Source: Bacilli bacterium (lineage in GTDB: Bacteria > Bacillota_I > Bacilli_A > RF39 > UBA660). From it: DNA of 64,000 bases. The notes under the pieces were generated by a model, which made no database searches, was not told where the DNA came from, and was given only the letters and a program-made list of their open reading frames with translations. The stretch covers positions 40,091 through 104,090 of the forward strand of contig JAVBQF010000006.1 in the NCBI GenBank assembly GCA_031549195.1, written 5' to 3'. Of this stretch, positions 1 through 64,000 are shown piece after piece (position 1 is the first letter of the stretch; each line of letters begins with the position of its first letter). A program made the translations under genes and the position numbers.

Positions 1-37
1 TTTGGTAGTGGCGGTGGACTATAGAATAGTTTAATTT

Positions 38-66
38 TAAAGATTCATAAAAATGAATCTTTTTAA
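38..66 (+). terminator. Rho-independent terminator-like hairpin (AAGATTCAT-aaaa-ATGAATCTT followed by a T-run) at the window start
   Basis: Perfect 9-bp inverted repeat with a 4-nt loop followed by TTTTT, read directly from the sequence. It presumably terminates an upstream gene that lies outside the window. Confidence 0.4.
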
Positions 67-144
67 TTTTTTACTGTAAAAATATTGTCTAATATGATAC
101 AATATTATATATAAAATAATACCAAAACATTGGTGGTGAGATTA

Positions 145-3114
145 ATGGAAGAAGAAAATTTACAAGCAGCAGAAGAAAAAAGAAAAAAAGGAAGTATTGC
201 TTCTAGATATTATTCTCAGCACATGCAAAATAATAGAAATAGAGTTAATCAAGGTAAAAACGGAGGCAAAGATAGCTTAGCAGATGCTCTTGAAAGAAAC
301 AAAATGAAGATAAAAAGAGATGCATTTACAAATGCAATTTCTGCAGCAGCAGGACCAGCAGCGCCTCTTGCAAAAGCGGCATTATCTACGCCAAAAGGGC
401 AAGAAGTAATGGATGATTTGATAAGCAAGACGGAGAGTCCAGAAAAAGCCGGAGAAACATTTATACAAAAAATTAAGATTAAAAAGGAAATAATTATTAC
501 GGCAATCCCCATTGTATTAACGACAGTGGCTTCTTTCTTATTACCAATGCTTCTTATATTACTTCTAAAGAATGCAGATAGTATATTATTTAGTGAACAA
601 GGTGGTAATGTTGATAAAGTAATACAGGATAAAGAAGTAGATTCTGCAAAGGAAGTCTCTGTTTTTACTAAGACAGAAGATTTATATTTAAAGGTAAACC
701 AAGTAGCAAAAGACTATCATAATAAATATGGATTAGAAATTGATAGAGATTTAATAGTTGCTACATTAGTATCGCAACTTCAAAATGATGAGTATGCCTA
801 TAGTGAAAAAACAAAAAAAGATGAAAATGGTAATATAGATTGGGATTGGTATGTAGAAAAGAAGATGATACCACAAGTAGATTTGCTTGCAAAATATCAA
901 ATTATGGAAGTAATTGGTCAAGGATCAGGCTTATGCACATCTCAGTGGCAAGAAGATGGTATCGACATGGAAAAGGTAGCTTCTCATGATACAAAAGCAA
1001 GTGTAATAGACTTTTTTCTAGGTTGGATATTTTATAAGGAAGCTGTAAAAAACGAACGTAACATAAGATGTGTAGCAGCTCCATTTAATGGAGAGTCTGA
1101 TTCTGTTAGTGTAATATCTACAGAAGAAGGAACTTATTCAGTAAATCTAGTAGGGAATGAATTAGTTGAAACAAAAAGTCCTTATACTGGTGGGGTATAC
1201 TTTTGGAATTTGGTTGGGCCAAAAGGATTTATATTTGAATATTATAATGACTATCTAGCTATACCCATAAAGAATGGAGATAAAGAGGCCCAATATGAAG
1301 CAAATAAAGCGCAAATACTTGAAATAGCACACAGTATTTATACTTATAGAAGAGGTCTAATAAACCCAAACTACTGTGAAAACTATAGAATTTTAAAAGA
1401 TCCAGTTGAACCAGAAATAAACGTTCTTCCAAATGATGCCGGTCTATATGGTGGAATATATGATCTAGAAACATATGTTGCAGGAGTAATGTCAATAGAG
1501 TTTCCTCCACATTTAGCAGGTAATACAGAAGCATTAAAAGCATTTGCAATATTAGCAAGAACATATGGGCTTGAAGTGATGCGTAAAGAGGGAAGCATAA
1601 AAAATAGTTCTGAAAATCAAAACTTTCATCCTAATGGAATAAATAATAAACAAATAAAAGATGCTGTTGAGGCTACTAGAGGACTAGTTCTGACTGGTAG
1701 GCAGGATGATCTTTGGGATAAAGATACAGTTGATCAAATTTTAGAAGAAAATGATTGGAGCGATTCTAATAAGAAAAAAATATTCGAATATCAATATTAT
1801 TTATATAATATTTTTATGTCAGAATATGATTCATTTTGTCCAACAACTTCACAAGAAGAAAATGGAGGATATTACCAACTTACTGCCAATCAAAATGGAT
1901 TGAAAATAAGTTCAGATTGGGTAAACGGAATGGGACTTAATAAAAAAGCAATATGTCCATGTAAAGCAAAAGGCTATAATGAAATTCATGTTTCATATGC
2001 TCAAAATAATGAATGGATTCTTTTAAATGGTAGCACAGCTATGAATCCATTTCCACACTATATTAGTTCAGACCGTGATGGACGCCAAGAAGGTGGGTAT
2101 ATGATGTGTTGGCGTAACAAAGATAATGATGGCAATGTTGGTGCAAAAATCTGTCTAAAAAAGAAGTTGGTACCAAACGATTATGGTGAATATGATGTAG
2201 TTGAAGATTGTAATACTCCTTCTGATTATGAATATATATATAGCTATAAACCATCAGGTGGCCATGGTAGAGGGGCTAGTCAATGGGGATTAAGGTACTT
2301 CGCTGAAAAAGGTTATAAAATGGAAGAACTATTGAAGTTATTCTATGACAGAAAAGGATCTGCAAGTTCGAATCATCATGTTCAAATTATGAGACTTGAA
2401 AGTTCTTTGGTTAGTGGACTATGTGATGTTCCAAAGGATTTATTCCCAAATGCCACACTTTACTATAAAGGCGAGATAGCAGTAACTAATAAAAAGTCAG
2501 TTATTTTAAGAGAACCATTGGGTGAATTTTTAGATCAACATAAGGTTGAAGGAGAAAAAAAGAACGGATTAGATCTTTATAAAGAACTAATTGAATCAAA
2601 AGCTAATTTAGCAGGACTTGGAACTGGTGAAGCAGTTGCTCAAGTTGCTATTGCTATGATTTCTAGCTTGGATCAAACATATAAACTTAAAATACCAGTA
2701 TCATTTGATGGTGGTATGAAAGAAGAAGATGCCATAATAGATGGACAATGGGGATCTTCAATTCCATGTGGGCCTTACTCTTGTGTTAAAGGACTAAGTA
2801 ACAGCGGTTTTGTAAACACCGTTTTGACTTTGGCAGGATTTAAATACAAGAGTTACAAAGCTGACCAATGGAGTACTGTTGGATTAAAAAAAGATATTGA
2901 TACTTGTGATGCTAAAAGAGGAGACTTAATTTGGCATCAAGGTGCAGTTATGATAATTCTTGAAAAAGGTGAAGGAAATTCCTTTTATGTAGCAAATGCT
3001 AAAAGTATTGATACAGGTATCATTATAGAAGAGATTCAATGTAATAATAAAACTTTTGCAAAACCTAATTATATAATTGATATGTCAGATTATTATTCAA
3101 AGAACAAGAAATAA
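145..3114 (+). CDS. Membrane-anchored multidomain cell-wall hydrolase: SpoIID/LytB-type lytic transglycosylase domain plus a C-terminal NlpC/P60-like endopeptidase domain. Likely the peptidoglycan hydrolase of a conjugative element.
   Basis: ATG at 145 follows GGTGGTGAG; the ORF track begins at a TTG at 130. There is a TM helix at aa ~120-150 (IIITAIPIVLTTVASFLLPMLLILLL). A SpoIID signature is present (DLETYVAGVMSIEFPPHLAGNTEALKAFAILARTYGLEV ... GGHGRGASQWGLRYFAEKGYKMEELLKLFY). The C-terminal NlpC/P60-like motifs are SCVKGLSNSGFV (catalytic Cys), RGDLIWHQGAVMIIL (His) and FYVANAKS. It sits next to a lipoprotein gene and a VirD4-like ATPase gene. Confidence 0.6.
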   Translation: MEEENLQAAEEKRKKGSIASRYYSQHMQNNRNRVNQGKNGGKDSLADALERNKMKIKRDAFTNAISAAAGPAAPLAKAALSTPKGQEVMDDLISKTESPEKAGETFIQKIKIKKEIIITAIPIVLTTVASFLLPMLLILLLKNADSILFSEQGGNVDKVIQDKEVDSAKEVSVFTKTEDLYLKVNQVAKDYHNKYGLEIDRDLIVATLVSQLQNDEYAYSEKTKKDENGNIDWDWYVEKKMIPQVDLLAKYQIMEVIGQGSGLCTSQWQEDGIDMEKVASHDTKASVIDFFLGWIFYKEAVKNERNIRCVAAPFNGESDSVSVISTEEGTYSVNLVGNELVETKSPYTGGVYFWNLVGPKGFIFEYYNDYLAIPIKNGDKEAQYEANKAQILEIAHSIYTYRRGLINPNYCENYRILKDPVEPEINVLPNDAGLYGGIYDLETYVAGVMSIEFPPHLAGNTEALKAFAILARTYGLEVMRKEGSIKNSSENQNFHPNGINNKQIKDAVEATRGLVLTGRQDDLWDKDTVDQILEENDWSDSNKKKIFEYQYYLYNIFMSEYDSFCPTTSQEENGGYYQLTANQNGLKISSDWVNGMGLNKKAICPCKAKGYNEIHVSYAQNNEWILLNGSTAMNPFPHYISSDRDGRQEGGYMMCWRNKDNDGNVGAKICLKKKLVPNDYGEYDVVEDCNTPSDYEYIYSYKPSGGHGRGASQWGLRYFAEKGYKMEELLKLFYDRKGSASSNHHVQIMRLESSLVSGLCDVPKDLFPNATLYYKGEIAVTNKKSVILREPLGEFLDQHKVEGEKKNGLDLYKELIESKANLAGLGTGEAVAQVAIAMISSLDQTYKLKIPVSFDGGMKEEDAIIDGQWGSSIPCGPYSCVKGLSNSGFVNTVLTLAGFKYKSYKADQWSTVGLKKDIDTCDAKRGDLIWHQGAVMIILEKGEGNSFYVANAKSIDTGIIIEEIQCNNKTFAKPNYIIDMSDYYSKNKK

Positions 3115-3126
3115 CTAGGAGGAACT

Positions 3127-3864
3127 ATGACTAATATAAAAAAAACAATAGTGGCACTAATATTACTAGTTTTTCTTACTGGGTGTCAAGGTAGTTATAC
3201 ATTACATATAGACGAGAATACTTTTAAGGAAGAACTAACAGCAAGTGAGGATGATGCAGCTTATTTTGACTTTGTCGAAGAATATTCTGGATATTCAACA
3301 AGAGGTGCATTTGAACAGGCATACAATTCTAATACAACTTCTCTTTATGACTCGCAAACTTTTCCTGAGTTAGAAGAAAAGGTGGAAGGAATTCCATATT
3401 ATAATAAGAAGTATAATGCAACAGATAGTTTATTAGAATTGAAGTATAGTTATGCCTTTACTTATGATAATTATGCATCTTCTTCTATCATTCAAAAGTT
3501 CTTTCCTGAATTTACAATGACAGAACATGTTGGATATGTAGAATTGAATACTGGTGATACTTGTAATGTATTTTACTACTATCCTAAATTAAAAGAGATA
3601 AGGATAACTATAACAACAGATTTTAATGTAGGTTTAAATAATGCAACAAAGAAGGATGATAATAGTTATACTTGGCTAATATCGAAAGATACAATTAATA
3701 ACAGGACACTTACTAGAGCACTGTTTTTCAATTATGAAAAGGGTGTAATAGCAGCAAATATTAATTGGGTTTTATATATCATAATATTTGTCTTTGCACT
3801 TGCAATTATTGGAATAATTGCTATAATATTTGCTAGAAGCCATGAGAAAAAGATGAAAATATAA
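3127..3864 (+). CDS. Lipoprotein with a C-terminal TM anchor. Function unknown; possibly a T4SS or ICE accessory protein.
   Basis: Signal peptide with lipobox LTGC. The C-terminus is hydrophobic (VLYIIIFVFALAIIGIIAIIFA). RBS AGGAGG lies 7 nt upstream. It lies between the hydrolase and the coupling-protein genes on the same strand. Confidence 0.5.
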   Translation: MTNIKKTIVALILLVFLTGCQGSYTLHIDENTFKEELTASEDDAAYFDFVEEYSGYSTRGAFEQAYNSNTTSLYDSQTFPELEEKVEGIPYYNKKYNATDSLLELKYSYAFTYDNYASSSIIQKFFPEFTMTEHVGYVELNTGDTCNVFYYYPKLKEIRITITTDFNVGLNNATKKDDNSYTWLISKDTINNRTLTRALFFNYEKGVIAANINWVLYIIIFVFALAIIGIIAIIFARSHEKKMKI

Positions 3865-3880
3865 CTTAGGAGGTACAATA

Positions 3881-6361
3881 ATGAAATTTAAAGTAGTTGC
3901 TGAAGCAAGAGATATACTAATTTTTATAATATTCGCAATATTTCTTTTATATGTTGTAGCCCTAGGCGTATTAAACTTTCAAACTTTAGCTGCAACTGGG
4001 AGATTTTTTGGTATAAATCCAATCCCTGCATTCTCACCTGATAATCTAACATATACAATATTCTTTTATATATTTTCTTTAGCAGGCTTATTTATGAGTG
4101 TAAGTTCTTATTTCTTTGAAATGGAATCAGGCTTTGGAGTAAGTTCTTCAAAGAAAGAAAAAGGATATACTAGATGGGCAAAAGATAAGGAAATGTACAA
4201 AGAGTTAAAGTGTGTGCATCCAACAGATGAAAAATCAGAATATGCTGGCGTTCCTTTAATTAGTAATGGAAAAGAACTATGGGTAGATGATGGAGAGTTT
4301 CACAACTTAGTAATAGGAGCAACTGGATCTGGTAAAACACAAAGTACAATATTACCAGCAGTAAAAGTATTAGCTAAGAAAGGCGAGTCAATTATATGTA
4401 CTGACCCTAAGGGTGAAATATATGAAAAAACAGGCGGATTATTAAAAGCAAAGGGCTATAATATTATACTTTTAAACTTTCGTAATCCACAAAGGGGAAA
4501 CGCTTGGAATCCAATTACCTTACCTTACAGGCTTTATAAAAATGACAATAAGGATAAAGCAATAGAGTTATTAGATGACCTTGCTTTAAATATTCTATAT
4601 GAAGAAAATAGCGGTAATGCAGATCCGTTTTGGGAGAAAACATCAGCTGACTATTTTTCAGGATTAACACTTGGAATGTTTGAAGACACGACAGAAGACA
4701 AGATAAATATCAACAGTATTAGCTTAACTACTACAGTTGGTGAAGATAAATGTGGTGGATCAACATATGTAAAAGAATACTTTGGCTTGAAAGATCCTAA
4801 TAGTGCAGCATATATAAATGCAAGTGGTACTATTATGGCACCAAATGAAACAAAGGGAAGTATTATTGCTGTATTCAAACAAAAAATCAAATTATTTTCA
4901 TCTCGTGAGAACTTATCAGAAATGTTATCTTATAGTGATTTTGATATGGAAGATATAGGTAAGAAACCTACAGCAGTTTTCATTATTATTCAAGATGAAA
5001 AGAAGACATATCATTCACTTGCAACTATATTTGTTAAACAATGCTATGAGACGCTTATTGATGTAGCGCAACAAAATGGTGGAAAACTTCCTTGTAGAAC
5101 GAATTTTCTACTAGATGAGTTTGCTAATATGCCACCACTTAAAGATGTTACAACAATGATTACAGCAGCTCGTTCAAGACAAATAAGGTTTACACTTATT
5201 ATTCAGAACTTTGCACAGTTAACACAAGTATATGGTAAGGAAAATGCAGAGACTATAAAAGGTAACTGCGGTAACTTAATATATTTAATATCAACAGAGC
5301 TTGCAGCACTCGAAGAAATTAGTAAGTTATGCGGTGAAGTTAAATCTAAGAAAGATGATAAAACTGCATCAACACCACTAGTTACAGTAAGTGACTTGCA
5401 ACGTATGAAGCAGTTTGATCAAATAGTATTAAGAATGAGATCACATCCTTTTAAAACATCTTTTGTACCAGATTTTAAAATAAACTGGGGAAACACGAAA
5501 TATGAAAAAGTTGATTATCCAGAAAGAGAGAAAAAGCCTGTACAAGTATTTGACATTAGAGAATATGTAAAGGAAAAAAAGCAACAAAAGATAAAGGAAA
5601 TGATGGGAGAAGCGGGAAATGCAGCTCCAGGTGGAGCTATGCCTCCGTTTCCAGCACCTGCTCCAACACCAGTACAAGGAGCTTTTCCACCACCTGCAGC
5701 AGCACCTGCACCATATGGCGGGGAAGAGCTGATACCAGCACCACGTCCAATTATGCAACCTGTTACTGATTCAGTATCAACTACACCAAAGCCAGCACCA
5801 AAACCAATTCCAGACTTTGATGTTAATGACTTGGTTAAGAAGATAGATGCTAAGATTGCAGCAATGGAAGCTGAAGAGAAAAAGAACAAAGAAGAAGCTA
5901 AGGAACAACCTAAAGAAGTAGTAAAAGAAGAAATAATTGAAGAACCTAAATTGGAGCCGATTGCACCAAAGCCAATATATGAAAGTACAAATAATGGAAG
6001 AAGTGCACTATTGCCTTTAGAGGAACCTAGAAAAGAAATGTCAACACAACAAATTCCTTCAAATGATGTAGATGAATATAAACCACTTATATCATCAGGT
6101 GTAATAGAAAATAAGGTTAATAATATAATTGCTTCTAGATTATTAAGTACTGAAGAAGAAGTAAAACCACAGGCAATTGAAAAGGTGGAGCCAGTAGTAG
6201 AAATGGATAGACCGCCTATAGGAGATATAACAAGAGCATTAACTGCAGAACCAATTATTCCAACAGAGAATGCCTATGTTCCTAACAAGCCAACTCCAAC
6301 AATTAGATTAGAAGATGTTAAAGAAGATGATAAATTCTTCGATGATTTCTTTGAAGACTAA
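3881..6361 (+). CDS. Type IV secretion coupling protein (VirD4/TraG/TraD-like ATPase) with a ~300-aa Pro/Ala/Glu/Lys-rich C-terminal tail
   Basis: Two N-terminal TM helices. Walker A is VIGATGSGKTQS, the Walker B-like motif is FLLDEFANMPPL, and there is a TLIIQNFAQL motif. The Walker A to Walker B spacing is ~265 aa, as in VirD4-type T4CPs rather than FtsK-type. RBS is GGAGG. The low-complexity tail reads APGGAMPPFPAPAPTPVQGAFPPPAAAPAP...PKPAPKPIP. Confidence 0.6.
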   Translation: MKFKVVAEARDILIFIIFAIFLLYVVALGVLNFQTLAATGRFFGINPIPAFSPDNLTYTIFFYIFSLAGLFMSVSSYFFEMESGFGVSSSKKEKGYTRWAKDKEMYKELKCVHPTDEKSEYAGVPLISNGKELWVDDGEFHNLVIGATGSGKTQSTILPAVKVLAKKGESIICTDPKGEIYEKTGGLLKAKGYNIILLNFRNPQRGNAWNPITLPYRLYKNDNKDKAIELLDDLALNILYEENSGNADPFWEKTSADYFSGLTLGMFEDTTEDKININSISLTTTVGEDKCGGSTYVKEYFGLKDPNSAAYINASGTIMAPNETKGSIIAVFKQKIKLFSSRENLSEMLSYSDFDMEDIGKKPTAVFIIIQDEKKTYHSLATIFVKQCYETLIDVAQQNGGKLPCRTNFLLDEFANMPPLKDVTTMITAARSRQIRFTLIIQNFAQLTQVYGKENAETIKGNCGNLIYLISTELAALEEISKLCGEVKSKKDDKTASTPLVTVSDLQRMKQFDQIVLRMRSHPFKTSFVPDFKINWGNTKYEKVDYPEREKKPVQVFDIREYVKEKKQQKIKEMMGEAGNAAPGGAMPPFPAPAPTPVQGAFPPPAAAPAPYGGEELIPAPRPIMQPVTDSVSTTPKPAPKPIPDFDVNDLVKKIDAKIAAMEAEEKKNKEEAKEQPKEVVKEEIIEEPKLEPIAPKPIYESTNNGRSALLPLEEPRKEMSTQQIPSNDVDEYKPLISSGVIENKVNNIIASRLLSTEEEVKPQAIEKVEPVVEMDRPPIGDITRALTAEPIIPTENAYVPNKPTPTIRLEDVKEDDKFFDDFFED

Positions 6362-6388
6362 AAAGACTGTCATTAATTGACAGTTTTT
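6361..6388. terminator. Bidirectional terminator hairpin between the T4CP gene (+) and the activase gene (-)
   Basis: AAAAGACTGTCA-ttaat-TGACAGTTTTT: a 7-bp GC-containing stem flanked by an A-run and a T-run. Confidence 0.5.
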
Positions 6389-7335
6389 AAATTACTTAAA
6401 CCATTATCGCATTTATTACCCCATGCATCAAGAAGGCTATTATTACTTTTTACACAAATTATTTCACATCCGTTTGGACATTTATTACATTCAATACTTC
6501 TTGTTTCAAACTTAATATCTAGTACATCAAAGCTGAATAAGTTTTCTTTTTTTTCTTTTCTCGCTAAGATAGCAACACCTAAAGCCCCCATAAGATGCCC
6601 ATATTGAGATACCTTAACTGTTTCTCCTAAATATTTTTCAAATGCTTTTTGGACACCAATGTTCTTGCTTACACCACCTTGAAATATTATAGGAGCGGTT
6701 ATTTTTTTCCCCTTAGCAACATTATTCAAGTAATTTCTTACTATACTTTCACAAAGTCCTGCCACAATATCTTCCTTCTTATGTCCGGTACCTGCCTTAT
6801 GAACTAAATCTGATTCTGCAAACACAGTACATCTAGCAGCTATTTTAGTTGGATTTGTTGAGCTAAGAGCAATATTTCCAAATTCCTCAACGGGAATATT
6901 TAGTCTCCTAGCTTGACTTGACAAGAAAGCACCACATCCTGCTGCACATAATGTATTCATAGCATAGTCAGTAACAATACCATCTTCTATCAAAATGATC
7001 TTGGAGTCCTGCCCACCAATTTCTAATATTGTCTTAGTATCAGGATACATTGATAGTGTCCCTATCGCATGAGCAGTTATCTCATTTTTAACAGTATTAG
7101 CTTTAAGTATTGTGCCTATTAATCGTCTAGCACTTCCAGTAGTACCAACACTTACAATCTGATATAACTCTTGATTAAAGTTACTTTTCAATATTCTAAG
7201 TAGAGTAGTTATTGCAGTTATTGGACTGCCATTTGTTTCAATATAAGCTTCTGATAGAATATTATTGTATTCATCTATTATCACACCCTTTGTTGAAACT
7301 GAGCCGACATCAACCCCTAAGTAGCATTTATTCAT
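6373..7335 (-). CDS. CoA-substrate-specific enzyme activase (BadF/BadG/BcrA/BcrD-type ASKHA ATPase, HgdC-like) with a C-terminal Cys-rich segment
   Basis: The N-terminus MNKCYLGVDVGSVSTKGVIIDE is a typical acetate/sugar-kinase-fold phosphate-1 motif. The C-terminus is CNKCPNGCEIICVKSNNSLLDAWGNKCDNG. The start overlaps the upstream gene's stop (ATGAATAA), which indicates translational coupling. Confidence 0.6.
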   Translation of the reverse strand: MNKCYLGVDVGSVSTKGVIIDEYNNILSEAYIETNGSPITAITTLLRILKSNFNQELYQIVSVGTTGSARRLIGTILKANTVKNEITAHAIGTLSMYPDTKTILEIGGQDSKIILIEDGIVTDYAMNTLCAAGCGAFLSSQARRLNIPVEEFGNIALSSTNPTKIAARCTVFAESDLVHKAGTGHKKEDIVAGLCESIVRNYLNNVAKGKKITAPIIFQGGVSKNIGVQKAFEKYLGETVKVSQYGHLMGALGVAILARKEKKENLFSFDVLDIKFETRSIECNKCPNGCEIICVKSNNSLLDAWGNKCDNGLSNLKTVN

Positions 7336-8407
7336 CTTTTTTCTCCTTACTTAAAACTAACATGTCATGAAATGCTTCTAATCTAGTTTTAATACCTTCC
7401 ATACTTGTTTGATTATCAAATGAAAAGTATATAATTGGCATTCCTTCTTCTTTACATACTTTATCTATTATTGGTATAGCAGTAATCTCAGGAGTACACC
7501 CAAATGGTTTAATATGAATTATACCATCATAACCATCATCTATAAGCTTCTTAGCTCTATAAACATTATCAAGTCCATCTGCACCAATCTTATGCTTAAC
7601 ATAATCATTAACATATCTAAGCATTTTTTTACCTTCAAATCTCTTCTTTATAAGTAAATAAGTAACATTTGTGAACCTTTTTACTTCAATATTCATACTT
7701 GCTAACTCTTTTTCTAAAAAGTAACTAGCAAATGGTTCCATAGAAGTATATAATTCTCCAATAATACCAACTTTAATTCTATTTTCTTTCTTATTAACTG
7801 GAATTTCCTTAAACTTTTTCTTATACTTAAAATATAAATATGTCAATTTAGTAAATGTTCTGACTTTAGTAAAGTCATTATGCATCTCCTCTTTAATCTT
7901 TAAAAATTCCCCACTATTTACTTCGAAGCCAATATTTAATCTTATATAGTCATCCAACTTATCCATGTAATTAATCATTAAAAGAGTAAGTAGAGTATAA
8001 TATCCATATTTAAAGAAGTTTAAATCTTCATTTATACATTTGAACTTTTTATATAGAGTAATCGGCGTTAGAGAGTCACTATCTGTTAGTGCATAAAAAT
8101 CAAAATCATATCCTAAATCCTTCAATATTTTTTTTTGCACTTCAGCATAATATCCATAACGACATCCACCACCAGCTTGTATTAATGTATTAGCTCCCAT
8201 CTCTAAGCTTTCAATAAAATTACCAAGATTATATTTAAAGGGGATACATACAAAATCAGGTGCATATTTAGAACCGAGTTCGATAGTCTTTTTCGTAATT
8301 GGTGGAGTATTTAATATTTTCACTTTTAATATTTTACTAATTAAATAGCTAATTGGAATGGAGTAATCACCAAGATGTGGAAAAGCAATTATCTTTTCAT
8401 CATTCAT
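7328..8407 (-). CDS. 2-hydroxyacyl-CoA dehydratase-like or DUF2229-type protein (partner subunit of the activase)
   Basis: Family-level call based on the conserved activase plus two dehydratase-like subunit gene triad. The likely start is MNDEKII at 8407, with RBS GGGGG, and it overlaps the upstream gene's stop (TATGAATGA). The ORF track extends to 8458, which would overlap the upstream gene by 59 bp. Confidence 0.45.
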   Translation of the reverse strand: MNDEKIIAFPHLGDYSIPISYLISKILKVKILNTPPITKKTIELGSKYAPDFVCIPFKYNLGNFIESLEMGANTLIQAGGGCRYGYYAEVQKKILKDLGYDFDFYALTDSDSLTPITLYKKFKCINEDLNFFKYGYYTLLTLLMINYMDKLDDYIRLNIGFEVNSGEFLKIKEEMHNDFTKVRTFTKLTYLYFKYKKKFKEIPVNKKENRIKVGIIGELYTSMEPFASYFLEKELASMNIEVKRFTNVTYLLIKKRFEGKKMLRYVNDYVKHKIGADGLDNVYRAKKLIDDGYDGIIHIKPFGCTPEITAIPIIDKVCKEEGMPIIYFSFDNQTSMEGIKTRLEAFHDMLVLSKEKKDE

Positions 8408-9326
8408 AAAAATTACCCCCATTTCTCTTTTCTTTAATAACATCAATAAAACTTTCAAGTCTCGTAATCATACCAGTATCATTATTAAGCTCATCTACAA
8501 TAACTTGAATTGTTGGGATATCTAAACTCCTTATAATTAATTCATTCGTCAAAGAATCTGGTCCGCAAGGAAAAGAAGTAACTAATATTATTCCATCAAT
8601 CTTATCTTTATAATGAGTAATTGCTCCAAGAAGTTCTCTATTAAAAGTCCAGTAGTTAGAGTAACTTATCTCATTACATTCATAATCTAATTTATCTTTA
8701 TTATAAATATCACTATATATAACATTTATATCCTTTTTCTCAAAATAACTTGAAATAGTAGTGCCTATAAATTCATCATACAAATTGTAAGGATGGCCAG
8801 CTAAAAGAATTTTAATGTTTTGCCCATCAAGTAATAAATTTTGCTTGATAATTCTCTTTTTTTCTATTTCTTCACTGTACTTTTTAGCTCTAATATAAGC
8901 TTTAATTACTTTTATTTTGTTTAATTTTAGTATTCTTCCAATATCAAAAAAAGCATCAGCTTCTTCTTGGTTATTATCGATATCAACATTAAACTTTAGT
9001 ATTCTTATATCGTCAAATAGGTTAAATGTTAAATCATATAAAGCCATGAAGTTAGTACACATCTTTTCGTTTTTCTTAATACTGGATAAGCGAGTGATTA
9101 AGATATAATCACATTTGTTTTTTAAATTTTCAACATGTCCAACAAATATTTTGAGCGCAAGGCAAGATTCATCTATAGTCTTTTTAATACCTTCGTCTAA
9201 TATTTGTTTGTTTGTCTTGTCACTTACTACAATATCAATATTTAATTCTTCAAAGAACTTGCTCCACATGTTAATATAACGATAGTAAAGTAGTCCTCTT
9301 GGTATTCCAATTTTTAGTTTATTCAA
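8400..9326 (-). CDS. 2-hydroxyacyl-CoA dehydratase-like or DUF2229-type protein (first gene of the triad)
   Basis: It is co-oriented with the two downstream genes and its stop overlaps their start. Composition and length fit the uncharacterised dehydratase-like partners of CoA activases. Confidence 0.45.
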   Translation of the reverse strand: MNKLKIGIPRGLLYYRYINMWSKFFEELNIDIVVSDKTNKQILDEGIKKTIDESCLALKIFVGHVENLKNKCDYILITRLSSIKKNEKMCTNFMALYDLTFNLFDDIRILKFNVDIDNNQEEADAFFDIGRILKLNKIKVIKAYIRAKKYSEEIEKKRIIKQNLLLDGQNIKILLAGHPYNLYDEFIGTTISSYFEKKDINVIYSDIYNKDKLDYECNEISYSNYWTFNRELLGAITHYKDKIDGIILVTSFPCGPDSLTNELIIRSLDIPTIQVIVDELNNDTGMITRLESFIDVIKEKRNGGNFYE

Positions 9327-9443
9327 CGAAATTCACCTCATCTAAATATACTTTTTATACATTGAAATATTATTAAATTAAATCGACAATTAATTTGGCA
9401 AAAGCAGCAAAATTTGCTATAATATTAATGATTAGAGGTAGTT

Positions 9444-10073
9444 ATGAAAAAGAAGTTATTGATATTATTAATGATATTTTTGATACCATTTAATGTATCT
9501 GCAATTACTGTTGGAACAAGTGTTGATACAGTTGTTTTAAGTAAGTGTGTCGATGGGGACACAGCAAGGTTTATGCTTAACAACGAAGAAATAAAAGTAA
9601 GATTTTTAGCTATTGATACTCCTGAATCTGTGCATCCAACTAAAGAAGTTGAAGTATATGGGAAGGATGCATCTGAATATACTTGTAAGGTATTAAGTGA
9701 TGCTGAAAAGATAGAACTTGAATACGATCCAAATAGTAACAAACAAGATAAATATGGAAGATACTTGGCTTGGATATTTGTTGATGATGTGTTACTTCAA
9801 GATACTTTAGTTAAAGTTGGATACGCTAAAGTGGCATATTTATATGGTGACTATTTATATACTGAAACACTAAAAGAAAGTGAAAAGTTAGCTAAGAAAG
9901 AAATGCTTGGTATCTGGAATGAGGTAGTAGTAGAGGAAGTCAATACAGAAACCAAAGCAGAAGAAAAAGAAGAAAAAAAATTTAGTTTATTAGACTTAAT
10001 TCTTGATTTCTTAAATGAAATTTTGGAGAAATTCATTGAGTTTATAGATAATCTAATTGAAGATATGTTATAA
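9444..10073 (+). CDS. Secreted thermonuclease (staphylococcal nuclease, SNase-fold) with an unusual acidic/amphipathic C-terminal tail
   Basis: Signal peptide MKKKLLILLMIFLIPFNVSA. The core DGDTARF...RFLAIDTPE...YGKDASEYT...DKYGRYLAWIFVDD...LVKVGYAKVAYLY aligns motif by motif with the S. aureus nuclease active-site regions. Confidence 0.85.
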   Translation: MKKKLLILLMIFLIPFNVSAITVGTSVDTVVLSKCVDGDTARFMLNNEEIKVRFLAIDTPESVHPTKEVEVYGKDASEYTCKVLSDAEKIELEYDPNSNKQDKYGRYLAWIFVDDVLLQDTLVKVGYAKVAYLYGDYLYTETLKESEKLAKKEMLGIWNEVVVEEVNTETKAEEKEEKKFSLLDLILDFLNEILEKFIEFIDNLIEDML

Positions 10074-10092
10074 TTTATATATGGAGGAAATT

Positions 10093-10569
10093 ATGAAGAT
10101 AAATGATAAAGTAAAAAATATAATAATAGTAGTATTAGTTTTGTTAATAGTATTCGGTGGTTCTTTTTTTGCATCAGAACTAAGACAACCTGATGAAGAA
10201 GTAACTACAGAATACTCAGTATATAATGAATTAACACTTAATGGATATTTAGATCTTGTTAAAAGTGATAAATTAACAGTTATCTATGTTGGTAATGAAA
10301 CTTGCGTAGCTTGCGCAACATTTGATCCAATATTAAAACCAATTGTTGAAGAAAATAACATAGTTATATATCATTTGAATTTGGCAAGAGTAAAAACACA
10401 GACAGATGCGAATAAGGTATATGAAAGTTATGATGATTTCAAAGAAAATGGAATTAATACACCAACATTATTAATAGTAAAAGGTGGCAAAGTCATTGCA
10501 GCACAAGTAGGTGCTAAAACAACTGATGTCACTACAGAATTTTTTAAAACTAATAACATTATAAAGTAG
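10093..10569 (+). CDS. Membrane-anchored thioredoxin-like protein (CxxC = CVAC)
   Basis: N-terminal TM (IIIVVLVLLIVFGGSFFA). The thioredoxin-fold context is LTVIYVGNETCVACATFDPIL. The start is placed at the ATG after GGAGG at 10093; the track starts at 10057. Confidence 0.5.
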   Translation: MKINDKVKNIIIVVLVLLIVFGGSFFASELRQPDEEVTTEYSVYNELTLNGYLDLVKSDKLTVIYVGNETCVACATFDPILKPIVEENNIVIYHLNLARVKTQTDANKVYESYDDFKENGINTPTLLIVKGGKVIAAQVGAKTTDVTTEFFKTNNIIK

Positions 10570-10577
10570 GTGAATAT

Positions 10578-11012
10578 ATGAGAATATTATCTCAAGCAAA
10601 AAAATTTGTACAAAAATATCCTCTTACTATTGCTTGGAGAATTAAGCAAAATAGCAGTATTGTAGAAAAATATATTAATCCCGATGAAAAGCCAATATAT
10701 GTTTTTACTGGTCAAATGAGCGAAAGCAGTCTTGATATATTTAGTACTGCCATAGTGGTACTTACAGACAAAAGAATTATAATAGGAAGAAAAAGAGTGA
10801 TATTTGGGTATTTTTTTTACTCAATAATGCCTCAAATGTTCAATGATTTAAATGTAAAAGCTAATTTGATATGGGGTAAAGTATATATCGATACAGTCAA
10901 AGAGTTAGTTACTATATCAAATATTGATAAAAAGGCTTTAGATGAAATAGAAACAAATATTAGCACTTATATGATGAATTTAAAAAAAGAGTATCCAAGT
11001 AAAGAAGAGTAG
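10578..11012 (+). CDS. Hypothetical protein, possibly bacterial PH-domain-like
   Basis: RBS AGGTGA. No diagnostic motif. Size and hydrophobic pattern resemble bPH-domain proteins, which often sit beside membrane proteins. Confidence 0.3.
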   Translation: MRILSQAKKFVQKYPLTIAWRIKQNSSIVEKYINPDEKPIYVFTGQMSESSLDIFSTAIVVLTDKRIIIGRKRVIFGYFFYSIMPQMFNDLNVKANLIWGKVYIDTVKELVTISNIDKKALDEIETNISTYMMNLKKEYPSKEE

Positions 11013-11084
11013 AATAGGATAGTTCTAATAAATAATAGTATTTATTAGAATTTTTTTTATGATATAATGAAAATAGGTGATAAT

Positions 11085-12308
11085 ATGAAAAGGGTAATTG
11101 GCTTTATTGTAGGAATCATTATATTTTATTTTATATTTCAAATATCTGTCACATTCTTTAAAACTTCGCACAATGTAGAATATATAAAGGAAATTGATGA
11201 TAAAAAATTTATAATTAATGAGATATATTCAAAAAATAATTCTGGTAATTATTATTCAATCAACATTAAAATAGATGATAAAGAATTTATTTTTTATGTT
11301 GGTAATAGTTTTAATAAACAAAAAAATATAGTTAAAGACATTAAATATTATCAAAAAGATAATCTTTTCTGTGTGTATCCAGTATACATAAAAGATAAAG
11401 TAGGAGAGGACCTTATTTGTGATATAGATGGTAATTTATATTCGTATACTAGCATTTATGATAAATATGATTTAAAAGATTTTGCAAGTGAATTGCCTAA
11501 CTTTGTTTATAACAAAAAAACGGTATCAACAACAAAAGAAAAAATAGCAGATGTCTATACATACAATGAAAATATTGAAGAAAATGAATATGTAATTATA
11601 TATAATTACAAGACTCTTTTAAAGGTTAGTCAAATTATGAATACGGAAATAGATTTCTCTTCATATGATGTTTATCAAAATATATATGGTACATTAGTCG
11701 ATAAGTATTATATTTTACCAATATCAGTTAATAAGTCACCTTACTTATCATTTAATATTATTGATATATTAAGTGCTGATTCAAAAGTTTTGAATATGAA
11801 TCAATCTACATCTACTAGTTTTTATGTAAATGGAGCAGTAGATAACAAACTGTATTTCTTTGACAAAATAGATTTAAAACAATATATGATTTCTCCTAAA
11901 GATCAGGATTATGAATTAATTGGTGATAGTGAACTAGGTGGGAAAGTCTACGAGAACGGGATTTGGAAAGATGTAAGTATATATGACTTGAAAAATAATA
12001 CTATATTTACCGAAGATTTTAGTAAATTAGCAAAATTTAATTACAAAGAGGCATTTAAATCAAATAGATACTATTATTTCTATGATGAAAAAAGTAATTT
12101 TTATAGAGTTCATCAAGATTATAAAGAAAGCCCCGTATTACTCTTTAATAAGAAGAACTTAAAAGAAATAAAAGTTGTAGATGATAATATATATTATATA
12201 ATTGATACAACTCTTTATAGATTTAATGAAAGTGGTGAAATTCCAATAGCAGAAAGACCAGAATTTAAGTATAATTCTACAAATATTTATAGTGTCTATA
12301 TCAAGTAG
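11085..12308 (+). CDS. Membrane-anchored hypothetical protein: N-terminal TM plus a large extracytoplasmic Tyr/Asn/Lys-rich domain
   Basis: TM is VIGFIVGIIIFYFIFQI. The start is the second ATG after AGGTGA. No recognisable catalytic motif. Confidence 0.4.
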   Translation: MKRVIGFIVGIIIFYFIFQISVTFFKTSHNVEYIKEIDDKKFIINEIYSKNNSGNYYSINIKIDDKEFIFYVGNSFNKQKNIVKDIKYYQKDNLFCVYPVYIKDKVGEDLICDIDGNLYSYTSIYDKYDLKDFASELPNFVYNKKTVSTTKEKIADVYTYNENIEENEYVIIYNYKTLLKVSQIMNTEIDFSSYDVYQNIYGTLVDKYYILPISVNKSPYLSFNIIDILSADSKVLNMNQSTSTSFYVNGAVDNKLYFFDKIDLKQYMISPKDQDYELIGDSELGGKVYENGIWKDVSIYDLKNNTIFTEDFSKLAKFNYKEAFKSNRYYYFYDEKSNFYRVHQDYKESPVLLFNKKNLKEIKVVDDNIYYIIDTTLYRFNESGEIPIAERPEFKYNSTNIYSVYIK

Positions 12309-12400
12309 ACACTTTTATTTTAAAAGTAACAAATTTGGACTTTTTCTTTTACTAATATTAATGTATACTATATGTAAGAATAAGATAGGGAGTGAATAAT

Positions 12401-14041
12401 GTGATACTTAGAAAACCATATGCTTTTTTAATTAAAAATTTTAAATTATTGCATTTATTTTTATCTTTATTTTTGGGATTTGTATTATATAAAACCTATA
12501 ATTTATTAGGTTTCTTTTCTGAACTAATAAAAGGTATTAAAAACTATGGACCATTTGATAATTTAAGCTCTATTTATATTGGTGCACTTACATATATAGC
12601 AATTATTTTAGCAATGACATTTGCAATAATAGTAATATTGTTATTAAGAGTTAAAAAGAAACCCACACTTTATTATTATTCTTTAACAGCTGTATATGTT
12701 GTCGTAATATTAGTTTTGCTTTATGCATCGTCAATTTTATCTAATATTCAATTTCAAACTTATGATACAAGAACACTTAAGTTGGCCCATGATATTATTT
12801 TAGCAGCACTTGCAACACAAATTTTCTTTTTAATAGTAGCAACACTTCGCGCAGTTGGCTTAAATTTAGGTAAGAAATTTAATTTTAAAAAAGACTTAGC
12901 AGAACTAGATATTGAAGCAAGCGACAATGAGGAATTTGAACTTAACTTAAATTTGGATACTGAAGAAGTAAAATCAAATCTTAGAAAAAGACTAAGAATG
13001 TTTAAATATATATATAAAGAGAACAAGGCAGTATTTTTAAGTCTTATTGGTATTTTGGCTATTATATTAATTGTGTTTATTGCTAATATAATTATGAGCA
13101 TTGAAAAGATTTATAAAGAAGATCAGATGTTTAGAAGTAAGTCTTTTGAGATAACAGTACTTGATAGTTATGTAACTGATAAAGATTATAATGGAAAAGA
13201 GATTAGCAATAAATATAGTTATGTTATTTTGAAAATAAAGTTTAAAAATGTTTCTAATATAACTCAAGATATTATTATAGATAACACAAGAGTTAGGGTA
13301 GAAAAATATATCACATATAAATCAACTAAAGCAGAATATGATAATTTTATAGAGTTTGGAGTTCCTTATTATAGTCAAAGGCTTAAAGCAGAGGAAACAA
13401 GAGAGTTTATATTTGTATATGAGATAGAAAAGAAGTATGCTGAAAATAGTATGAAGTTTGAATATTTAGTGGATATAAACAGCTCTAATAGTGAAGTTAA
13501 ATATGACTATACTAAAGTTGCAATAAAGCCAGATGATTTTTCTAAAAAGGAGACTAAAGCAACAGCATATTTAGGTGAAAAAGTAACATTTACTGATAGC
13601 CTATTATCAAATGCATCTCTAACTATAAACAGTATTGAGCTTAAAGATAAATATCAATATACATATACTTCTTGCATAGAAAATAAGTGTAGTAATTATT
13701 CTAAATATATAGAACCTTCTTTAAAGTCAGAGTATGACCTAACTATTATGAGAGTTAACTATAATTTAGATATGAGTAAAAATGTTGATAGGAGCTTTAA
13801 TATAAGTAAATTTATTGAAAAGTTTGGGACTGTTAGATATGTAATTAATGGTAAGGAATATTTAAATAGAATGGGTATGACTGATGTTACACCTATAATA
13901 CTTCCTAATGATACATATTTAGAAATAACAACAAGATTAAAACAAGCAGAGAAGGTCTATTTGGATATAACTATAAGAGATAAAGTATATACTTATATTA
14001 TTAAGGATACTACAAAGGTAGAAGAAAAAGCTGAGGAATAA
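12401..14041 (+). CDS. Polytopic membrane protein: ~5 N-terminal TM helices plus a large C-terminal extracytoplasmic domain. Function unknown.
   Basis: Hydrophobic helices at aa 20-230. A GTG start at 12401 with AGGGAG upstream is plausible; the track starts at 12392. The C-terminal domain is predicted beta-rich and has no known motif. Confidence 0.4.
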   Translation: MILRKPYAFLIKNFKLLHLFLSLFLGFVLYKTYNLLGFFSELIKGIKNYGPFDNLSSIYIGALTYIAIILAMTFAIIVILLLRVKKKPTLYYYSLTAVYVVVILVLLYASSILSNIQFQTYDTRTLKLAHDIILAALATQIFFLIVATLRAVGLNLGKKFNFKKDLAELDIEASDNEEFELNLNLDTEEVKSNLRKRLRMFKYIYKENKAVFLSLIGILAIILIVFIANIIMSIEKIYKEDQMFRSKSFEITVLDSYVTDKDYNGKEISNKYSYVILKIKFKNVSNITQDIIIDNTRVRVEKYITYKSTKAEYDNFIEFGVPYYSQRLKAEETREFIFVYEIEKKYAENSMKFEYLVDINSSNSEVKYDYTKVAIKPDDFSKKETKATAYLGEKVTFTDSLLSNASLTINSIELKDKYQYTYTSCIENKCSNYSKYIEPSLKSEYDLTIMRVNYNLDMSKNVDRSFNISKFIEKFGTVRYVINGKEYLNRMGMTDVTPIILPNDTYLEITTRLKQAEKVYLDITIRDKVYTYIIKDTTKVEEKAEE

Positions 14042-14086
14042 TCTTCAGTTTTTGTTCTATCAGGCAGATTTTTACATATATTTTAA

Positions 14087-14115
14087 TTGACTTTAAATTT
14101 TATTTAAGTTAAAAT
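14087..14115 (+). promoter_or_regulatory. Sigma-A-type promoter for tRNA-Cys (TTGACT-17-TAAAAT)
   Basis: Read directly from the sequence. It lies 18 nt upstream of the tRNA 5' end. Confidence 0.45.
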
Positions 14116-14133
14116 TAGAATGTACTTTAATTT

Positions 14134-14207
14134 GGGTCCATAGCCAAGTGGTAAGGCGTGGGACTGCAACTCCCTGATCGTTGGTTCAAATCCGACTGGG
14201 CCCTCCA
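14134..14207 (+). tRNA. tRNA-Cys (anticodon GCA) with encoded CCA
   Basis: Manual cloverleaf: acceptor GGGTCCA pairs with TGGGCCC, with a G-U wobble at pair 4. The D-arm is GCC/GGC. The anticodon loop is CTGCAAC, giving GCA. The T-arm is GTTGG-TTCAAAT-CCGAC, followed by discriminator T and CCA. Confidence 0.8.
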
Positions 14208-14209
14208 AT

Positions 14210-14270
14210 TAGAAGATTAAGAAGATTCCAAACTTTGGGGGTCTTCTTTTATTTTAAAATAATGTATAAT
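14210..14270 (+). repeat. Intergenic repeat A, copy 1 (~60 bp): GAAGA...TCTTC hairpin plus T-run, then a TG-extended -10 (TGTATAAT)
   Basis: TAGAAGATTAAGAAgattccAACTTTGGGGGTCTTCTTTTATTTtAAAATAATGTATAAT. It matches the copy at 14897-14956 except for one 6-nt block and one A/T change. It lies immediately 3' of tRNA-Cys. Confidence 0.7.
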
Positions 14271-14293
14271 TAAATTAAAAGGGAGAGATAATA

Positions 14294-14841
14294 ATGACAT
14301 TAGAAACAGAAAGACTAATTTTGAGAGAATGGGAAGAAAAAGATATCAATGATTTAATTGAAGGATTAAATAATATTGAAGTATCTAAATGGTTAGCGTT
14401 TGTTCCTTATCCTTACACAGAAAAAGATGCTAAAAGTTGGATTGATTATTGTTTAGAAAATTCTAAAAAAGAAAACAAAACTGCATATGAATTTGCTATT
14501 GTGTTGAAGGTAGAAAATAAAGTGATTGGTGGAACTAGCTTAGATAAAGTTAATAAGTCACAAGGAACTGCTGGTGGAGGTATTTGGATAAATGCAAAAT
14601 ATCATGGAAAAGGATAAGGTAGTGAAGCGTTTGGAAAAAGAATAGAATTTGCTTTTGATAAATTAAATTTAAGAAGGATAGATAATGGTTTCTTTGTTGG
14701 AAATGAATCATCATTTAAAATGCAAGAAAGATTTGGTTATAAAATTGAAGATTTAAAGAGGCAAGCATATATTTGTCGAGCAGATGGTAAAATAAAAGAT
14801 GAACAGTTAACAGGTTTGTTAAAAGAAGAGTGGAAAAGATA
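14294..14841 (+). pseudogene. GNAT (RimL/RimJ-like) N-acetyltransferase disrupted by an in-frame TAA and an apparent 1-nt frameshift near the 3' end
   Basis: The N-terminal part 14294-14617 ends at TAA exactly where motif A reads GKG-Y-GSEA (observed GKG*GSEA). The same frame continues with conserved GNAT C-terminal sequence (RIEFAFDKLNLRRIDNGFFVGNESSFKMQERFGYKIEDLKRQ). The canonical ending LLKEEWKR* appears only after a -1 shift in the A-run at ~14819-14822. Without the shift, the frame runs on into the intergenic repeat. Confidence 0.55.
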
Positions 14842-14844
14842 AAT

Positions 14845-14878
14845 TAAAGAAAGGTAAAAAAATAAAAGTTTGGAAGCC
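14845..14878 (+). repeat. Intergenic repeat B, copy 1 (AAAGAAAGGTA...AAAAGTTTGGAAGCCC)
   Basis: Near-identical to 15557-15591. Both copies lie directly after the stop of a cassette gene. Confidence 0.6.
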
Positions 14879-14896
14879 CTTTATATTTTCTCTAGT

Positions 14897-14956
14897 TAGA
14901 AGATTAAGAATGGCCCAACTTTGGGGGTCTTCTTTTATTTAAAAATAATGTATAAT
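14897..14956 (+). repeat. Intergenic repeat A, copy 2 (terminator-like hairpin plus extended -10 promoter), preceding the HAD gene
   Basis: See copy 1. TGTATAAT lies ~22 nt upstream of the ATG at 14979. Confidence 0.7.
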
Positions 14957-14978
14957 CTATTTTAGAAGGTGATAAAAA

Positions 14979-15557
14979 ATGATAAAAGCAATAATTTTTG
15001 ATTATTTTAAAACGATAACACTTGAATCAGAATTAGGAGTTTTACGACAATATGACCCCTCACGAATATATGAAAAAGAAATAAAGGCGCTTATTGAACA
15101 ATATGATAAAGGTAAAAGTATAAATTGGCTTTGTGAAGAAATAAGTAAAATTAATGGAACTCCAGCTAATGAATTAGTAAGAGCTTATAATAATCAGCCA
15201 GAACTTAAATTAAACATTGAACTGATAGACTTTATACTAAATGAGTTAAAAGGTAAATATAAAATTGGATTACTTTCAAATATTGGCGCCGAACCTAAAC
15301 AACTAGCTAATGTTAATAATCATTTATTTTTTGATGACAAAGTATTATCATTTGAAGTTGGGATAATTAAGCCTGATCCTGCTATTTATCTACTTGCAGC
15401 AAAACGACTAGATGTTATGCCGGAAGAATGTATTTTTGTTGACGATATAGCTATAAATGTAAATGCAGCAGAATCTACAGGCATGAAAGGTATTATGTTT
15501 AAAAACTATAATGAATTTTTAGTAGACTTAAATGAGATATTAAAAAGCAATAAATAA
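14979..15557 (+). CDS. HAD-superfamily hydrolase (subfamily IA-like) with a non-canonical motif I
   Basis: Motif IV FVDDIAINVNAAESTG, a motif III Lys region, and an N-terminal IIFDYFKT where DxDxT is expected. The second Asp is absent. Confidence 0.55.
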   Translation: MIKAIIFDYFKTITLESELGVLRQYDPSRIYEKEIKALIEQYDKGKSINWLCEEISKINGTPANELVRAYNNQPELKLNIELIDFILNELKGKYKIGLLSNIGAEPKQLANVNNHLFFDDKVLSFEVGIIKPDPAIYLLAAKRLDVMPEECIFVDDIAINVNAAESTGMKGIMFKNYNEFLVDLNEILKSNK

Positions 15558-15591
15558 AAGAAAGGTACTAAAAAGAAAAGTTTGGAAGACC
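15557..15591 (+). repeat. Intergenic repeat B, copy 2
   Basis: AAAGAAAGGTActAAAAAgAAAAGTTTGGAAGaCC compared with copy 1. Confidence 0.6.
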
Positions 15592-15645
15592 ATTTGCATT
15601 CCCTCCATAAGTAGAATCTGAACTTTTATGTTCATTTATATAAAT

Positions 15646-15682
15646 AACCACTGTAAATAGAGCGATTACAGTGGTTTTTTCT
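15646..15682 (+). terminator. Rho-independent terminator (AACCACTGTAA-9nt-TTACAGTGGTT plus TTTTTT)
   Basis: Perfect 11-bp stem followed by a T-run, read directly. Confidence 0.7.
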
Positions 15683-15726
15683 TTTCTAAAAATAGTATAT
15701 AATTAAAGTGGTAGGAGGTAATATCG

Positions 15727-16116
15727 ATGAAATTAAGTTCAGTTGTAATAGACTCAGACAACGCAAAAGAATTATCCGAATTTTATGAAAAGATATTAGG
15801 TTGGGAGAGAAAAGTATATAATCATGGTGATAATGGTGATTGGATTGTACTTAGAAACAAAGAAGAAAGTACTACTCGCTTAGTTTTTCAAGAAGTAGTC
15901 AATTTTGCTAAACCGATATGGCCTGAAGAGGAAAGCCAGCAACAACAAATGATACATTTAGATTTTTATTCTGATAATGTCGAAAAAGATATAGAACATG
16001 CTATTAATTGTGGCGCAGTTCTAGCAAATTATCAATCTGGTGATTGGAAAGTTTTGATTGATCCTGCTGGACATCCTTTTTGTATTGTACCAACAAGACA
16101 AAATAGGGTAAATTAG
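15727..16116 (+). CDS. VOC-family protein (glyoxalase/bleomycin-resistance/dioxygenase fold)
   Basis: Small ~130-aa beta-alpha-beta-beta-beta module pattern (MKLSSVVIDSDNAKELSEFYEKILGWER ... HLDFYSDNVEKDIEHAINCGA). RBS is GGAGG. Confidence 0.55.
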   Translation: MKLSSVVIDSDNAKELSEFYEKILGWERKVYNHGDNGDWIVLRNKEESTTRLVFQEVVNFAKPIWPEEESQQQQMIHLDFYSDNVEKDIEHAINCGAVLANYQSGDWKVLIDPAGHPFCIVPTRQNRVN

Positions 16117-16255
16117 AGATAAAAAGCATAAATAAAAATGCAAAATGGAAGCTGTAAATCTCACTCAAATCACTCCATTTGAAATAAGGGAAATCTACAT
16201 GTAGGTTTCTTTTCTTACTGAAAACGTATCGAATATAATAAATGCAGCAAAAAAA

Positions 16256-16291
16256 AAGATGATTTTGAGTTGTAATACTCTTAATCATCTT
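16256..16291. terminator. Bidirectional terminator hairpin (AAGATGATT-18nt-AATCATCTT) between the convergent VOC and zinc-ribbon genes
   Basis: 9-bp perfect stem. An A-run lies on the 5' side and T-rich sequence on the 3' side. Confidence 0.45.
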
Positions 16292-16293
16292 TA

Positions 16294-17703
16294 TTATTGT
16301 ATAGAAAGTAATTTATTATTTACTCTTGTTTGAACTTCAACATAATATTTAAACTCAGCATCATTCAAATCACTATCTTCCCATTTAACAAACTCATCTG
16401 AATATGTATTGTAATTTTTAAGCATATTCGCATAGTCAGTAATTAAAGTTAAATCACTTCCGTCTGAATTAGAATATTTTTTCATAAATTCTACATAATC
16501 ATTCATAAACTTTTCGTAGCTATCCATTGCTTTTTTAAAATCTGTTCTTAAACCGTTTTTATCAGTATTATCAGTACTATTCGTTGGATCTGAAGATTTT
16601 AAGGATACTTCCATTACATTACCACCAAGGTACATTAAATGAAGCTCATACCCATCACTATTTTTAGCTCTATAAGATTTTTTACTTTTACTATGGTCAA
16701 TTGTATATCCTTTATTTTCACATTCTACAACATACTCATTATATTCATCTAGTGTTGTATTTCCAATATGAACAATGAAACTTTCATTATTGTCCCATGA
16801 TATATTTCCCATATTAGATTTTGTTGCAGGTAATTTACTTCCTAATCCGTTAGCTGGCCATGAAAACTCTTCTAATGTTTCAGGTTTTTTTAATGTAATA
16901 CTCATATATTCACCTTGTTCCAAATAACTAATTCTAATTGAATAGCCATCTATATTAAAAGCACCATATACTGTATCCCAATCTTCATATTCTAAATCAA
17001 TAGTGTATCCCTTTTCTGTTACTTGATTATTTACATAATTTTTATAATCTTTTTCGGTGATATTAGTTATATCAAGAATTAATAAATCTTTTCTATTAGT
17101 ACCTAGCTTACCAAAAAGTTTTTTTGGCTCAGGTAAATATTCTTTTAATTCAATGTCATTAATATCAATATCAATAGATTTTTCTTCTTTATATGAAGAA
17201 TCCCCACCAGTATTAAGAATAGGTACAATTAGAACAAAAGCAAGAATAGTTAAAATAATTTTCAAACCTTTCAATGGTTCTTTAATTATTTCCATCCCCA
17301 TTAACCAAGCACCAATAAATAATCCAGCTTGCACTAAGGTTAAAGCTTTTACTAGAAAACCTGTCCCAACAAAGAATAATAAAACTGCAATTCCAAAAAA
17401 TATTAATAAAACTTTACTAAATTTACTTTTCTTAAATTTTTCTTTTGCATTAACTTTATCTAGAACTTCCTTTTCCCTTAAGTCCTGTTCAAGTTTATTG
17501 TTTCTTTCTTTTATATCTTGTTCATGATTGTCTTTTCGGGCTTTTAGTTTTGCTTCTTCAATTCTTTTAACTTTGGTAGCTTCATCGTCAATTAAGACTT
17601 CTGATCCACAAAAATTGCAATGGATTTTATCTAAATCTTTATTAACTTCTAATGATGCACCGCAATTTTCACATTTCATTTTAATTAAATTCAAATCTCT
17701 CAC
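16294..17703 (-). CDS. Zinc-ribbon plus coiled-coil plus multi-TM protein with two tandem ~75-aa C-terminal repeats. Function unknown.
   Basis: The N-terminus is CENCGASLEVNKDLDKIHCNFCGS, a CxxC...CxxC zinc ribbon. A Lys/Glu-rich coiled-coil follows, then 3-4 TM helices. The repeated modules are ...EKGYTIDLEYEDWDTVYGAFNIDGYSIRISYLEQGEYMSITLK and ...NKGYTIDHSKSKKSYRAKNSDGYELHLMYLGGNVMEVSLK. Confidence 0.45.
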   Translation of the reverse strand: MRDLNLIKMKCENCGASLEVNKDLDKIHCNFCGSEVLIDDEATKVKRIEEAKLKARKDNHEQDIKERNNKLEQDLREKEVLDKVNAKEKFKKSKFSKVLLIFFGIAVLLFFVGTGFLVKALTLVQAGLFIGAWLMGMEIIKEPLKGLKIILTILAFVLIVPILNTGGDSSYKEEKSIDIDINDIELKEYLPEPKKLFGKLGTNRKDLLILDITNITEKDYKNYVNNQVTEKGYTIDLEYEDWDTVYGAFNIDGYSIRISYLEQGEYMSITLKKPETLEEFSWPANGLGSKLPATKSNMGNISWDNNESFIVHIGNTTLDEYNEYVVECENKGYTIDHSKSKKSYRAKNSDGYELHLMYLGGNVMEVSLKSSDPTNSTDNTDKNGLRTDFKKAMDSYEKFMNDYVEFMKKYSNSDGSDLTLITDYANMLKNYNTYSDEFVKWEDSDLNDAEFKYYVEVQTRVNNKLLSIQ

Positions 17704-17925
17704 TCCTTATAAAACCATTATACAATCTAATATGTAATTTGTTAATACTTTCAATTGCATTAGTTTCATTATTTAAAATACAAAATAAAAATATACTCAC
17801 AAAAAACATAAATACATAGCCGGGTAAAATGTTAGTTTATTAATATTAACTATAATCAAATTTATTTTAATTGTAGTATATACTTCACAATAAAAATGTT
17901 ACAATTATATCATGAGGTATTTAGT

Positions 17926-18735
17926 ATGGGTAAAATGGAATTAGAAGTAAAGATATTAAATGTTGATGAAACACAATTTATAAAAAAATTAGAGACATTG
18001 GGTGCTACTTTTAAAGAAAAGAGTAAACAGTGTTTATATACCTATGATTTGCCAACTATATATGGAAAATATATTGATATTTTAACTCAGCTAAATGATA
18101 GGGGAAGCGATATTAAATATGAAACAGCTATTTCTAAACTAAAATTATTATTTTTTGAGATAGATAATTTACTTTCAAACGATGATAGAAAAGAATTAAA
18201 AAAAATAATAAATAATGAAAGGCTATCATCACTATTAGAAAAGGATAATTTATTGGAGTTATTAAATGATACCAACTTAATAAATGTTATTAACAAATTT
18301 CATAATAATTCAAAAAAATGGATCAGATTAAGAGAGACAAATGATAAAACAACAATTGCAGTAAAACATATTCTAGCTGATAATAATACAGCCCTACAGC
18401 AGATGTTAGAAACAGAGATAGAAATTCCAAGTATAAAAGATGGAAATGAATTGCTTGAGGCATTAGGATTTTGTCATAAGAGTTATCAAGAAAAAAGAAG
18501 AATTACATATGAATATGAAGGACATGAAATAGATATTGATTCCTGGCCTGGTATTCCTACTTATTTCGAAATAGAAGGAAATAATGAAGAAGATCTAAAT
18601 GAAGTATTAAAAAAACTTGGTTATGATATAAAAGATGCAGTTTCATGTACAGCAGATGATATTTATATTATGAATGGAAAAACAATGTTTGACAAAAGAG
18701 AATTAAAGTTTAATGATAGTAAAGATAATCTATAA
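17926..18735 (+). CDS. CYTH-domain protein (CyaB/ThTPase-like triphosphate tunnel metalloenzyme)
   Basis: ExExK motif at the N-terminus (MELEVKI). C-terminal EIEIPS...YEYEGHEIDIDSWPGIPTYFEIEG is typical of a CYTH beta-barrel. The start was chosen at the ATG 6 nt after GAGGT. Confidence 0.5.
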   Translation: MGKMELEVKILNVDETQFIKKLETLGATFKEKSKQCLYTYDLPTIYGKYIDILTQLNDRGSDIKYETAISKLKLLFFEIDNLLSNDDRKELKKIINNERLSSLLEKDNLLELLNDTNLINVINKFHNNSKKWIRLRETNDKTTIAVKHILADNNTALQQMLETEIEIPSIKDGNELLEALGFCHKSYQEKRRITYEYEGHEIDIDSWPGIPTYFEIEGNNEEDLNEVLKKLGYDIKDAVSCTADDIYIMNGKTMFDKRELKFNDSKDNL

Positions 18736-18846
18736 TCATTTTATTTTTGAGCTGTGGAGATACTAATAATAGCCAATAAAATAATTTCTATATATTATGT
18801 TCACTCTTATTCATGCAAGACATATAACTATTATGGAGGGAACCTA

Positions 18847-19746
18847 ATGTTAAATAATAATGATTATATTAAAATGTCTTTAGAATTGCATCTTTTCTTT
18901 GCGCGTATTATGAAAGAGCATAGCTTTTTTTTAGCTGCAAGCTTTACTGAAAAGGATGCTGAGTATAAGAAAGTAGCCAATGATTTTCAAGCATCATTCA
19001 GTCAAGTATTAGATAATGCTATCGAGCTATCTAATGGTAATATTAGTGAGGAACTATTACGCTCAAATGAAATTGTAACAGAAAACACCTTGAAATCAGA
19101 AAAACAAAGTAGTAATCTAACAAGTATTATGATAGATGAGGCTCTTACAATAAAAGAGATGAATCTAAGGAGTGGCAATGTTATTGAAAATCCTCAATTG
19201 TTAATGAATATTAGTAACTTAAATAATAGGAGTTTACCATTAATAAAAAACCTAATTCATTTCAAAAATGACATATTAACTAATGTCCTAAATTGCAATA
19301 TGTTTACTACTAACTATCCTTTATTAATAAAACATATACTTAGCGAAGCGCAAATGTATCATGATTTACTCTTAAAAATTGAGAATAGAGAATTAGTAAC
19401 AGATGAATATCTATATAATCAAGAGTTGTTTTGGAATAATATTATGAAGGAGCATGCTGAATTTATCAGAGGACTACTTGATCCAACAGAAAAGGATTTA
19501 TTATTAATAGCAGACAAGTATGCTTATGAGTATGAAAAAATATTAAATGATTATAGAAATAACTCTTTAGAATTAACGATGAAGAGTCTAGAAGAGACAA
19601 TCAGTTTCAAAGAATTCAAAGAAGCAGGAGAAAATGGAATATTAAATTGTAAAATTAAAAGTATTATAGTACCCTTACTTGCTGATCATGTGTTAAGAGA
19701 AGCGAACCATTTTATTAGGTTGCTGAGGAGTTATAGAAGAATTTAA
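18847..19746 (+). CDS. DUF2935-like protein with two internal repeats. Function unknown.
   Basis: Duplicated motifs IMKEHSFFL and IMKEHAEFIRGLLDP. The start follows GGAGGG. This family is common in Clostridia and Bacilli. Confidence 0.4.
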   Translation: MLNNNDYIKMSLELHLFFARIMKEHSFFLAASFTEKDAEYKKVANDFQASFSQVLDNAIELSNGNISEELLRSNEIVTENTLKSEKQSSNLTSIMIDEALTIKEMNLRSGNVIENPQLLMNISNLNNRSLPLIKNLIHFKNDILTNVLNCNMFTTNYPLLIKHILSEAQMYHDLLLKIENRELVTDEYLYNQELFWNNIMKEHAEFIRGLLDPTEKDLLLIADKYAYEYEKILNDYRNNSLELTMKSLEETISFKEFKEAGENGILNCKIKSIIVPLLADHVLREANHFIRLLRSYRRI

Positions 19747-19818
19747 TAATTATGTTATTTATGATAGAACTTGAAAAGAGTTCTTTTTTAGTATAATATT
19801 AATTACAAAGGAGATTGA

Positions 19819-20475
19819 ATGAATAAGAAAAATAATGTGTTAAAAATTTTTGCTTTCTCAATTATTTCTATATTAATATGTACATTTACTTGTACCATTG
19901 GAATAATAAGCAATTATAAATGGACAGCCTTAATAGTGGGTATTATTCTCACAATTGCATCAATTCCTATACATTTTATGGCAAAGAAAAATGATAATTT
20001 GTATCTTTTAAGTTATTTTATAAATATGTTAGGAACGGGATTATCAATATCTTTTTATTATAAGGTTAAAGATATTCCGTTTAAAATAAATCAAGTATTA
20101 ACATCAATATTGATAAGTGTAATTCTATTATTTATAGTTTTATATATATTAAAAAAATTCAATACAAAATTTATGTATAAAACAATATTAACCATTGTAA
20201 TTATTATTACAATTATAGTTACAATATTTTGGATAAGTAATGAAAAAGTTACTTTTTATAGTATCTTGACTTTTTTATTAATACTATCAGTATTTTATAT
20301 AATATTATTTTATAAGGCTATAAATGAGAAAGGAAATATTTATAAGGATATATCAAAGTATAGTTATGGAATATATTTTGTTATTACAATGATAGTAATT
20401 GCTATTTTAACCGAAGGCGATATAGATTTTGACTTTGGATATAGTAATGATAAAAATAAAAAGAAAAGCTCTTAG
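19819..20475 (+). CDS. Polytopic membrane protein (~6 TM). Function unknown.
   Basis: Hydrophobic helices run throughout. RBS is GGAG. Confidence 0.4.
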   Translation: MNKKNNVLKIFAFSIISILICTFTCTIGIISNYKWTALIVGIILTIASIPIHFMAKKNDNLYLLSYFINMLGTGLSISFYYKVKDIPFKINQVLTSILISVILLFIVLYILKKFNTKFMYKTILTIVIIITIIVTIFWISNEKVTFYSILTFLLILSVFYIILFYKAINEKGNIYKDISKYSYGIYFVITMIVIAILTEGDIDFDFGYSNDKNKKKSS

Positions 20476-20494
20476 TAAATTAAGAGCTTTTAAA

Positions 20495-21478
20495 TTATAA
20501 TAGATTAATATTATATTCTATACATTTGTTAATAATGTCTTTAGTCCAATAACTTGCTTGAACCTCTCCAATATGAGCTTTTTCTAATAGTAACATACAT
20601 AATCTAGACTGACCAATACCACCACCAATAGTAAATGGTAATTTTTTATTAATAACTAATTTGTGATATTCTAAAGATAATCTATCATTACAATTAGACT
20701 TATCTAATTGATCAATTAATGCTTTATCATCAACTCTAATTCCCATGGATAATATTTCAATAGGTATTTCTAATACATCACTCCATATTAATAAATCCCC
20801 ATTTAATTTCCAATCATCATAATCAGGGCTTCTTTTATCATGTGGCAGTCCTGATTTCAATTTATCTCCAATGCCCATTATAAACACGGCTCCTTTTTCT
20901 TTGGTAATCAAATACTCTCTTTCTTTTGAATCTTTTTCTTTATATAGAGTATCTAATTCCTCTGAAGAAATAATATATAAACTTTTAGGTAGTTTATGTG
21001 TTAGCATTGGATATTCTTTTTTTATATATTTACTAGTTGATCTTATTGCTTTATAAATACTTGTTATTACATTAATAAGTTTATCTTTTGTACGATTTTC
21101 TTCTACAATAACTTGTTCAAAGTCCCATTGATCAACAAGATAAGAATGTATCTCATCTAAAGTTTCAGACTTTCTTATCGCAATCATGTCTGTATATAGT
21201 CCAGTATCTTTTTTAAAACCATATTTCATCAAGGCAAAACGTTTCCATTTAGCAAGTGAATGGACAATTTCTAATTTTTCTTCAACTTCAAAACTTACAG
21301 CTGCTTCATTACCAGATAAAGTATCTTGAAATCCTGATGCTGGGGATACAAATAGGGGAGCAGATACTTTTATTAAGGATAATCTAGATTGTAACTCTTT
21401 AGAAAAATGTTGCTTAATCTTATAGACCGCTTCTTGTGTCTTTATAATATCCAATTTGCTTTTATATTCTTTTTTCAT
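20495..21478 (-). CDS. asnA: Aspartate--ammonia ligase (asparagine synthetase A)
   Basis: Aligns along its whole length to E. coli AsnA. Examples: SAPLFVSPASGFQDTLSGNEAAV, GLYTDMIAIR...HSYLVDQWDFEQV, GIRVDDKAL, GGGIGQSRLCMLLL. RBS is AAGGAGGAAAA. Confidence 0.85.
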   Translation of the reverse strand: MKKEYKSKLDIIKTQEAVYKIKQHFSKELQSRLSLIKVSAPLFVSPASGFQDTLSGNEAAVSFEVEEKLEIVHSLAKWKRFALMKYGFKKDTGLYTDMIAIRKSETLDEIHSYLVDQWDFEQVIVEENRTKDKLINVITSIYKAIRSTSKYIKKEYPMLTHKLPKSLYIISSEELDTLYKEKDSKEREYLITKEKGAVFIMGIGDKLKSGLPHDKRSPDYDDWKLNGDLLIWSDVLEIPIEILSMGIRVDDKALIDQLDKSNCNDRLSLEYHKLVINKKLPFTIGGGIGQSRLCMLLLEKAHIGEVQASYWTKDIINKCIEYNINLL

Positions 21479-21491
21479 AATATTTTCCTCC

Positions 21492-21980
21492 TTATAATTT
21501 CATTTCTCTTAGTGAAGCTTCATAATCTTCACTTATTATTTTAGATCCAACTGGATAAAATCCTAGTTTCTCATAATAATCATTTAGCTTAATGTTTTTT
21601 TTAACACAATCAAGTCTTAAATATTGTTTTTCTTTTTTTAAAGCAACTTTTTTAGCAAAATCAATTAGTTCTGCTCCAATTCCTTTATACTTTCTATCAG
21701 TAGCTAAGTTGTGAATATAAAGTGCTTTACCATCATCTTCGAAGCGAGAAATATCCTTTTCTTTTAAGACAATAACACCAACGGTTTCATCTTTTATTTT
21801 AGCTACATATAGTTCTTTGTCCTTAATTCGTTTTGTAAAATAATCATAATCATATTCTCTCATATAATAATTTTTATCCCATTGATAAGTAATACCTAAT
21901 GACCTAATCCAAATACATCTTTTCAAGATAATATCTTGAATCCATAAAATATCTTTTACTTTTGCATATACAATATCCAT
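21492..21980 (-). CDS. GNAT-family N-acetyltransferase, first gene of the T-box-controlled operon with asnA
   Basis: Motif A-like GIGAELIDFAKKVA. RBS AAGGAGGTG. The stop lies 13 nt from the asnA start. Confidence 0.55.
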   Translation of the reverse strand: MDIVYAKVKDILWIQDIILKRCIWIRSLGITYQWDKNYYMREYDYDYFTKRIKDKELYVAKIKDETVGVIVLKEKDISRFEDDGKALYIHNLATDRKYKGIGAELIDFAKKVALKKEKQYLRLDCVKKNIKLNDYYEKLGFYPVGSKIISEDYEASLREMKL

Positions 21981-21984
21981 GATT

Positions 21985-22310
21985 CACCTCCTTTTTAACA
22001 TAATAAAAAACAGTATTATCCCCAAATAGGGACGAATACTGTTTGATCCGCGTTGCCACCCAATTTATTATAAAATAAAATTATTTCATAATCTCTTCAT
22101 TTCAGTTCTATTAAACCTAGTAATTTGATAACGGATTACTTTCCGTCCTAATCTACTGTTACTTCGATAGGCGACTCATGAGTGTTATTCATAGTAATAT
22201 TGATATTGGCTTTCACTATCCCCAACTAGCTTAATCAAATCTTAACTATTACTTCTCTCGATCAAAGTCTTTGTGCATATAAATTTACATTATAATATGC
22301 AATTTGTCAA
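21985..22310 (-). promoter_or_regulatory. T-box riboswitch leader, probably Asn-specific, with promoter, Stem I, T-box sequence and a terminator/antiterminator
   Basis: On the minus strand: TTGACA (22310-22305) -17- TAAATT. Stem I contains GAGAGA and an AGTA K-turn motif. The candidate specifier is ...GAAUAAC A... (AAU-AAC, both Asn codons; AAC at plus 22186-22184). The T-box motif is AAUUGGGUGGCAACGCGG (plus 22064-22048). The terminator is AACAGUAUU...AAUACUGUU plus U6 (plus 22044-22005). Confidence 0.6.
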
Positions 22311-22328
22311 TATGTTATATTCATATCA

Positions 22329-23507
22329 TTATTTGTTGTTGTATAAGATGTTTATATCGACGGCCCCACTAACACCATTTATTCTCCCAATATTACTTAA
22401 TTGCCACATTACATAATCACCTTGATATGTTGTTTCCTTTGTATAATGAGCAAGCCATACTGGATGGTTATTTTTGTTAGTCCAAATATTTTCTAGATAA
22501 TTTTTACTACTGTAAAGCATACCTTGATATCCACCTTTATTAATTGCATCAATAAACTTTTCCGCTATATTATTGATATCGTAAAAGCTTAAATTAAAAT
22601 TATTCCATTGAGACCAACTTTCCCAGTCAAATACCACTGGTAAATCTAATTTAGTACCATTTAACTTTTCAAGTACCCAATTAGCATGTTTGACACTCTC
22701 TTCAGCACTAGTTGCAATACTATATAAATAAACGCCTACTTTTAATCCAGCTTTCTTCGCATTTTCAATATTCTTTAAATAATATGAATCTATCTCTAGT
22801 TCACCGTTTGCAACCTTTTGAACACCAATTCTCATCATTGCAAAAGTAGCCCCAGCTTCCTTTACCTTGTTAAAGTCTATACTAGTTTGCCATCTTGATA
22901 CATCGATACCAATTTCATTATCAACTGTTTTATACTTATTTATTACATCTTGAAAGTATAATTTTTCAGTACTCGTTGAGGAGCTATTATTAATCTTCTT
23001 TACGACATTTAATGTAATATTGAAAGTAGAGTAGTTGTTACTACTATCAGTAACTGTATATTCTAAAGGATAACTTCCAACTTTAGAAATATCATAACTA
23101 CCTTTAATTGTACATAATGCCTTTTTATCATAATTATCTCCAAACATAATCAAGTTACACAAATCCCCAGTGTGGTTTAATTCTACTGTTTTATTAACAC
23201 CACTAAATATTCGTGGGGCTTCTTTATCAACAATATTTACATCAAACTTATAAACATATTTATTCTTATCTACTTTATAGTATATTTCTTGTTTTATAAT
23301 ACCAGTTTTGTTTGTATTGATTAGAATATTATCACTAACCATTTCTCCGTTTGTAATAGTTACTATATCTTTTAGGTAAATATTGCTATACACTTCAACA
23401 GTAGACTTTGCACGTATTGTTACGGTTTTTGGTATTTCAGTATAAATCTTTTCTTTACAGCCACACATTAATAGACAAAATATAAATAGCAGAAAAAACT
23501 TTTTCAT
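22329..23507 (-). CDS. GH25 muramidase (lysozyme) with an N-terminal signal/lipoprotein peptide and an Ig-like spacer domain
   Basis: GH25 core: GIDVSRWQTSIDFNKVKEAGATFAMMRIGVQ ... DSYYLKNIENAKKAGLKVGVYLYS ... LPVVFDWESW. The N-terminus is MKKFFLLFIFCLLMCGC. Confidence 0.6.
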   Translation of the reverse strand: MKKFFLLFIFCLLMCGCKEKIYTEIPKTVTIRAKSTVEVYSNIYLKDIVTITNGEMVSDNILINTNKTGIIKQEIYYKVDKNKYVYKFDVNIVDKEAPRIFSGVNKTVELNHTGDLCNLIMFGDNYDKKALCTIKGSYDISKVGSYPLEYTVTDSSNNYSTFNITLNVVKKINNSSSTSTEKLYFQDVINKYKTVDNEIGIDVSRWQTSIDFNKVKEAGATFAMMRIGVQKVANGELEIDSYYLKNIENAKKAGLKVGVYLYSIATSAEESVKHANWVLEKLNGTKLDLPVVFDWESWSQWNNFNLSFYDINNIAEKFIDAINKGGYQGMLYSSKNYLENIWTNKNNHPVWLAHYTKETTYQGDYVMWQLSNIGRINGVSGAVDINILYNNK

Positions 23508-23604
23508 AATTATCACCTTACATTAATTATAACAGTATCACTAAAATTTTAATACTAATTTATATTATACGATGTGATATAATTATTTATATGGAGGATC
23601 TAAT

Positions 23605-24339
23605 ATGAATAGAGTTGTATTAATAACAGGAGCAAGTAGAGGAATAGGAAAAGAAACTGCTATTGAGTTTGCAAAGTGTGGGTATGATGTAGTCATTAAT
23701 TATAATAAAAGTGACAAAAGTGCAGAGGAAGTTGCTAACATAATAAAATCTAATGGGGGGGTGCAATCACTATTAATAAAAGCTGATGTATCTGATGAAC
23801 ATCAAGTAAGAGAAATGGTGGACAAAGCAATTGAAAAATTTGGTAGAATAGATGTATTAGTAAATAACGCAGGAATAGTTTATGATGCCGAATTTGACGA
23901 TAGAACCGTAAATCAATGGCAAGAAACACTAAGTGTCAATTTAATAGGACCTTTTCTAGTAAGTAAATATGTAGGAAAGAAAATGCTAGAACAGAAAAGT
24001 GGAAAAATAATAAACGTTTCTTCAACAAATGGAATAAATACTTTTTATCCAACTAGTATTGACTATGATGCTTCAAAAGCAGGACTAATATCATTAACAT
24101 ATAATTTAGCATTGCAGTTTGCTCCATATATAAATGTTAATGCAGTAGCGCCAGGATGGATAAATACCGATATGAATAAATTATTAGATAAAGAATTTTT
24201 AGAAGAAGAGAAAGAAAAAATATGTTTGAAAAGATTTGCTGATCCTAATGAAGTAGCTAAGCTTATTGTGTTTTTAGCTAGTGATAATGCAAATTATATA
24301 AATGGTGAAGTGATAAAAATAGATGGTGGAATGTTATAA
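23605..24339 (+). CDS. Short-chain dehydrogenase/reductase (FabG-like 3-oxoacyl-ACP reductase family)
   Basis: TGASRGIGKETA Rossmann motif, NNAG, and a catalytic YxxxK (YDASKAG). Confidence 0.65.
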   Translation: MNRVVLITGASRGIGKETAIEFAKCGYDVVINYNKSDKSAEEVANIIKSNGGVQSLLIKADVSDEHQVREMVDKAIEKFGRIDVLVNNAGIVYDAEFDDRTVNQWQETLSVNLIGPFLVSKYVGKKMLEQKSGKIINVSSTNGINTFYPTSIDYDASKAGLISLTYNLALQFAPYINVNAVAPGWINTDMNKLLDKEFLEEEKEKICLKRFADPNEVAKLIVFLASDNANYINGEVIKIDGGML

Positions 24340-24360
24340 CAAACAATGGAGGTAATATTA

Positions 24361-25752
24361 ATGAACAAAAAATATGATGTAGCTATAATAGGCGCAGGAC
24401 CAGCAGGAATTTTTGCAGCAATTGAATTGTTGAAATTAAAGAAAAATATTAAAATAGCATTATTTGAAGAAGGAAATTCAATTCTTAGTAGGAAGTGTCC
24501 AATAGTAACTAAAAAAACAGATAGAGATTGCGTAGGGTGTAAATCTTGCAGTATTATGCGTGGCTTTGGTGGCGCAGGGGCTTTTTCTGATGGAAAATAT
24601 AATTTTGCAACTAGTTTTGGTGGATGGCTGACTGACTATTTAGAAGATAAAGAAATAATGTCTTTAATAGATTATGTTGATAAAATTAATGTTGAATTTG
24701 GCGCAACTAAAGATATTATTAGTCCAAGTGAAGAAGTGCTAAATGAAATAGCTTCTAAAGCAATAGGATTTGATTTACATTTTCTACCAGCAAAAGTAAA
24801 ACATTTAGGAACAGAATGTAATTTTGAGATAATTAAGAAACAATATGAATTTTTAAACAAGAAAGTAGATTTATTTTGTGATACAAAAGTAATTGATATT
24901 ATACCAAGTGATAACGAGTATAAAATAACTACTAAAGATAAAGAATATTCTGCTAAATACCTAATAGCTGCCCCAGGAAGAGCTGGAGCTGAATGGTTTA
25001 GTGATCAGTGTAAAAAGTTAAAACTTGATCTTACTAACAATCAAGTGGATATTGGAGTAAGGGTAGAAGTACCTGCGGTTGTGTTTAAACATTTAACTGA
25101 TAAAGTATATGAATCAAAATTAGTATATCGTACTGAAAGTCATGGGGATTTAGTTAGGACCTTCTGTATGAATCCTTACGGACATGTTACAAGCGAAAAT
25201 GTTGATGGTATAGTTACTGTTAATGGACATAGTTATGCTGATAAATCACTTAGAAGTGATAATACTAATTTTGCATTGCTAGTAAGTAATTCTTTTACTT
25301 ATCCATTTAAAGAACCATATTTATATGGTAAGAGAATAGCATCTCTATCTAACTTATTGGGTGGAGGCGTAATTGTTCAAAGATTTGGGGACTTGATTAA
25401 AGGGAAACGTAGCGATGATAAAAGGATTGCAAAAAGCTTTGTAAGGCCAACACTTAATGCTACACCAGGTGATTTAAGTCTTGTTCTTCCAAAACGTCAC
25501 CTTGATAATATTATTGAGATGATTTATGCTCTTGATAATATTGCTCCAGGAACAGCTAATCATGATACCTTATTGTATGGTGTTGAAGTTAAATTTTATA
25601 GTTCAAGACTAGAGCTTAGTAAAACATTAGAAACAAAGCTACCCAATATGTATGCGATTGGTGATGGTGCTGGAATAACAAGAGGGTTGGCCCAAGCAGC
25701 AGCAAGTGGGATACACGTAGCAAGAGATATAGTTGAAAAAGAAAATAAATAG
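24361..25752 (+). CDS. FAD-dependent dehydrogenase (COG2509-like)
   Basis: DVAIIGAGPAGIFAA dinucleotide-binding motif, an internal Cys cluster CPIVTKKTDRDCVGCKSC, and a C-terminal GDGAGITRG. Confidence 0.55.
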   Translation: MNKKYDVAIIGAGPAGIFAAIELLKLKKNIKIALFEEGNSILSRKCPIVTKKTDRDCVGCKSCSIMRGFGGAGAFSDGKYNFATSFGGWLTDYLEDKEIMSLIDYVDKINVEFGATKDIISPSEEVLNEIASKAIGFDLHFLPAKVKHLGTECNFEIIKKQYEFLNKKVDLFCDTKVIDIIPSDNEYKITTKDKEYSAKYLIAAPGRAGAEWFSDQCKKLKLDLTNNQVDIGVRVEVPAVVFKHLTDKVYESKLVYRTESHGDLVRTFCMNPYGHVTSENVDGIVTVNGHSYADKSLRSDNTNFALLVSNSFTYPFKEPYLYGKRIASLSNLLGGGVIVQRFGDLIKGKRSDDKRIAKSFVRPTLNATPGDLSLVLPKRHLDNIIEMIYALDNIAPGTANHDTLLYGVEVKFYSSRLELSKTLETKLPNMYAIGDGAGITRGLAQAAASGIHVARDIVEKENK

Positions 25753-25848
25753 TAAATTAAAATTAATTCAAAAAAGAATTAATTTTTTTTGTCTACTTTG
25801 AGGAAATGAAAATGTTATGGGTAATAATGATAGTAAGGAGGTGATAAA

Positions 25849-27930
25849 GTGTTAAAAAAGTATGAATGTGTTATGCAAGAAGGAATTAAAGACTGTGGTA
25901 TTTGTTCCTTACTTACAATTGTAAAAACGTATGGTGGTAATGTTTCAAAGGAGTATTTAAGAAGTTTGACAAATACTACAAAAGATGGTGTAACAGCACT
26001 ATCTTTACTCGAAGCAGGCAAAGACCTAGGCTTCAGCACAAAAGGAGTAACGGGAGACGTTTTTGATATAGATAGTAATTCTCTTCCTTGTATAGCACAT
26101 GTCATCATCAATAATAGTTATAAACATTTTGTAGTAATACATCATATAGATAAAACTAAAAAAGTTATAACTATTGCAGATCCAGCAAGTGGAATTATAA
26201 AGATTAAGTATGAAGATTTCAAAGAGATATCAACTGATAAATATTTGTTATTTATGCCAAACAAACCTATACCTATATTCGAAAAAGTTAATACATTAAA
26301 AGAACTTATAATTGAATTTATAACTACTAATAAAAAAATATTTATTTCAATATTTCTTTTCTCACTCTTATACACCCTAATTAATATAATAACTGCATAT
26401 AATTTTCAATTTATTATAGAAAGTTCAATAAATTACTTCTCTAAAAATAACTTGTATTTTATTATGGTTATAATGTTTATATTAGTAGTCTTCAAAACAA
26501 TTATAGATTATTTTAGAAGTCAATTACTTAATTTTATTAATCATAAACTGGATTATACGATGGTCAAATCACTTTTTAGACATATAATATCACTTCCTTA
26601 TTTATATTATAAAAATAGAACTACTGGAGAAGTTATTTCTAGAATTAATGATTTGTCTGAAATAAGGCAAACATTGAGTCAAGTATTTGTAACACTATTT
26701 GTTGATACTATTTTAGTTACTTTTGTTTTAATAGCATTATTTACAATTAACTTTGTACTATCTTTGATTACAATATCTATTATAGTCATATACATGCTTT
26801 TAATATGGATATTCAATGGTTATTTGGCAAAAAACATCGTCAAAATCACTAAAGACAATGCCATAGTTAATTCTTATATGATTGAATCTATTAATTCTAT
26901 CGAATCAATTAAGGGATTAAATATAGTTGATAAAATTAATAATGAATTCAATAAAAAATATTCTAAATATATAAATAATAGTTATAAATTTAATTATATA
27001 TATAATATAGAAATTTTTATTAAAGAATTAATAAACTCGATAGGATTATTACTAATTATATTTATTGGAAGTATACATGTTATAGACAATAAAATGTCTT
27101 TAGCAGAACTTATTACTTACAATAGTTTAATTATATATTTTCTAGAGCCAGTAAAAAGTATTATTAATTTTGATATTATATTTAGAAAAACAAAAATAGT
27201 ATTTGATAGAGTTATGGAGCTTTATACAGTTAAAGCTGAAAAAGTAATAGCGTGTGAAAAATATGTTGATAAAAAACTAAATGGAGATATAGAAATAAAA
27301 AATCTAACTTTTTCTTATAATCACATTAATAATGTGATTGACAAATTAAACTTGACAATAAAAAAAGGCGAAAAAATAATAGTAAGTGGCTCATCTGGAA
27401 GTGGAAAAAGTACTCGTGCTAAAATATTGATGAAATATTTTGATATAGAGAGAGATAAAGTTTTTATAGACAATAAGGACATCAATGATTATAGCTTATT
27501 AAATATAAGAGAAAGTATATGTTACATTTCCCAAAATGAAACTCTTTATACTGACAGTGTCTATAACAATGTAGTATTATCTAATAATTGTAATTATGAT
27601 GAATTTTTAAAGGTATCAAAAGTGACGTTACTTGAAGAAATTGTTAAAAATAATGGCCTTGGTTTTAATATGTTACTTGAAGAAAATGGCTCAAACTTAT
27701 CTGGTGGAGAGAAAGAGAGAGTTGTTTTATCAAGATCATTAATGAAAAATAGTGATATTTATATTATGGATGAAACACTAAGTCAAGTAGATACAAAAAA
27801 GGAAAGAGAAATATTAACAAATCTATTTAATTTTTATAAGGAAAAAACAATAATATTTATAAGTCACCGTTTTGATAATGAAGATTTATTTGATAAATGT
27901 ATTAATTTGAATGAGGTACTTTGTGAATAA
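25849..27930 (+). CDS. Bacteriocin-processing and export ABC transporter with an N-terminal C39 peptidase domain (ComA/LagD/SunT-type)
   Basis: GTG start after AGGAGGTG. C39 motifs are QEGIKDCGICSLLTIVKTYGG (catalytic Cys) and a His-containing region HFVVIHHID. It has 6 TM helices. Walker A is GSSGSGKST, the signature is LSGGEKER, Walker B is IYIMDE, and the H-loop is SHR. Confidence 0.75.
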   Translation: MLKKYECVMQEGIKDCGICSLLTIVKTYGGNVSKEYLRSLTNTTKDGVTALSLLEAGKDLGFSTKGVTGDVFDIDSNSLPCIAHVIINNSYKHFVVIHHIDKTKKVITIADPASGIIKIKYEDFKEISTDKYLLFMPNKPIPIFEKVNTLKELIIEFITTNKKIFISIFLFSLLYTLINIITAYNFQFIIESSINYFSKNNLYFIMVIMFILVVFKTIIDYFRSQLLNFINHKLDYTMVKSLFRHIISLPYLYYKNRTTGEVISRINDLSEIRQTLSQVFVTLFVDTILVTFVLIALFTINFVLSLITISIIVIYMLLIWIFNGYLAKNIVKITKDNAIVNSYMIESINSIESIKGLNIVDKINNEFNKKYSKYINNSYKFNYIYNIEIFIKELINSIGLLLIIFIGSIHVIDNKMSLAELITYNSLIIYFLEPVKSIINFDIIFRKTKIVFDRVMELYTVKAEKVIACEKYVDKKLNGDIEIKNLTFSYNHINNVIDKLNLTIKKGEKIIVSGSSGSGKSTRAKILMKYFDIERDKVFIDNKDINDYSLLNIRESICYISQNETLYTDSVYNNVVLSNNCNYDEFLKVSKVTLLEEIVKNNGLGFNMLLEENGSNLSGGEKERVVLSRSLMKNSDIYIMDETLSQVDTKKEREILTNLFNFYKEKTIIFISHRFDNEDLFDKCINLNEVLCE

Positions 27931-28366
27931 GTTTATTGATATAGGTGACTATAATTTAGGATATGGAAATAAAAAAGTTAATATTTTATATAAGTGGATA
28001 GTAGTTTTAATTTTTATAATAACAATTACTTTGATATTAATATTTAATAAGTATCATTATATGTATTATCAAGGTAGTGGGATTCTAAAGGAAAGAGATT
28101 ATTTAACTATTAATGTGTATATTGAAGATATTGATAAGGTTATAAAAAATAAGTATATTATGATAGGAGGATCCACACTTACTTACAACGTGGCAAATAT
28201 AAGTGAAGAGTTTACAGCTCAAGGAACAATTCTTTACAAGGAAATAACCTTGAAAATAGATTTGGAAGATACTATAAATATAGAAAATAATTATATTAAA
28301 TTTAGAATAATGATAGATAAGATTTCGATGCTTGATTATGTATTAAGTAAAATAAAGGGGGAATGA
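27911..28366 (+). CDS. Small membrane-anchored protein of the bacteriocin locus (accessory or immunity candidate)
   Basis: Overlaps the ABC gene stop by 20 nt. Single N-terminal TM (ILYKWIVVLIFIITITLILIF). No known motif. Confidence 0.4.
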   Translation: MRYFVNKFIDIGDYNLGYGNKKVNILYKWIVVLIFIITITLILIFNKYHYMYYQGSGILKERDYLTINVYIEDIDKVIKNKYIMIGGSTLTYNVANISEEFTAQGTILYKEITLKIDLEDTINIENNYIKFRIMIDKISMLDYVLSKIKGE

Positions 28367-28367
28367 A

Positions 28368-28508
28368 ATGAAAGATTTATCAAATAATGAACTAACAGAG
28401 ACAAAAGGTGGAATAGGTGTTTGGGGGCTTATTGGAATAGGTGCTGTTGTTGTGTTTTTAATAGGCGTAGTAGATGGTTACACAAGACCACTTGCTTGCA
28501 ATAAATAA
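28368..28508 (+). CDS. Class II bacteriocin precursor peptide 1 with a double-glycine leader (46 aa: MKDLSNNELTETKGG | IGVWGLIGIGAVVVFLIGVVDGYTRPLACNK)
   Basis: Translated by hand from the DNA. RBS AAGGGGG lies 7 nt upstream. The leader LSxxELxxxxGG matches the consensus for C39-processed leaders. The mature peptide is small, cationic at the C-terminus, and carries GxxxG motifs typical of two-peptide bacteriocins. Confidence 0.6.
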   Translation: MKDLSNNELTETKGGIGVWGLIGIGAVVVFLIGVVDGYTRPLACNK

Positions 28509-28518
28509 AGGAGGAATT

Positions 28519-28686
28519 ATGGTTGATGTTACTAATGAAGAAATGTATCTTACGCATGGTGGTATCTCTATTTCAGGTAGTTTAGTAAACTCTCTTACTA
28601 GTGGAATAAAAGTAATATTAGATATAGGAAGAAGTGCTGGTACTGCAGCAAGAAGACTACTTTTTAATAGTGTATGCCCAGTTTAA
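28519..28686 (+). CDS. Class II bacteriocin precursor peptide 2 with a double-glycine leader (55 aa: MVDVTNEEMYLTHGG | ISISGSLVNSLTSGIKVILDIGRSAGTAARRLLFNSVCPV)
   Basis: RBS AAGGAGG lies 5 nt upstream of the ATG at 28519. The track's 70-aa ORF starts further upstream inside peptide 1. The leader is VTxxEMxxxxGG. The mature peptide has an SxxxS/GxxxG-like motif and an Arg-rich C-terminus. Confidence 0.55.
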   Translation: MVDVTNEEMYLTHGGISISGSLVNSLTSGIKVILDIGRSAGTAARRLLFNSVCPV

Positions 28687-28751
28687 TTAAAAGAGTATCT
28701 GACAATAAAAGGTTGTTAACAGTACTATCAATACTTTTATTACCAGTAACG

Positions 28752-28847
28752 ATGTATCTTTTTAATATTATTGTAACCTTTACCTTTAGTATGGGTACAC
28801 ATGTAGGTACATTTATAAGACACTTATATACAAATGTTGTATGTTAA
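28752..28847 (+). CDS. Candidate small hydrophobic ORF (31 aa from ATG, or 44 aa from TTG at 28713). A possible immunity peptide.
   Basis: MYLFNIIVTFTFSMGTHVGTFIRHLYTNVVC lies between peptide 2 and the operon terminator. No convincing RBS was found. Confidence 0.2.
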   Translation: MYLFNIIVTFTFSMGTHVGTFIRHLYTNVVC

Positions 28848-28854
28848 AGAAAAA

Positions 28855-28880
28855 GTTACATAGAAATATGTAACTTTTTA
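28855..28880. terminator. Terminator hairpin (GTTACATA-gaaa-TATGTAAC) flanked by an A-run and a T-run, ending the bacteriocin operon
   Basis: 8-bp perfect stem, read directly. Confidence 0.55.
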
Positions 28881-28897
28881 TATGTTAAAAATACTAT

Positions 28898-28926
28898 TTG
28901 AAATAAGTAATTCCTTATAGTATAAT
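28898..28926 (+). promoter_or_regulatory. Sigma-A promoter for ftsA (TTGAAA-17-TATAAT)
   Basis: Consensus hexamers with 17-nt spacing, ~25 nt upstream of the ftsA ATG. Confidence 0.55.
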
Positions 28927-28951
28927 GTATTTAAGATAAGGAAGAGATGTT

Positions 28952-30193
28952 ATGAGAAATATTTATACTGGTATTGATATTGGTAGTGATAGTATTAAGA
29001 TTGTTGTAGTAGAATTTCTAAAAGATAAGTTTCACGTTTTAGCATCTACTTCTGTTCGTACTCAAGGCGTAAAAAGAGGTTTAGTAACCGATCATGAATT
29101 AGTTGTTAATTCATTAAAACTAGCATTAGTTGAGATAGAAAAAAGTTTAGGAGTAAGGATTGATAAAGCAGTAGTAGCAATTCCATCAAATGAAAGAGCT
29201 TTAGAGATAGTATCTGGTACAATTACACTTGAAAATGGTGTAGTATCAGGAGATGAGATAATAAGGGCTCTGCAAATTGCAACGAATGGTAAGATAAAAG
29301 AAAAATATGAATTAGTATCCATGATTCCAATATTATTTAAAGTTGATGGTAAAGGAAATTTTCAAGATCCTAAAGGTCAGATTGGAAATGAATTAGAAGT
29401 AAAAGCAGTATTAGCAGCAGCACCACGTAAGGTTATATATGACACATTAAGAGTTGTGAGTGATTGTAATATAGAAATTGCAGATATTGTATTTAGTGGT
29501 ATTGGTGATTATTATGAAGCAATGGGAGCAGATACTAAAGAAGAGTTAGGTGCTGTTGTAAATATTGGTAGTGAAACTATAGACATATCAATATTTAATA
29601 AAGGCATATTAATTAAAAATTCGTTGATTAACTTAGGTAGTAAAAATATAGATAAAGACATTTCTTATGTATGCGGAGTAGATAATAATACCGCAAGAGA
29701 ACTAAAAGAAAAATTTGCTGTTTGCTCAAGGAGATATGCTGATATTAATGATGTAATTGAAGTTCCTATAAATGATAATGAAAAAGTATCAATTAATCAG
29801 TACGAGATATCTGAAATTATTGAAGCAAGAGTGATGGAACTATTGAAATTAGCTAAAAAAGAAATAAATGACTTAACAAAAAGAAAAATAAGTTATATAA
29901 TTGTTACAGGTGGAATAAGCGAACTGATGGGCTTCAGCTATGTTGTTGAAAATATGTTAGGAATGAATGCTTCTACGCTAGTTATCACTACAGTGGGTAT
30001 TAGAAGTAACAGATATTCTACTGCAATTGGTATTGTTAAATATTTTTATGATAAAATGAAACTAAGAGGTAAACATATTTCAATGTTATCAGAAGAAAAA
30101 GTTAATGAACTAATGGAAAATAAAAGAAGTATGATAGAATTATCTGATGATACATTAATAAGTAGAATATTTGGTTATTTTACTATTGACTAA
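28952..30193 (+). CDS. ftsA: Cell division protein FtsA
   Basis: Actin-fold motifs IYTGIDIGSDSIKIVVVE, VVNIGSETIDISIF and IIVTGGISELMG. It lies immediately upstream of ftsZ. Confidence 0.85.
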   Translation: MRNIYTGIDIGSDSIKIVVVEFLKDKFHVLASTSVRTQGVKRGLVTDHELVVNSLKLALVEIEKSLGVRIDKAVVAIPSNERALEIVSGTITLENGVVSGDEIIRALQIATNGKIKEKYELVSMIPILFKVDGKGNFQDPKGQIGNELEVKAVLAAAPRKVIYDTLRVVSDCNIEIADIVFSGIGDYYEAMGADTKEELGAVVNIGSETIDISIFNKGILIKNSLINLGSKNIDKDISYVCGVDNNTARELKEKFAVCSRRYADINDVIEVPINDNEKVSINQYEISEIIEARVMELLKLAKKEINDLTKRKISYIIVTGGISELMGFSYVVENMLGMNASTLVITTVGIRSNRYSTAIGIVKYFYDKMKLRGKHISMLSEEKVNELMENKRSMIELSDDTLISRIFGYFTID

Positions 30194-30205
30194 GGAGGAA
30201 AGATT

Positions 30206-31339
30206 ATGTTCGGTGGGTTAGAAATGGATCAATTAGCTAAAATAAAGGTAATTGGTATTGGTGGTGGTGGTGGAAACGCTGTTAACAGAATGATAGAATC
30301 AGGTGTTAAGGGTGTTGAATTTATTGTTGCGAATACAGACCTTCAGGTGCTAAATACATCAAAAGCAGATGTGAAACTACAAATTGGATCAACTCTTACA
30401 TCAGGACTTGGTGCAGGTGCAAAACCAGAAGTAGGAAAAGAAGCTGCTATTGAAGCTAAGAAAGAGATTGAAGAAGCTTTAGCTGGTGCGGATATGGTAT
30501 TCATCACATGCGGAATGGGTGGTGGAACAGGCTCTGGAGCTGCTCCAGTAGTTGCTGAAATTGCACAAGCTTTAGGAGCTCTTACAGTTGCTATCGTTAC
30601 AAAACCATTTACTTTTGAAGGAAGAAAGAGAATGGAAAATGCTATGACTGGTCTTGATGAATTAAAAAAACATGTAGATACGTTAATAGTTATTCCAAAT
30701 GATAGATTAAGAGAAATAATCGATAAAACTACTCCAATGCTAGAAGCGTTTAAAGAAGTAGATAATGTTTTAAGAAGAGGAGTACAATCTATTTCAGATT
30801 TAATTGCTGTAGTTGGTCTTGTTAACCTTGATTTTGCAGACGTTAAAGCTGTTATGGAAAAATCAGGTAATGCAATTATTGGTATTGGTATTGGAATGGG
30901 TGAAGAAAGAGCGATTGAAGCTGCAAAACAAGCTGTATCTTCGCCACTACTTGAAACATCAATTACTGGTGCTACTGATGCAATTATTAACATCACAGGT
31001 GGTATGAACCTAACATTATTTGAAGCAGAACAAGCTGCTGAAGTTGTAAGACTTGCAGCAGGTACTGATATAAATACAATATTTGGTTCAGTAATTAATG
31101 AGAACTTAACAGATGAAGTTATTGTAACAGTAATAGCTACAGGATTTGATAAAAATGGAAAAGAAGTTAGAAATAATACAATAAGTGCTCAAGAACTTCC
31201 AAGGCCAACTAGAAGAGTTGAACCACTTCCAGAAAGAAGAGAAATTCCTATAATAGACAGGGATGAAGATGATGAGGAAGAAGACGATTCAGACAATGAA
31301 TATGAATTACCTCCATTCTTAAGAGATAGAAATTATTAA
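30206..31339 (+). CDS. ftsZ: Cell division GTPase FtsZ
   Basis: [13 protein letters not shown], tubulin signature [18 protein letters not shown], and a conserved C-terminal peptide. Confidence 0.9.
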
Positions 31340-31360
31340 GTCTAGTAATAGACTTTTTTC
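31339..31360 (+). terminator. Terminator after ftsZ (AGTCTA-gtaa-TAGACT plus T6)
   Basis: Read directly. Confidence 0.5.
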
Positions 31361-31442
31361 TTTTCGTAAATATTAGTAAAGTTTATTCTTTTCTATTTAT
31401 TTCCATGGTATAATGTTGTTATCTTAGACTGGAGTGAAGTTT

Positions 31443-33686
31443 ATGGCAAAAAGAAAAAAAAGAAAAGATGAAAATGGAAAAAAGTTTGAGCATGCTCCTG
31501 AACTTTGGGGCATTGCCTGCATAATACTTTCGATATTAGCATTTGGAGCAGGGCGACCTCTTGGGATTGTTGGTAAAGTGATGAGAGCCTTTGCTGTCTT
31601 CCTATTTGGAACACTTGATGGAGTATTCTTATTAGTGCTATTTATACTAGGTTGGTATTTATTAATAAAAAGAAAAGCACCATCTATATGGTCAACTAAA
31701 GTAATTGGTCTTGTAATATTAGCAGCAGGAATATTAGTATTTTCCCATCTTGTATATATACAAAAAAATGATGGAAGTGCCTCTTTAATATTTCAAGCAA
31801 CATTAGATGATACAATGGAAATATTCAATCAAATATTAAGTGGTATACCATTTAAAACAAGTGGAAGTGGAATGATTGGATGTTCTTTGGCAGTATTATT
31901 CAACATACTATTTGATTCTACTGGTACCAAAATTGTATCTATCATATTAATTGTTATGGGTGCTTGTTTCTTTACAGGGTTCTCAATGTTTGAATTTATT
32001 CGTAAAGGATATGAAAAGGGGAAGAATATCTTACCAAATATAAATAGGCAAAGAGAAATAGAAAAAGAGAAAGATGAAGGAACTGCAGTTATTATAAATG
32101 ATAGTAATGCACCAGCAGATAATAAAGTAGTTGTCTCAAATATTGAAGAGTTAAAACATATGACACAGCATAATGAAGCACCACAAGAGACTACACTAAA
32201 AGAAGATATAGAGACTAGTCCAAGTAAATATGTATTGCCACCAATATCACTGTTGAATATGCCACCAAAGAAAATAAATAATAATCTACAAGCAAGTATT
32301 GAAAATAATATTGTTATTTTAGAGAAAACACTAAGAGAATTTGGTATCGTTGGTAGGGTTGTTGAGGTTAATAGCGGACCATCAGTAACTCAGTATGAAT
32401 TAGAAATTCAAACAGGAACAAAACTTAATCGATTATTAAGTATAAATAGAGAAATATCATTAGCGCTTGCAAAAAGAGATGTTAGAATTCAAGCACCAAT
32501 ACCTGGTAAGAGTACGGTTGGAATAGAAGTTGCAAATGATGTTATCTCAATGGTATCAATGAGAGAAATTATTGAAAACGTTCCTGAAAATAAGAAATCA
32601 AATAAATTACTTGCAGTATTAGGAAAAAACATTTTAGGGCAGACTAAATTCTGTGAGATAAACAAAACACCACACTTACTAGTTGCTGGTGCTACCGGCT
32701 CAGGTAAATCAGTATGCATCAACTGTATTATTACATCTATCTTGATGCGTGCTAAACCAGATGAAGTAAAACTTGTAATGGTTGACCCTAAAAAAGTAGA
32801 GTTAAGTATATATAATGGAATTCCACATTTGCTTATGCCTGTTGTAACAGACCCAAGAAAAGCTAATGTAGCACTTCAGAAAATAGTTTCTGAAATGGAA
32901 TCAAGATATGAAATACTAAGTGAAAAAAATGTCAAAAATATAGAATCATATAATGAATGGGTAGAAAAGGAAAATAAGAATAGACCTGATGGTGAAAAGT
33001 TAAGAAAAATGCATTACATTGTTGTAATTGTAGATGAGCTTGCTGACTTGATGCTCGTAGCTAGTAAAGAGGTTGAAGATTCAATTATGAGAATTACTCA
33101 AATGGCAAGAGCAGCAGGAATTCATTTGATTATTGCAACACAGCGTCCGTCAACTGATGTTATTACAGGTGTTGTTAAAGCAAATATACCATCACGTATA
33201 TCATTTACTGTAAGTAGTAGTATCGATTCACGTACAATACTAGACCAAATGGGTGCTGAAAAGTTGCTTGGAAAAGGTGACATGTTATTCCTACCAATGG
33301 GAGAAAATGCACCAGAGCGTATTCAAGGAGCATATGTATCAGATGAAGAGATACAAAAAATTGTGGACTATACAGTATCTCAGCAAATTGCTCAATATGA
33401 TGAAAAATTTATGAATTTAGCAAATGCAAAAGATCAAGGAAATGCTGGTGGAGAAGTTGGTATAACAGAAGAGGAATATGATGATCCTCTATACGATGAG
33501 ATTGTGGAATTTGTATTAACTTCTGGAAAAGCTAGCGCATCACTTTTACAAAGAAGATTTAAACTTGGTTATAATAGAGCAGCAAGAATAGTTGATTTAC
33601 TTGAAGAAAGAGGAATCATTGGACCACAAAATGGATCTAAGCCAAGAGACGTTTTAATGAAGTTAAAGGATAGTGAAGAGGAATAA
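31443..33686 (+). CDS. ftsK: DNA translocase FtsK/SpoIIIE
   Basis: N-terminal TM helices. Motor domain VAGATGSGKSVCIN, VIVDELADLM, IIATQRPS. C-terminal gamma winged-helix (ASLLQRRFKLGYNRAARIVDLLEERGIIGP). Start is the ATG after GGAGTGA. Confidence 0.8.
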   Translation: MAKRKKRKDENGKKFEHAPELWGIACIILSILAFGAGRPLGIVGKVMRAFAVFLFGTLDGVFLLVLFILGWYLLIKRKAPSIWSTKVIGLVILAAGILVFSHLVYIQKNDGSASLIFQATLDDTMEIFNQILSGIPFKTSGSGMIGCSLAVLFNILFDSTGTKIVSIILIVMGACFFTGFSMFEFIRKGYEKGKNILPNINRQREIEKEKDEGTAVIINDSNAPADNKVVVSNIEELKHMTQHNEAPQETTLKEDIETSPSKYVLPPISLLNMPPKKINNNLQASIENNIVILEKTLREFGIVGRVVEVNSGPSVTQYELEIQTGTKLNRLLSINREISLALAKRDVRIQAPIPGKSTVGIEVANDVISMVSMREIIENVPENKKSNKLLAVLGKNILGQTKFCEINKTPHLLVAGATGSGKSVCINCIITSILMRAKPDEVKLVMVDPKKVELSIYNGIPHLLMPVVTDPRKANVALQKIVSEMESRYEILSEKNVKNIESYNEWVEKENKNRPDGEKLRKMHYIVVIVDELADLMLVASKEVEDSIMRITQMARAAGIHLIIATQRPSTDVITGVVKANIPSRISFTVSSSIDSRTILDQMGAEKLLGKGDMLFLPMGENAPERIQGAYVSDEEIQKIVDYTVSQQIAQYDEKFMNLANAKDQGNAGGEVGITEEEYDDPLYDEIVEFVLTSGKASASLLQRRFKLGYNRAARIVDLLEERGIIGPQNGSKPRDVLMKLKDSEEE

Positions 33687-33710
33687 GTAGTCATTTTGAC
33701 TACTTTTTTG
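33687..33710 (+). terminator. Terminator after ftsK (GTAGTCA-ttt-TGACTAC plus T6)
   Basis: Read directly. Confidence 0.55.
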
Positions 33711-33781
33711 GTGCCGTTTTTAGTAATTTTTGGTAAAACCATGTTATAATAATACTAATAGTAGCAGAAAGAAGGGATAAT

Positions 33782-34498
33782 ATGCCAACACCACATATAG
33801 AAGCAAATGTAGAAGATATAGCAGAAATAGTATTAATGCCAGGCGATCCGCTAAGAGCAAAATATATTGCAGAAAAATATTTGGAAAATGCTGTATTAGT
33901 TAATAAGGTTAGGAATATGTTTTGTTATACAGGTTATTATAAAGGTGTAAAATTAAGTGTTATGGGTAGTGGAATGGGGATGCCAAGCACAGGTATTTAC
34001 TCCTATGAACTATTTAAATTTTATAATGTAAAGACAATTATTAGAATTGGAAGTTGTGGAACATATACAAATAAATTAAGTATTGCAGATGTATTATTAG
34101 TTACCAGTGCATTTAGTGATTCTAATTATGCGAAAATTCAAAATAATGAGGACCGTTTAATACTAAATTCCGATAATGAAGTGAATGAAGAAATTAGAAA
34201 AACAGCGATATTAAAGAATGTTGAACTATATGAAGGAACTATTCATAGTAGTGATGTTTTCTATCAAGAAAAGAACAACTATAAAGAACTAGTAGATAAG
34301 TATAATGTATTAGGTGTAGAAATGGAGTCATTTGCCCTGTTTCATAATGCAAATGTGTTAAATAAAAAGGCAACTTGTTTATTAACTGTTTCAGATTCAT
34401 TTGTTTCGGATGAAAAAATGACAAGAGAAGAAAGAGAAAAAAGTTTAAACAGGATGATTGAATTAGCACTTGATTCAATAATTACATTTGATAAATAA
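33782..34498 (+). CDS. deoD: Purine nucleoside phosphorylase, DeoD-type
   Basis: MPTPHIEAN...VLMPGDPLRAKYIAE...GYYKGVKLSVMGSGMGMPS...IRIGSCG aligns with E. coli DeoD. Confidence 0.8.
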   Translation: MPTPHIEANVEDIAEIVLMPGDPLRAKYIAEKYLENAVLVNKVRNMFCYTGYYKGVKLSVMGSGMGMPSTGIYSYELFKFYNVKTIIRIGSCGTYTNKLSIADVLLVTSAFSDSNYAKIQNNEDRLILNSDNEVNEEIRKTAILKNVELYEGTIHSSDVFYQEKNNYKELVDKYNVLGVEMESFALFHNANVLNKKATCLLTVSDSFVSDEKMTREEREKSLNRMIELALDSIITFDK

Positions 34499-34536
34499 TT
34501 TTTTAAGATTTAACTATAATAATAAGGAGGTGTTAT

Positions 34537-35811
34537 ATGGAATATAAAAAGAAAGAGTTCGGTTCTTATAATTTGCATATGATTAAAACTGATAGGTTTA
34601 AGTCAGTGAACATGGAAATTATATTTAGTGATGAAATAAAAAAAGAAGAAATAACAAAAAGAAATTTTTTAGCAGATATGCTTACTTATTCAAGCAAACT
34701 TTATAAAACTAGACACTCTTTAGTAATAGCTATGCAAGATTTATATTCTGCAAAGTTTTATGCCTCGAGCTATAGAATAGTTAATTATTATAATACAGAT
34801 TTTAATCTTCGCTTTTTAGATGAAAGATATACTGAAAAGGGAATGTTAGAAAAGAGCATTAAGTTTGCAATTGAAACAATATTAAATCCTAATGTTTTAG
34901 ACAATAGTTTTGACAATGACACCTTCGAAGTAGTTAAAAGAGATGCTAAAAACCAAATAGAAGGTATCAAGGAAAACCCTATTAAATATGCTATTATCAA
35001 TATGCTAAATAAAATGAATTCTAAAGCAAGATATTCATACCATAGCTTTGGTTATCTTGAGGATCTAGAAAAGATAACAGAAGAAAATCTATATGAGTAT
35101 TATAAAGAATTTATAAAAAGAAGTAATATTGATATATATATAATTGGAAATATTGATTTTGAAGTAGTAGAAAAAGTAATTTCCGAAAGCTTAAAAGTTC
35201 ATGTGTTAAAGAAACCAAAATGTAGTGCCTACATAGTACATAATAATATTAAAATACGTGTTAAAAAGTACGAAGAAGATGATAATACAAATCAAACAAA
35301 ATTAAGTATTGGTTGTAAATTAAAAGATTTAACAGAGTTTGAAAAAAACTATGCTTCTAATATTTACAGTACTATTTTAGGTGGCAATAGTGACTCTAAG
35401 CTTTTTAAGAACGTAAGAGAGAAAAATTCATTATGTTATTCAATATATTCTTCAATTAATAAACTTGATAATTTATTTTTAATAAATTCATATATTACAA
35501 AAGCTAATTATAATAAGGTAATAAAGTTAATTAAACAAGAAATGAAAGCAATTACAGAAGGTAATATTACTGATGAAGAGTTAGAAAAGGCAAAAAAGAG
35601 TTATATAGCTATGATAGAAGATATATATGATTCACCAAGTCTTTTAATCGCATCCTATTATGCTATGGATATTCTAAATGCAGATGAACCAGAAACTAGG
35701 AAAAAGATGATAATGGAAGTAACAAAAGAAGATGTTATTAATGTAAGTAAAAAAGTATATATGGATACTATATATCTGTTAGGTGGTGATAAAGAAAATG
35801 AAGAAGATTGA
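34537..35811 (+). CDS. M16-family peptidase homolog lacking the HxxEH zinc site (non-catalytic partner subunit)
   Basis: Insulinase-like fold and length; no HxxEH. It overlaps the downstream M16 gene by 29 nt. Confidence 0.5.
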   Translation: MEYKKKEFGSYNLHMIKTDRFKSVNMEIIFSDEIKKEEITKRNFLADMLTYSSKLYKTRHSLVIAMQDLYSAKFYASSYRIVNYYNTDFNLRFLDERYTEKGMLEKSIKFAIETILNPNVLDNSFDNDTFEVVKRDAKNQIEGIKENPIKYAIINMLNKMNSKARYSYHSFGYLEDLEKITEENLYEYYKEFIKRSNIDIYIIGNIDFEVVEKVISESLKVHVLKKPKCSAYIVHNNIKIRVKKYEEDDNTNQTKLSIGCKLKDLTEFEKNYASNIYSTILGGNSDSKLFKNVREKNSLCYSIYSSINKLDNLFLINSYITKANYNKVIKLIKQEMKAITEGNITDEELEKAKKSYIAMIEDIYDSPSLLIASYYAMDILNADEPETRKKMIMEVTKEDVINVSKKVYMDTIYLLGGDKENEED

Positions 35812-37078
35812 ACTAGCAGGTCTAGACCAAGAAATACATCATGAAATACTTGATAATGGATTAGAATTTTATTGGTTGCCTTATAAAAATAAGAATAATT
35901 ATTTTGTAAGCTACGTATCAAAATTTGGAAGTGTCGATTTAGAATTTAAAAGTGATGGTAAATATGTAAGCGTGCCGGCAGGAATTGCTCATTTTCTTGA
36001 ACACAAAATTTTTGCTCAAGAAGATGATATTGATCCGATGGACTTCTTTGCAAGAAGTGGAACTGATTGCAATGCATCCACTACTTATAACATAACAAAA
36101 TATATTATTGGTGGTACAAATAATTTGGAAGAAAATCTTGATTACTTATTAACCTTTGTTAATAGACCATACTTTACAGACGAGAATGTTTTAAAGGAAA
36201 AAGGAATAATAATTGAAGAAGTTAAGATGTATCAAAATGACCCAGGATGGATTTTATCTGGAGAATTATATAAGAATACTTTTAAGAAACATCCAATTAG
36301 AATCGATATAGGTGGTACTGTAGAGAGTGTAAAAAGTATTACAAAAGAAGATATATATACTTGCTATAATACCTTTTATCAACCGTCAAATATGATTTTA
36401 CTTATTGGTGGTAATTTTAACTTTGATAGAATAGTGAATGTAATAAAAAATAACAAGTGCTTAAATGCTAAAACTGAAAAGAAGAAAATAGAAATTAAAA
36501 GGATAAATGAACCTGTTGAGATAAATAAAGCTTTTGCAGAAGTTAAAGTTCCTAATGTAGTTATACCTAAGTTATCTTTTGCTATAAAACAAAGTATTAA
36601 GGAAGTTAAAAAGAATGATAGATATATCAACAATTTGTATATAAATATGATTCTAACAATACTATTTGGAAGTGCTTCTACATTTAGAGAAGAGATGCTT
36701 AAAAATAGTAAAATGACAGCTTTAGCATTTGATAGAGTAACCGTTGATGATATTATGATAATAGAGTTCTTTGCAGAAACAAATAAACCTAAAGATTTAG
36801 TTGATAAGATATTAGAGCATTTAAAAGAGCATCCAATTACAAAAGAAGATGTTGAAAGATGCAAAAAAGTCTGGATTGCATCTGAAGTGTTAATTAGTGA
36901 TAATATAGAAGCAACAATCAACAATATTGCATCAGATATAGATGAAATTGGCGAACTTATACCTGATAAAATAGACATTATAAGAAAATTATCATATAAA
37001 GAACTAGAAAGGGTAAGAGAAAAGCTAGAATATACAAATACATCATTAGTATTAGTGGATGGTGAGAAAGAGGACTAA
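35783..37078 (+). CDS. M16-family zinc peptidase (HxxEH present: HFLEHK)
   Basis: HFLEHKIF inverted zincin motif and a downstream Glu region (EEVKMYQNDP). Confidence 0.6.
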   Translation: MVIKKMKKIELAGLDQEIHHEILDNGLEFYWLPYKNKNNYFVSYVSKFGSVDLEFKSDGKYVSVPAGIAHFLEHKIFAQEDDIDPMDFFARSGTDCNASTTYNITKYIIGGTNNLEENLDYLLTFVNRPYFTDENVLKEKGIIIEEVKMYQNDPGWILSGELYKNTFKKHPIRIDIGGTVESVKSITKEDIYTCYNTFYQPSNMILLIGGNFNFDRIVNVIKNNKCLNAKTEKKKIEIKRINEPVEINKAFAEVKVPNVVIPKLSFAIKQSIKEVKKNDRYINNLYINMILTILFGSASTFREEMLKNSKMTALAFDRVTVDDIMIIEFFAETNKPKDLVDKILEHLKEHPITKEDVERCKKVWIASEVLISDNIEATINNIASDIDEIGELIPDKIDIIRKLSYKELERVREKLEYTNTSLVLVDGEKED

Positions 37079-37183
37079 CAGAAATGTTAGTTTTTAAATG
37101 TAATAATATTTTATTGCATACAATTATATTGTGGTATAATTAAATAGTGAGAAAAAATACAAATGGTTTAAAAGAGGTAATGA

Positions 37184-37756
37184 ATGTTATATAGAGTAGT
37201 TAGATTGATTATTACACCATTGTTTAAGATGATATTTAGGCCTAAATATATTGGAAGAAATAATATTCCTAGAAAAGGCAGAATTGTATTAGCTGGAAAT
37301 CATACTAACAATTTAGATTCTGTTTTAGTATTGTCTTCTACCAAACGAACAGTTCATTTTTTAGCAAAGAAAGAACTTGTTGATAGCAACTTAGGCTTTA
37401 TATTTAAAAACTTAGAAATAATTCCAGTAGATAGAAAAAGAAAAAATAAAGAAGCTTTGATAGAGGCTGAAAATATACTCAATAATGATGAAGTGATAGG
37501 AATATTTCCAGAAGGAACTATTAATAGAACAGAAGATGTTATAATGCCATTTAAAATGGGAGCAGTATCTATGGCGAGTAAGACAAATACTAAGATACTC
37601 CCATTTATAATTAGTGGAGAATATGGTTTCCTTAAAAAAAGAGTAAAAATTGAGTTTCTTTCTCCTTATGAGTTAGAAAGTGATAATCTTGAAGTAGAAA
37701 ATAAAAAATTAGAAAATATTATAAGTAAAAATATTATTAAGAGTAGGAGTGCATAA
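37184..37756 (+). CDS. 1-acyl-sn-glycerol-3-phosphate acyltransferase-like (PlsC/LPLAT family)
   Basis: HxxxxD motif (NHTNNLD), FPEGTINRT, and MPFKMGAV. Confidence 0.6.
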   Translation: MLYRVVRLIITPLFKMIFRPKYIGRNNIPRKGRIVLAGNHTNNLDSVLVLSSTKRTVHFLAKKELVDSNLGFIFKNLEIIPVDRKRKNKEALIEAENILNNDEVIGIFPEGTINRTEDVIMPFKMGAVSMASKTNTKILPFIISGEYGFLKKRVKIEFLSPYELESDNLEVENKKLENIISKNIIKSRSA

Positions 37757-39489
37757 TGGGAATATTGGATATTTTTAAAGGAAAGAAGAAATTAACTGGT
37801 CCATGGTTAAAATATTATACAAAGGAAGACATTAACTTTAAGGTACCAGATGTATCAATTTATGAATTTTTAAAAGAAAGATCTAAAGAATGGAAGCATT
37901 CTATTGCATATAACTATTTTGGTAAGACAGCAACATTTGATGCTTTTATTAAAGAAATTGATGAAGCTGCAAGATCATTTAGATGCCAAGGTATTCGTCC
38001 AGGTGATGTTGTTACTGTATGTATGCCAAATACACCAGAAGCAATTATATCTTTTTATGCCTTAAATAAAATTGGGGCGGTTGCAAATATGATACATCCA
38101 TTATCTGGGGAACAGGAAATAAAAGAGTATTTAGTATCAACGAACAGTGTTATGCTTGTTATGGTAGATTTATGTTATGAGAAAGTTAAAAATATAATCA
38201 AAGAAACAAATGTGTATAAGACTATTGTCATATCTGTAAAGGATTCTATGCCTGTTTTAATTGGAATGGGGTATTTCTTTACAAGAGGATTTAAAGTTAG
38301 TAGACCATCACGTAGTGAGGATTATTTATATTGGAAGGATTTTATTAGAAAAGGTCACAGATATCATAATGATGGAACTATTCAAGTAAAAAAGGATATG
38401 CCTGCAGTTATATTGCACAGTGGTGGTACAACTGGAAGTCCAAAGGGAATCGTTTTATCAAATGCTAACTTCAATGTATTATCATTTCAAATCAAGGGAA
38501 CAATTTATGATATAGGAGTGGGTGATAGAACTCTTGCTATACTGCCAGTCTTTCATGGCTTTGGTCTTTGTGCAAATATTCATCTACCTTTAACGATTGG
38601 TGCAACAGTAGTGCCAGTGCCACAACTTGATGCTAAAAAGTTTGATAAATTATTAGAAAAATATAGACCAACGATTCTTTTTGGAGTGCCAACTCTTTAT
38701 GAAGCAATGTGTAATATTAAGAATGATTCACTAGACTTATCATTTGTAAAATATGTAATATCTGGTGGGGACTCACTAAAACCAGCTGCTATTAGAAAAG
38801 TAGACCTTTATTTAAGAGAACATAATTCAAAAGCAGTATTATCACAAGGATATGGCATGACAGAAAGTGTATCTGCAACAGCAGTGGCACTTAAAGTAAA
38901 CAAAGAAGGTAGTATTGGTATACCACTTCCTGGAAACTTTTATAAAGTAGTAACACCAAATACACAAGAAGAAGTTCAAGTTGGAGAAGATGGAGAAATA
39001 TGTGTTTCGGGACCATCTGTTATGCTTGGATATTTAAATAATGAAAAAGAAACCAATGAAATATTACAAATACATAAGGATGGTCACGTATGGCTACATA
39101 CAGGCGATATTGGATACATGGATTCAGATGGAGTATTCTTCTATAAACAAAGATTAAAAAGAATGCTTATCGTATCAGGATACAATGTTTATCCAAGCCA
39201 TGTAGAAAGCGTTATAGAGGAGCATGCTGCAGTAATGAATTGTACAGTTATTGGTATACCACATCCATATAAGGTACAAGTGCCAAAAGCATTTATTGTA
39301 TTAAATTCAGATTATAAAGATAGCTATTCTGTTAAAAAAAGCATCAAAGAACATTGTGAAAAAAATCTAGCAAAATATGCAATACCTGCTGAGTTTGAAT
39401 TTAGGCAGTCTCTTCCAAAAACAATGATTGGAAAAGTTGACTTTAAACAACTTCAAGTAGAAGAAGACAATAAGCGTAAAGATAGTTAA
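37756..39489 (+). CDS. AMP-dependent synthetase/ligase (long-chain acyl-CoA synthetase, FadD-like)
   Basis: AMP-binding motif I LHSGGTTGSPKGI, motif II YGMTE, motif III GDIGYMDSDG. The start overlaps the upstream stop (TAATG). Confidence 0.65.
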   Translation: MGILDIFKGKKKLTGPWLKYYTKEDINFKVPDVSIYEFLKERSKEWKHSIAYNYFGKTATFDAFIKEIDEAARSFRCQGIRPGDVVTVCMPNTPEAIISFYALNKIGAVANMIHPLSGEQEIKEYLVSTNSVMLVMVDLCYEKVKNIIKETNVYKTIVISVKDSMPVLIGMGYFFTRGFKVSRPSRSEDYLYWKDFIRKGHRYHNDGTIQVKKDMPAVILHSGGTTGSPKGIVLSNANFNVLSFQIKGTIYDIGVGDRTLAILPVFHGFGLCANIHLPLTIGATVVPVPQLDAKKFDKLLEKYRPTILFGVPTLYEAMCNIKNDSLDLSFVKYVISGGDSLKPAAIRKVDLYLREHNSKAVLSQGYGMTESVSATAVALKVNKEGSIGIPLPGNFYKVVTPNTQEEVQVGEDGEICVSGPSVMLGYLNNEKETNEILQIHKDGHVWLHTGDIGYMDSDGVFFYKQRLKRMLIVSGYNVYPSHVESVIEEHAAVMNCTVIGIPHPYKVQVPKAFIVLNSDYKDSYSVKKSIKEHCEKNLAKYAIPAEFEFRQSLPKTMIGKVDFKQLQVEEDNKRKDS

Positions 39490-39498
39490 GGAGTAATA

Positions 39499-40095
39499 AT
39501 GAAAAAAAAACATGGAGAATTTGGTTATAAACTTTTTAGACTTATTTTAGGTCCAATATTTAAATTATATTATAATCCTAAAGTAATTGGAAAAGAGAAT
39601 ATACCGAAAGAAGGCGCAATGCTTATTGCTGGAAATCATAAGCATTTATTTGATCAGTGTCTATCAGTTATATCAACAAAAAGAGTAATACACTACATGG
39701 CAAAAAAAGAACATCTTGATGGTAAGATGGGATGGTTTTTTAGATCGTGCGGATGTATACGTGTAGATAGAAGTATTAAAGATGAAAACGCAAAGGCAGA
39801 AGCACTTGATGTATTAAATGATGGTGGAGCAATCGGAATATTTCCAGAGGGAACAAGAAATAGAACAGAAGCTTTCTTATTACCATTTAAGTTTGGTGTA
39901 GTATCTATGGCAAGTAAAACAGATGCGACTATTGTACCGTTTGGACTTACTGGTGATTATAAATTCAGAAGCAAAAACTTAACTGTTAGATTTGGTAGGC
40001 CATTTAAAGTAGGAAATATGACTTTAGAAGAAGCTAATAAAAAATTAGAAGAAGAAGTTGGAAAGTTAATGAAGGAGAGTTTGAATAAAAGGTAA
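39499..40095 (+). CDS. Second PlsC/LPLAT-family acyltransferase
   Basis: NHKHLFD (HxxxxD), FPEGTRNRT, LPFKFGVV. Confidence 0.6.
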   Translation: MKKKHGEFGYKLFRLILGPIFKLYYNPKVIGKENIPKEGAMLIAGNHKHLFDQCLSVISTKRVIHYMAKKEHLDGKMGWFFRSCGCIRVDRSIKDENAKAEALDVLNDGGAIGIFPEGTRNRTEAFLLPFKFGVVSMASKTDATIVPFGLTGDYKFRSKNLTVRFGRPFKVGNMTLEEANKKLEEEVGKLMKESLNKR

Positions 40096-40113
40096 ACTCT
40101 TTTTTAAAAATAA

Positions 40114-40135
40114 AAATACAGAATTAACTGTATTT
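40114..40135. terminator. Bidirectional terminator (AAATACAG-aattaa-CTGTATTT) between plsC-like (+) and csp (-)
   Basis: Read directly; T/A runs on both sides. Confidence 0.5.
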
Positions 40136-40139
40136 CAAA

Positions 40140-40352
40140 CTACATCTTTACTTCTTCTAAACTTTTAACATTTACAGCTTGAAATCCTTTTGAAGTTTCA
40201 AGTAATTCAAAATCAACATCTTCGCCTTCTCTTAAAGTTCTAAAACCATTAGTTAAAATTGCAGAATAATGAACAAAAATATCTTCACTATTTCTATTGG
40301 TTATAAATCCATAACCCTTTTGATTATTAAACCATTTTACTTTTGATTTCAT
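40140..40352 (-). CDS. Cold-shock protein (CspA family)
   Basis: MKSKVKWFNNQKGYGFI...DIFVHYSAI contains RNP1 and RNP2 motifs. Confidence 0.85.
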   Translation of the reverse strand: MKSKVKWFNNQKGYGFITNRNSEDIFVHYSAILTNGFRTLREGEDVDFELLETSKGFQAVNVKSLEEVKM

Positions 40353-40440
40353 TTGTACCTCCTTATGATATGATTATATAGAAATATTTGATATAATTAA
40401 AATACTAAAAAATTATAACAATGATAAGGAGAACTTATGA

Positions 40441-41337
40441 ATGCATAGAGTTAATTTTGAATTATATAAAGTGTTTTATGTAGTAACAAAACATAGGAAC
40501 ATTACTAGGGCAAGCGAAGAATTGTTAATAAGCCAACCAGCAATAACACAATCAATTAAGAAGTTAGAGGATCAACTAGGGGGAGTTCTATTTACTAGAA
40601 GTAAAAAAGGAGTAGAACTTACTATGGATGGAGAATATCTTTTTAATAATATTAAGGAACACATTGAAGGCCTTCATAAAAATAGTTACTATTTTGATAA
40701 TATTAAGAATTTAGATGTAGGGGTATTAAGAATAGGTAGTGATATATCAAACTTTAACAATATATTGATGCCATTTATAAAGATGTTTCATAAGCTACAT
40801 CCAAATATCGATGTAAAAATAATAAGAAAAGAAAATTATGAGTTACTTAATATGCTTGAACATAATGATATAGATATTATATTACTCAATATGCCTGTAA
40901 ATTATCAAGACAAAGTAAAGGTAATTAAAACATTTGAATTTACAGAAAGTTTTATTGGAAGTTATGATCTGTATGAGGAATACAAAAATAGGCTAATTAC
41001 TTTGAAAGATGTGGAAAAAATACCGCTAGTATTATTAGCATATCCTTCTACATCAAGAAAAAACATAGAGTCCTTCTTTGAAAAAAATAGGATAAGACCA
41101 TATCCAAAATATGAATTTGATAGCTATTCAATGGCACTTGATTTTGTTAAGAATGGTTTCGGTTTTGGAGTAATCAATAAAGAATATGTTAAAAGTGAAT
41201 TGGAGTCTAAAAAGTTATTTGTATTAAATACAGAATTTACACTTCCACCTAGAAAGAAGATAATAGGTGTCAGCACAATTCATAAAACAAGTATATGTGC
41301 AAATAAGTTTTTACAAATTGTTATACAAGGTAATTAA
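40441..41337 (+). CDS. LysR-family transcriptional regulator
   Basis: N-terminal HTH (ITRASEELLISQPAITQSIKKLEDQLGGVLFTR) plus a C-terminal substrate-binding domain. Confidence 0.7.
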   Translation: MHRVNFELYKVFYVVTKHRNITRASEELLISQPAITQSIKKLEDQLGGVLFTRSKKGVELTMDGEYLFNNIKEHIEGLHKNSYYFDNIKNLDVGVLRIGSDISNFNNILMPFIKMFHKLHPNIDVKIIRKENYELLNMLEHNDIDIILLNMPVNYQDKVKVIKTFEFTESFIGSYDLYEEYKNRLITLKDVEKIPLVLLAYPSTSRKNIESFFEKNRIRPYPKYEFDSYSMALDFVKNGFGFGVINKEYVKSELESKKLFVLNTEFTLPPRKKIIGVSTIHKTSICANKFLQIVIQGN

Positions 41338-41439
41338 TATTAAATAAATTGCATTTTTAAGATTTCTTTTCTTTTATAATAATATCTTTTACAAAAACAA
41401 TTACTATGATATAATCTTTTATAGAATAGGGTTGATAGA

Positions 41440-43218
41440 ATGGTAGAATCATTAGGAAAAATTATAAACATTGAAGGAAGCACAATTATAGTAAAATCAT
41501 TAGTTAATATTGACACATTACCGAACTTAGTGAATTCACATTTGGTATTTGAAGATGGCACTAAAAGAATAGTTGCAGAAGTTTTAAGTGTTGAAATAGA
41601 AACAATGAAGGCAAGTGTTGTAGGAGAAATTATTGATAACAGGTTTACACCAGGACTTAATAATAAGCCAGCTTTTTCATCAGGTATTAGAAGAATTAAA
41701 ATGGAAGAATTACCACTGATTTTTGGTAGTCAAGAAATAACTGATAATACAGAAATACATCTAGGATATTCGACAGTATATGATAACTATAAAATAAATA
41801 TTGGTATTAATAATTTCTTTAGTAATCATTTTTCAATACTTGGTAATACTGGTAGTGGAAAAAGTTCAGCTATGTCTAGGCTAATACAAAATATATTTAC
41901 TAGTAATACTTATCTACCTGTTAATGCAAATATATTTATTTTTGATGCTTATGGAGAATACAATAGTGCATTTTCAATGATAAATGAGATTAGTCCGGGT
42001 CTTAACTTCAAATCTTATACAACAAATACAATGTATCCAGAAAGCCCCATTTTAAAGATACCATTATGGCTTTTGGATGTTGATGATATAGCACTACTAC
42101 TTGGTGCTACTGAACCTGCACAATTACCAATAATTGAAAAAACTTTGAAGCTAGTCCCAATACTAAATGGTACTAGTGAAGATGTAATCAAACTTAAAAA
42201 TGATATTATTGCAAGGGCACTTCTAGATATATTAAAAAGCGGAAAAGATTCTACTAAAATAAGAGACCAAATAACAGCCGTTTTAACTGCATTCAATACA
42301 GAACAATTAAATCTTGAGTCTCCAATCGTTCAACCAGGGTATTATAGAACATTAAAGCAATGTATATTTGTTGATAATAACGGTAAATTACAAGAGATGG
42401 AATTAGTTGTTAATTTCTTGTATGGTTTTGTAAATGAAAATCAAGAAATACCAAAACCAAATGGATTAGTACCGTATAGCCTTATTGATTTAGAACGTGC
42501 ACTAGAGTTTGCTTTAATATCTGAAGGTATCTTAAAGAGTGATAAGGTGTTTGATTATGCTAATATATTAAGTGTTAGACTTCACGCATTAGCTAATAGC
42601 GATGCTGCGCAATATTTTGACTATCCAAAGATGGTTACAAGAATAGGCTTTATTGGTGATTTATTAACAACTTATGAGGGTAAAAAAGCACAAATAGTTA
42701 ACTTTAATATTAACTATGTCGATGATAGATTAGCAAAGACAATCACAAAAATCATATCTAAAATACTATTTGATTATGCAGCAACTACAAAAGAGCGCGG
42801 TAAAATACCATTCCATATAATAATAGAAGAAGCCCATAGATATGTTCAAAAGGATATAGATGCTGAATTACTTGGATATAATATATTTGATAGAATTACC
42901 AAAGAAGGAAGAAAATATGGAGTACTATTAGGACTTATTACACAAAGACCAAGTGAACTATCTGAAACTAGTATTTCACAGTGCTCAAACTTCTTAGTAC
43001 TAAGAACGCTTCACCCAAAAGACTTAGTCTATATAAGAGAAATGGTACCAAATGTTAATGATGAAATAGTTGAAATATTAAATACATTGCAGCCAGGTAA
43101 TGCCATAGAGTTTGGAAGTGCCTTTAAAGTTCCAATTGCATTTAAGATGGACAAACCAAATCCAGAACCATACAGCAGCAATAGTGATGTTGCAAGTATA
43201 TGGTATGCAATAAAATAA
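41440..43218 (+). CDS. HerA-like (DUF87/FtsK-HerA superfamily) ATPase. No partner nuclease in the window.
   Basis: N-terminal barrel region. Walker A GNTGSGKSS, Walker B/catalytic HIIIEEAHRY, and an Arg-finger region LGLITQRPSELSETSISQCSNFLVLR. Confidence 0.55.
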   Translation: MVESLGKIINIEGSTIIVKSLVNIDTLPNLVNSHLVFEDGTKRIVAEVLSVEIETMKASVVGEIIDNRFTPGLNNKPAFSSGIRRIKMEELPLIFGSQEITDNTEIHLGYSTVYDNYKINIGINNFFSNHFSILGNTGSGKSSAMSRLIQNIFTSNTYLPVNANIFIFDAYGEYNSAFSMINEISPGLNFKSYTTNTMYPESPILKIPLWLLDVDDIALLLGATEPAQLPIIEKTLKLVPILNGTSEDVIKLKNDIIARALLDILKSGKDSTKIRDQITAVLTAFNTEQLNLESPIVQPGYYRTLKQCIFVDNNGKLQEMELVVNFLYGFVNENQEIPKPNGLVPYSLIDLERALEFALISEGILKSDKVFDYANILSVRLHALANSDAAQYFDYPKMVTRIGFIGDLLTTYEGKKAQIVNFNINYVDDRLAKTITKIISKILFDYAATTKERGKIPFHIIIEEAHRYVQKDIDAELLGYNIFDRITKEGRKYGVLLGLITQRPSELSETSISQCSNFLVLRTLHPKDLVYIREMVPNVNDEIVEILNTLQPGNAIEFGSAFKVPIAFKMDKPNPEPYSSNSDVASIWYAIK

Positions 43219-43281
43219 GGACTTTAATTTTAAAATAAATTGTGTTAGAATTATCTTAGTGATAATAGGGAGGAATAAATA

Positions 43282-43680
43282 ATGGCATTAGATAAATTAA
43301 AAGGATTTTTTGGTGGAGATGTTGAAGAACGCGATGAAGATGAGATGATTAGCGAAGAATCATATGATATGTCTGGAAATAAAATGATTTTATTAGAACC
43401 AAGAGCATATTCAGAATCACAACAAATCGCAGATTATCTTAAGAATAGAAGCGCAGTAGTAGTAAATCTTAAAAGAGTAACACCAGATCAAGCAAAGAGA
43501 ATTGTAGATTTCTTAAGTGGAACTTTATATGCAATTGAAGGAGATTTACAAAAACTTGGTGGCGGAATATTCTTATGTACTCCAAAAAACTTTAATGTTG
43601 AAGGAAAAATAACGGATGATTCTGTAAAAGGACAAAAAGGAAGAAAAGAAGAAGAGCAAGAAGACGAATTTAATTGGTAA
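43282..43680 (+). CDS. sepF: Cell division protein SepF
   Basis: [12 protein letters not shown]..., then an acidic linker, then the conserved core [28 protein letters not shown]...[19 protein letters not shown]. Confidence 0.7.
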
Positions 43681-43713
43681 TTATAATTAAGTAGCTTTAA
43701 TTGAGGTGATAAT

Positions 43714-44145
43714 GTGAATAGGTTTTCCATTGTTGAAAATGGTTATAGTAAAGAAGAAGTCAACAAATTTGTTGATGATGTTATCGCCCACACTGAAGAT
43801 GTTATAAAAAGAGTTAAACTACAACAAGATAAAATAGAAAGTTTAAAGAAAGAATTAGAGCACTATAAATCAATTGAAGATAACTTGAAGAACTCATTAT
43901 ATAAGGCAGAAGCAGCAGGCAGTGATATTAAAAAACAAGCAATTGAAGAACGTAATATGATTGTTGAAGACGCTAAAAAGAATGCTTCTAGAATAGTAAA
44001 TGATGCACTATTACGTGCTGAAAAGATAGAAATTAAAGCTGATGTCTTAGAACGTAATATGAGAATATTTAAAAAGAAATTAAGACTTGTTATTGAACAA
44101 CAATTAACAGTTGTTGATGAAATTGAAGAGCTAGAGATAAACTAG
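43714..44145 (+). CDS. DivIVA-domain protein
   Basis: N-terminal DivIVA motif FSIVENGYSKEEVNKFVDDV followed by a coiled-coil. GTG start after GAGGTGA. Confidence 0.55.
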   Translation: MNRFSIVENGYSKEEVNKFVDDVIAHTEDVIKRVKLQQDKIESLKKELEHYKSIEDNLKNSLYKAEAAGSDIKKQAIEERNMIVEDAKKNASRIVNDALLRAEKIEIKADVLERNMRIFKKKLRLVIEQQLTVVDEIEELEIN

Positions 44146-44175
44146 TTCTTTTTATTATACAAAATAAAAAACAGC

Positions 44176-44370
44176 TTACTCAGCTGCTTCTTCTACTTTA
44201 GAATCTTTTCTTAATGTTCTTGCTTCTTTATTACTAACTCTTACTCTAGTACCATCTTCTAATCTAACAACTTGAAGATTTAATTTTTGTTTTCTATTAG
44301 TAGTGTTAAGAGCATGACTTCTTTGTCTAGCAGAACAGTTAGGTGTTCTATTTGATACATTAATAGCCAT
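44176..44370 (-). CDS. rpmB: 50S ribosomal protein L28
   Basis: MAINVSNRTPNCSARQRSHALNTTNRKQKLNLQVVRL matches the L28 family pattern (...SHA.N...R....NLQ.V). Confidence 0.7.
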   Translation of the reverse strand: MAINVSNRTPNCSARQRSHALNTTNRKQKLNLQVVRLEDGTRVRVSNKEARTLRKDSKVEEAAE

Positions 44371-44483
44371 AATATCCTCCTTTATATGTAAAAAACACTT
44401 GCTAAATAACTTTATCATAAAATTTTAGTTTAGTCAAATATTTCAATTATATTTTATGTGTGTTAAAATATGCTTAGAAAGGA

Positions 44484-47414
44484 GTGTTTTATATGTATAC
44501 ACCATTATATGTAAAAAGTAACTATTCGTTTCTATCTAGTCTAGTAGATATTGATAAACTAATAAAAAATTGTAAAGAAGAAAATATTAAATCAGTAGCA
44601 CTCCTTGACGATAATATGATAATAACAATGCATTTTTATAAGGAATGTATTAATAATGGAATAAAACCTATAATTGGTCTTGATATAGAATATAAAAACA
44701 GTAGAGTTTTATTATATGCAAAAACATTTAATGGTTATAAATCATTAATAAAACTATCCACAATTAAAAGTGAAAGAGCAATAGCTATAGAAGATTTAAA
44801 TAATAACAGTGAAGATTTAATATGCATTGTAATGTATGAATATAAAGAGTTATTTAATGAATTAAAAGAGGTATATGAATATATATATTTGGGTTATTCT
44901 AATAGGGAAGAAGAACATTTGGCATTATCTATAACTAGTAGAGTAGTATTTGCTAATAAAATCTTGTATTTAAATAAAAAAGATAGTAAATATTTAAAAT
45001 ATGTCCTTATGATTCGTGATAAAAAAAATGTAATGGATGAAGTTGATTATGAAGATAATAACAACTATTTACTTGGTAATGAAATAGAAAAGTTAAGTAG
45101 TAAAACAGGAATAGATACAACTAATTTTATTGCTGATATGTGTAACGTAACTTTTCCTAAAAACACTAATTTCATACCAGAATTTAAGCATAATAGTGAT
45201 GAATATTTGTTTACACTTAGTATTGAAGGACTAAAAAGAAGACTAAAAAATGAAGTTAGTGATATATATAAAGAAAGATTAGTGTATGAATTAGATGTTA
45301 TTAAGAAAATGGGATTTTCTAACTATTTCTTAATTGTTTATGATTATGTAAAATATGCTAAAAAGAGCGGATTGTTAGTTGGTCCAGGCCGCGGTAGTGC
45401 AGGTGGCTCTCTAGTCGCATACTCTCTAGGTATTATTGATGTTGATCCGATTGAATATGATTTGCTATTTGAACGTTTCTTAAATCCAGGAAGAATTACA
45501 ATGCCTGATATAGATATAGACTTTCCAGATATCTATAGGGATGATGTAATAAATTATGTTAAAGAAAAATATGGTAAGAAGAATGTATCTGGTATTGTTG
45601 CAATTGGTACATTAAAAGCAAAAGCAGTATTAGATGATGTTTCTAAAGTATTAAAAATTGCCCCTGAAAAAGTAGATAGATTAAAGAAATATATTGCCCT
45701 TTTTACTGATAAACTTAAGGAAGTTTATGATAGTAATTTAGAGTTTAAAAATATAATTGATAATGATGAAAGATTATCATTGTTGTATGAAATATCATTG
45801 TTCCTAGAAGGATTTCCAAGGAATATTACTACACATGCATCTGGTATTATAATTTCAGGAGTAGAACTAGATGAAATAATACCATTAATTAGACAAGAAG
45901 ACATGTACGTATCTGGTTATGAGATGGGTTTTCTTGAAGACTTAGGATTACTTAAGATGGACTTTCTAGGCAATAGGAATTTAACTACAATAATGGAAAT
46001 ACTTGAATCAATCAAAAAATATGAAAATATAGATATTAATTTCTTAGACATTCCGCTTGACGATAAGGAAGCAATAAAAGTATTTTTTGATATTGATACT
46101 AATGGGATATTTCAGTTTGAATCGGATGTTATGAAAAATTTACTTAAAAGATTAAAACCATCAACATTTGCTGATATTATTGCCGCAAATGCTTTAGTAA
46201 GACCAGGACCTAGTGATATAGAATATATAAAAAGGAAACATGATCCGAGTTTGATAACTTATTCTGCTGAATGCTTAATACCAATACTTAAAGCAACTTA
46301 TGGAGTAATAATATATCAAGAGCAAATAATGCAAATAGCATCCATAATGGCAGGTTTTTCATTAAGCGAAGCTGATAATTTAAGAAGAGCTATGAGTAAG
46401 AAGAAGAAAGATGCACTAAAAAATGAAGAAGATAAATTTATTAGTGGAAGCATTAAAAATGGCCATAGTTATGAAGTTGCAAAAGAAGTATATGACTTAA
46501 TATTGAACTTTGCACAATATGGATTCAATAAATCTCATACAGTAGCGTACTCAATGATTGCATACAAAATGGCCTATTTAAAAGCAAAATATCCAAAATA
46601 TTTCTACCTTAATTTATTATCACAGATAATTGGACATGATTCTAAAACATCATTGATTATTAAAGAAGCTAGGAAAAAAGGTGTTAACTTTTATCTGCCA
46701 AGCATAAATTTAAGCACTGAAAGATATTCTGTTGCATCAGATGGCATTGTATTTCCTCTTTCTAATATTAGGAATTTAGGTGCTTCAGTTGCAACAGCAA
46801 TCGTTAGTACAAGAGAAACTGAATTTAAAGATATATATGATTGCCTCATTAAATTAACTAACAAGGGAATAAATAAAAAAACAATAGAAACATTGATATA
46901 TGCTTCTTGCTTTAGAGAATTTGGATTTAATAAGAAAACACTAATAGAAAACTTAGATAATTTATTAACATATGCCTTTGTAGCAAAAGGACTAGATCCA
47001 ACAAGCAGCTTTAAATTAGAGCCAAACATAGAAATATGTGAAGAATATGATAATGAGTTTTTGATGTCTAAAGAAAAGGAATTATTTGGCTTCTATTTAA
47101 GCTATCATCCCACTACAAAATATAAGTCTGATTATAAAGTAATTGATATAAACAATATTGGACAATATTTTAACAAGGATGTTGATACTATTATTATGGT
47201 TGATAGAATAAAAACTCATATTGATAAATCAGGTAAGAAAATGGCTTTCGTTTTAGGTAGTGATGAGGGTGATTCTTTAGACTATGTTATATTTTCAAGT
47301 ACACTATCTAGTTATGGTGAAATTAACAAGGGAGATATACTTTTAGTAAGAGGCAAGGTCGAGCGTAATACCAGCTATCAAATAGTAGTAAATAGATTAA
47401 AAAAACTCAATTAG
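44484..47414 (+). CDS. dnaE: DNA polymerase III alpha subunit DnaE (short, ~970-aa form)
   Basis: N-terminal PHP domain. Palm and fingers motifs GPGRGSAGGSLVAYSLGI and MPDIDIDF, HHH and OB regions. The true start may be the internal ATG at 44493. Confidence 0.8.
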   Translation: MFYMYTPLYVKSNYSFLSSLVDIDKLIKNCKEENIKSVALLDDNMIITMHFYKECINNGIKPIIGLDIEYKNSRVLLYAKTFNGYKSLIKLSTIKSERAIAIEDLNNNSEDLICIVMYEYKELFNELKEVYEYIYLGYSNREEEHLALSITSRVVFANKILYLNKKDSKYLKYVLMIRDKKNVMDEVDYEDNNNYLLGNEIEKLSSKTGIDTTNFIADMCNVTFPKNTNFIPEFKHNSDEYLFTLSIEGLKRRLKNEVSDIYKERLVYELDVIKKMGFSNYFLIVYDYVKYAKKSGLLVGPGRGSAGGSLVAYSLGIIDVDPIEYDLLFERFLNPGRITMPDIDIDFPDIYRDDVINYVKEKYGKKNVSGIVAIGTLKAKAVLDDVSKVLKIAPEKVDRLKKYIALFTDKLKEVYDSNLEFKNIIDNDERLSLLYEISLFLEGFPRNITTHASGIIISGVELDEIIPLIRQEDMYVSGYEMGFLEDLGLLKMDFLGNRNLTTIMEILESIKKYENIDINFLDIPLDDKEAIKVFFDIDTNGIFQFESDVMKNLLKRLKPSTFADIIAANALVRPGPSDIEYIKRKHDPSLITYSAECLIPILKATYGVIIYQEQIMQIASIMAGFSLSEADNLRRAMSKKKKDALKNEEDKFISGSIKNGHSYEVAKEVYDLILNFAQYGFNKSHTVAYSMIAYKMAYLKAKYPKYFYLNLLSQIIGHDSKTSLIIKEARKKGVNFYLPSINLSTERYSVASDGIVFPLSNIRNLGASVATAIVSTRETEFKDIYDCLIKLTNKGINKKTIETLIYASCFREFGFNKKTLIENLDNLLTYAFVAKGLDPTSSFKLEPNIEICEEYDNEFLMSKEKELFGFYLSYHPTTKYKSDYKVIDINNIGQYFNKDVDTIIMVDRIKTHIDKSGKKMAFVLGSDEGDSLDYVIFSSTLSSYGEINKGDILLVRGKVERNTSYQIVVNRLKKLN

Positions 47415-47495
47415 AAATTTATGGTAAATATCAATAAAGGATTTAATTTATATATAAATTGTGATATATTAAATACATAGATTGGAGGTTAAATA

Positions 47496-48332
47496 ATGAA
47501 TGTAGAATTTATAACAAATGATTATCTTCTTGCTTGGTGCCTTTTATTTAAACCTTCTATATGTGAAGAGATACAATCACTTAAAGAGCGCCTTTGGAAA
47601 AATTATCCAAAGCAATACAAAAATATGGAAAAAGACAATGTTGAAATATTAAAGTATACAAGTGATTTTATACCTGATGATGATACTGTATATAACTTTG
47701 TATTCAATTCAGAAATCTTTGTAAAAATAAAAAAACAATCTGATAAACACAGACAACTTCTTATGAAAATATGGGATTCAAATCAAAAACAAATTAAAGC
47801 AATATTAAAAGAGGTATTAAGAATCGATATTAAAAATAACTTTAAAATAATAGTTGTTCATCCAGATCTTGAAACAATAGAATTTCTTAAGGCAAATCCT
47901 AAAAAAAATATAGTATGGGGTAAAAAGGAAGATTCAGAAGATGGGCTAAAAGCAATAATGAAGATAATGTTTACTTTAGTTAAATATGAAATAGGTGACT
48001 ATCAAAAAGAAAACAACGAAATAGTATCTTCTATAATAGACTTGGCAATAACAAATGAACTTTATACCCGTATTTTAGGTGTTACAATGTATGAAGAAGG
48101 ATTTAAAAAGTTGAGATTTCTTAAAAGACAGCTTTATCCTTATTTCCTAATGTATATGGGAGCAGATAGAGAAGAGTTAGTAAGTTATATGATGAGAGAT
48201 AGAATACCATTTGATATTGATAAGTACCCAATAGAAAAAGGATTAAGAAAAGTTGATTTATATGGTTTTATAGATTTTTGTTGTAATAATCAAAAATATA
48301 TAATAAGGCTTAATAATTTAGAAATGATATAA
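47496..48332 (+). CDS. Hypothetical protein (278 aa) between dnaE and polC
   Basis: RBS GGAGG. No recognisable motif. Confidence 0.4.
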   Translation: MNVEFITNDYLLAWCLLFKPSICEEIQSLKERLWKNYPKQYKNMEKDNVEILKYTSDFIPDDDTVYNFVFNSEIFVKIKKQSDKHRQLLMKIWDSNQKQIKAILKEVLRIDIKNNFKIIVVHPDLETIEFLKANPKKNIVWGKKEDSEDGLKAIMKIMFTLVKYEIGDYQKENNEIVSSIIDLAITNELYTRILGVTMYEEGFKKLRFLKRQLYPYFLMYMGADREELVSYMMRDRIPFDIDKYPIEKGLRKVDLYGFIDFCCNNQKYIIRLNNLEMI

Positions 48333-48516
48333 GGACTGTTCAATAATAGTTCTTTTATTATGTAAATAATTGACTAGTAATAATTATTGGACGTCAAATA
48401 AAAAATTTAAATTAGTTAGTAATAAAGAAAACTTTTATAAATTAATTTTCTTTTATGCAAAACATATTCTTTATGTGTTATGATAATTTTATACAGATTT
48501 ATCAAGGAGGTATTTT

Positions 48517-51500
48517 ATGAGCGAGAGATTAAAAAGTATATTTGAAAAATTAAGTTTAGATATAGATTTTGGTGCTGATCTTAAGAATGCCGACTTAGTG
48601 AATGTTAATATTAAAGAAAAAGAAAAGGAAGTTGAAGTTATTATTAAAAATGATACTAATATTTCATTTTCTTTGTATAGTACTATTTTAGAGAAACTAA
48701 AAGAGTATTTTAAGGACGTAACAGTATATCTATATATTGAGAGCACAGAGGAAAATGGTACTTATTTTGAAGAGTATTTGGATTATGTATTAGAAGCGAT
48801 GGAATTAGAGTATCCAAATGGAGAATATTTTGCCAACTTAATTCAGAACAGACTAGTAATAGAAAGTAGACAATTAGATGTAATGAACAACAGTGAGTCA
48901 GCTTCATTAGAAGAGACAGTAGGATATATCAATAGACAATTAAAAAACTATGGTTTTCATAATGTTTTAAAAATTGTTGTAAATGAAGTTGATCCTAATG
49001 AAACAAGAGCAACTATTGAAAAAGAAATGATGGAAGCTATGACTAAACCTATTGAAAAGCCTAAGATCGAAGTAAGAAAAGAAAATACTTTTAATAGCTT
49101 TCCAAAAAGAGAGAAAAGAGAAGTAGATGAATTTACTATTTTTGGTAATGCAATTAAAGACGGATCAGTATCGATTGCTACCATTGTTGGAGAAGAAGAA
49201 AGGGTTACAATAGAGGGTACTGTATTTGGTGTTGATGAATTTGAGCCAGCGAGCAAAGCTTTTAAAATTTTAACTTTGAAAGTCACAGATAATACAGATA
49301 GTATTTATTGTAAGGTTTTCATAAGGGATGATGAAGAATTTAGTAAAGTAAAAAGTAAAACAAAAGTAGGATCATGGTTAAAGTTAAGAGGCGGTACTAA
49401 AAGTGATAAATGGCAAAATGATGAGATAGTATTTAATATAAGAGATATTAATGAAATAGAGTCAAAAGAAGTAAAAGTGAAAGATATATGCGAAAGAAAA
49501 AGAGTTGAATTACATACTCATACTCAAATGAGCCAGATGGATGGTATAAGTGAACCTAAAGCATTAATAAAAATGGCTAGAAAGCTTGGGCATAAAGCGG
49601 TAGCTATTACAGATCATGACGGATGTCAATCTTTCCCTGATGTTTATCACACAGTCACCGATATAAATAGCAGCCTAAAAGAAGGCGAAGAACCATTTAA
49701 AGCTATTTACGGTACTGAATTAACTTTAATAGAAGATACTGTTGATATAGTTAAAAGACCAACAGAAGATAGTCTGTTTGAAACAACTTTTGTTGTATTT
49801 GACTTTGAGACGACTGGATTTAATGCCGGTGCTGGAGACCAAATCATCGAAGTTGGTGCAGTTAAAATATTAAATGGTGAGATAATTGATAAGTTTTCTG
49901 AACTTATTGATCCTAAAAGAGAATTATCAAAGAAAATTACTGAAGTTACTGGTATAACCGATACTATGTTAGCTGGGAAAGATGATGAAGAAACTGTCAT
50001 TAAAAGATTTGTTGAATGGACAGGAAATCTTCCAATGGTTGCCCATAATGCCAAATTTGACACATCATTCTTAGAAATGGCATATAGCAAATATAAGTTA
50101 GGAAAATATATAAATACAATTATAGATACACTAGCATTATCAAGATTACTTGATAGTGAGTCAGCAAGACATTCACTTTCAGCACTTGTTAAACGTTACG
50201 ATGTAGAATTCGATGAAGACTCACATCATAGAGCTGATTATGATGCTGAAGGCACTGCTTTAGTATTTCATAGAATGACTCAAAAACTAGCAAATAGGGA
50301 CATTCTTAAAATAAGTGATTTAGACAAATTAATTGATAAAGAAGAAATATATAAATATGGAAATAAATATCATATTAATCTTTTAGCAACAAATAAAATT
50401 GGTTTAAAAAATCTATTTAAAATAGTAAGTTTTGCTAATACAAAATATTTCTATAAAGGAACAGCTAGAATACTTAGAAGTGTACTTTCAGAGTTAAGAG
50501 AAGGTTTGCTTGTAGGAAGCGGATGTTATGAGTCTGAAATATTTGTAGAAGCAAGAAGTAAATCAGATTCAGAATTGCTTGAACTCATTAGTTTCTATGA
50601 CTATGTAGAAGTTCAACCACTTGATTGCTATGATCATTTACTTCAAATGCAAGATTTTACCAATAAGTTTGAATTAACTGACCATGTAAAAAAAATTGTT
50701 AGATTGACAAAAGAAGCAGGGAAAATAGCTGTTGCGACAGGTGATGTTCATCATCTGAATAAGGATGATAAAATTTTCAGAGAAGTTATCGTTAATCAGA
50801 AGGTGCCTGGTGGTGGAAGACATCCGCTTGCAAGAGAAAGCATTAGAGAAATAGCAAGTATGCATTTTAGGACGACTAATGAAATGCTAGATGATTTTAA
50901 ATTTCTTGAAGAAGATTTAAGAGAAGAAATAGTTATAGATAATCCCAATAAAATTGCAGATATGATTGAAATTATTGAAGTAATTATTGAAACTGGAGGG
51001 ATACCATTTTCACCAAAGATTGAAAATAGCCAGGAAACGACTAAAGAATTAGTATATGGTAAAGCTCATGAAATGTATGGTGAAGAATTACCTACTATTG
51101 TTAATGACAGAATAGAGCAAGAACTTGCTGGTATTTTTAAAGGTGGATTCGATGTTATTTACTTAATTGCTCAAAAACTTGTTAAAAAGAGCAATGATGA
51201 TGGCTATCTCGTTGGATCGCGTGGATCTGTTGGTTCAAGTTTTGTTGCTACGATGATGGGAATAACAGAAGTTAATCCACTTCCAGCTCATTATCTATGC
51301 AGAAAATGTAAAACTAGTGTTTTTGAGATGGATGGCAAATCCTTTGGTAGTGATTATCCAAGTGGGTATGATTTACCTGATATGTTATGTCCAAACTGTA
51401 ATGAACCGTTAGGTAAAGAAGGACAGGACATGCCGTTTGCGACATTCCTTGGATTTAATGCTGATAAGGTACCAGATATAGATTTAAACTTTTCTGGTGA

Positions 51501-52914
51501 ATATCAATGGAAAGCACATGAATATACAAAAGAGTTATTTGGCGTTGATAATGTTTATCGAGCAGGGACGATTGGTACAGTTGCTGATAAAACAGCATTT
51601 GGTTTTGCAAAAGGATATGCTGAAGATAAGGGAGTAACTTTAAGAACAGCAGAAATAGAACGCTTAGCTAGTGGGTGTACTGGTGTCAAAAGAACAACAG
51701 GACAGCATCCAGGTGGTATTGTTGTTGTACCGGATTATATGGACGTATATGATTTTACTCCTTATCAATTTCCAGCAGGTGATACAAATGCTTTATGGAG
51801 AACCACACACTTTGATTATCATGCAATTGATCAAGACTTATTAAAACTCGATATACTAGGTCATGATGATCCTACAATATTAAAAATGTTGGGTGATTTA
51901 TCTGGTATTGATGTTACAAAACTTCCAATGGATGATAAAAAGGTAATTAGTCTACTTTGCTCACCTGATGCACTAGGTGTAACAGAAGACCAAATTATGT
52001 GTCCAACAGGAACTCTTGGACTTCCTGAACTTGGAACTAGATTTGTTATTAATATGTTAGTTGAGACAAAACCAACAACATTTGCAGAACTTGTAAAAAT
52101 ATCTGGGCTCTCACATGGGACTGATGTTTGGGCCGGAAATGCTTCCGAACTTATTAAAAATAATATTGTCCCATTTAAAGAGGTTATTGGATGTCGTGAT
52201 GATATAATGGTATATCTTTCTTATAATGGTGTAGCACCACTTGATGCTTTTAAAATAATGGAGCTTGTTCGTAAAGGTAAAGCTAGCAAAGATAAAGAAG
52301 CTTGGGAAAAATGGGTAGCTAAGATGAAAGAAGTTGATATACCAGATTGGTATATTGATTCCTGCTACAAAATTAAGTACATGTTCCCTAAAGCACATGC
52401 TTGTGCTTATGTTATGAGTGCAATACGTATTGCATGGTTTAAAGTATATAGACCAGTATTGTATTATGCAGCATATTTTTCTATTCGAAGTGATGATTTT
52501 GACATAGAAACAATGATAAAGGGATATAATGCTATTAGAAGTAAGATGGAAGATTTAAAATTAAAAGGCTATGATATTTCTAATAAAGAAGAAAATATTT
52601 CTACTGTTTTAGAACTTGCATTAGAAGCTACTGCAAGAGGGATTACCATTGCTAATGTTAATCTTATGAAAAGTGATGCTTCTAGATTTTTGGTAGATGA
52701 AGAAAATAAAGTGTTAATACCACCATTTAGGACTATTGATGGTCTTGGTGATACGGTTGCCAAAACAATTGTTGAAGAAAGAAATATTAGAGAATTTATA
52801 AGCATAGAAGACTTGCAGAAAAGAGGGAAAGCATCTGCTACTATAATAGAGAAGATGAAGAGAATGGGAATATTGGATGGTATGCCTGAATCTAGTCAAC
52901 TGTCTTTATTCTAA
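48517..52914 (+). CDS. polC: DNA polymerase III PolC-type (Gram-positive replicative polymerase with an intrinsic 3'-5' exonuclease)
   Basis: Exonuclease motif VVFDFETTGFN...EVGAV, a PHP domain, and polymerase core motifs. Length is 1465 aa. Confidence 0.9.
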   Translation: MSERLKSIFEKLSLDIDFGADLKNADLVNVNIKEKEKEVEVIIKNDTNISFSLYSTILEKLKEYFKDVTVYLYIESTEENGTYFEEYLDYVLEAMELEYPNGEYFANLIQNRLVIESRQLDVMNNSESASLEETVGYINRQLKNYGFHNVLKIVVNEVDPNETRATIEKEMMEAMTKPIEKPKIEVRKENTFNSFPKREKREVDEFTIFGNAIKDGSVSIATIVGEEERVTIEGTVFGVDEFEPASKAFKILTLKVTDNTDSIYCKVFIRDDEEFSKVKSKTKVGSWLKLRGGTKSDKWQNDEIVFNIRDINEIESKEVKVKDICERKRVELHTHTQMSQMDGISEPKALIKMARKLGHKAVAITDHDGCQSFPDVYHTVTDINSSLKEGEEPFKAIYGTELTLIEDTVDIVKRPTEDSLFETTFVVFDFETTGFNAGAGDQIIEVGAVKILNGEIIDKFSELIDPKRELSKKITEVTGITDTMLAGKDDEETVIKRFVEWTGNLPMVAHNAKFDTSFLEMAYSKYKLGKYINTIIDTLALSRLLDSESARHSLSALVKRYDVEFDEDSHHRADYDAEGTALVFHRMTQKLANRDILKISDLDKLIDKEEIYKYGNKYHINLLATNKIGLKNLFKIVSFANTKYFYKGTARILRSVLSELREGLLVGSGCYESEIFVEARSKSDSELLELISFYDYVEVQPLDCYDHLLQMQDFTNKFELTDHVKKIVRLTKEAGKIAVATGDVHHLNKDDKIFREVIVNQKVPGGGRHPLARESIREIASMHFRTTNEMLDDFKFLEEDLREEIVIDNPNKIADMIEIIEVIIETGGIPFSPKIENSQETTKELVYGKAHEMYGEELPTIVNDRIEQELAGIFKGGFDVIYLIAQKLVKKSNDDGYLVGSRGSVGSSFVATMMGITEVNPLPAHYLCRKCKTSVFEMDGKSFGSDYPSGYDLPDMLCPNCNEPLGKEGQDMPFATFLGFNADKVPDIDLNFSGEYQWKAHEYTKELFGVDNVYRAGTIGTVADKTAFGFAKGYAEDKGVTLRTAEIERLASGCTGVKRTTGQHPGGIVVVPDYMDVYDFTPYQFPAGDTNALWRTTHFDYHAIDQDLLKLDILGHDDPTILKMLGDLSGIDVTKLPMDDKKVISLLCSPDALGVTEDQIMCPTGTLGLPELGTRFVINMLVETKPTTFAELVKISGLSHGTDVWAGNASELIKNNIVPFKEVIGCRDDIMVYLSYNGVAPLDAFKIMELVRKGKASKDKEAWEKWVAKMKEVDIPDWYIDSCYKIKYMFPKAHACAYVMSAIRIAWFKVYRPVLYYAAYFSIRSDDFDIETMIKGYNAIRSKMEDLKLKGYDISNKEENISTVLELALEATARGITIANVNLMKSDASRFLVDEENKVLIPPFRTIDGLGDTVAKTIVEERNIREFISIEDLQKRGKASATIIEKMKRMGILDGMPESSQLSLF

Positions 52915-52923
52915 GGAGATTAT

Positions 52924-53682
52924 ATGAAAAAATCTAAAATAGGATTATTTGATTCTGGCATCGGTGGATTAACTGTATTAAGTGAGATAAAGAAATTACT
53001 ACCAAATGAAGATTATATTTATTATGCGGATTCACTACATAATCCTTATGGTTCTAAAGACAGTAATGAGTTGTTAAAAATAACTTCTAATATAGTAGAT
53101 TATTTAATAAGTAACAATGTCAAATTAATAGTAATTGCCTGTAATACTGCAACAACGGTATGTATGAAAGAATTAAAGGATAAATATAAGGATATAATTT
53201 TTGTAGGTGTTGTGCCTGCAATAAAAGTTGCATATGATCAAAATTCTCATAAAACACTGGTTTTAGCAACTCCATATACGGTCAAATCAAAAAGAGTTGA
53301 TGAATTAGTTGCTACGTATAAACACCTGAATCAGGAAATCACTTTAGTGCCATGTCACAATTTAGCAAATGCAATAGAAACAAAAAGTGGTGAAGAAATA
53401 GAAGAGGTGTTAAAAGAGCAAATTAAAAAATATCTTAATCAAAATTATGATACTATTGTACTTGGATGTACTCATTACTCAATTATAAGGAACATGATTA
53501 AAAGATATTTTCCAAATAGCCAAATAATAGATGGAAATATTGGCGTAGCCAAAGAAGTAAAAAGACAATTAGAACTTAATGATTTGATAAGTATTGAGGG
53601 AAGTGGTTCAACCGAGTTTTTTAATAGCTTGACTGAGGATGATAAAGACTATCTAGATATTTTAAATAGAATAAAAGAATAA
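52924..53682 (+). CDS. murI: Glutamate racemase
   Basis: IGLFDSGIGGLTVL, IVIACNTATT, LGCTHY. Confidence 0.8.
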   Translation: MKKSKIGLFDSGIGGLTVLSEIKKLLPNEDYIYYADSLHNPYGSKDSNELLKITSNIVDYLISNNVKLIVIACNTATTVCMKELKDKYKDIIFVGVVPAIKVAYDQNSHKTLVLATPYTVKSKRVDELVATYKHLNQEITLVPCHNLANAIETKSGEEIEEVLKEQIKKYLNQNYDTIVLGCTHYSIIRNMIKRYFPNSQIIDGNIGVAKEVKRQLELNDLISIEGSGSTEFFNSLTEDDKDYLDILNRIKE

Positions 53683-53782
53683 CAAAAGGTAAGACTTTAC
53701 AGTCTTCCTTTTAATTTCTTTACTTTTATTTAAGTTAATATTAAACTATATTTAGTGATATGTATTAAAAAAGAGGTGAGTT

Positions 53783-54484
53783 ATGTTAAATGAAAATAAA
53801 AATAGGGAAGTATTTACTAAAGCAGGATATTTTCTACCAGTAAATCCACCTATACTAAATGTAAGACCTACTTTTATGGAACTGTTAAAGAAGCCTTCAT
53901 CTATTGTTTTAGCAGGCACTTTATTGGCTGTAACTATTGGACTAGGGGCATTGCTTTTGGATTCTTCAAATAACAATCTAACACCAGCGACTAATCAACT
54001 TCCTACAATTACTAATTTTATTCCAGAAGGAAGCATAACTGTGGAAGGTTGGAGTAATTGGGCTACTCCTTTGGTATTTACTGGGGAACAAGTAATAGAT
54101 TCAAACGGAATGCCTTCAGTTAGTGGCGACTGGATAGCAGGTGTTGTACAAGATGGACTTGTATCTTCAGAGTTTAATAAAAACATGGGAGAATTTACAG
54201 GATTAGTATATCATCCTACTGGAAGAGTTCGACAGAATGCAGAAGGTGTTACTGAGCAATTTGTTAATATTGAAAGATGGAAAGTAGAAGAGGCTGGTCC
54301 AGCAACTAACTTAAACAATTCTCAAATGGAACAATCTCAATTATTAAAAGCAATAGATACAACAGGCCAATTAAATGGGAGACCAGCAGTAATTGGAATA
54401 ACCCGTCAAAATCCTCAAGCAGTGAGAGATGAAATTGAGCATAACATGCTAGTTATTGATAGAATAATTGATAGAAAACGATAG
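53783..54484 (+). CDS. Signal-anchored extracytoplasmic protein. Function unknown.
   Basis: Single TM (SIVLAGTLLAVTIGLGALLL) followed by a ~180-aa Thr/Asn/Gly-rich domain. Confidence 0.4.
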   Translation: MLNENKNREVFTKAGYFLPVNPPILNVRPTFMELLKKPSSIVLAGTLLAVTIGLGALLLDSSNNNLTPATNQLPTITNFIPEGSITVEGWSNWATPLVFTGEQVIDSNGMPSVSGDWIAGVVQDGLVSSEFNKNMGEFTGLVYHPTGRVRQNAEGVTEQFVNIERWKVEEAGPATNLNNSQMEQSQLLKAIDTTGQLNGRPAVIGITRQNPQAVRDEIEHNMLVIDRIIDRKR

Positions 54485-54547
54485 AAAAGTTCTTTGAACT
54501 TTTTCTTTTTTTATTGTATAATATATACATGTTTTGGAGGGCTATTT

Positions 54548-56269
54548 ATGAATAATCAAAATGTTATTAATGAAATAAGAAGTAAAATAGACATTGTTGA
54601 ACTTGTATCAGAATATGTTTCTCTTACTAAAAAAGGGCAGTACTATTGGGGGGTATGTCCCTTTCATAATGATAAAAATCCTTCGATGAGTGTAAGTACA
54701 ACAAGACAAACATTTACTTGTTGGTCTTGTCATACCAGTGGAAATGTATATAATTTTATTCAGTTAATAGAAAATTTAGATTTTCCTAGCACTTTAAAAT
54801 TTCTTGCTAATAAAGCAGGAGTAACAATTGGAAATACCGTTAGTAACTATGATAAGAAAAATGAAAAGTTATTTGAAATATATGATATTACAAGTAAGTA
54901 TTATCAACTATTACTTAATACACAAGAAGGCATTGTAGCTAAAGAGTACTTGAAAAACAGGGGAATTGATAGTGATATTATAAAAGAGTTTGGCATAGGA
55001 CTATCAAGCAACAATAAAACTTCTTTAACAAATTATTTAAAGCAAAGGAGTTATGATATAAACACTCTTGATAACATAGGACTAGTGAATGGTGATAATG
55101 ACACCTTTATAAATAGAATAATGTTTCCACTTCATGATAGATTTGGACGAGTGGTCGCCTTCAGTGGTAGAATCTATGATAATTCTAATATGTCTAAGTA
55201 CATGAATACAAAAGAAACGAATATATTTAAAAAGGGGCATTGTTTATATAATTATTACAATTGCAAAGAATATGTAAGAAAAGAGAAAAGTGTAATAATT
55301 ATGGAAGGCTTTATGGATGTCATTAGAGCTAGTACTATAGGAATAAAAAATACAGTAGCACTTATGGGAACTGCTTTAACAGATGAACAAATATCGCTTA
55401 TAAAGAAATTATCTCTTAACGTTTATTTATGTCTTGATGGAGATGACCCTGGTCAAGTTGCAACAATGAGTGTTGGTGAGCATTTAGAAAACGCCGGATT
55501 AACTGTAAAAGTGATACCACTTAAAAACAATGATGATCCCGATACTTATATTTTAAAAAATGGGAAAGACAAGTTTATAAGTCTAATAGAAAATGCCTTG
55601 AATTTTAGTGATTTTAAAATTGAAAGGCTTAAGGTTGGTATAAATTTAAAAAGTGATATAGAGCTTGCAAACTACATAAATAAGGTAATAAAAGAGGCGA
55701 GCTTAATAAATGACGAAATAAGACGAGAAATAATACTGAAAAAACTTGCAAATGAGACAAATTTGAGTTATACTACACTAGAAAAAAAATTAAATGAATT
55801 TCTTTTAAATAAGGAAAAAAAAGATGCAGAAACTATTTTACCTATGGTTAAAGAAAAAGTGGATAAGTATACTAAAGCAGCAATTGCCTTCCTTTATTAC
55901 ATGATTATTAGCCCAACCATAATTAAAGTATATGAAGATAAAAACATATATTTTGCTAATAGTGTAGAAAGAAGCTTAGCAGCTGAAATTAGTTATTACT
56001 ATCATGAATTTGGAGATATTGTTATTGCAGACTTTTATACTTATTTAAAGGATAAAACAGAGTTATTAGAATTATACGAAAGAATCATGTCACTTGATTT
56101 AGATGAAGTGTTGAATGATGAGGCAATAAAAGATTATATTAATGTCATCGACGATTATAATATGAGGCAAGAAGTATTACGCCTAAAAGAATTAATGAAA
56201 ACTGAAGTCGATGAACTAGAAAAAGCTAAGATTGCTGAACGTATAAGACTATTAAGAGTTAAGGAGTGA
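54548..56269 (+). CDS. dnaG: DNA primase
   Basis: Zinc-binding [13 protein letters not shown]...CWSCH, and a TOPRIM domain ([18 protein letters not shown]). The start was chosen after GGAGGG; the track starts at 54494. Confidence 0.8.
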
Positions 56270-56273
56270 AACC

Positions 56274-57362
56274 ATGCTTAATGAAATAAAGACTATTGAT
56301 GATAGAAAAAAAAGATTAATAGATCTAGGTAAAGAAAATGGCTATATAACTTATGAACAATTAGCAGAAGAACTAAAAGGACTAGATATAGATAGTGATA
56401 CACTAGATGATTTATATAATACATTAGTGGAAGAAAAAATCGAAATAATATCAGATTCAACAGATAATAATGACACCACAGATGATCCTGAAGACTTAAT
56501 AGTAGAAGATTTAACACTCTCAAAAGATATTAAAATTAATGATCCTGTTAGAATGTATTTAAAAGAGATTGGTAGAATAAACTTACTTACAACAGACGAG
56601 GAGTTTGAATATGCTAAGCTAGCTGAACAAGGGGATGAATATGCTAAAAAGATGTTGGCAGAATCTAACCTTCGTTTAGTTGTTTCGATTGCAAAAAGAT
56701 ATGTAGGTCGTGGTATGTTGTTCCTTGATTTAATTCAAGAAGGAAATATTGGACTTATGAAAGCTGTTGATAAGTTTGATCCAACAAAAGGATATAAATT
56801 TTCAACATACGCTACTTGGTGGATTAGACAAGCTATAACAAGAGCAATTGCAGACCAAGCAAGAACGATAAGAGTACCAGTACATATGGTTGAAACTATT
56901 AATAAACTTGCAAGAGTTCAAAGACAACTTACACAAGAATTAAATAGAGAACCAACGGAAGAAGAAATAGCTAAAAAGTTAAATATAACTGTTGAAAAAG
57001 TTAGAGAAGTATATAAGATATCTCAAGATCCTGTATCTTTAGAAACACCAATTGGTGAAGAAGATGATTCTCACTTGGGTGACTTTATAAGAGATGAAAG
57101 AACTATGTCTCCAGAAGAATATGCAACAGTTGAAATGCTAAAGGAAGAATTAACTGCTGCACTTCTAACACTAACTGATAGAGAAGAAAAGGTGTTAAGA
57201 CTTAGATTTGGTCTTGATGATGGGCAATGTAGAACTCTTGAAGAGGTTGGTCAAATATTTGGTGTTACTAGAGAGCGTATTAGACAAATTGAAGCAAAAG
57301 CTTTAAGAAAACTAAGACATCCATCACGCTCAAGAAAATTAAAGGATTTCTTAATTGATTAA
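56274..57362 (+). CDS. sigA: RNA polymerase primary sigma factor (sigma-A/RpoD)
   Basis: Region 2 [18 protein letters not shown]...[14 protein letters not shown], and a region 4 HTH ([27 protein letters not shown]). Confidence 0.9.
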
Positions 57363-58008
57363 TAAAAGATTAAAAACAATTGCTAACTTTGTTTCTGACA
57401 ATTCTAATATTATTGATGTGGGATGCGATCATGCATACTTATCAATTTATTTAGTAGAAAATAAAAAAAACACAAGAGCTATTGCATCAGATATCAATGA
57501 AGGACCATTACGAATAGCAAAATCAAATGTTGAAGCATCTAACCTAGAATCCTTAATAAAAATAAAATTAGGAGACGGGTTAGAACCAATAGAAGAAGAG
57601 ACTGATACAGTTATCATATCTGGTATGGGCGGAATTACGATTGCAAACATGATGTGTCGTAAAGATAAATTAAAAAATATCAGCAAAATAATTATTTCGC
57701 CAAATAATGAGTTTTATATAGTTAGAAAAACTCTTAACGAAAATGGATATTATGTTGTAGATGAAGCAATGGTAAAAGATCGAACAAAATATTACCCAAT
57801 TATTGTTTTTGAAAAGGGACAGCAAAAATATACAGAAGATGAATTGCTCTTTGGACCAATACTACTTAGAACAAAACAAAAAGACTTTATAGAATTTTAT
57901 ACATTTTTAAAAGATAATCTCTCATCTTATGTAAAACAATTGACAGATATGAATAAAAAAGAAAAAATATTAGAAGAAATAAAAAGACTAGCTCATATAT
58001 TGAGTTAG
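57355..58008 (+). CDS. trmK: tRNA (adenine22-N1)-methyltransferase TrmK (YqfN-like)
   Basis: [24 protein letters not shown] and ISGMGG align with B. subtilis TrmK. The dnaG-sigA-trmK synteny matches Bacillus. Confidence 0.75.
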
Positions 58009-58016
58009 TCTTCTTT

Positions 58017-58250
58017 TTATAAATCCGGTATATTTTCCTTGATTTTTCTCATAATCTTCCAAGCTTGCATTTCTAAATATACTGAAGGTGTCATCAAATA
58101 TTTTTCACCATCTATTTCATATATTCTGCTTTTTTCAACGCTTGCTTTTTCTCTTTCTGAAATAAAAGAACTTCGCATAGGGATATTTAGCATTGGGCTG
58201 CTTAAGTGGCTTCTTATAGACCCAAATTGTAGATTGTTTACTGCATTCAT
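58017..58250 (-). CDS. Small hypothetical protein (77 aa from the internal ATG after GGAGGG)
   Basis: Minus-strand ORF with balanced composition. It overlaps a plus-strand ORF whose composition looks like antisense (L/F/I/S-rich). Confidence 0.3.
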   Translation of the reverse strand: MNAVNNLQFGSIRSHLSSPMLNIPMRSSFISEREKASVEKSRIYEIDGEKYLMTPSVYLEMQAWKIMRKIKENIPDL

Positions 58251-58368
58251 ACATTCCCTCCATGACATAAAGTATACCATATTATATCTTGTTTGTACTA
58301 ATTTTAGTCTATCTTTAGTTATAAATAGTAAATAATTACATATATTCTAATAGGAAGGAATGATTATA

Positions 58369-59184
58369 ATGAGAGAAATTGTATCTTTTAAAAAAGAAAT
58401 AGAATTTAAAACAATGATTAGTAGAATTACAGGTATTTCACTTGATCATACTCTAGAAGTTAATGATCATACGATTAGTGGTGATTTTGTAGTATCTGGT
58501 ACATATAGGATGACAAGTGCTAGTCAAATTGAAGAAGACTTTAGTTATAAAGTGCCAGTAGATATTGAGGTAGATGACAAATATGAGACAAAAGAGTTGT
58601 CTGTTGATATTGATGATTTCACTTATGAGGTTTTAAACGAAGAAATATTATTAGTAAAAATTGACCTTTGTCTTGATCATCTTGAATTAAAAGAGGAGCC
58701 AGAAGTTGTTGAAGAAAAAATAGACCCAATTGATGAACTAGAAGAAATTTTATTTGAAGATGATAGTGTTGAAGAAAAAGAGGAAGAATTAGTAAGAGTA
58801 GATGATGTGATTGTAGTTAATCATGGTGAAGAATCAAAAACTGATGTTGAAGAATATAAAGAGCTACCAATTGAGGATTTATTTAAAGAAGTAGAAACAA
58901 CAGAAAAATTAGAAATACCAGTTAATGTTAAAGAAGATATTACTGTGGAAGAAAAAGAAGAGTTTAGGTTTGATCCTACTAAGAGTGATTCTATATTTAT
59001 GAATTTAAATGATGGTACTGAATCATTTTCAACTTATCATATTCACATAGTAAGAGAAGGAGATAGTGTTGATTCAATATTAAACAAGTATAAAACAACA
59101 AAAGAATGTCTAGAAGAATATAATAATTTAAATGAGTTAAAATTAGGTACTAAAGTCATAATACCTGCAGTACATGAAGAATGA
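58369..59184 (+). CDS. SpoVID-like morphogenetic spore-coat protein: SpoVID N-domain, acidic linker, C-terminal LysM
   Basis: The N-terminus ISLDHTLEVNDHTISGDFVVSGTYR...PVDIEVDD...VDIDDFTYEVLNEEILLVKIDLCLD parallels the B. subtilis SpoVID N-domain. There is a Glu-rich middle region. The C-terminal LysM is YHIHIVREGDSVDSILNKY...LNELKLGTKVIIP. Confidence 0.5.
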   Translation: MREIVSFKKEIEFKTMISRITGISLDHTLEVNDHTISGDFVVSGTYRMTSASQIEEDFSYKVPVDIEVDDKYETKELSVDIDDFTYEVLNEEILLVKIDLCLDHLELKEEPEVVEEKIDPIDELEEILFEDDSVEEKEEELVRVDDVIVVNHGEESKTDVEEYKELPIEDLFKEVETTEKLEIPVNVKEDITVEEKEEFRFDPTKSDSIFMNLNDGTESFSTYHIHIVREGDSVDSILNKYKTTKECLEEYNNLNELKLGTKVIIPAVHEE

Positions 59185-60085
59185 TTTATCAAACCTAATA
59201 AATAAGTATCAATTTAAAGTAAATAGTTATAAAAGAATAGGTAATGTTCAAATAATTGGTACAGATAAAGGTAACTTTGCTATTAAAAGAAAAGCTGTTG
59301 ATGATAAAGAAAACTTACATAATTATTTGAAGTCAAAACAATTTTTTAATTATTTGCCATTGCATAATGATACAAGAGACGATTATGAAATAGTACCTTT
59401 TGTAGAAAATGTTGATATGTCAAAAGAAGATAAAGCTTTAAATATTATATACATAATGAGCATGCTTCACAATAAGACTACCTTCTATAAAAATATATCA
59501 CTTGATGAGATAAAAGAGTTCTACGAAGATAAAACAATAGAACTTCAAAACATGAATGACTACTATGACAATATAAGAATGCTGCTTGAAGAAGATCAAT
59601 ATGTATCACCAAGTAATTATTTACTATTAAGGAGTATTACATTAATATATAGGGCTATTGATACATCAAAATATTTTTTAGATAAGTGGTATAAGTTGAT
59701 GGAAGAAAAAAGAAGCAAAAGAGTAGTAATGCTTCATAATAATTTATCTTTAGATCATTTAGTTTCATCTACGGAGCTTTATCTAATTAGTTGGGATAAA
59801 TCTACTGTTGATAGTCCAATTTATGATTTTCTAAATTTTTATAAAAATGATTATTTAGAAATAAACTTTCCTGATCTATTTGATATTTATAATACTAAGT
59901 ATAAACTTTTAACAGAAGAAAAATATTTGTTATTTTCATTATTATCAATTCCAGAAAAACTAGAATTACATGATAAAGAAATAAATAATAGCAAAACAGT
60001 TTACGAGTTAATAAGCTATTTATATGGAGTAATTAACTTTATATCAGAAAATAACCCTGCATATTCCAATACTAAGACAAACTAA
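59174..60085 (+). CDS. CotS/YsxE-family spore-coat protein (kinase-like fold)
   Basis: Overlaps the spoVID-like stop, matching the spoVID-ysxE operon of Bacillus. It has a degenerate kinase catalytic-loop-like LHNNLSLDHLV. Confidence 0.4.
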   Translation: MKNDLSNLINKYQFKVNSYKRIGNVQIIGTDKGNFAIKRKAVDDKENLHNYLKSKQFFNYLPLHNDTRDDYEIVPFVENVDMSKEDKALNIIYIMSMLHNKTTFYKNISLDEIKEFYEDKTIELQNMNDYYDNIRMLLEEDQYVSPSNYLLLRSITLIYRAIDTSKYFLDKWYKLMEEKRSKRVVMLHNNLSLDHLVSSTELYLISWDKSTVDSPIYDFLNFYKNDYLEINFPDLFDIYNTKYKLLTEEKYLLFSLLSIPEKLELHDKEINNSKTVYELISYLYGVINFISENNPAYSNTKTN

Positions 60086-60367
60086 TTCAACAAACAATAC
60101 AATTGCATTTATTTTAGTGGTTATAAATATTAAAAGAAATGACTGATAGAATATAATTAAAATTAAAAGTAGAAGACAGCTTATATAGAAAGGGTTTCTT
60201 CTCCTTTTTGCTTTACACATATCACAACCACAATAGAAATTATGTTTCCTTGAATTAAACATAATAATCACCTATAGTATTCTATGACAAATAACGATAA
60301 TTGTTATTTTTTATTTGTAGTTTAATATATTCTTTGCTATAATTAATGCATAATAGGATGGTGTTAT

Positions 60368-62005
60368 ATGAAGAATAGAAGAGGGTTTACGTTAATTGAA
60401 CTTATTGGTGTAATTACAATTATTGGATTATTGCTATTAATTGTATTTCCATCAACAATGAAGTTGATAGAACAAAATAGTAAAAAGAAATATAATTATT
60501 ATTATGATGTTATAGAGAAAGCTGCTTTAGTTTATGCGAATAGCATCACAGATGAACTGGGTGGAATTTATGGTAATGGGTGTGTTGAGACAGATTTAGC
60601 AACTTTAATTAAAGAGAACTTTGTTAAAACTTTTGAAGATGAAGAGGTCACGTGTGATACACCAGAGAGTAGTGAAAACGTTAAAGTAAAGATAACTAAT
60701 GAAAAAGGAAAAGTAAAAGCTAATGTAAGCTTAGTTTGTATGAAGGGTACAAAAGTGGTGTATGAAAATAATGTGAAAAAGGAAGGTAGCTGTGTTGCAT
60801 ATCAGCCAGATACTCCAAATATATTGGTTTCAACACTAAAAACTAGTCTAGCGCCTTTCTTAACTACAGATGATAATAAAGAATATTTTATAACAGGAAG
60901 TAACCCTAATAACTATATTTGGTATTCTGGAAAATTATGGAGAGTAATATCATTTAATGATGAGTCTAAGACTATAAAACTAGTTACTGAAGATGTTATA
61001 TCGATAGTAACTTATAACAAAGATACAATTAATTATCCAACTAGTAACATATATTCTTGGTTAAACAGTCATTTTATATCTACATTAAGAGATACTAATA
61101 AATACTTAATAAATACTAACTGGAATTATACAACAGTTAGTAATACTAATAAACCAGCTGATACTAATTTAAATGCAAGTAAAGTTGGTATGCTTAACTT
61201 ATATGAGTACAATAAAGTTAAAACGTATTTAAATAAAAGTAAAAATTTTTGGTTACTATCACCTGTGGATGAATTGAATGCATGGTATGTAAATTCAAGT
61301 AACGCTACTGCAAGTGCATCTGTTGCAAGTTTCTTCGGAGTAAGACCATCGATTGTACTTAAAGCCAATGTTAGTTTTATAACTGGTGGTAATGGAAGTA
61401 TGAGTACTCCTTATCGTTTAGTAGGAGATAACTATGCAACAACAAATGCACCACTTAATACAAGATATAGTGGAGAATATGTATATTTTGCTGGATCAAC
61501 TACAAAATATAGAATAGTATCTACTGATGCCAATAGTACTAAAATAATAGCAGAAGCATCACTTCCAATAGGCAATATAAATTTTGATGATACATATTAT
61601 GAATATTCACCAGCTACAACTCTTGGAGAATATCTTAATACAACATGGTACAATAGTTTAGCAACAAATTACAAAAATATGATTTATAGTGGAGACTTTT
61701 GTGGTGAAATATTAGCATCAGATAAAGTCCAAAATCCAGTTTGTAGAACTACTGCTGAGATTAGAAATATGAAAGTAGGAATACCTAAAGCTGGTGATTA
61801 CTTTAGCAGTGCTAAGGCAACTACATATTGGACACTTAATAGAAAAGATGATGATAATATAAGTTGTATAGATAATACAGGTACAGTTTCATATCTTCCA
61901 TTTACATCAACATCAGCAGTAATACCTGTTGTATATATTGATAAATCGGTTAAAATAACTGGAGGATTAGGCACATTGGATTCACCATTTACCATAAGTA
62001 AGTAG
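60368..62005 (+). CDS. Type IV pilin-like protein with a class III (prepilin) signal peptide. Unusually large (545 aa).
   Basis: MKNRRG|FTLIELIGVITIIGLLLLIVFP is the canonical prepilin peptidase site with a hydrophobic alpha-1 helix. The remainder is Asn/Thr/Ser/Tyr-rich. No other pil or com genes are adjacent. Confidence 0.6.
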   Translation: MKNRRGFTLIELIGVITIIGLLLLIVFPSTMKLIEQNSKKKYNYYYDVIEKAALVYANSITDELGGIYGNGCVETDLATLIKENFVKTFEDEEVTCDTPESSENVKVKITNEKGKVKANVSLVCMKGTKVVYENNVKKEGSCVAYQPDTPNILVSTLKTSLAPFLTTDDNKEYFITGSNPNNYIWYSGKLWRVISFNDESKTIKLVTEDVISIVTYNKDTINYPTSNIYSWLNSHFISTLRDTNKYLINTNWNYTTVSNTNKPADTNLNASKVGMLNLYEYNKVKTYLNKSKNFWLLSPVDELNAWYVNSSNATASASVASFFGVRPSIVLKANVSFITGGNGSMSTPYRLVGDNYATTNAPLNTRYSGEYVYFAGSTTKYRIVSTDANSTKIIAEASLPIGNINFDDTYYEYSPATTLGEYLNTTWYNSLATNYKNMIYSGDFCGEILASDKVQNPVCRTTAEIRNMKVGIPKAGDYFSSAKATTYWTLNRKDDDNISCIDNTGTVSYLPFTSTSAVIPVVYIDKSVKITGGLGTLDSPFTISK

Positions 62006-62017
62006 TTTACAAAATAA

Positions 62018-62262
62018 AGATATTATAATATAATACTTTAAAAGCAATGAAGCTGAGGAGTAAATTAATAATTATTGATAGAGAGTTAGTGTTTGATGGA
62101 AACTAATAATAGTATTAATTGAAGGTAGCAGCAGAGTTTAATTTCTAAGTAAATAGGAAATTACGTATTAATGCGTTAAATTGTTGAGTGTGTGATTTTT
62201 CACAAACTAAGGTGGTACCGCGATAACTCGTCCTTATATAGAAATATATAAGGGCTTTTTTA
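62018..62262 (+). promoter_or_regulatory. T-box riboswitch leader with promoter TTTACA-17-TATAAT; presumed Val specificity based on the valS context
   Basis: The promoter is at 62018-62046. The T-box motif AACUAAGGUGGUACCGCG is at 62204-62222. A strong terminator CCUUAUAUA-gaaa-UAUAUAAGG plus U6 is at 62230-62262, overlapping the antiterminator. The specifier codon is not assigned with confidence. Confidence 0.6.
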
Positions 62263-62278
62263 TTTTATAGGAGGATTT

Positions 62279-62602
62279 ATGAATAGAGCAAAAGTGATAA
62301 CAATTTGTGGGAGCATAAAATTTATTAGTGAAATACAATACCATGCGGAAAGATTAGAATTAGAAGGAAATTGTGTGCTAAGTATTATTTATCCAACAAG
62401 AGAAAATAAGGATGCATATACACCTAGTGAGCGTATAGTTTTTGATAGTATGCATAAGCAAAGGATTGATATGTCAGATGCTATATATATTGTAAATGTA
62501 AATGGTTATATAGGAAAAGGTACAAAAAGTGAAATAGAATATGCAAAGAAAAAAGGCAAGGAAATAAAGTATTTAGTTCCAAATAAGGAGGATTTATGTT
62601 AG
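62279..62602 (+). CDS. Small hypothetical protein (107 aa), possibly nucleoside 2-deoxyribosyltransferase-like Rossmann fold. It sits between the T-box leader and valS.
   Basis: RBS AGGAGG lies immediately after the leader terminator. The stop overlaps the valS start by 8 nt. Motifs [10 protein letters not shown]...[27 protein letters not shown] are suggestive only. Confidence 0.35.
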
Positions 62603-64000
62603 ATAAGAAATATGATCATAAGATAGTAGAAGCTAATAGATATGAAAAATGGTTTAAAGGAGATTATTTTAAAGCTGGTAAAGATAAAAGTAAGGAACCG
62701 TTTACAATTGTGATCCCACCACCAAATGTAACGGGAAAACTACATTTAGGTCATGCCTGGGATACAACGCTTCAAGATATTATTATTCGGTATAAAAGAA
62801 TGGATGGATATGATGCTTTATGGCTTCCTGGAATGGATCATGCTGGTATTGCAACACAAGCAAAGATTGATAAAAAACTAAAAGACATGGGCATGAAGCC
62901 AAGAGAAATGAATAGGGAAGAATGGCTTTCTTATGCTTGGGACTGGAAAAAGGAGTATTCAGAAAATATTCGTGCCCAATGGGCAAAACTCGGATTATCA
63001 CTCGATTACTCTCGTGAAAGATTTACACTTGACGATGGTCTATCGAATGCTGTAAAAGACGTATTTATAACTCTTTATAATAAAGGATATATTTATAGAG
63101 GAGAAAGAATAATTAATTGGGATCCAGAAGCGATGACTGCACTGTCCAATGAAGAAGTTATTTATAAAGATATTGAAGGAGCTTTCTATCATCTAAAATA
63201 TATAATTGAGGGAACCAAAGAATATTTAGAAGTTGCAACAACAAGACCTGAAACATTATTTGGAGATACAGCAGTTGCAGTTAATCCAAATGATGAAAGA
63301 TATACTCATTTGATAGGTAAGAATGTAATACTTCCGATTGTAAATAAATCTATACCAATAGTAGGGGATGAATATGCTGATCCAGAATTTGGAACAGGCG
63401 TTGTTAAAATTACTCCAGCACATGATCCTAACGATTTTGAAGTGGGAAATAGACATAACTTAGAGCGAATTAATGTTATGAACGTAAACGGAACCATGAA
63501 TGCATTTGCTAAAGGATATGAAGGTTTAGACAGATATGATTGTAGAGAAAAATTAGTAAAAAAATTGAAAGAAAACAATTTATTAATTAAAATAGAAAAA
63601 ATGAAACATTCAGTTGGCCATTCTGAAAGAACAGATGTAATGGTTGAACCTTATCTCTCAAAACAATGGTTTGTTAAGATGGATATACTTGCAAAACAAG
63701 TGTTAGAAAATCAAAAAAGTTTGAATGATAAAGTTAATTTTGTTCCAAAAAGATTTGAAAAAATACTAATACATTGGATGGGAAACTGTCGTGACTGGTG
63801 TATATCTCGTCAATTGTGGTGGGGACATAGAATTCCAGCTTGGTATAAAGATGAAGAAATATATGTTGGAAAAGATGCTCCTATAGGTGACGGCTGGGTA
63901 CAAGATAATGATGTACTTGACACATGGTTCTCTTCCGCGTTATGGCCTTTTAGTACTCTAGGTTGGCCTAACGATACAGAAGATTTAGAAAGGTACTTTC
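62595..64000 (+). CDS. valS: Valyl-tRNA synthetase (5' portion; runs off the window end)
   Basis: [15 protein letters not shown] (HIGH motif), [56 protein letters not shown]. Confidence 0.85.

What the first reader, a model, noticed from the sequence alone, without database searches (positions are those of the whole stretch)
1..6361. Window opens inside a probable conjugative element: SpoIID-LT/NlpC-P60 hydrolase, lipoprotein, and a VirD4-like coupling ATPase
Three co-directional genes encode the hallmark envelope-crossing functions of Gram-positive conjugation systems. The first is a peptidoglycan hydrolase with two catalytic domains, the second a lipoprotein, and the third a T4CP with Walker A VIGATGSGKT and Walker B FLLDEF. 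Everything downstream (from 6373) is on the opposite strand and metabolic, so the element either ends near 6361 or carries cargo. The remaining machinery (relaxase, VirB4-like ATPase, integrase) must lie upstream of position 1.
Basis: partly seen in the sequence, partly recalled or inferred. Interest (0 to 1): 0.6.

Follow-up and report, generated by a model that had tools for sequence, protein, structure and literature searches.

The report
Chromosomal type IV secretion system, not an ICE
The three genes are real conjugation-type genes, but they belong to a secretion-machine gene cluster that sits in the core chromosome and is inherited vertically in hundreds of species of uncultured small-genome gut Bacilli, with no relaxase or integrase in sight, so it looks like a domesticated machine rather than a mobile element.

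Summary
All three genes exist as described: a membrane-anchored SpoIID-type hydrolase (145-3114), a lipoprotein (3127-3864) and a VirD4-type coupling ATPase (3881-6361). The hydrolase's second, NlpC/P60-like domain scores below threshold and lacks the catalytic Cys and His.

Window nt 1-24 encode FGSGGGL-stop, the invariant C-terminus of a VirB4-like ATPase.

The ICE reading is not supported:
- At least 483 species-representative genomes, all uncultured gut Bacilli (probably order RF39), carry the same ordered cluster: Tad-like pilus genes, VirB2-like pilins, VirB6, VirB3-like, TraC-like, VirB4, hydrolase, lipoprotein(s), T4CP.
- The top 80 hits come from 80 different assemblies.
- Its chromosomal flanks follow the VirB4 tree.
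- VirB4 has dN/dS of 0.007-0.04 and the same dS as the neighbouring RmuC gene.
- No relaxase or integrase was found in about 120 analysed relative loci or in the 64-kb window.

The cluster does not end at 6361. After an inverted three-gene block it resumes at 9444-14041, next to a syntenic tRNA-Cys.

The nearest plasmid system, B. thuringiensis pBMB64, is only 30-32% identical. The closest concept is the relaxase-less chromosomal T4SS of Patescibacteria. The transported substrate is unknown.

The parts
1..24 (+). Last 7 codons plus stop (FGSGGGL*) of the VirB4-like T4SS ATPase gene. The rest of the gene lies upstream of the window.
   Evidence: Sequence read. It matches the invariant C-terminus ...ELASFGSGGGL of the 598-aa VirB4 alignment A2. 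In all relatives VirB4 directly precedes the hydrolase.
25..144 (+). Intergenic region. It holds a hairpin (10-bp stem at 39-62) followed by a U-run, a promoter-like site at 70-98, and the ribosome-binding site GGTGGTGAG.
   Evidence: RNA fold gives -18.1 kcal/mol, z = -3.6, and 0 of 200 shuffles fold as well. The promoter-like TTTACT-17-TATGAT is, but that scan is not discriminating in this AT-rich DNA.
145..3114 (+). Membrane-anchored cell-wall hydrolase in the VirB1 slot of the T4SS. It has a cytoplasmic N-tail, a TM helix (nt ~490-567), a family-specific N-domain, a SpoIID lytic-transglycosylase domain (nt 1462-1695 and 2248-2349) and a degenerate NlpC/P60-like C-domain (nt ~2791-2961).
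   Evidence: Pfam SpoIID 45 bits. PDB SpoIID chains 5i1t and 5txu match aa 707-740. NlpC/P60 is sub-threshold and the catalytic Cys and His are replaced. The gene occupies the same position as the hydrolases of all relatives. Only 27-30% identical to its best relatives.
3127..3864 (+). Lipoprotein (lipobox LTGC, Cys20) with a C-terminal TM anchor. It is the partner of the hydrolase cassette. Its fold is unknown.
   Evidence: G19 and C20 are invariant in 25 of 25 family members. No Pfam or NCBIfam match, no PDB profile hit, and the single-sequence AF2 model failed (pLDDT 43).
3881..6361 (+). VirD4-type coupling protein (T4CP). It has an N-terminal TM region, an NTPase core (Walker A nt 4316-4339, Walker B nt 5105-5122), a 280-aa P/E/K/A-rich linker and an invariant C-terminal peptide FFDDFFED (nt 6335-6358).
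   Evidence: The core (560 aa) is 83% identical to L008. The FFDDFF-type tail is present in 74 of 74 clade T4CPs and absent from the pBMB64 VirD4.
6373..9326 (-). Inverted three-gene block (BcrAD/BadFG-type activase ATPase, HGD-D-like, DUF2229) inserted between the T4CP and the tail of the cluster. It is chromosomal metabolism, not cargo of an element.
   Evidence: Pfam. The same block sits at the same position and orientation in L010, L011, L013 and L014, and without DUF2229 in L017. Identities are 52-73%, comparable to the T4CP's 77%. A hairpin at 6366-6384 lies between the convergent genes.
9444..14041 (+). Tail of the conserved neighbourhood: secreted SNase-type nuclease (9444-10073), membrane thioredoxin/PedC/TraF-like protein (10057-10569), bPH_3 protein (10578-11012), 413-aa single-TM protein (11067-12308) and 549-aa polytopic protein (12392-14041). 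The best promoter-like site of the region is at 9395-9423.
   Evidence: Pfam. Synteny with L005 12353-16303, L024, L030, L034 and L015. A distant relative on the GCA_016648615.1 contig has hydrolase-T4CP-SNase in a row. Promoter with 11 of 12 matches plus TG.
14134..14207 (+). tRNA-Cys(GCA) directly after the 549-aa gene. It is a conserved chromosomal neighbour, not an attachment site.
   Evidence: tRNA-Cys also follows the homologous gene in L002 and, after one extra gene, in L005. No att-like direct repeat of it was found in 1-16000.

Best explanation
Window 1-6361 is the distal part of a chromosomal, vertically inherited type IV secretion system of Gram-positive conjugation ancestry. It belongs to a large lineage of uncultured, small-genome gut Bacilli, probably order RF39. 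It is not a discrete mobile element.

The full cluster, seen in relatives, runs in this order:
- a Tad-like pilus module (DUF5411, CpaB/RcpC-like, CpaF-like ATPase, two TadB/C-like proteins, a 54-aa Flp-like pilin, a TadE-like protein, a degenerate ParA/TadZ-like protein);
- one to four VirB2-like pilins and a Cys-rich single-TM protein;
- VirB6/TrbL-like, VirB3-like, TraC-like and VirB4;
- then the three window genes.

Inferred mechanism:
- The Tad-like pilus and pilins make contact with another cell.
- The membrane-anchored hydrolase, here with only its SpoIID-type lytic-transglycosylase domain predicted active, opens the peptidoglycan locally.
- VirB4, VirB6 and VirB3 form the channel.
- The T4CP selects and energises a cytoplasmic substrate, probably using its invariant FFDDFF C-terminal peptide as a docking site.

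The identity, conservation and non-mobility of the cluster are shown by the data. The substrate is not. I lean towards exported DNA or nucleoprotein exchanged between cells using an unlinked or unrecognised relaxase (about 40%), or exported proteins serving a dependent, contact-based lifestyle (about 35%), over DNA uptake (about 10%).
For: - Gene identities.
- The VirB4 3' end is at nt 1-24.
- The same gene order holds in 84 non-redundant loci.
- Component annotations. 27 of 48 pilin-family members hit PF18895. Flp-like ORF.
- At least 483 GTDB species representatives carry the VirB4, and the top 80 come from 80 different assemblies, including two closed chromosomes of 1.31 and 1.52 Mb. A further 427 metagenome stretches encode a relative of the CpaF-like ATPase of the adjoining Tad module.
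- The downstream chromosomal flank tracks the VirB4 tree.
- Housekeeping genes sit inside or next to the cluster. These are dnaG-rpoD-trmK in L008, an Asn/Asp-tRNA synthetase in L002, and LeuS, PPDK and TrmL-like upstream.
- Macro-synteny (549-aa gene, tRNA-Cys, C39 ABC transporter, ftsA) is shared by the window and L002.
- Median pairwise identity is 81% for VirB4, against 73% for an aminoacyl-tRNA synthetase and 80% for RmuC.
- VirB4 dN/dS is 0.007-0.04 at dS 0.4-0.9, equal to the dS of flanking RmuC.
- Window against L008: RpoD 91%, T4CP core 83%, DnaG 56%.
- There is no compositional anomaly. The cluster is 30-35% GC, like ftsAZK and polC.
- The MobP3 relaxase of the nearest plasmid system has no tblastn hit in 90 loci or in the window. 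None of the Pfam-scanned conserved-family representatives has a credible relaxase or recombinase domain; the only such hit is a sub-threshold MobL match on the CpaF-like ATPase (18 bits against a cutoff of 28.5).
- The nearest plasmid VirD4 and VirB4 are only 32% and 30% identical.
Against: - Only about 10-20 kb on each side of the cluster and one 64-kb window were inspected. A relaxase, oriT or integrase elsewhere in the genome would not have been seen, and several conserved proteins have no recognisable family.
- The sequence upstream of window position 1 could not be retrieved for this genome itself.
- Vertical inheritance rests on flank synteny, identity correlations (r about 0.5-0.8) and dS comparisons, not on a formal co-phylogeny against a species tree.
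- The RF39 assignment comes from record titles (Clostridium sp. CAG:710, Ca. Onthousia, 'Bacilli/Tenericutes bacterium') plus my own knowledge of GTDB, not from a tool result.
- A co-located, highly conserved T4CP with a DNA-binding-type all-alpha domain is what a working conjugation system would have.
- The system is homologous, module for module, to a true conjugative plasmid.
Confidence: 0.72

Rival explanations
1. One reading: the genes are part of an integrative conjugative element (or its recent remnant) whose relaxase, VirB4 and integrase lie upstream and which ends near 6361 or carries cargo.
For: - The T4CP passes the NCBIfam 'conjugal transfer protein, CD1115 family' cutoff.
- VirB4 is indeed directly upstream.
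- The whole apparatus is homologous to that of the conjugative plasmid pBMB64.
- tRNA-Cys lies at the far end of the neighbourhood.
Against: - No relaxase or integrase was found within about 20 kb upstream or 10 kb downstream in about 120 analysed relative loci, or in the window.
- The cluster is single-copy in the top 80 hits and present in at least 483 species representatives.
- Its flanks are conserved clade by clade.
- Housekeeping genes are interleaved with it.
- Its dS equals that of flanking genes, with dN/dS of about 0.01-0.04.
- tRNA-Cys is a syntenic neighbour in distant relatives, and no att-like repeat was found.
- There is no GC anomaly.
Confidence: 0.07
2. The cluster is a DNA-uptake (competence-like) machine. 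The Tad-like pilus captures external DNA, the secreted SNase processes it, and the T4SS imports it, as in the Helicobacter ComB or archaeal Ced systems.
For: - A secreted SNase gene lies directly after the T4CP in one clade, in the window and on the distant GCA_016648615.1 contig.
- RmuC, a DNA recombination protein, is a frequent neighbour.
- There is no relaxase.
- From my own knowledge: Tad pili support transformation in Micrococcus, and small auxotrophic genomes benefit from nucleotide or DNA scavenging.
Against: - From my own knowledge, known T4SS-based importers (ComB) lack a VirD4-type T4CP. Here the T4CP is adjacent, intact and strongly conserved, with an invariant C-terminal docking-type peptide.
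- SNase and RmuC are each present only in subsets of genomes.
- The NCBIfam CedB and CedD hits are negligible (16.9 and 14.7 bits).
Confidence: 0.1
3. The cluster is a decaying, non-functional relic of an ancient ICE that has simply not yet been deleted.
For: - No relaxase is present.
- The window's hydrolase has a catalytically dead C-terminal domain.
- The cluster is interrupted by an inverted metabolic block.
Against: - All ORFs are intact across more than 80 genomes.
- VirB4 dN/dS is 0.007-0.04.
- Walker motifs are intact.
- An invariant C-terminal tail is kept in 74 of 74 T4CPs.
- The cluster is retained in genomes of only 1.3-1.5 Mb that have lost much else (PMC6784871).
Confidence: 0.03

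Closest known systems
Conjugation region of Bacillus thuringiensis plasmid pBMB64 (NZ_CP004872.1): MobP3 relaxase, CD1115-family VirD4, TrbL, PrgI, VirB4 (DUF87), plus a SAF/AAA/T2SSE Tad-like module
   Same: It is the best plasmid hit for both the T4CP (32% identity) and VirB4 (30%). It has the same module set: VirD4, TrbL/VirB6, PrgI/VirB3-like, a TraC-like protein, VirB4, and a CpaB(SAF), ATPase, TadB/C-like pilus module.
   Different: - pBMB64 has a MobP3 relaxase next to its T4CP and is a typed conjugative plasmid. The relaxase has no homologue in 90 loci or the window.
- The gene order differs.
- Identity is only 25-35%, against 73-99% for VirB4 within the clade.
- The pBMB64 VirD4 lacks the FFDDFF tail.
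Chromosomal, mostly relaxase-less MPF_FATA-derived T4SS of Patescibacteria/Saccharibacteria (PMC12102498; reviewed in PMC12857230)
   Same: Both are lineage-wide, chromosomal T4SSs of monoderm-conjugation ancestry in uncultured bacteria with reduced genomes. Both lack a linked relaxase and carry VirB2-like pilin paralogues matching PF18895. The review calls VirB2-type pilins and a non-conjugative essential role 'unique' to Patescibacteria among monoderms.
   Different: - The lineage is different (Bacilli).
- Here the T4CP is adjacent and highly conserved, whereas in Patescibacteria only 148 of 5,713 T4CP genes lie near virB4.
- A Tad-like module is fused upstream.
- Whether this VirB4 falls in or near the Patescibacteria clade was not tested.
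- There is no experimental evidence of essentiality here.
VirB1-like multidomain cell-wall hydrolases of Gram-positive T4SSs (PrgK of pCF10, TraG of pIP501, Orf14 of Tn916; PMC12857230)
   Same: They share an N-terminal cytoplasmic tail and TM anchor followed by two or three peptidoglycan-hydrolase domains, encoded next to VirB4. In PrgK only one domain is the active one and the others are regulatory, which parallels the dead NlpC/P60-like domain here.
   Different: - The glycan-cleaving domain here is SpoIID-type, not SLT or muramidase.
- The catalytic half is swapped between genomes whose VirB4 proteins are 97% identical: SpoIID+CHAP, M23, M23+phage lysozyme, or glucosaminidase+CHAP.
Sporulation protein SpoIID and the FtsK/SpoIIIE translocases
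   Same: The hydrolase shares the SpoIID lytic-transglycosylase domain. The T4CP shares the general P-loop translocase ancestry.
   Different: - TIGR02870 scores 45 bits against a cutoff of 234.75.
- The T4CP has no FtsK_SpoIIIE Pfam hit.
- A genuine FtsK with alpha, motor and gamma domains is encoded separately at 31434-33686.

Membership tests
Integrative conjugative element / self-transmissible conjugative element | Type IV coupling protein (VirD4/TraG family) | tested here: met
   Pfam T4SS-DNA_transf 206 bits. NCBIfam conju_CD1115 297.7 bits against a cutoff of 250.
Integrative conjugative element / self-transmissible conjugative element | VirB4-family ATPase and mating-pore components | tested here: met
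   Window nt 1-24 are the VirB4 C-terminus. VirB6/TrbL_4, VirB3-like, TraC-like and VirB4 are present in all relatives.
Integrative conjugative element / self-transmissible conjugative element | Relaxase (MOB) with oriT | tested here: not met
   MobP3 of the nearest plasmid system gives 0 tblastn hits in 90 loci plus the 64-kb window. None of the Pfam-scanned representatives of the conserved families has a credible relaxase domain; one sub-threshold MobL hit falls on the CpaF-like ATPase. Caveat: only about 10-20 kb of flank was seen, and novel relaxases cannot be excluded.
Integrative conjugative element / self-transmissible conjugative element | Integrase or recombinase and flanking att repeats | tested here: not met
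   No recombinase was found in the flanks of relatives. No att-like direct repeat was found in 1-16000. tRNA-Cys is a syntenic neighbour in L002 and L005. The left end of this genome's cluster is outside the window.
Integrative conjugative element / self-transmissible conjugative element | Patchy, horizontally transferred distribution with variable insertion sites | tested here: not met
   At least 483 species representatives carry it, one copy per assembly in the top 80. The flanks follow the VirB4 tree. Its dS equals that of a flanking gene.
VirD4-type T4CP, CD1115 subfamily (NF045973) | Score above the curated cutoff; N-terminal TM region; Walker A and B; all-alpha domain | tested here: met
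   297.7 bits against 250. TrwB_AAD_bind 77 bits. Motifs. The pass is narrow and identity to plasmid members is only 32%.
FtsK/SpoIIIE septal DNA translocase | FtsK_SpoIIIE motor with alpha and gamma domains | tested here: not met
   The T4CP has no such Pfam hit. A separate FtsK is at 31434-33686.
Sporulation SpoIID orthologue (TIGR02870) | Equivalog score of at least 234.75; about 340 aa; sporulation context | tested here: not met
   45.1 bits. The protein is 989-994 aa, membrane-anchored and sits in the T4SS cluster.
NlpC/P60 cysteine peptidase | Pfam gathering score and the catalytic Cys-His pair | tested here: not met
   16.3 bits against a cutoff of 23. Cys becomes Asn and His becomes Ala relative to L024, L026 and L034 (the alignment is at only 19-28% identity, so confidence is moderate).
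Co-opted chromosomal MPF_FATA-type T4SS (Patescibacteria type) | Chromosomal, lineage-wide, no linked relaxase, VirB2-like pilins | tested here: met
   Compared with the descriptions read.
Co-opted chromosomal MPF_FATA-type T4SS (Patescibacteria type) | VirB4 inside the monophyletic Patescibacteria clade; required for epibiotic growth | not testable with these tools
   No Patescibacteria VirB4 sequences could be fetched within the remaining caps. No experimental data exist for this lineage.
Tad (type IVc) pilus | CpaF/TadA ATPase, TadB/C platform, CpaB/RcpC, Flp-type pilin, pseudopilins, TadZ, prepilin peptidase | tested here: inconclusive
   T2SSE 92 bits. RcpC is marginally sub-threshold (28.5 bits against 28.8). 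The TadB/C-like assignment rests only on weak similarity to pBMB64 proteins. A 54-aa Flp-like ORF and a TadE-like N-terminus are seen. The ParA-like protein has no Pfam or PDB match. No prepilin peptidase was seen. None of these genes lies in the window.

The most novel reading that the evidence does not exclude
This hyper-conserved, relaxase-less T4SS plus Tad-like pilus is a core cell-to-cell interaction organelle of the entirely uncultured RF39-type gut Bacilli. It would be functionally parallel to the essential T4SS of epibiotic Saccharibacteria, used to attach to and exchange macromolecules with partner bacteria on which these auxotrophic 1.3-1.5 Mb genomes depend. The fast-swapping hydrolase/lipoprotein cassette and hypervariable VirB6 and pilins would set partner specificity. 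If so, it would be a second, independent domestication of monoderm conjugation machinery, and a concrete lead to why RF39 has never been cultured.
Probability: 0.3. Interest if true: 0.85.

Novelty: new variant of a known kind. Interest (0 to 1): 0.62.

Why it matters
RF39-type Bacilli are prevalent in human and animal guts. They have strongly reduced genomes with many auxotrophies and no cultured member (PMC6784871, PMC9606305).

A roughly 20-kb secretion and pilus cluster is kept in hundreds of their species. Its motor ATPase is as conserved as core informational genes (VirB4 dN/dS about 0.01-0.04). That level of constraint suggests the cluster is central to how these organisms live.

A 2025 review states that VirB2-type pilins and a non-conjugative essential role are unique to Patescibacteria among monoderms (PMC12857230). 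This cluster suggests a second such case inside Bacillota.

It offers three testable handles:
- the invariant FFDDFF tail of the coupling protein;
- the swappable hydrolase cassette;
- the question of whether any relaxase exists in closed genomes.

I found no paper in the searchable library linking RF39 with a T4SS.

Tried and rejected
- **Retrieving the sequence upstream of window position 1.** Exact look-ups of the T4CP and lipoprotein returned only an 8.6-kb Logan contig that starts inside the hydrolase. P0001's 114.7-kb NCBI contig was not on record. Upstream content is therefore inferred from nt 1-24 and from relatives.
- **Hydrolase as a query in genome contigs.** No relatives found.
- **Word-indexed homologue searches.** The hydrolase gave 2 hits and the lipoprotein only itself, because these proteins diverge too fast.
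- **Structure and profile searches.** The single-sequence AF2 model of the lipoprotein was useless (pLDDT 43), so no fold search was run. Profile searches of the lipoprotein family, the ParA-like family and the pilin family against PDB sequences gave nothing significant.
- **att repeats and tRNA-Cys as an integration site.** No supporting repeat was found, and the tRNA is syntenic in relatives.
- **Promoter scan.** The number of sites equals the shuffle expectation (90 against 89.4), so it was used only descriptively.
- **GC and skew anomaly.** None.
- **Literature.** Searches for RF39 with T4SS or VirB4 found nothing relevant. I could not confirm from the held text that Ca. Onthousia or CAG-710 are RF39.
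- **Rejected readings.** FtsK/SpoIIIE, a sporulation SpoIID orthologue and a decaying relic were each rejected (see the membership tests and rival explanations).

Full report
**1. The observation**

The first 6.4 kb hold three co-directional + strand ORFs.

- *Gene 3 (3881-6361, 826 aa)* is a VirD4-type coupling protein.
  - Pfam gives T4SS-DNA_transf 206 bits, TraG-D_C 87 bits and TrwB_AAD_bind 77 bits.
  - NCBIfam 'VirD4-like conjugal transfer protein, CD1115 family' scores 297.7 bits against a cutoff of 250.
  - Walker A GATGSGKT is at aa 146 and FLLDE at aa 409.
  - It has no FtsK_SpoIIIE hit. A genuine FtsK with alpha, motor and gamma domains is encoded elsewhere in the window, at 31434-33686.
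- *Gene 2 (3127-3864, 245 aa)* has a lipobox, LTGC. Its Gly19-Cys20 pair is invariant in 25 of 25 homologues. It also has a C-terminal TM helix and matches no known family.
- *Gene 1* most likely starts at ATG 145, giving 989 aa, identical to database protein P0001.
  - It has a TM anchor and a significant SpoIID domain (45 bits against a cutoff of 23). The C-terminal SpoIID motif matches PDB chains 5i1t and 5txu.
  - It is far from the sporulation SpoIID equivalog (45 bits against 234.75).
  - The claimed NlpC/P60 domain is sub-threshold (16.3 bits against 23).
  - Aligned with relatives that keep the catalytic residues, the window protein has Asn for the Cys and Ala for the His. I therefore predict that only one of the two domains is catalytically active.
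Only 6373-9326 is inverted (BcrAD-type activase, HGD-D-like, DUF2229). From 9444 the + strand resumes.

**2. What lies upstream**

Window nt 1-24 read TTT GGT AGT GGC GGT GGA CTA TAG, which translates to FGSGGGL-stop. This is the invariant C-terminus (...ELASFGSGGGL) of a 598-aa VirB4-like ATPase that directly precedes the hydrolase in every relative.

Between it and gene 1 lies a 120-nt spacer. It contains a stable hairpin followed by a U-run (-18.1 kcal/mol, z = -3.6). The three window genes may therefore form their own transcription unit.

**3. The cluster in relatives**

*How the loci were obtained*
- The T4CP has thousands of homologues. The best 120 are 59-84% identical, and almost all are unnamed MAG proteins.
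- Contexts were fetched through four of them.
The top 80 come from 80 different assemblies.
- A metagenome scan with the CpaF-like ATPase alignment found 427 confirmed stretches.

*Gene order*

My own ORF calling and clustering of these loci gives one strictly ordered cluster:
- DUF5411;
- CpaB/RcpC-like (SAF domain);
- CpaF-like T2SSE ATPase;
- two TadB/C-like membrane proteins;
- a 54-aa Flp-like pilin (MKEATGELNMT...);
- a TadE-like protein;
- a degenerate ParA-like protein;
- one to four VirB2-like pilins (27 of 48 match PF18895), often with a Cys-rich single-TM protein between them;
- VirB6/TrbL-like;
- a VirB3-like protein;
- a TraC-like protein (PF26593);
- VirB4;
- hydrolase;
- one or two small lipoproteins;
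- T4CP.

*The window beyond 6361*
- Window genes 9444-14041 (SNase, thioredoxin/PedC/TraF-like, bPH_3, 413-aa and 549-aa membrane proteins) match the genes that follow the T4CP in L005, L015, L024, L030 and L034.
- A distant relative (29% identical hydrolase) has hydrolase-T4CP-SNase in a row.
- The inverted Bcr/HGD/DUF2229 block sits at the same place in L010, L011, L013 and L014, and without DUF2229 in L017.
- The neighbourhood therefore runs at least to 14041, next to tRNA-Cys.

**4. Mobile element or resident machine?**

Several independent lines point to a resident, vertically inherited locus.

- *Distribution.* Hundreds of species carry it, one copy each in the top 80. These include closed chromosomes of 1.31 and 1.52 Mb.
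- *Position.* When loci are ordered by VirB4 similarity, each clade has its own conserved downstream flank. Examples are rhodanese-VTT-RmuC-DUF3603-Tyr/Trp-tRNA synthetase, SNase-bPH-39-22-29, and the Bcr block followed by Trx-bPH-22-29.
- *Interleaved housekeeping genes.*
  - dnaG-rpoD-trmK follow the T4CP in L008.
  - An Asn/Asp-tRNA synthetase lies inside the tail in L002.
  - LeuS, PPDK and a TrmL-like gene lie upstream of the Tad module.
  - tRNA-Cys follows the 549-aa gene in the window and in L002, and follows it after one extra gene in L005.
  - The order 549-aa gene, tRNA-Cys, C39 ABC exporter, ftsA is shared by the window and L002.
- *Selection and age.*
  - Median pairwise identity among 84 genomes is 81% for VirB4. 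It is 80% for RmuC and 73% for the tRNA synthetase.
  - For pairs whose VirB4 proteins are 97-99% identical, dS is already 0.4-0.9 and dN/dS is 0.007-0.04. VirB4 dS (0.64) equals that of flanking RmuC (0.70) in the same pair.
  - This is old divergence under strong constraint, not recent transfer.
- *Baseline for the window itself.* Against L008, RpoD is 91% identical, the T4CP core 83% and DnaG 56%.
- *No relaxase or integrase.* The MobP3 relaxase of the closest plasmid system has no tblastn hit in 90 loci or the 64-kb window. None of the Pfam-scanned conserved-family representatives carries a credible relaxase or recombinase domain.
- *No att-like repeat and no compositional anomaly*.
- *Core chromosome.* The rest of the window holds ftsA, ftsZ, ftsK, sepF, divIVA, dnaE, polC, dnaG and rpoD.

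**5. Notable anatomy**

- *Invariant T4CP tail.* The T4CP ends in FFDDFF[D/E][N/D/E] in 74 of 74 clade members. The tail follows a hypervariable Pro/Glu/Lys/Ala-rich linker of 100-350 aa and is absent from the plasmid VirD4. I infer that it is a docking peptide. From my own knowledge, this resembles the acidic C-terminal tail of F-plasmid TraD, which binds TraM.
- *Fast-evolving envelope parts.*
  - Median identity is 32% for VirB6 and 44% for the hydrolase.
  - The window's hydrolase and lipoprotein are only 27-30% identical to their best relatives, while its T4CP is 77% identical.
- *Swappable hydrolase cassette.*
  - Between genomes with 97% identical VirB4, only the N-terminal 40% or so of the hydrolase aligns.
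  - The catalytic domains differ: SpoIID+CHAP, M23, M23+phage lysozyme, or glucosaminidase+CHAP.
  - The partner lipoproteins change family with them, and some genomes carry two cassettes in tandem.
  - This conserved motor with variable surface is the pattern expected for a machine that meets other cells, phages or host immunity.

**6. Mechanism**

What is shown: the component set, its order, its conservation and its chromosomal residence.

What I infer:
- The Tad-like pilus and VirB2-like pilins mediate contact.
- The anchored hydrolase opens the wall locally, here through its SpoIID-type domain only.
- The thioredoxin-like membrane protein may serve the many invariant cysteines of the exported components.
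- VirB4, VirB6 and VirB3 form the channel.
- The T4CP recruits a cytoplasmic substrate.

The substrate is open. An adjacent, intact T4CP argues for export rather than ComB-like uptake. DNA exchange with an unlinked or unrecognised relaxase and protein delivery are both live possibilities.

**7. Comparison with known systems**

- *Closest plasmid system.* B. thuringiensis pBMB64 carries MobP3, a CD1115-family VirD4, TrbL, PrgI, VirB4 and a SAF/AAA/T2SSE module. Homology is module for module, but only 25-35% identical.
- *Closest concept.* The chromosomal, mostly relaxase-less MPF_FATA-derived T4SS of Patescibacteria has VirB2-like pilins (PMC12102498). A 2025 review calls it unique among monoderms (PMC12857230).
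- *How this system differs from the Patescibacteria one.* It is in Bacilli, has a linked and conserved T4CP, and is fused to a Tad-like module.
- *Literature.* I found no paper in the library that connects RF39 with a T4SS.

**8. Limits**

- The genome's own upstream sequence could not be retrieved.
- Relaxase absence was tested only locally.
- Vertical inheritance has not yet been tested against a species tree.
- The RF39 label rests on record titles and my own knowledge.
- The lipoprotein's fold is unresolved.

**Verdict**

The 'conjugative element' interpretation is only partly right. The better reading is a domesticated, lineage-wide chromosomal T4SS with a Tad-like pilus module: a new variant of a known kind, of moderate to high interest.

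Noticed in passing
window 14203-14291 and 14890-14977 (ORF 14294-14617 between them): An ~88-nt direct repeat (76-83% identical) starts at the 3' end of tRNA-Cys. It holds a terminator hairpin, an extended -10 promoter-like site and a ribosome-binding site. The two copies flank a truncated GNAT acetyltransferase ORF (Acetyltransf_3 profile positions 1-95 of 138) and precede the HAD hydrolase gene. It looks like a duplicated regulatory cassette or the scar of a small insertion.
   Followed up: partly
window 6335-6358 (T4CP C-terminus) and all clade T4CPs: The terminal peptide FFDDFF[DE][NDE] is invariant in 74 of 74 T4CPs of this clade and follows a hypervariable low-complexity linker. It is absent from the nearest plasmid VirD4. 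It is a candidate partner-docking motif.
   Followed up: partly
relatives, e.g. L010 11831-14709 against L011, L012; L063, L071, L076, L079, L081, L082, L084: The hydrolase catalytic half and its partner lipoprotein(s) are exchanged between genomes whose VirB4 proteins are 97% identical. Several genomes carry two hydrolase-lipoprotein cassettes in tandem.
   Followed up: partly
window 41440-43218 (with a LysR regulator at 40441-41337): A 592-aa HerA-like DUF87 P-loop ATPase sits between a LysR-type regulator and sepF/divIVA. Its role is unknown (HerA-type helicase or defence-associated ATPase?).
   Followed up: no
window 60368-62005 and 25849-27930: The first is a 545-aa protein with a prepilin N-methylation motif plus DUF6273, related to the Cys-rich pilin-like proteins found inside and next to the T4SS cluster in relatives. 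The second is a C39-peptidase ABC exporter (bacteriocin-type) that also recurs near the cluster in other genomes (L002, L097, L130).
   Followed up: partly
metagenome loci L097 4070-8230, L123 4005-7349, L140 3569-6697, L144 830-3991, L103 5638-8547: Very large secreted proteins (1,000-1,400 aa) lie directly upstream of the Tad-like module. They have a signal peptide and no Pfam match, except one with a VWA domain. They are candidate adhesins or pilus-associated proteins.
   Followed up: partly
L155, L157-L159, L120, L122, L123, L127, L138: In some metagenome contigs the Tad-like module is followed by unrelated genes instead of the T4SS core. In a few genomes (L019, L022, L039, L044, L064) the T4SS core lacks the adjacent Tad module. 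The two modules are therefore usually, but not always, linked.
   Followed up: no
window 22025-22274 (-) and 62038-62238 (+): Two T-box leaders. The first precedes the asnA-like gene at 20495-21478 and a GNAT-like gene.
   Followed up: no

Follow-up and report, generated by a model that had tools for sequence, protein, structure and literature searches.

How might a Gram-positive secretion system open the cell wall if its hydrolase carries a glycan-cleaving domain of the SpoIID type? Gram-positive conjugation systems must open a thick wall and, to our knowledge, the enzymes described for this step pair a lysozyme- or SLT-type domain with a peptidase. CwlT combines a lysozyme-like muramidase with an NlpC/P60 peptidase, and PrgK and TraG combine SLT with CHAP domains (PrgK also has LytM). 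We know SpoIID elsewhere mainly from spore engulfment. An earlier note on a 64,000-nucleotide stretch of DNA from an uncultured member of the Bacilli (hereafter the window) proposed that one gene fuses a SpoIID-type domain with NlpC/P60 and thereby encodes a two-activity hydrolase. We suggest, with a probability of about 0.7, that this gene codes for the subunit with which a Gram-positive type IV secretion system (T4SS) or conjugation system in uncultured low-GC gut Bacilli opens the peptidoglycan, with SpoIID as the sole catalytic activity and an NlpC/P60-derived domain that is dead but constrained. Such a subunit would correspond in function to VirB1, CwlT or PrgK.

The gene occupies positions 145..3114 on the + strand as a single uninterrupted reading frame, as previously described, with an ATG start and the ribosome-binding site GGTGGTGAG 5 nt upstream. 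The open reading frame list, the start codon with its ribosome-binding site and domain scans identify the product as a 989-aa single-pass membrane protein. Hydrophobicity (Kyte-Doolittle, 19-residue windows) exceeds 1.6 solely at window starts 114-132, with no such window before aa 114. The one transmembrane helix previously recognized is therefore located at aa ~116-141 (490..567, +), and the cytoplasmic N-terminus is ~115 aa long, not ~45 aa as first estimated. This tail (aa 1-115; 145..489, +) is rich in Lys and Asn and weakly conserved, with 18% identity to P0003, the 46%-identical relative. The stretch KIKIKK directly in front of the helix points to an N-in orientation under the positive-inside rule, and the conserved KNADS motif that follows the helix is kept across the family as FKNADSxIFS. 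An N-terminal membrane anchor with the domains outside is a hallmark of T4SS hydrolases and is found here as well, the orientation being read from the Lys cluster. The single helix would thus anchor the protein with ~115 aa in the cytoplasm and ~850 aa outside. Across the whole 989-aa protein, Pfam scans and a structure search of the domain following the anchor detected no SLT or lysozyme domain. Pfam also gave no match to a glucosaminidase-type glycan-cleaving domain, a role occupied by SpoIID, and no peptidase domain other than the NlpC/P60-derived one.

The surrounding genes place the protein in a T4SS context. Directly downstream lies a gene for a predicted lipoprotein (3127..3864, +; 245 aa, lipobox LTGC, C-terminal transmembrane helix), recognized from its sequence and as a conserved partner gene, with no Pfam or NCBIfam match. 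Its homologue directly follows the hydrolase in 15 loci as well as in L024-L027, which is every related locus with a visible next gene. The second gene downstream encodes a VirD4/TraG-type coupling protein (T4CP; 3881..6361, +) with a Pro/Ala/Glu-rich C-terminal tail and matches to PF02534 (1.4e-60), TraG-D_C and TrwB. The remainder of the conserved cluster, at 9444..14041, encodes, by Pfam and NCBIfam matches, an SNase nuclease (9444-10073, +), a secreted thioredoxin-like protein resembling PedC/BrcD and TrbB (10057-10569, +) and a bacterial PH-domain protein (10578-11012, +), followed by two membrane proteins without assigned function (11067-12308 and 12392-14041, +). These genes stand in identical order in 13-15 related loci. 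The cluster ends at a tRNA-Cys (14134..14207, +; ARAGORN). In 10 of 15 related loci the same tRNA-Cys stands right after the final cluster gene, and it could serve as an attachment site or as a chromosomal landmark of fixed position. In relatives, genes for TrbL_4/VirB6-like, TraC-like and VirB4 proteins lie immediately upstream of the hydrolase orthologue; here this upstream half lies outside the window. The VirB6-like protein of the relatives matches transmembrane families of Mycoplasma-ICE and pLS20 conjugation systems. The order VirB6, VirB4, hydrolase, lipoprotein and coupling protein is kept in 15 or more loci from gut Bacilli MAGs, which are labelled uncultured Bacilli, Erysipelotrichaceae or Clostridium sp. 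This supports a membrane-anchored peptidoglycan-remodelling protein of a Gram-positive T4SS cluster. Cluster scans with Pfam and NCBIfam found no relaxase or integrase in any locus, so a role in DNA transfer is one that we infer from the T4SS genes alone.

The same neighbourhood could also belong to a vertically inherited T4SS, domesticated in a reduced-genome lineage and no longer mobile, that serves for example DNA release or uptake or contact-dependent exchange, with the protein as its wall-remodelling subunit. We consider this possible, if on balance unlikely. The identical gene order across 15 or more species-level MAGs, the position amid the core genes ftsA, ftsZ, ftsK and dnaE and the lack of a relaxase or integrase in the scans all fit such a history, as does the recurrent tRNA-Cys neighbour. 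Best-segment identity to relatives is 52-77% for the coupling protein and only 27-32% for the hydrolase; together with the constant tRNA-Cys adjacency across species, this level of T4CP identity could indicate a fixed chromosomal system with another function. However, the picture would be no different for an ICE family that always targets tRNA-Cys, and the sequence past the tRNA-Cys differs between the window and the related locus L001. The VirB6-like protein has its matches in ICE and plasmid families, and the two conserved cluster proteins without assigned function could supply the missing relaxase or replication functions. Domestication would alter the biological role of the protein and leave the molecular mechanism as it is.

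What the family holds constant is the anchor and the domain that follows it. The ~250-aa domain of unassigned function described before SpoIID is indeed present (aa 167-422; 643..1410, +), and AF2 models it confidently as a mixed alpha/beta fold (pLDDT 84, pTM 0.85). Foldseek returned no structural neighbour with E <= 0.001 among PDB or viral (BFVD) structures, with query-normalised TM-scores of at most 0.19. None of 23 family members has a Pfam match in this domain, and no PDB sequence match was obtained. The family alignment shows invariant D200, Q252, D282, E304, N306, C309 and C411 and an invariant GGVYFWNL motif. The motifs IDxxLIxATL, LLAKxQI and GGVYFWNL loosely recall SLT motifs. A divergent SLT or lysozyme domain was considered and rejected, as the confident model has no lysozyme-like or other significant PDB or BFVD neighbour and the sequence matches nothing in Pfam or the PDB. 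As the constant module of the family, it may be a docking domain for attachment to the T4SS or the wall.

Around this shared chassis, the wall-cutting modules are exchanged. A full-length word-indexed search recovered only the window protein itself and one relative, and with just the C-terminal 239 aa such a search gave no match, the window protein included; the wider family comes from an exhaustive search, and tblastn against plasmids gave no match. Relatives carry M23 with phage lysozyme and no SpoIID, SpoIID with glucosaminidase, SpoIID with CHAP, or SpoIID with intact NlpC/P60. P0081 bears a PrgK-like pair of M23 and lysozyme, and P0004 and P0005 retain an intact NlpC/P60 triad. The proposal that SpoIID takes the place of an SLT-type muramidase holds for the window protein, where no SLT or lysozyme domain was found. 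It does not extend to the whole family, because some relatives combine SpoIID with a lysozyme or glucosaminidase module, and SpoIID is then no simple substitute. Similarly, the description of an analogous but evolutionarily distinct solution stands at the family level, as module swapping on a shared chassis, and falls for the window protein insofar as it implied two activities.

In a broader interpretation, wall-remodelling proteins built on the anchor and orphan domain would constitute a T4SS family of gut Bacilli not described before, with this chassis as its defining feature. The orphan domain would be a new fold with its own function, SpoIID the default glycan cutter, the tRNA-Cys-fixed cluster a domesticated chromosomal T4SS, and the dead NlpC/P60 domain a present-day peptidoglycan-recognition module. 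Taken as a whole, this interpretation is doubtful. The orphan domain could act in T4SS docking, as a new wall-binding activity or as a new enzyme, and the invariant D200, Q252, D282, E304, N306 and C309 could fit any of these.

The SpoIID-type domain itself (aa 423-745; 1411..2379, +) is defined by Pfam, PDB alignments and Foldseek. It scores 45.2 bits against PF08486 (cut-off 23), and 65.4 bits against TIGR02669 (SpoIID/LytB), under the cut-off of 83.3. The family profile matches the SpoIID structures 4rwr, 5i1t and 5txu (E 1.7e-13 to 9e-12). The AF2 model of aa 420-989 matches 5i1t (Foldseek E 5.4e-8, probability 1.00, target-normalised TM 0.45) and also 4rwr. The SpoIID assignment of the earlier note is supported by Pfam, the family profile and the structure search, with TIGR02669 as the exception, and both signatures it had named, EALKAFAILARTYGL (aa 462-476) and GGHGRGASQWG (aa 705-715), lie inside the Pfam-passing region. 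Further motifs are ILARTY at aa 468-473 and YD(S/A)FCP at aa 561-566. Residues G706, H707, G708, G710, S712 and Q713 and the ARTY Arg, R472, are invariant in the close family. The catalytic Glu is retained; PDB alignment places it at E452 within YVAGVMSIEF (codon 1498-1500) and not, as thought at first, in an EALKA motif. E452 aligns with E101 of C. difficile SpoIID (PMC6221140) and reaches at least 90% conservation among close family members. We trust this equivalence because the +24 offset of the 5i1t chain was checked against the four published Zn ligands, with H110, C116, H121 and C122 corresponding to H134, C140, H145 and C146 (PMC6221140). A zinc site of the C. difficile type was rejected, as the segment bearing these ligands has no counterpart in the window protein. 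Cys565, 604, 606 and 655 are invariant across the family and might form a metal site or disulfides, the latter being plausible because the cluster has a gene for a thioredoxin-like protein. Low-confidence regions of the model at aa ~520-560 and ~610-700 are lineage-specific inserts; such inserts make up ~170 aa of the domain. The sequence evidence supports a glycan-cleaving module of the SpoIID type rather than the SLT/lysozyme type, for which we infer lytic transglycosylase activity. With E452 and the other motifs intact, the domain would provide the only catalytic activity of the protein, and local glycan cuts would let the channel cross the wall.

Several observations speak against our preferred reading of a catalytic wall-opening subunit. 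TIGR02669 stays below its threshold and the domain carries the low-confidence inserts. In addition, the SpoIID of sporulation acts solely on glycan from which the amidase SpoIIP has already removed the peptides (PMC6221140), yet no amidase was found in the window protein, among the cluster genes downstream of it in the window or within 10 kb upstream in L001. The whole protein might instead be a non-catalytic scaffold or enhancer that recruits a host autolysin to the T4SS site in the manner of LytB and does not itself cut glycan. LytB presumably carries a SpoIID-like domain, as the name of the TIGR02669 model suggests. In B. subtilis, LytB is an enhancer that stimulates a separate amidase, LytC (PMC7176660). 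The requirement for denuded glycan in a cluster where no amidase was found would agree with such a role, and with one enzymatic domain already dead the lineage evidently tolerates the loss of catalysis. We nevertheless think a scaffold improbable, since the domain keeps its YD and GHGxGxSQ motifs, the Arg of ARTY and, strongly conserved throughout the close family, E452.

In the C-terminal domain (aa 791-989; 2515..3111, +), a helical N-subdomain precedes a probably papain-like core. The window protein scores 15.9-17.6 bits against NlpC/P60 PF00877, under the cut-off of 23, and its C-terminus alone gave no match in a PDB sequence search. The homologous domains of 24 of 30 relatives do match PF00877, and the family profile matches the NlpC/P60 chains of CwlO, RipA, Spr and Tn916-like hydrolases in the PDB. 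Hence it is evidence at the family level only that identifies the domain as an NlpC/P60 homologue. Foldseek matched MepS/Spr with a probability of 0.87-0.96 and E-values of 0.1-0.3, which are weak because the query was a multi-domain model. The domain is confidently modelled, with block-mean pLDDT of 76-97 over aa 791-989 and 92-97 in most of the core.

The catalytic residues are gone. Asn886 (codon AAC, 2800-2802) occupies the Cys position, with GLSNSGF in place of G-x-D-C-S-G-F, and Ala934 (codon GCA, 2944-2946) the His position, with QGAVMII in place of G-H-[IV]-x-[IL]. The third triad position is N951 (2995-2997), T in P0003 and E, H, Q or D in relatives. Asn could be tolerated at this position in papain-like enzymes, a moot point given that Cys and His are absent. 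Among 95 aligned family domains, both residues are missing only in the window protein and P0003. Each replacement takes two nucleotide substitutions, and both replacements are common to two independent assemblies. Constraint on the domain was gauged by per-domain amino-acid identity between these two proteins rather than by dN/dS, as at 46% identity, that of the only close relative, saturation of synonymous sites would be expected. Identity over aa 791-989 is 50% with no gaps, compared to 48-55% in the SpoIID core. As the dead domain is as conserved as the SpoIID core, we read it as a retained pseudo-enzyme. It would no longer cleave stem peptides and, kept under constraint, may serve as a stem-peptide- or wall-binding module or in protein interactions. 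Ser885, Ser887 and His931 lie close to the former active site. An alternative nucleophile arrangement of these residues is unlikely, as His931 is not kept in P0003 (WEENALS).

The fusion to NlpC/P60 claimed in the earlier note thus survives as homology through the family profile, with a sub-threshold Pfam score of its own and no catalytic pair. That note had itself named a lack of the catalytic Cys/His as grounds for rejection, and for half of its claim this is the case. The proposal of a glycan-cutting SpoIID joined to a stem-peptide-cutting NlpC/P60, on the model of CwlT, TraG and PrgK, draws on a domain order like that of bifunctional T4SS hydrolases, on the 88 of 95 aligned domains with both Cys and His, on the well-folded model and on the residues near the former active site. 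It is highly improbable for the window protein, which with Asn886 and Ala934 is not a two-activity enzyme of this kind; the sub-threshold Pfam score and the lack of His931 in P0003 count against it as well.

The protein resembles several systems described before. CwlT of ICEBs1 (B. subtilis) and its relatives Orf14 of Tn916 and CTn1-Orf17 and CTn7-Orf16 of C. difficile are likewise membrane- or wall-associated peptidoglycan hydrolases in Gram-positive T4SS operons, encoded beside VirB4 and a T4CP. The structures of CTn7-Orf16 and CTn1-Orf17 (9ubf, 4hpe) are matched by the family profile through the shared NlpC/P60-descended C-terminus. In contrast to this group, the window protein has a SpoIID-type instead of a lysozyme-like muramidase module, an NlpC/P60 domain without Cys and His, and the extra 250-aa orphan domain. 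PrgK (pCF10) and TraG (pIP501) are also modular, membrane-anchored multi-domain conjugation wall hydrolases, whereas the window protein lacks SLT and an active peptidase. Bacillus and Clostridioides SpoIID (4rwr, 5i1t, 5txu) share the fold, the catalytic Glu position and the ARTY and GHGxGxSQxG motifs. The window protein differs from C. difficile SpoIID in lacking the zinc motif and in having its family-invariant cysteines elsewhere, and from sporulation SpoIID in its large inserts and its multi-domain T4SS setting. That it is simply a sporulation SpoIID, an engulfment hydrolase merely adjoining T4SS-like genes, has next to no chance of being correct: SpoIID is the sole above-threshold Pfam match, but the sporulation equivalog TIGR02870 reaches 45.1 bits against a cut-off of 234.75 and synteny with VirB4, VirB6 and T4CP is conserved, which already contradict the idea, and moreover the 989-aa protein has two extra extracellular domains and neither spoIIP nor spoIIM was seen nearby.

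In the literature, the only mobile-element proteins for which we found a SpoIID-like transglycosylase domain mentioned are polyvalent proteins of phages and conjugative elements, thought to breach peptidoglycan (Iyer et al. 2017, PMC5512222). These many-domain proteins, mentioned in one sentence, are cytoplasmically delivered and not membrane-anchored subunits of a T4SS operon, and the paper neither pairs them with NlpC/P60 nor gives them a role as T4SS hydrolases. We found no paper describing SpoIID in a T4SS operon.

Module shuffling among wall hydrolases is common, so the result is incremental and overturns nothing in current understanding. It raises the question of where SpoIID would obtain peptide-stripped glycan, above all where the peptidase-derived domain is dead. 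P0004 and P0005 form with the window protein a natural pair, active and dead as judged by their triads, for the study of pseudo-enzyme origins in wall hydrolases. The orphan domain offers a confidently modelled fold without a structural neighbour, and the cluster provides a marker gene set for a T4SS widespread in gut MAGs. As far as sequence can tell, a whole family in uncultured gut Bacilli would have the SpoIID fold for opening the wall.

The hydrolase gene at 145-3114 encodes a single-pass membrane protein of a type IV secretion system (T4SS) operon that combines an intact SpoIID active-site signature with an NlpC/P60-derived domain without the catalytic pair. A single long ORF covers 130/145-3114 on the + strand. 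The start at ATG 145, as proposed from the sequence, agrees with GGTGGTGAG upstream at the right spacing and yields a product of 989 aa in a window of low GC content (~29%). The sole segment hydrophobic enough for a TM helix lies at aa ~116-141 and is directly preceded by KIKIKK. The cytoplasmic tail is thus ~115 aa long, rather than the ~45 aa proposed earlier.

The SpoIID-type domain (aa 423-745) is supported by Pfam, alignment to solved structures, a family profile and structural comparison of a predicted model. Pfam SpoIID (PF08486) covers aa 440-517 at 45.2 bits (cut-off 23). The NCBIfam model of the SpoIID/LytB domain scores 65.4, under its cut-off of 83.3, and the NCBIfam equivalog of sporulation SpoIID is not reached (45 vs a cut-off of 234.75). 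Both ends of the domain align to C. difficile SpoIID (5i1t, 5txu) in a direct PDB sequence search, and a profile built from the 14 nearest relatives recovers SpoIID of B. anthracis and C. difficile (E 1.7e-13 to 9e-12). The AlphaFold2 model of aa 420-989 has a mean pLDDT of 82.6, and its top Foldseek matches are SpoIID (5i1t, E 5.4e-8; 4rwr, E 2.4e-6; probability 1.00). By Pfam score, motifs and fold, the protein belongs to the SpoIID/LytB domain family; it is not a sporulation SpoIID.

The catalytic Glu of C. difficile SpoIID is E101, and zinc is held by H134, C140, H145 and C146 (PMC6221140). In the 5i1t chain, H110, C116, H121 and C122 correspond to these four ligands at an offset of +24, hence chain residue E77 is E101. 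This residue aligns with E452 of the window protein, within YVAGVMSIEF, and is distinct from the Glu (E462) of the EALKAFAILARTY motif quoted in the earlier note. The catalytic Glu is thus kept, with at least 90% conservation across the close family. The zinc motif of C. difficile has no counterpart in the SpoIID domain of the window protein. Cysteines 565, 604, 606 and 655 of the domain are invariant in the family, and ~170 residues are lineage-specific inserts of low confidence in the AlphaFold2 model.

The C-terminal domain (aa 791-989) is of NlpC/P60 descent. Against Pfam NlpC/P60, the protein alone reaches just 15.9-17.6 bits, under the cut-off of 23, and a PDB sequence search with its C-terminal domain gave no match. 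An exhaustive HMMER search (E <= 0.001) recovered 267 representative proteins, and the last ~200 residues are common to many of them. Among 30 aligned C-terminal domains, 24 match PF00877, eight CHAP, three Amidase_6 and one Amidase_5. The profile of these 30 matches NlpC/P60 proteins of solved structure, among them CwlO, RipA, Spr and two Tn916-like hydrolases, CTn7-Orf16 and CTn1-Orf17. The family motifs GLDCSGF and GHIMLIVG align with the catalytic Cys and His of solved NlpC/P60 proteins. At these motifs, the window protein reads GLSNSGF and QGAVMII, with Asn886 for Cys and Ala934 for His. The third triad position is Asn951, and E, H, Q or D in relatives. Among 95 aligned domains, with the His column unscored in three long relatives where an insert breaks the alignment, both residues are missing only in the window protein and in P0003, its nearest relative at 46% identity, which stems from a separate ENA metagenome assembly; P0057 lacks the Cys only. 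The corresponding domains of P0004 and P0005 retain Cys and His. The fusion to NlpC/P60 proposed in the earlier note therefore stands as homology, and its second enzymatic activity falls with the absent Cys and His.

The codons of Asn886 (AAC) and Ala934 (GCA) are each two substitutions away from Cys or His codons, which rules out sequencing error as their cause. The C-terminal domains of the window protein and P0003 are 50% identical and gap-free, compared to 48-55% for the SpoIID core and 44% for the domain ahead of it. At the sequence level, the C-terminal domain thus bears no sign of decay. Its core is modeled with block-mean pLDDT values of 92-97 over most of its length, and Foldseek retrieves MepS/Spr with a probability of up to 0.96, yet an E of only ~0.1. 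We read the domain as a retained pseudo-enzyme of NlpC/P60 descent, and the protein should not be classed as an NlpC/P60 peptidase.

The domain of unknown function of ~250 aa proposed ahead of SpoIID is real and conserved (aa 167-422). Its invariant positions include D200, Q252, D282, E304, N306, C309, GGVYFWNL and C411, and its AlphaFold2 model is confident (pLDDT 84, pTM 0.85). Foldseek against PDB and BFVD returned nothing at E <= 0.001, with best query-normalised TM-scores below 0.2. The family profile found no PDB sequence match, and none of 23 members matched Pfam. On its predicted model, the domain is an orphan fold against the libraries searched. The same AlphaFold2/Foldseek, Pfam and PDB negatives rule out a hidden lysozyme behind its loosely SLT-like motifs.

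Relatives carry different wall-cutting modules on the same TM helix and orphan domain. P0035 has SpoIID with a canonical NlpC/P60 domain, P0046 and P0122 SpoIID with CHAP, P0089 SpoIID with glucosaminidase, P0070 SpoIID with M23 and a tail lysozyme, and P0081 M23 with phage lysozyme and no SpoIID. P0002, P0007 and P0009-11 are SpoIID-only members of ~720-760 aa. What stays constant in the family is therefore the orphan domain, whereas the wall-cutting modules can be exchanged. The idea that SpoIID replaces a lysozyme-type module holds in part, as SpoIID is the commonest glycan module in the family but sometimes co-occurs with a lysozyme-type module. Dozens of representatives at 50% identity pair SpoIID with a C-terminal domain of NlpC/P60 type, and those with visible context (including locus L019) occupy the same position in the T4SS operon.

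Scanning one genome per species turned up 17 loci with a clear orthologue. Their records are mostly labelled uncultured Bacilli, Erysipelotrichaceae or Clostridium sp.; gut or rumen is the origin of many, and a closed chromosome of 1.31 Mb is among them. The conserved order starts with a VirB6-like protein (TrbL_4), a small ORF, a split VirB4, the hydrolase, a lipoprotein and a VirD4-type coupling protein (T4CP), and continues with an SNase, a thioredoxin-like protein, a bacterial PH-domain protein and proteins of ~410 and ~550 aa. The VirB6-like protein of related loci weakly matches conjugation membrane-protein families of Mycoplasma ICEs and pLS20. In relatives, VirB4 consists of two overlapping or adjacent ORFs (L001, 7384-9715; L025, 5636-7971), one of ~183 aa (TraC-like/CagE_TrbE_VirB N-domain) and one of ~600 aa (P-loop). 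This reflects a split that is conserved, or else a programmed frameshift. Identity between loci (L001-L019) is 52-77% for the T4CP over the best-aligned segment, 27-32% for the hydrolase and 23-31% for the lipoprotein. The low value of the hydrolase against the T4CP indicates that the exposed wall-remodelling protein evolves fast.

In the window, the predicted lipoprotein (3127-3864; 245 aa) has a lipobox LTGC and a TM helix at its C-terminus, and matches no family in Pfam or NCBIfam. In related loci it always comes directly 3' of the hydrolase, of which it is probably a dedicated partner. The T4CP follows at 3881-6361 (PF02534, 1.4e-60). Its C-terminal third (5400-6361) is a low-complexity tail of ~300 aa rich in Pro, Ala, Glu and Lys, and antisense ORFs at 5441-5889 are a spurious product of this tail. 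Three genes on the - strand at 6373-9326 encode a BcrAD/BadFG-family ATPase, an HGD-D-like protein and a DUF2229 protein. They separate the T4CP from the SNase nuclease gene only in the window, the two being adjacent in related loci, and are a window-specific insertion into the cluster. A secreted thioredoxin-like protein (10057-10569) weakly matches F-plasmid TrbB and the PedC/BrcD disulfide isomerase. Its substrates might be the many invariant cysteines in the extracellular domains of the hydrolase (C309, C411, C565, C604, C606, C655, C760), which it would oxidise. The PH-domain gene comes next. Two proteins without family match, of 413 aa (11067-12308) and 549 aa (12392-14041, with several N-terminal hydrophobic segments), are 29-45% identical across loci and could supply T4SS or DNA-processing functions that the cluster otherwise lacks. 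Neither a relaxase nor an integrase was recognised in the cluster, whose upstream half lies outside the window.

A tRNA-Cys (GCA) at 14134-14207 ends the cluster. It lies ~70-120 nt past the last conserved gene in the window and in 10 of 15 related loci, and was seen in L001, L005, L009, L012, L013 and L015-L018. Beyond it, the window and L001 differ. The tRNA gene could serve an ICE as attachment site, or it could mark a chromosomal cluster that is inherited vertically. Just past it (14294-14842), a GNAT-like ORF of 107 aa and a 40-aa ORF behind it resemble a broken acetyltransferase gene, as would suit a junction or a scar left by recombination. Past the first 14 kb, the window holds ordinary chromosomal genes (asnA, a GH25 muramidase, ftsA, ftsZ, ftsK, dnaE). 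The muramidase carries an Ig-like domain (22329-23516, - strand), and an ABC exporter with a C39 peptidase, of the bacteriocin-export type, lies at 25849-27930.

We suggest that the SpoIID domain would make local lytic-transglycosylase cuts that let the secretion channel cross the wall. The dead NlpC/P60 domain may bind stem peptides or a partner, and the orphan domain may dock the protein to the machine or the wall. Sporulation SpoIID digests peptidoglycan only once an amidase has stripped the peptides (PMC6221140), and no amidase was seen in the cluster. An intact NlpC/P60/CHAP-like domain might, speculatively, supply this step in relatives; the window protein's own C-terminal domain cannot. 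A LytB-like role, in which the protein recruits or enhances a host autolysin, is unlikely but stays alive because SpoIID needs amidase-stripped glycan, the cluster shows no amidase and the C-terminal domain is dead.

The protein would play the part that VirB1-analogue hydrolases have in conjugation systems of Gram-positive bacteria, but lacks two features that usually define them, a lysozyme/SLT domain and an active peptidase. A constant orphan domain with interchangeable wall-cutting modules follows the same design logic as PrgK, TraG and CwlT. Full-text searches retrieved no paper that ties SpoIID to conjugation or to hydrolases of T4SSs, apart from one sentence in PMC5512222 about SpoIID-like domains in polyvalent proteins. 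Module shuffling is expected in wall hydrolases. The finding is worth noting as it applies at the level of the family, offers a natural active/dead pair and brings out an orphan domain.

Follow-up and report, generated by a model that had tools for sequence, protein, structure and literature searches.

Terminator-promoter repeats framing unrelated genes downstream of a tRNA-Cys gene in a low-GC Bacilli lineage: a possible trace of serial insertion at the 3′ end of the tRNA

The window (the whole 64-kb stretch of DNA that was analysed) belongs to an uncultured, low-GC (29%) lineage and contains a single tRNA gene, tRNA-Cys, which is followed on the same strand by a run of three small genes. The coordinates of all features are collected in Table 1. 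The first of the three genes codes for a GNAT-type acetyltransferase and is disrupted, in that an in-frame TAA at 14615-14617 replaces a Tyr codon conserved in the homologues (KGYG); intact homologues measure 181-220 amino acids, and the identical in-frame stop is present in L001. The second gene encodes a hydrolase of the HAD family. GNAT and HAD belong to different Pfam families, and the sequence common to them is limited to a frame of 68 nt (element A) in front of each gene and one of 45 nt (element B) behind it. This arrangement, A-gene-B twice in succession after tRNA-Cys with a disrupted GNAT and a HAD hydrolase as unrelated contents, had been described in a first-pass annotation and was recovered by a repeat finder and by pairwise alignment. 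A plain tandem segmental duplication, named there as the simple alternative, is excluded by the lack of relatedness between the two framed genes. The membership of the third gene, Glyoxalase_6, in the repeat system is uncertain.

Table 1. Features at the tRNA-Cys locus, with positions counted within the window
Feature	Coordinates	Strand	Composition or basis
Promoter-like site of the tRNA gene	14087-14115	+	TTGACT-17-TAAAAT; consensus scan
tRNA-Cys(GCA)	14134-14207	+	ARAGORN, Rfam
Element A1	14203-14270	+	tRNA 3′ end, 11-bp terminator hairpin (predicted; 14219-14248), T-run, TATAAT (14265-14270, 23 nt upstream of the GNAT start codon); alignment, fold, scan
GNAT pseudogene (Acetyltransf_3, RimJ/RimL-like)	14294-14842	+	Pfam, homologue alignment
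B1 and spacer	14839-14889	+	GNAT stop codon to tRNA-end-like junction; alignment
Element A2	14890-14956	+	CTCTA junction, hairpin (~14906-14934), T-run, TATAAT (14951-14956)
HAD-family hydrolase (HAD_2), intact	14979-15557	+	Pfam
B2 and spacer	15550-15607	+	Ends in CCCTCCA (15601-15607); alignment
Possible decayed third A-like stretch	15608-15703	+	Similarity near background
Glyoxalase_6 (VOC-type) gene	15727-16116	+	Pfam; third small gene in the run

An assembly artefact is an unlikely source of the repeat pattern. The similarity of the copies, whose disappearance on re-sequencing was named in the first-pass annotation as a refuting outcome, persists in an independent Logan assembly of SRR23967709, a run that may be the read set behind the genome of the window; over 14139-19231, a stretch that takes in the four repeat copies and the in-frame stop of GNAT, this assembly does not differ from the window.

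The left edge of element A lies 5 nt inside tRNA-Cys, with CTCCA in A1 and CTCTA in A2, and the repeated unit takes in the final 5-7 nt of the tRNA (CCCTCCA). Within the boundaries as first drawn, A1 and A2 match at 56 of 62 positions (90%); extended leftward to 14203 and 14890, respectively, they are identical at 61 of 69 (88%). The copies had been held to differ by a 6-nt block only. The block change is present (GATTCCA vs TGGCCC, with a 1-nt change in length), and it is accompanied by one T/A change, while two further changes fall at the left edge. In a search space of 1.5 Mb, nhmmer relates the two copies with an E value of ~1e-8, and 24-mers of A are found at two sites only in the 64 kb, for a chance expectation of 0.

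The hairpin of A1 has a folding energy of -16.2 kcal/mol (z -2.8) and is followed by TTTTATTTT. The hairpin of A2 still pairs despite the block change, in a shifted register. Both copies exhibit a G+C-containing hairpin followed by a T-run, as predicted for intrinsic terminators, and both are detected by the terminator scan (2 found vs 0.8 expected); the hairpin and T-run initially reported for A are thus borne out in both. Further downstream, TGTATAAT contains a perfect TATAAT with a TG that abuts the hexamer directly. Of the extended -10 box originally assigned to A, the perfect hexamer stands, and the canonical extended form (TGnTATAAT) is ruled out since no base separates TG from TATAAT. 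Canonical TGnTATAAT occurs elsewhere in the window 14 times on the + strand and is common before genes. In A2, TATAAT lies 22 nt upstream of the HAD start codon, and such spacing is common to other promoter-like sites in the window. Element A is, as far as it can be predicted from its sequence, the intrinsic terminator of tRNA-Cys fused to a -10 promoter box, and each of the two genes appears to carry its own terminator-promoter module, as the first-pass annotation had put it. The likeness to a sigma-70-type terminator plus -10 module lies in the hairpin and T-run right after the tRNA and in the TATAAT placed 22-23 nt before the start codons. The difference is that the whole 68-nt module is copied here near-verbatim before a second, unrelated gene.

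Element B likewise follows each of the two genes, as first described. Both copies begin at the stop codons of the adjacent genes and extend over ~45 nt, with 39 of 45 positions identical (87%) and a 1-nt indel. Together with the spacers, the identity amounts to 47 of 59 positions, reaching the tRNA-end-like CTCTAG and CCTCCA, respectively. By sequence alone, the significance of B is no more than modest (nhmmer E = 0.07 in 1.5 Mb). An alignment of the GNAT-HAD spacer with the HAD-VOC spacer runs through B, the spacer and a portion of A with a score of 48, compared with a background maximum of 37. The CCCTCCA at the end of the second spacer is identical to the 3′ end of tRNA-Cys, and the + strand of the window contains no more than 3 instances of this heptamer. 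Rfam, at a relaxed threshold of E <= 10, detected neither a tRNA remnant nor a known RNA in the spacers.

A and B are connected by an 11-mer, TTCCAAACTTT, which is found once on the + strand, in the loop of A1, twice on the - strand, in B1 and B2, and nowhere else in the window; in B1, it is read as AAAGTTTGGAA, which is the 11-mer of the A1 loop in reverse complement. Because of this inversion between A1 and B1/B2, an AAAGTT...AACTTT inverted pair surrounds the tRNA-end-like junctions of both spacers, and a pair AAAAAGTT...AACTTTTT brackets the analogous junction in a relative, L016. Any biological significance of the bracketing pair is suggestive only; the configuration occurs at 0.4-0.8% of random positions, for a motif that was picked after seeing the data. 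A dif/Xer-like reading of ATAATGTATAAT was dropped, its arms being without dif-like symmetry as judged by eye. Two additional copies of A were considered. The stretch that follows the CCCTCCA at 15601 is not counted as a third copy since its similarity equals that of other intergenic regions of the window; it contains an unrelated strong hairpin (15649-15680) and then a TATAAT (15698-15703) located 23 nt before the next start codon. A fourth copy after the VOC gene was rejected, as its score is the same as against other intergenic regions of the window.

The first-pass annotation had looked to further copies of A and B as a check, and none was found within the 64-kb window or in the data searched beyond it. 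An exact 20-mer of A has 0 matches in the GTDB representative genomes and 0 in IMG/VR; its 7 matches in JGI metagenomes all lie in unrelated, higher-GC sequence that has the 20-mer alone in common and are attributed to chance. Searches by nhmmer with A, B and the whole spacers returned nothing outside the window in 1.4 Mb of related loci, and in a blastn comparison of the locus with plasmid and phage collections, the tRNA was the only match. With no further copies in the window or the collections searched, a dispersed repeat family is not supported. Pfam revealed no integrase or other recombinase among ~44 ORFs of the window, a set that leaves out the four very large ORFs of 994, 826, 976 and 1465 amino acids, nor any beside the tRNAs of the relatives scanned.

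The framed genes are found in other contexts in relatives. HAD homologues with 66-73% amino acid identity and the best GNAT homologue (81%) reside there, several of them just upstream of uvrB, and neither A nor B lies beside these homologues. The DNA homology to them begins 9-20 nt before the ATG and stops at the stop codon. In relatives, GNAT, HAD and VOC do not lie side by side. On an unrelated, higher-GC contig (L097), a HAD homologue (68%) is located 39 nt after a tRNA-Cys, and among viral contigs only distant relatives of HAD were detected. According to the source names of the records, the GNAT family is 65-81% identical across Deltaproteobacteria, Candidatus Shapirobacteria (a lineage of the candidate phyla radiation), Nanoarchaeota, Woesearchaeota, Pedobacter and Bacillota. 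Such identity between very distant phyla is as would be expected of frequently transferred cargo.

The region behind tRNA-Cys varies among relatives. Upstream of the tRNA lies a 549-amino-acid membrane protein that serves as an anchor; its best match (58%) is found in a 2.4-kb metagenome contig and its best match in species-representative genomes is at 41%, and the matching records are gut MAGs titled uncultured Bacilli, Mollicutes or Clostridium sp. CAG. The gene order from the anchor to tRNA-Cys is kept in many relatives. On the other side, the distance from tRNA-Cys to an ABC_C39 transporter, FtsA and FtsZ ranges between 0.14 and 11.6 kb, and the genes that fill it are unrelated. In L003, only 140 nt separate the tRNA from the ABC_C39 transporter, and FtsA and FtsZ come next; other relatives have 0.9-3 kb of unrelated genes there, and the window has 11.6 kb. 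An alignment of orthologous tRNA-Cys loci had been suggested earlier as a check on variable presence of the cassettes; the comparison covers distant relatives that have at most 58% identity in the anchor protein, and among these the site is variable. In the closest relative, L092, tRNA-Cys is 97% identical, whereas the terminator behind it differs and cannot be aligned, and the next gene is another one.

Duplicated tRNA flanks recur in the clade. For all 66 tRNAs of the loci examined, it was tested whether the 3′ flank of the tRNA is repeated further downstream, and three clear cases that are independent of the one in the window were obtained. A tRNA-Cys (L028) has a repeat of 121 nt (79%) at an offset of +459 and a tRNA-Leu (L055) one of 48 nt (96%) at +468, both with non-coding sequence in between. 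For a tRNA-Gly (L016), the repeat of 77 nt (84%) at +1501 encloses one SLFN/AlbA_2 gene and is followed by a Dcm methylase. In all three, the repeat starts 4-6 nt inside the tRNA, at CTCCA (L028), GCTCCA (L016) and GTAYCA (L055). L029 and L015 are weaker cases. L018, a relative of L016 with 76-82% nucleotide identity, is without the 7.4 kb that follow tRNA-Gly in L016. The duplicated flank of L028 is a conserved non-coding element, which in other genomes, too, follows tRNA-Cys or tRNA-Leu, and not a gene cassette.

These observations are best explained by an accretion in which single-gene segments were inserted repeatedly at the 3′ end of tRNA-Cys, a reading to which we assign a probability of about one half. 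It is the best supported because the junction lies inside the tRNA, the site is variable, the cargo is transferable, and flank duplications recur at other tRNAs. Herein, a unit would be ordered as a tRNA-end-like core (CTCCA), A, a short 5′ UTR with the gene, and B with the spacer, after which the next core follows. Since A combines the tRNA terminator with a -10 box, every insertion would leave one copy of A ahead of the next gene, and each gene would come to be shielded from read-through by a predicted terminator and be equipped with its own predicted promoter. The joining may be carried out by a recombinase acting in trans or, alternatively, by recombination that uses the conserved tRNA as its anchor and makes an illegitimate or microhomology joint at the G+C-rich CCCTCCA. 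Repeat starts 5-7 nt into the tRNA recur twice, with CTCTA at 14890 and CCCTCCA at 15601, and starts inside the tRNA 3′ end are as would be expected for insertion at that point. The frame B common to two unrelated genes is unexplained by a purely local model and would fit a common cassette backbone. The anatomy of the repeats, the in-tRNA junction, the variability of the site and the recurrence of flank duplications in the clade are observed; that the repeats originated by insertion and not by in-place duplication is inferred, as is the order of events.

Several findings weigh against insertion. The repeated part of the tRNA amounts to only 5-7 nt and most of the repeat lies downstream, whereas typical tRNA attachment sites are ~40 nt long and intra-tRNA. 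Neither the window ORFs scanned nor the surroundings of the relatives' tRNAs contain an integrase, A and B are confined to this locus in the data searched, the third A-like copy is at background, and the duplicated flank of L028 is not a gene cassette. The serial insertion or duplication at the tRNA flank proposed in the first-pass annotation thus stands with respect to the in-tRNA repeat starts, the variable site and the recurrence at other tRNAs; the recombinase and additional copies of A and B are missing from the searched data.

Tandem accretion of elements at tRNA genes is known from other systems, CIME/ICE accretion in streptococci being one case. In the tycheposons of Prochlorococcus, successive integrations at one tRNA push older elements inward, which results in partial tRNA repeats of ~40 nt and degenerate remnants (bioRxiv 10.1101/2020.12.28.424599). 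The present locus resembles tycheposon islands in the proposed stacking at one tRNA 3′ end, the direct repeats including the tRNA end between units, the small metabolic or defence cargo and the variability of the site among distant relatives. However, the units described here measure ~0.7 kb and consist of one gene without integrase, replication or transfer genes, and the repeats take in no more than 5-7 nt of the tRNA and otherwise consist of the predicted downstream terminator and promoter. The modular repeat is real and non-random, and if it arose by insertion, it would be a variant form of tRNA-flank accretion.

A rather unlikely alternative, though the one that holds up best, is an origin in place. 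The segment would have been duplicated by unequal or microhomology recombination between two CCCTCCA, or by template switching of replication at the terminator hairpin; one gene copy would later have been replaced, and gene conversion, or selection on the terminator and promoter, would have preserved the likeness of the A copies. Such a course is favoured by CCCTCCA at both potential endpoints, by repeats that are private to the locus in the data searched and by the lack of a recombinase among the ORFs scanned, and the maintained pairing of the A2 hairpin despite the block change suggests functional constraint. It requires, however, a second and precise gene replacement that begins ~20 nt ahead of the ATG and reaches as far as the stop codon, and it leaves unexplained that the independent duplications of the relatives all start 4-6 nt inside the tRNA.

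It is improbable that B, the spacer and A together represent a small mobile intergenic element of the MITE or REP type that has inserted between pre-existing genes and resembles the tRNA flank because it derives from it. The alignment of the GNAT-HAD and HAD-VOC spacers above background would agree with such an element, as would the 11-mer inverted between A1 and both B copies and found nowhere else in the window. Against it stand the lack of other copies in the 64-kb window, the 1.4 Mb of related loci and the public collections searched, and the sequence as read contains no terminal inverted repeats with a target-site duplication. GNAT, HAD and VOC are, moreover, not adjacent in relatives.

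An integron-like cassette array, with B-spacer-A as a folded attC-type site and tRNA-A1 as an attI-like entry site, is very improbable. Features in its favour are the one-gene units beside a fixed entry point, cargo (GNAT, HAD, glyoxalase-like) of the types that chromosomal integrons typically carry, a conserved joint of ~130-140 nt without coding sequence behind each gene and the inverted AAAAGTT...AACTTT motif bracketing the junction. However, neither IntI nor any other tyrosine recombinase is found in the ~44 window ORFs scanned. Neither strand of B-spacer-A surpasses shuffled sequences in folding (z 0.37 and -0.06), and the motifs are arranged as GTT...AAC and not as RYYYAAC...GTTRRRY. Entry is at a tRNA end, and each unit has a terminator-like hairpin and its own promoter-like box, whereas integron cassettes are mostly promoterless.

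Returning to serial insertion at tRNA-Cys, a far-reaching extension can be formulated, which we regard as speculative and unlikely. The uncultured low-GC gut Bacilli clade would harbour a family of integrase-less, ~0.5-1.5-kb cassettes, each with a single cargo gene and its own terminator-promoter joint, which would insert at the last 5-7 nt of tRNAs (Cys, Gly, Leu) by means of a recombinase acting in trans that recognises AAAAGTT...core...AACTTT and would thereby form integron-like arrays seeded by tRNA ends. If only local duplication has taken place, the locus would represent a neat but ordinary reuse of a regulatory module beside a tRNA. Should the units be genuine products of insertion, they would amount to cargo units of unusually small size that bring a promoter with them and enter at tRNA ends without encoding an integrase, and this could explain how single accessory genes are swapped in gut bacteria with reduced genomes.

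The locus adjoining tRNA-Gly in the relative L016 (12251–15269) comprises a SLFN/AlbA_2–HATPase_c_4 gene along with a Dcm methylase, and the first of these is enclosed on both sides by a direct repeat, which consists of the tRNA end and the terminator. The related locus L018 (compared over 12300–13348) lacks the 7.4 kb in which these genes lie in L016; an integrase is absent from this tRNA-Gly stretch. A further gene next to a tRNA is found in L097, an unrelated contig of higher GC content. Herein, a homologue of the HAD hydrolase of the window (484–1190; 68% amino acid identity) lies 39 nt 3' of tRNA-Cys(GCA); beyond the homologue, another tRNA begins. That a HAD gene stands beside tRNA-Cys in two genomes as distant as these is unlikely to be due to chance.

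A non-coding element spanning about 110 nt is conserved among several relatives immediately 3' of tRNA-Cys or tRNA-Leu; in L028, a relative with a duplicated tRNA-Cys flank, it is present as two tandem copies. Its core, TTGCATAAAATAAAAAGGGAACATTCA...TGAATGT, forms a hairpin; covariation is weak, and Rfam returned no match for the element.

Coordinates of the ~110-nt non-coding element, of the T-box leaders, and of the GNAT and HAD homologues near uvrB
Feature	Locus	Position	Strand
~110-nt element	L028	16222–16340 and 16688–16800	
~110-nt element	L038	15855–15979	−
~110-nt element	L077	16070–16184	−
~110-nt element	L021	6350–6470	−
~110-nt element	L071	3115–3235	
~110-nt element	L055	9430–9550	
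T-box leader	window	22025–22274	−
T-box leader	window	62038–62238	+
GNAT/HAD homologues upstream of uvrB	L106	4960–7601	
GNAT/HAD homologues upstream of uvrB	L093	468–4359	
GNAT/HAD homologues upstream of uvrB	L094	78–1940	

Two T-box leaders are located in the window, the minus-strand one of which lies 5' of a GNAT–AsnA (aspartate–ammonia ligase) pair on the same strand. An internal part of the window tRNA-Cys (query nt 8–61) matches 54 nt of the human-faecal phage record MT837010.1 (19476–19529) at 92.6%; the matching stretch may be either a partial attachment site or a tRNA of the phage. Judging by its size and by the conserved order of genes, the window ORF at 3881–6361 is the putative counterpart of the TraG/VirD4-like coupling-protein homologues of the relatives L002 and L003, on whose genes the Pfam domains T4SS-DNA_transf, TrwB_AAD_bind, and TraG-D_C were seen. 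Since it is flanked by SpoIID-like and SNase genes, it appears to belong to the core genes of the clade and not to a mobile element.

The GNAT gene 3' of the window tRNA-Cys carries an in-frame TAA (14615–14617) in place of the conserved Tyr codon of the KGYG motif. Because the Logan contig, an assembly of a run that may be the genome's own read set, carries this stop as well, the gene is read as a true pseudogene in this strain. The Acetyltransf_3 GNAT family to which it belongs (14294–14842) retains 65–81% identity across widely differing records, among whose source names are Candidatus Shapirobacteria, Nanoarchaeota, Woesearchaeota, Deltaproteobacteria, Pedobacter, and Bacillota, which points to a very wide horizontal spread. 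In relatives, GNAT and HAD homologues are situated directly 5' of uvrB in surroundings that otherwise differ; hence, the position upstream of uvrB is suggested to be another site that varies within the clade.
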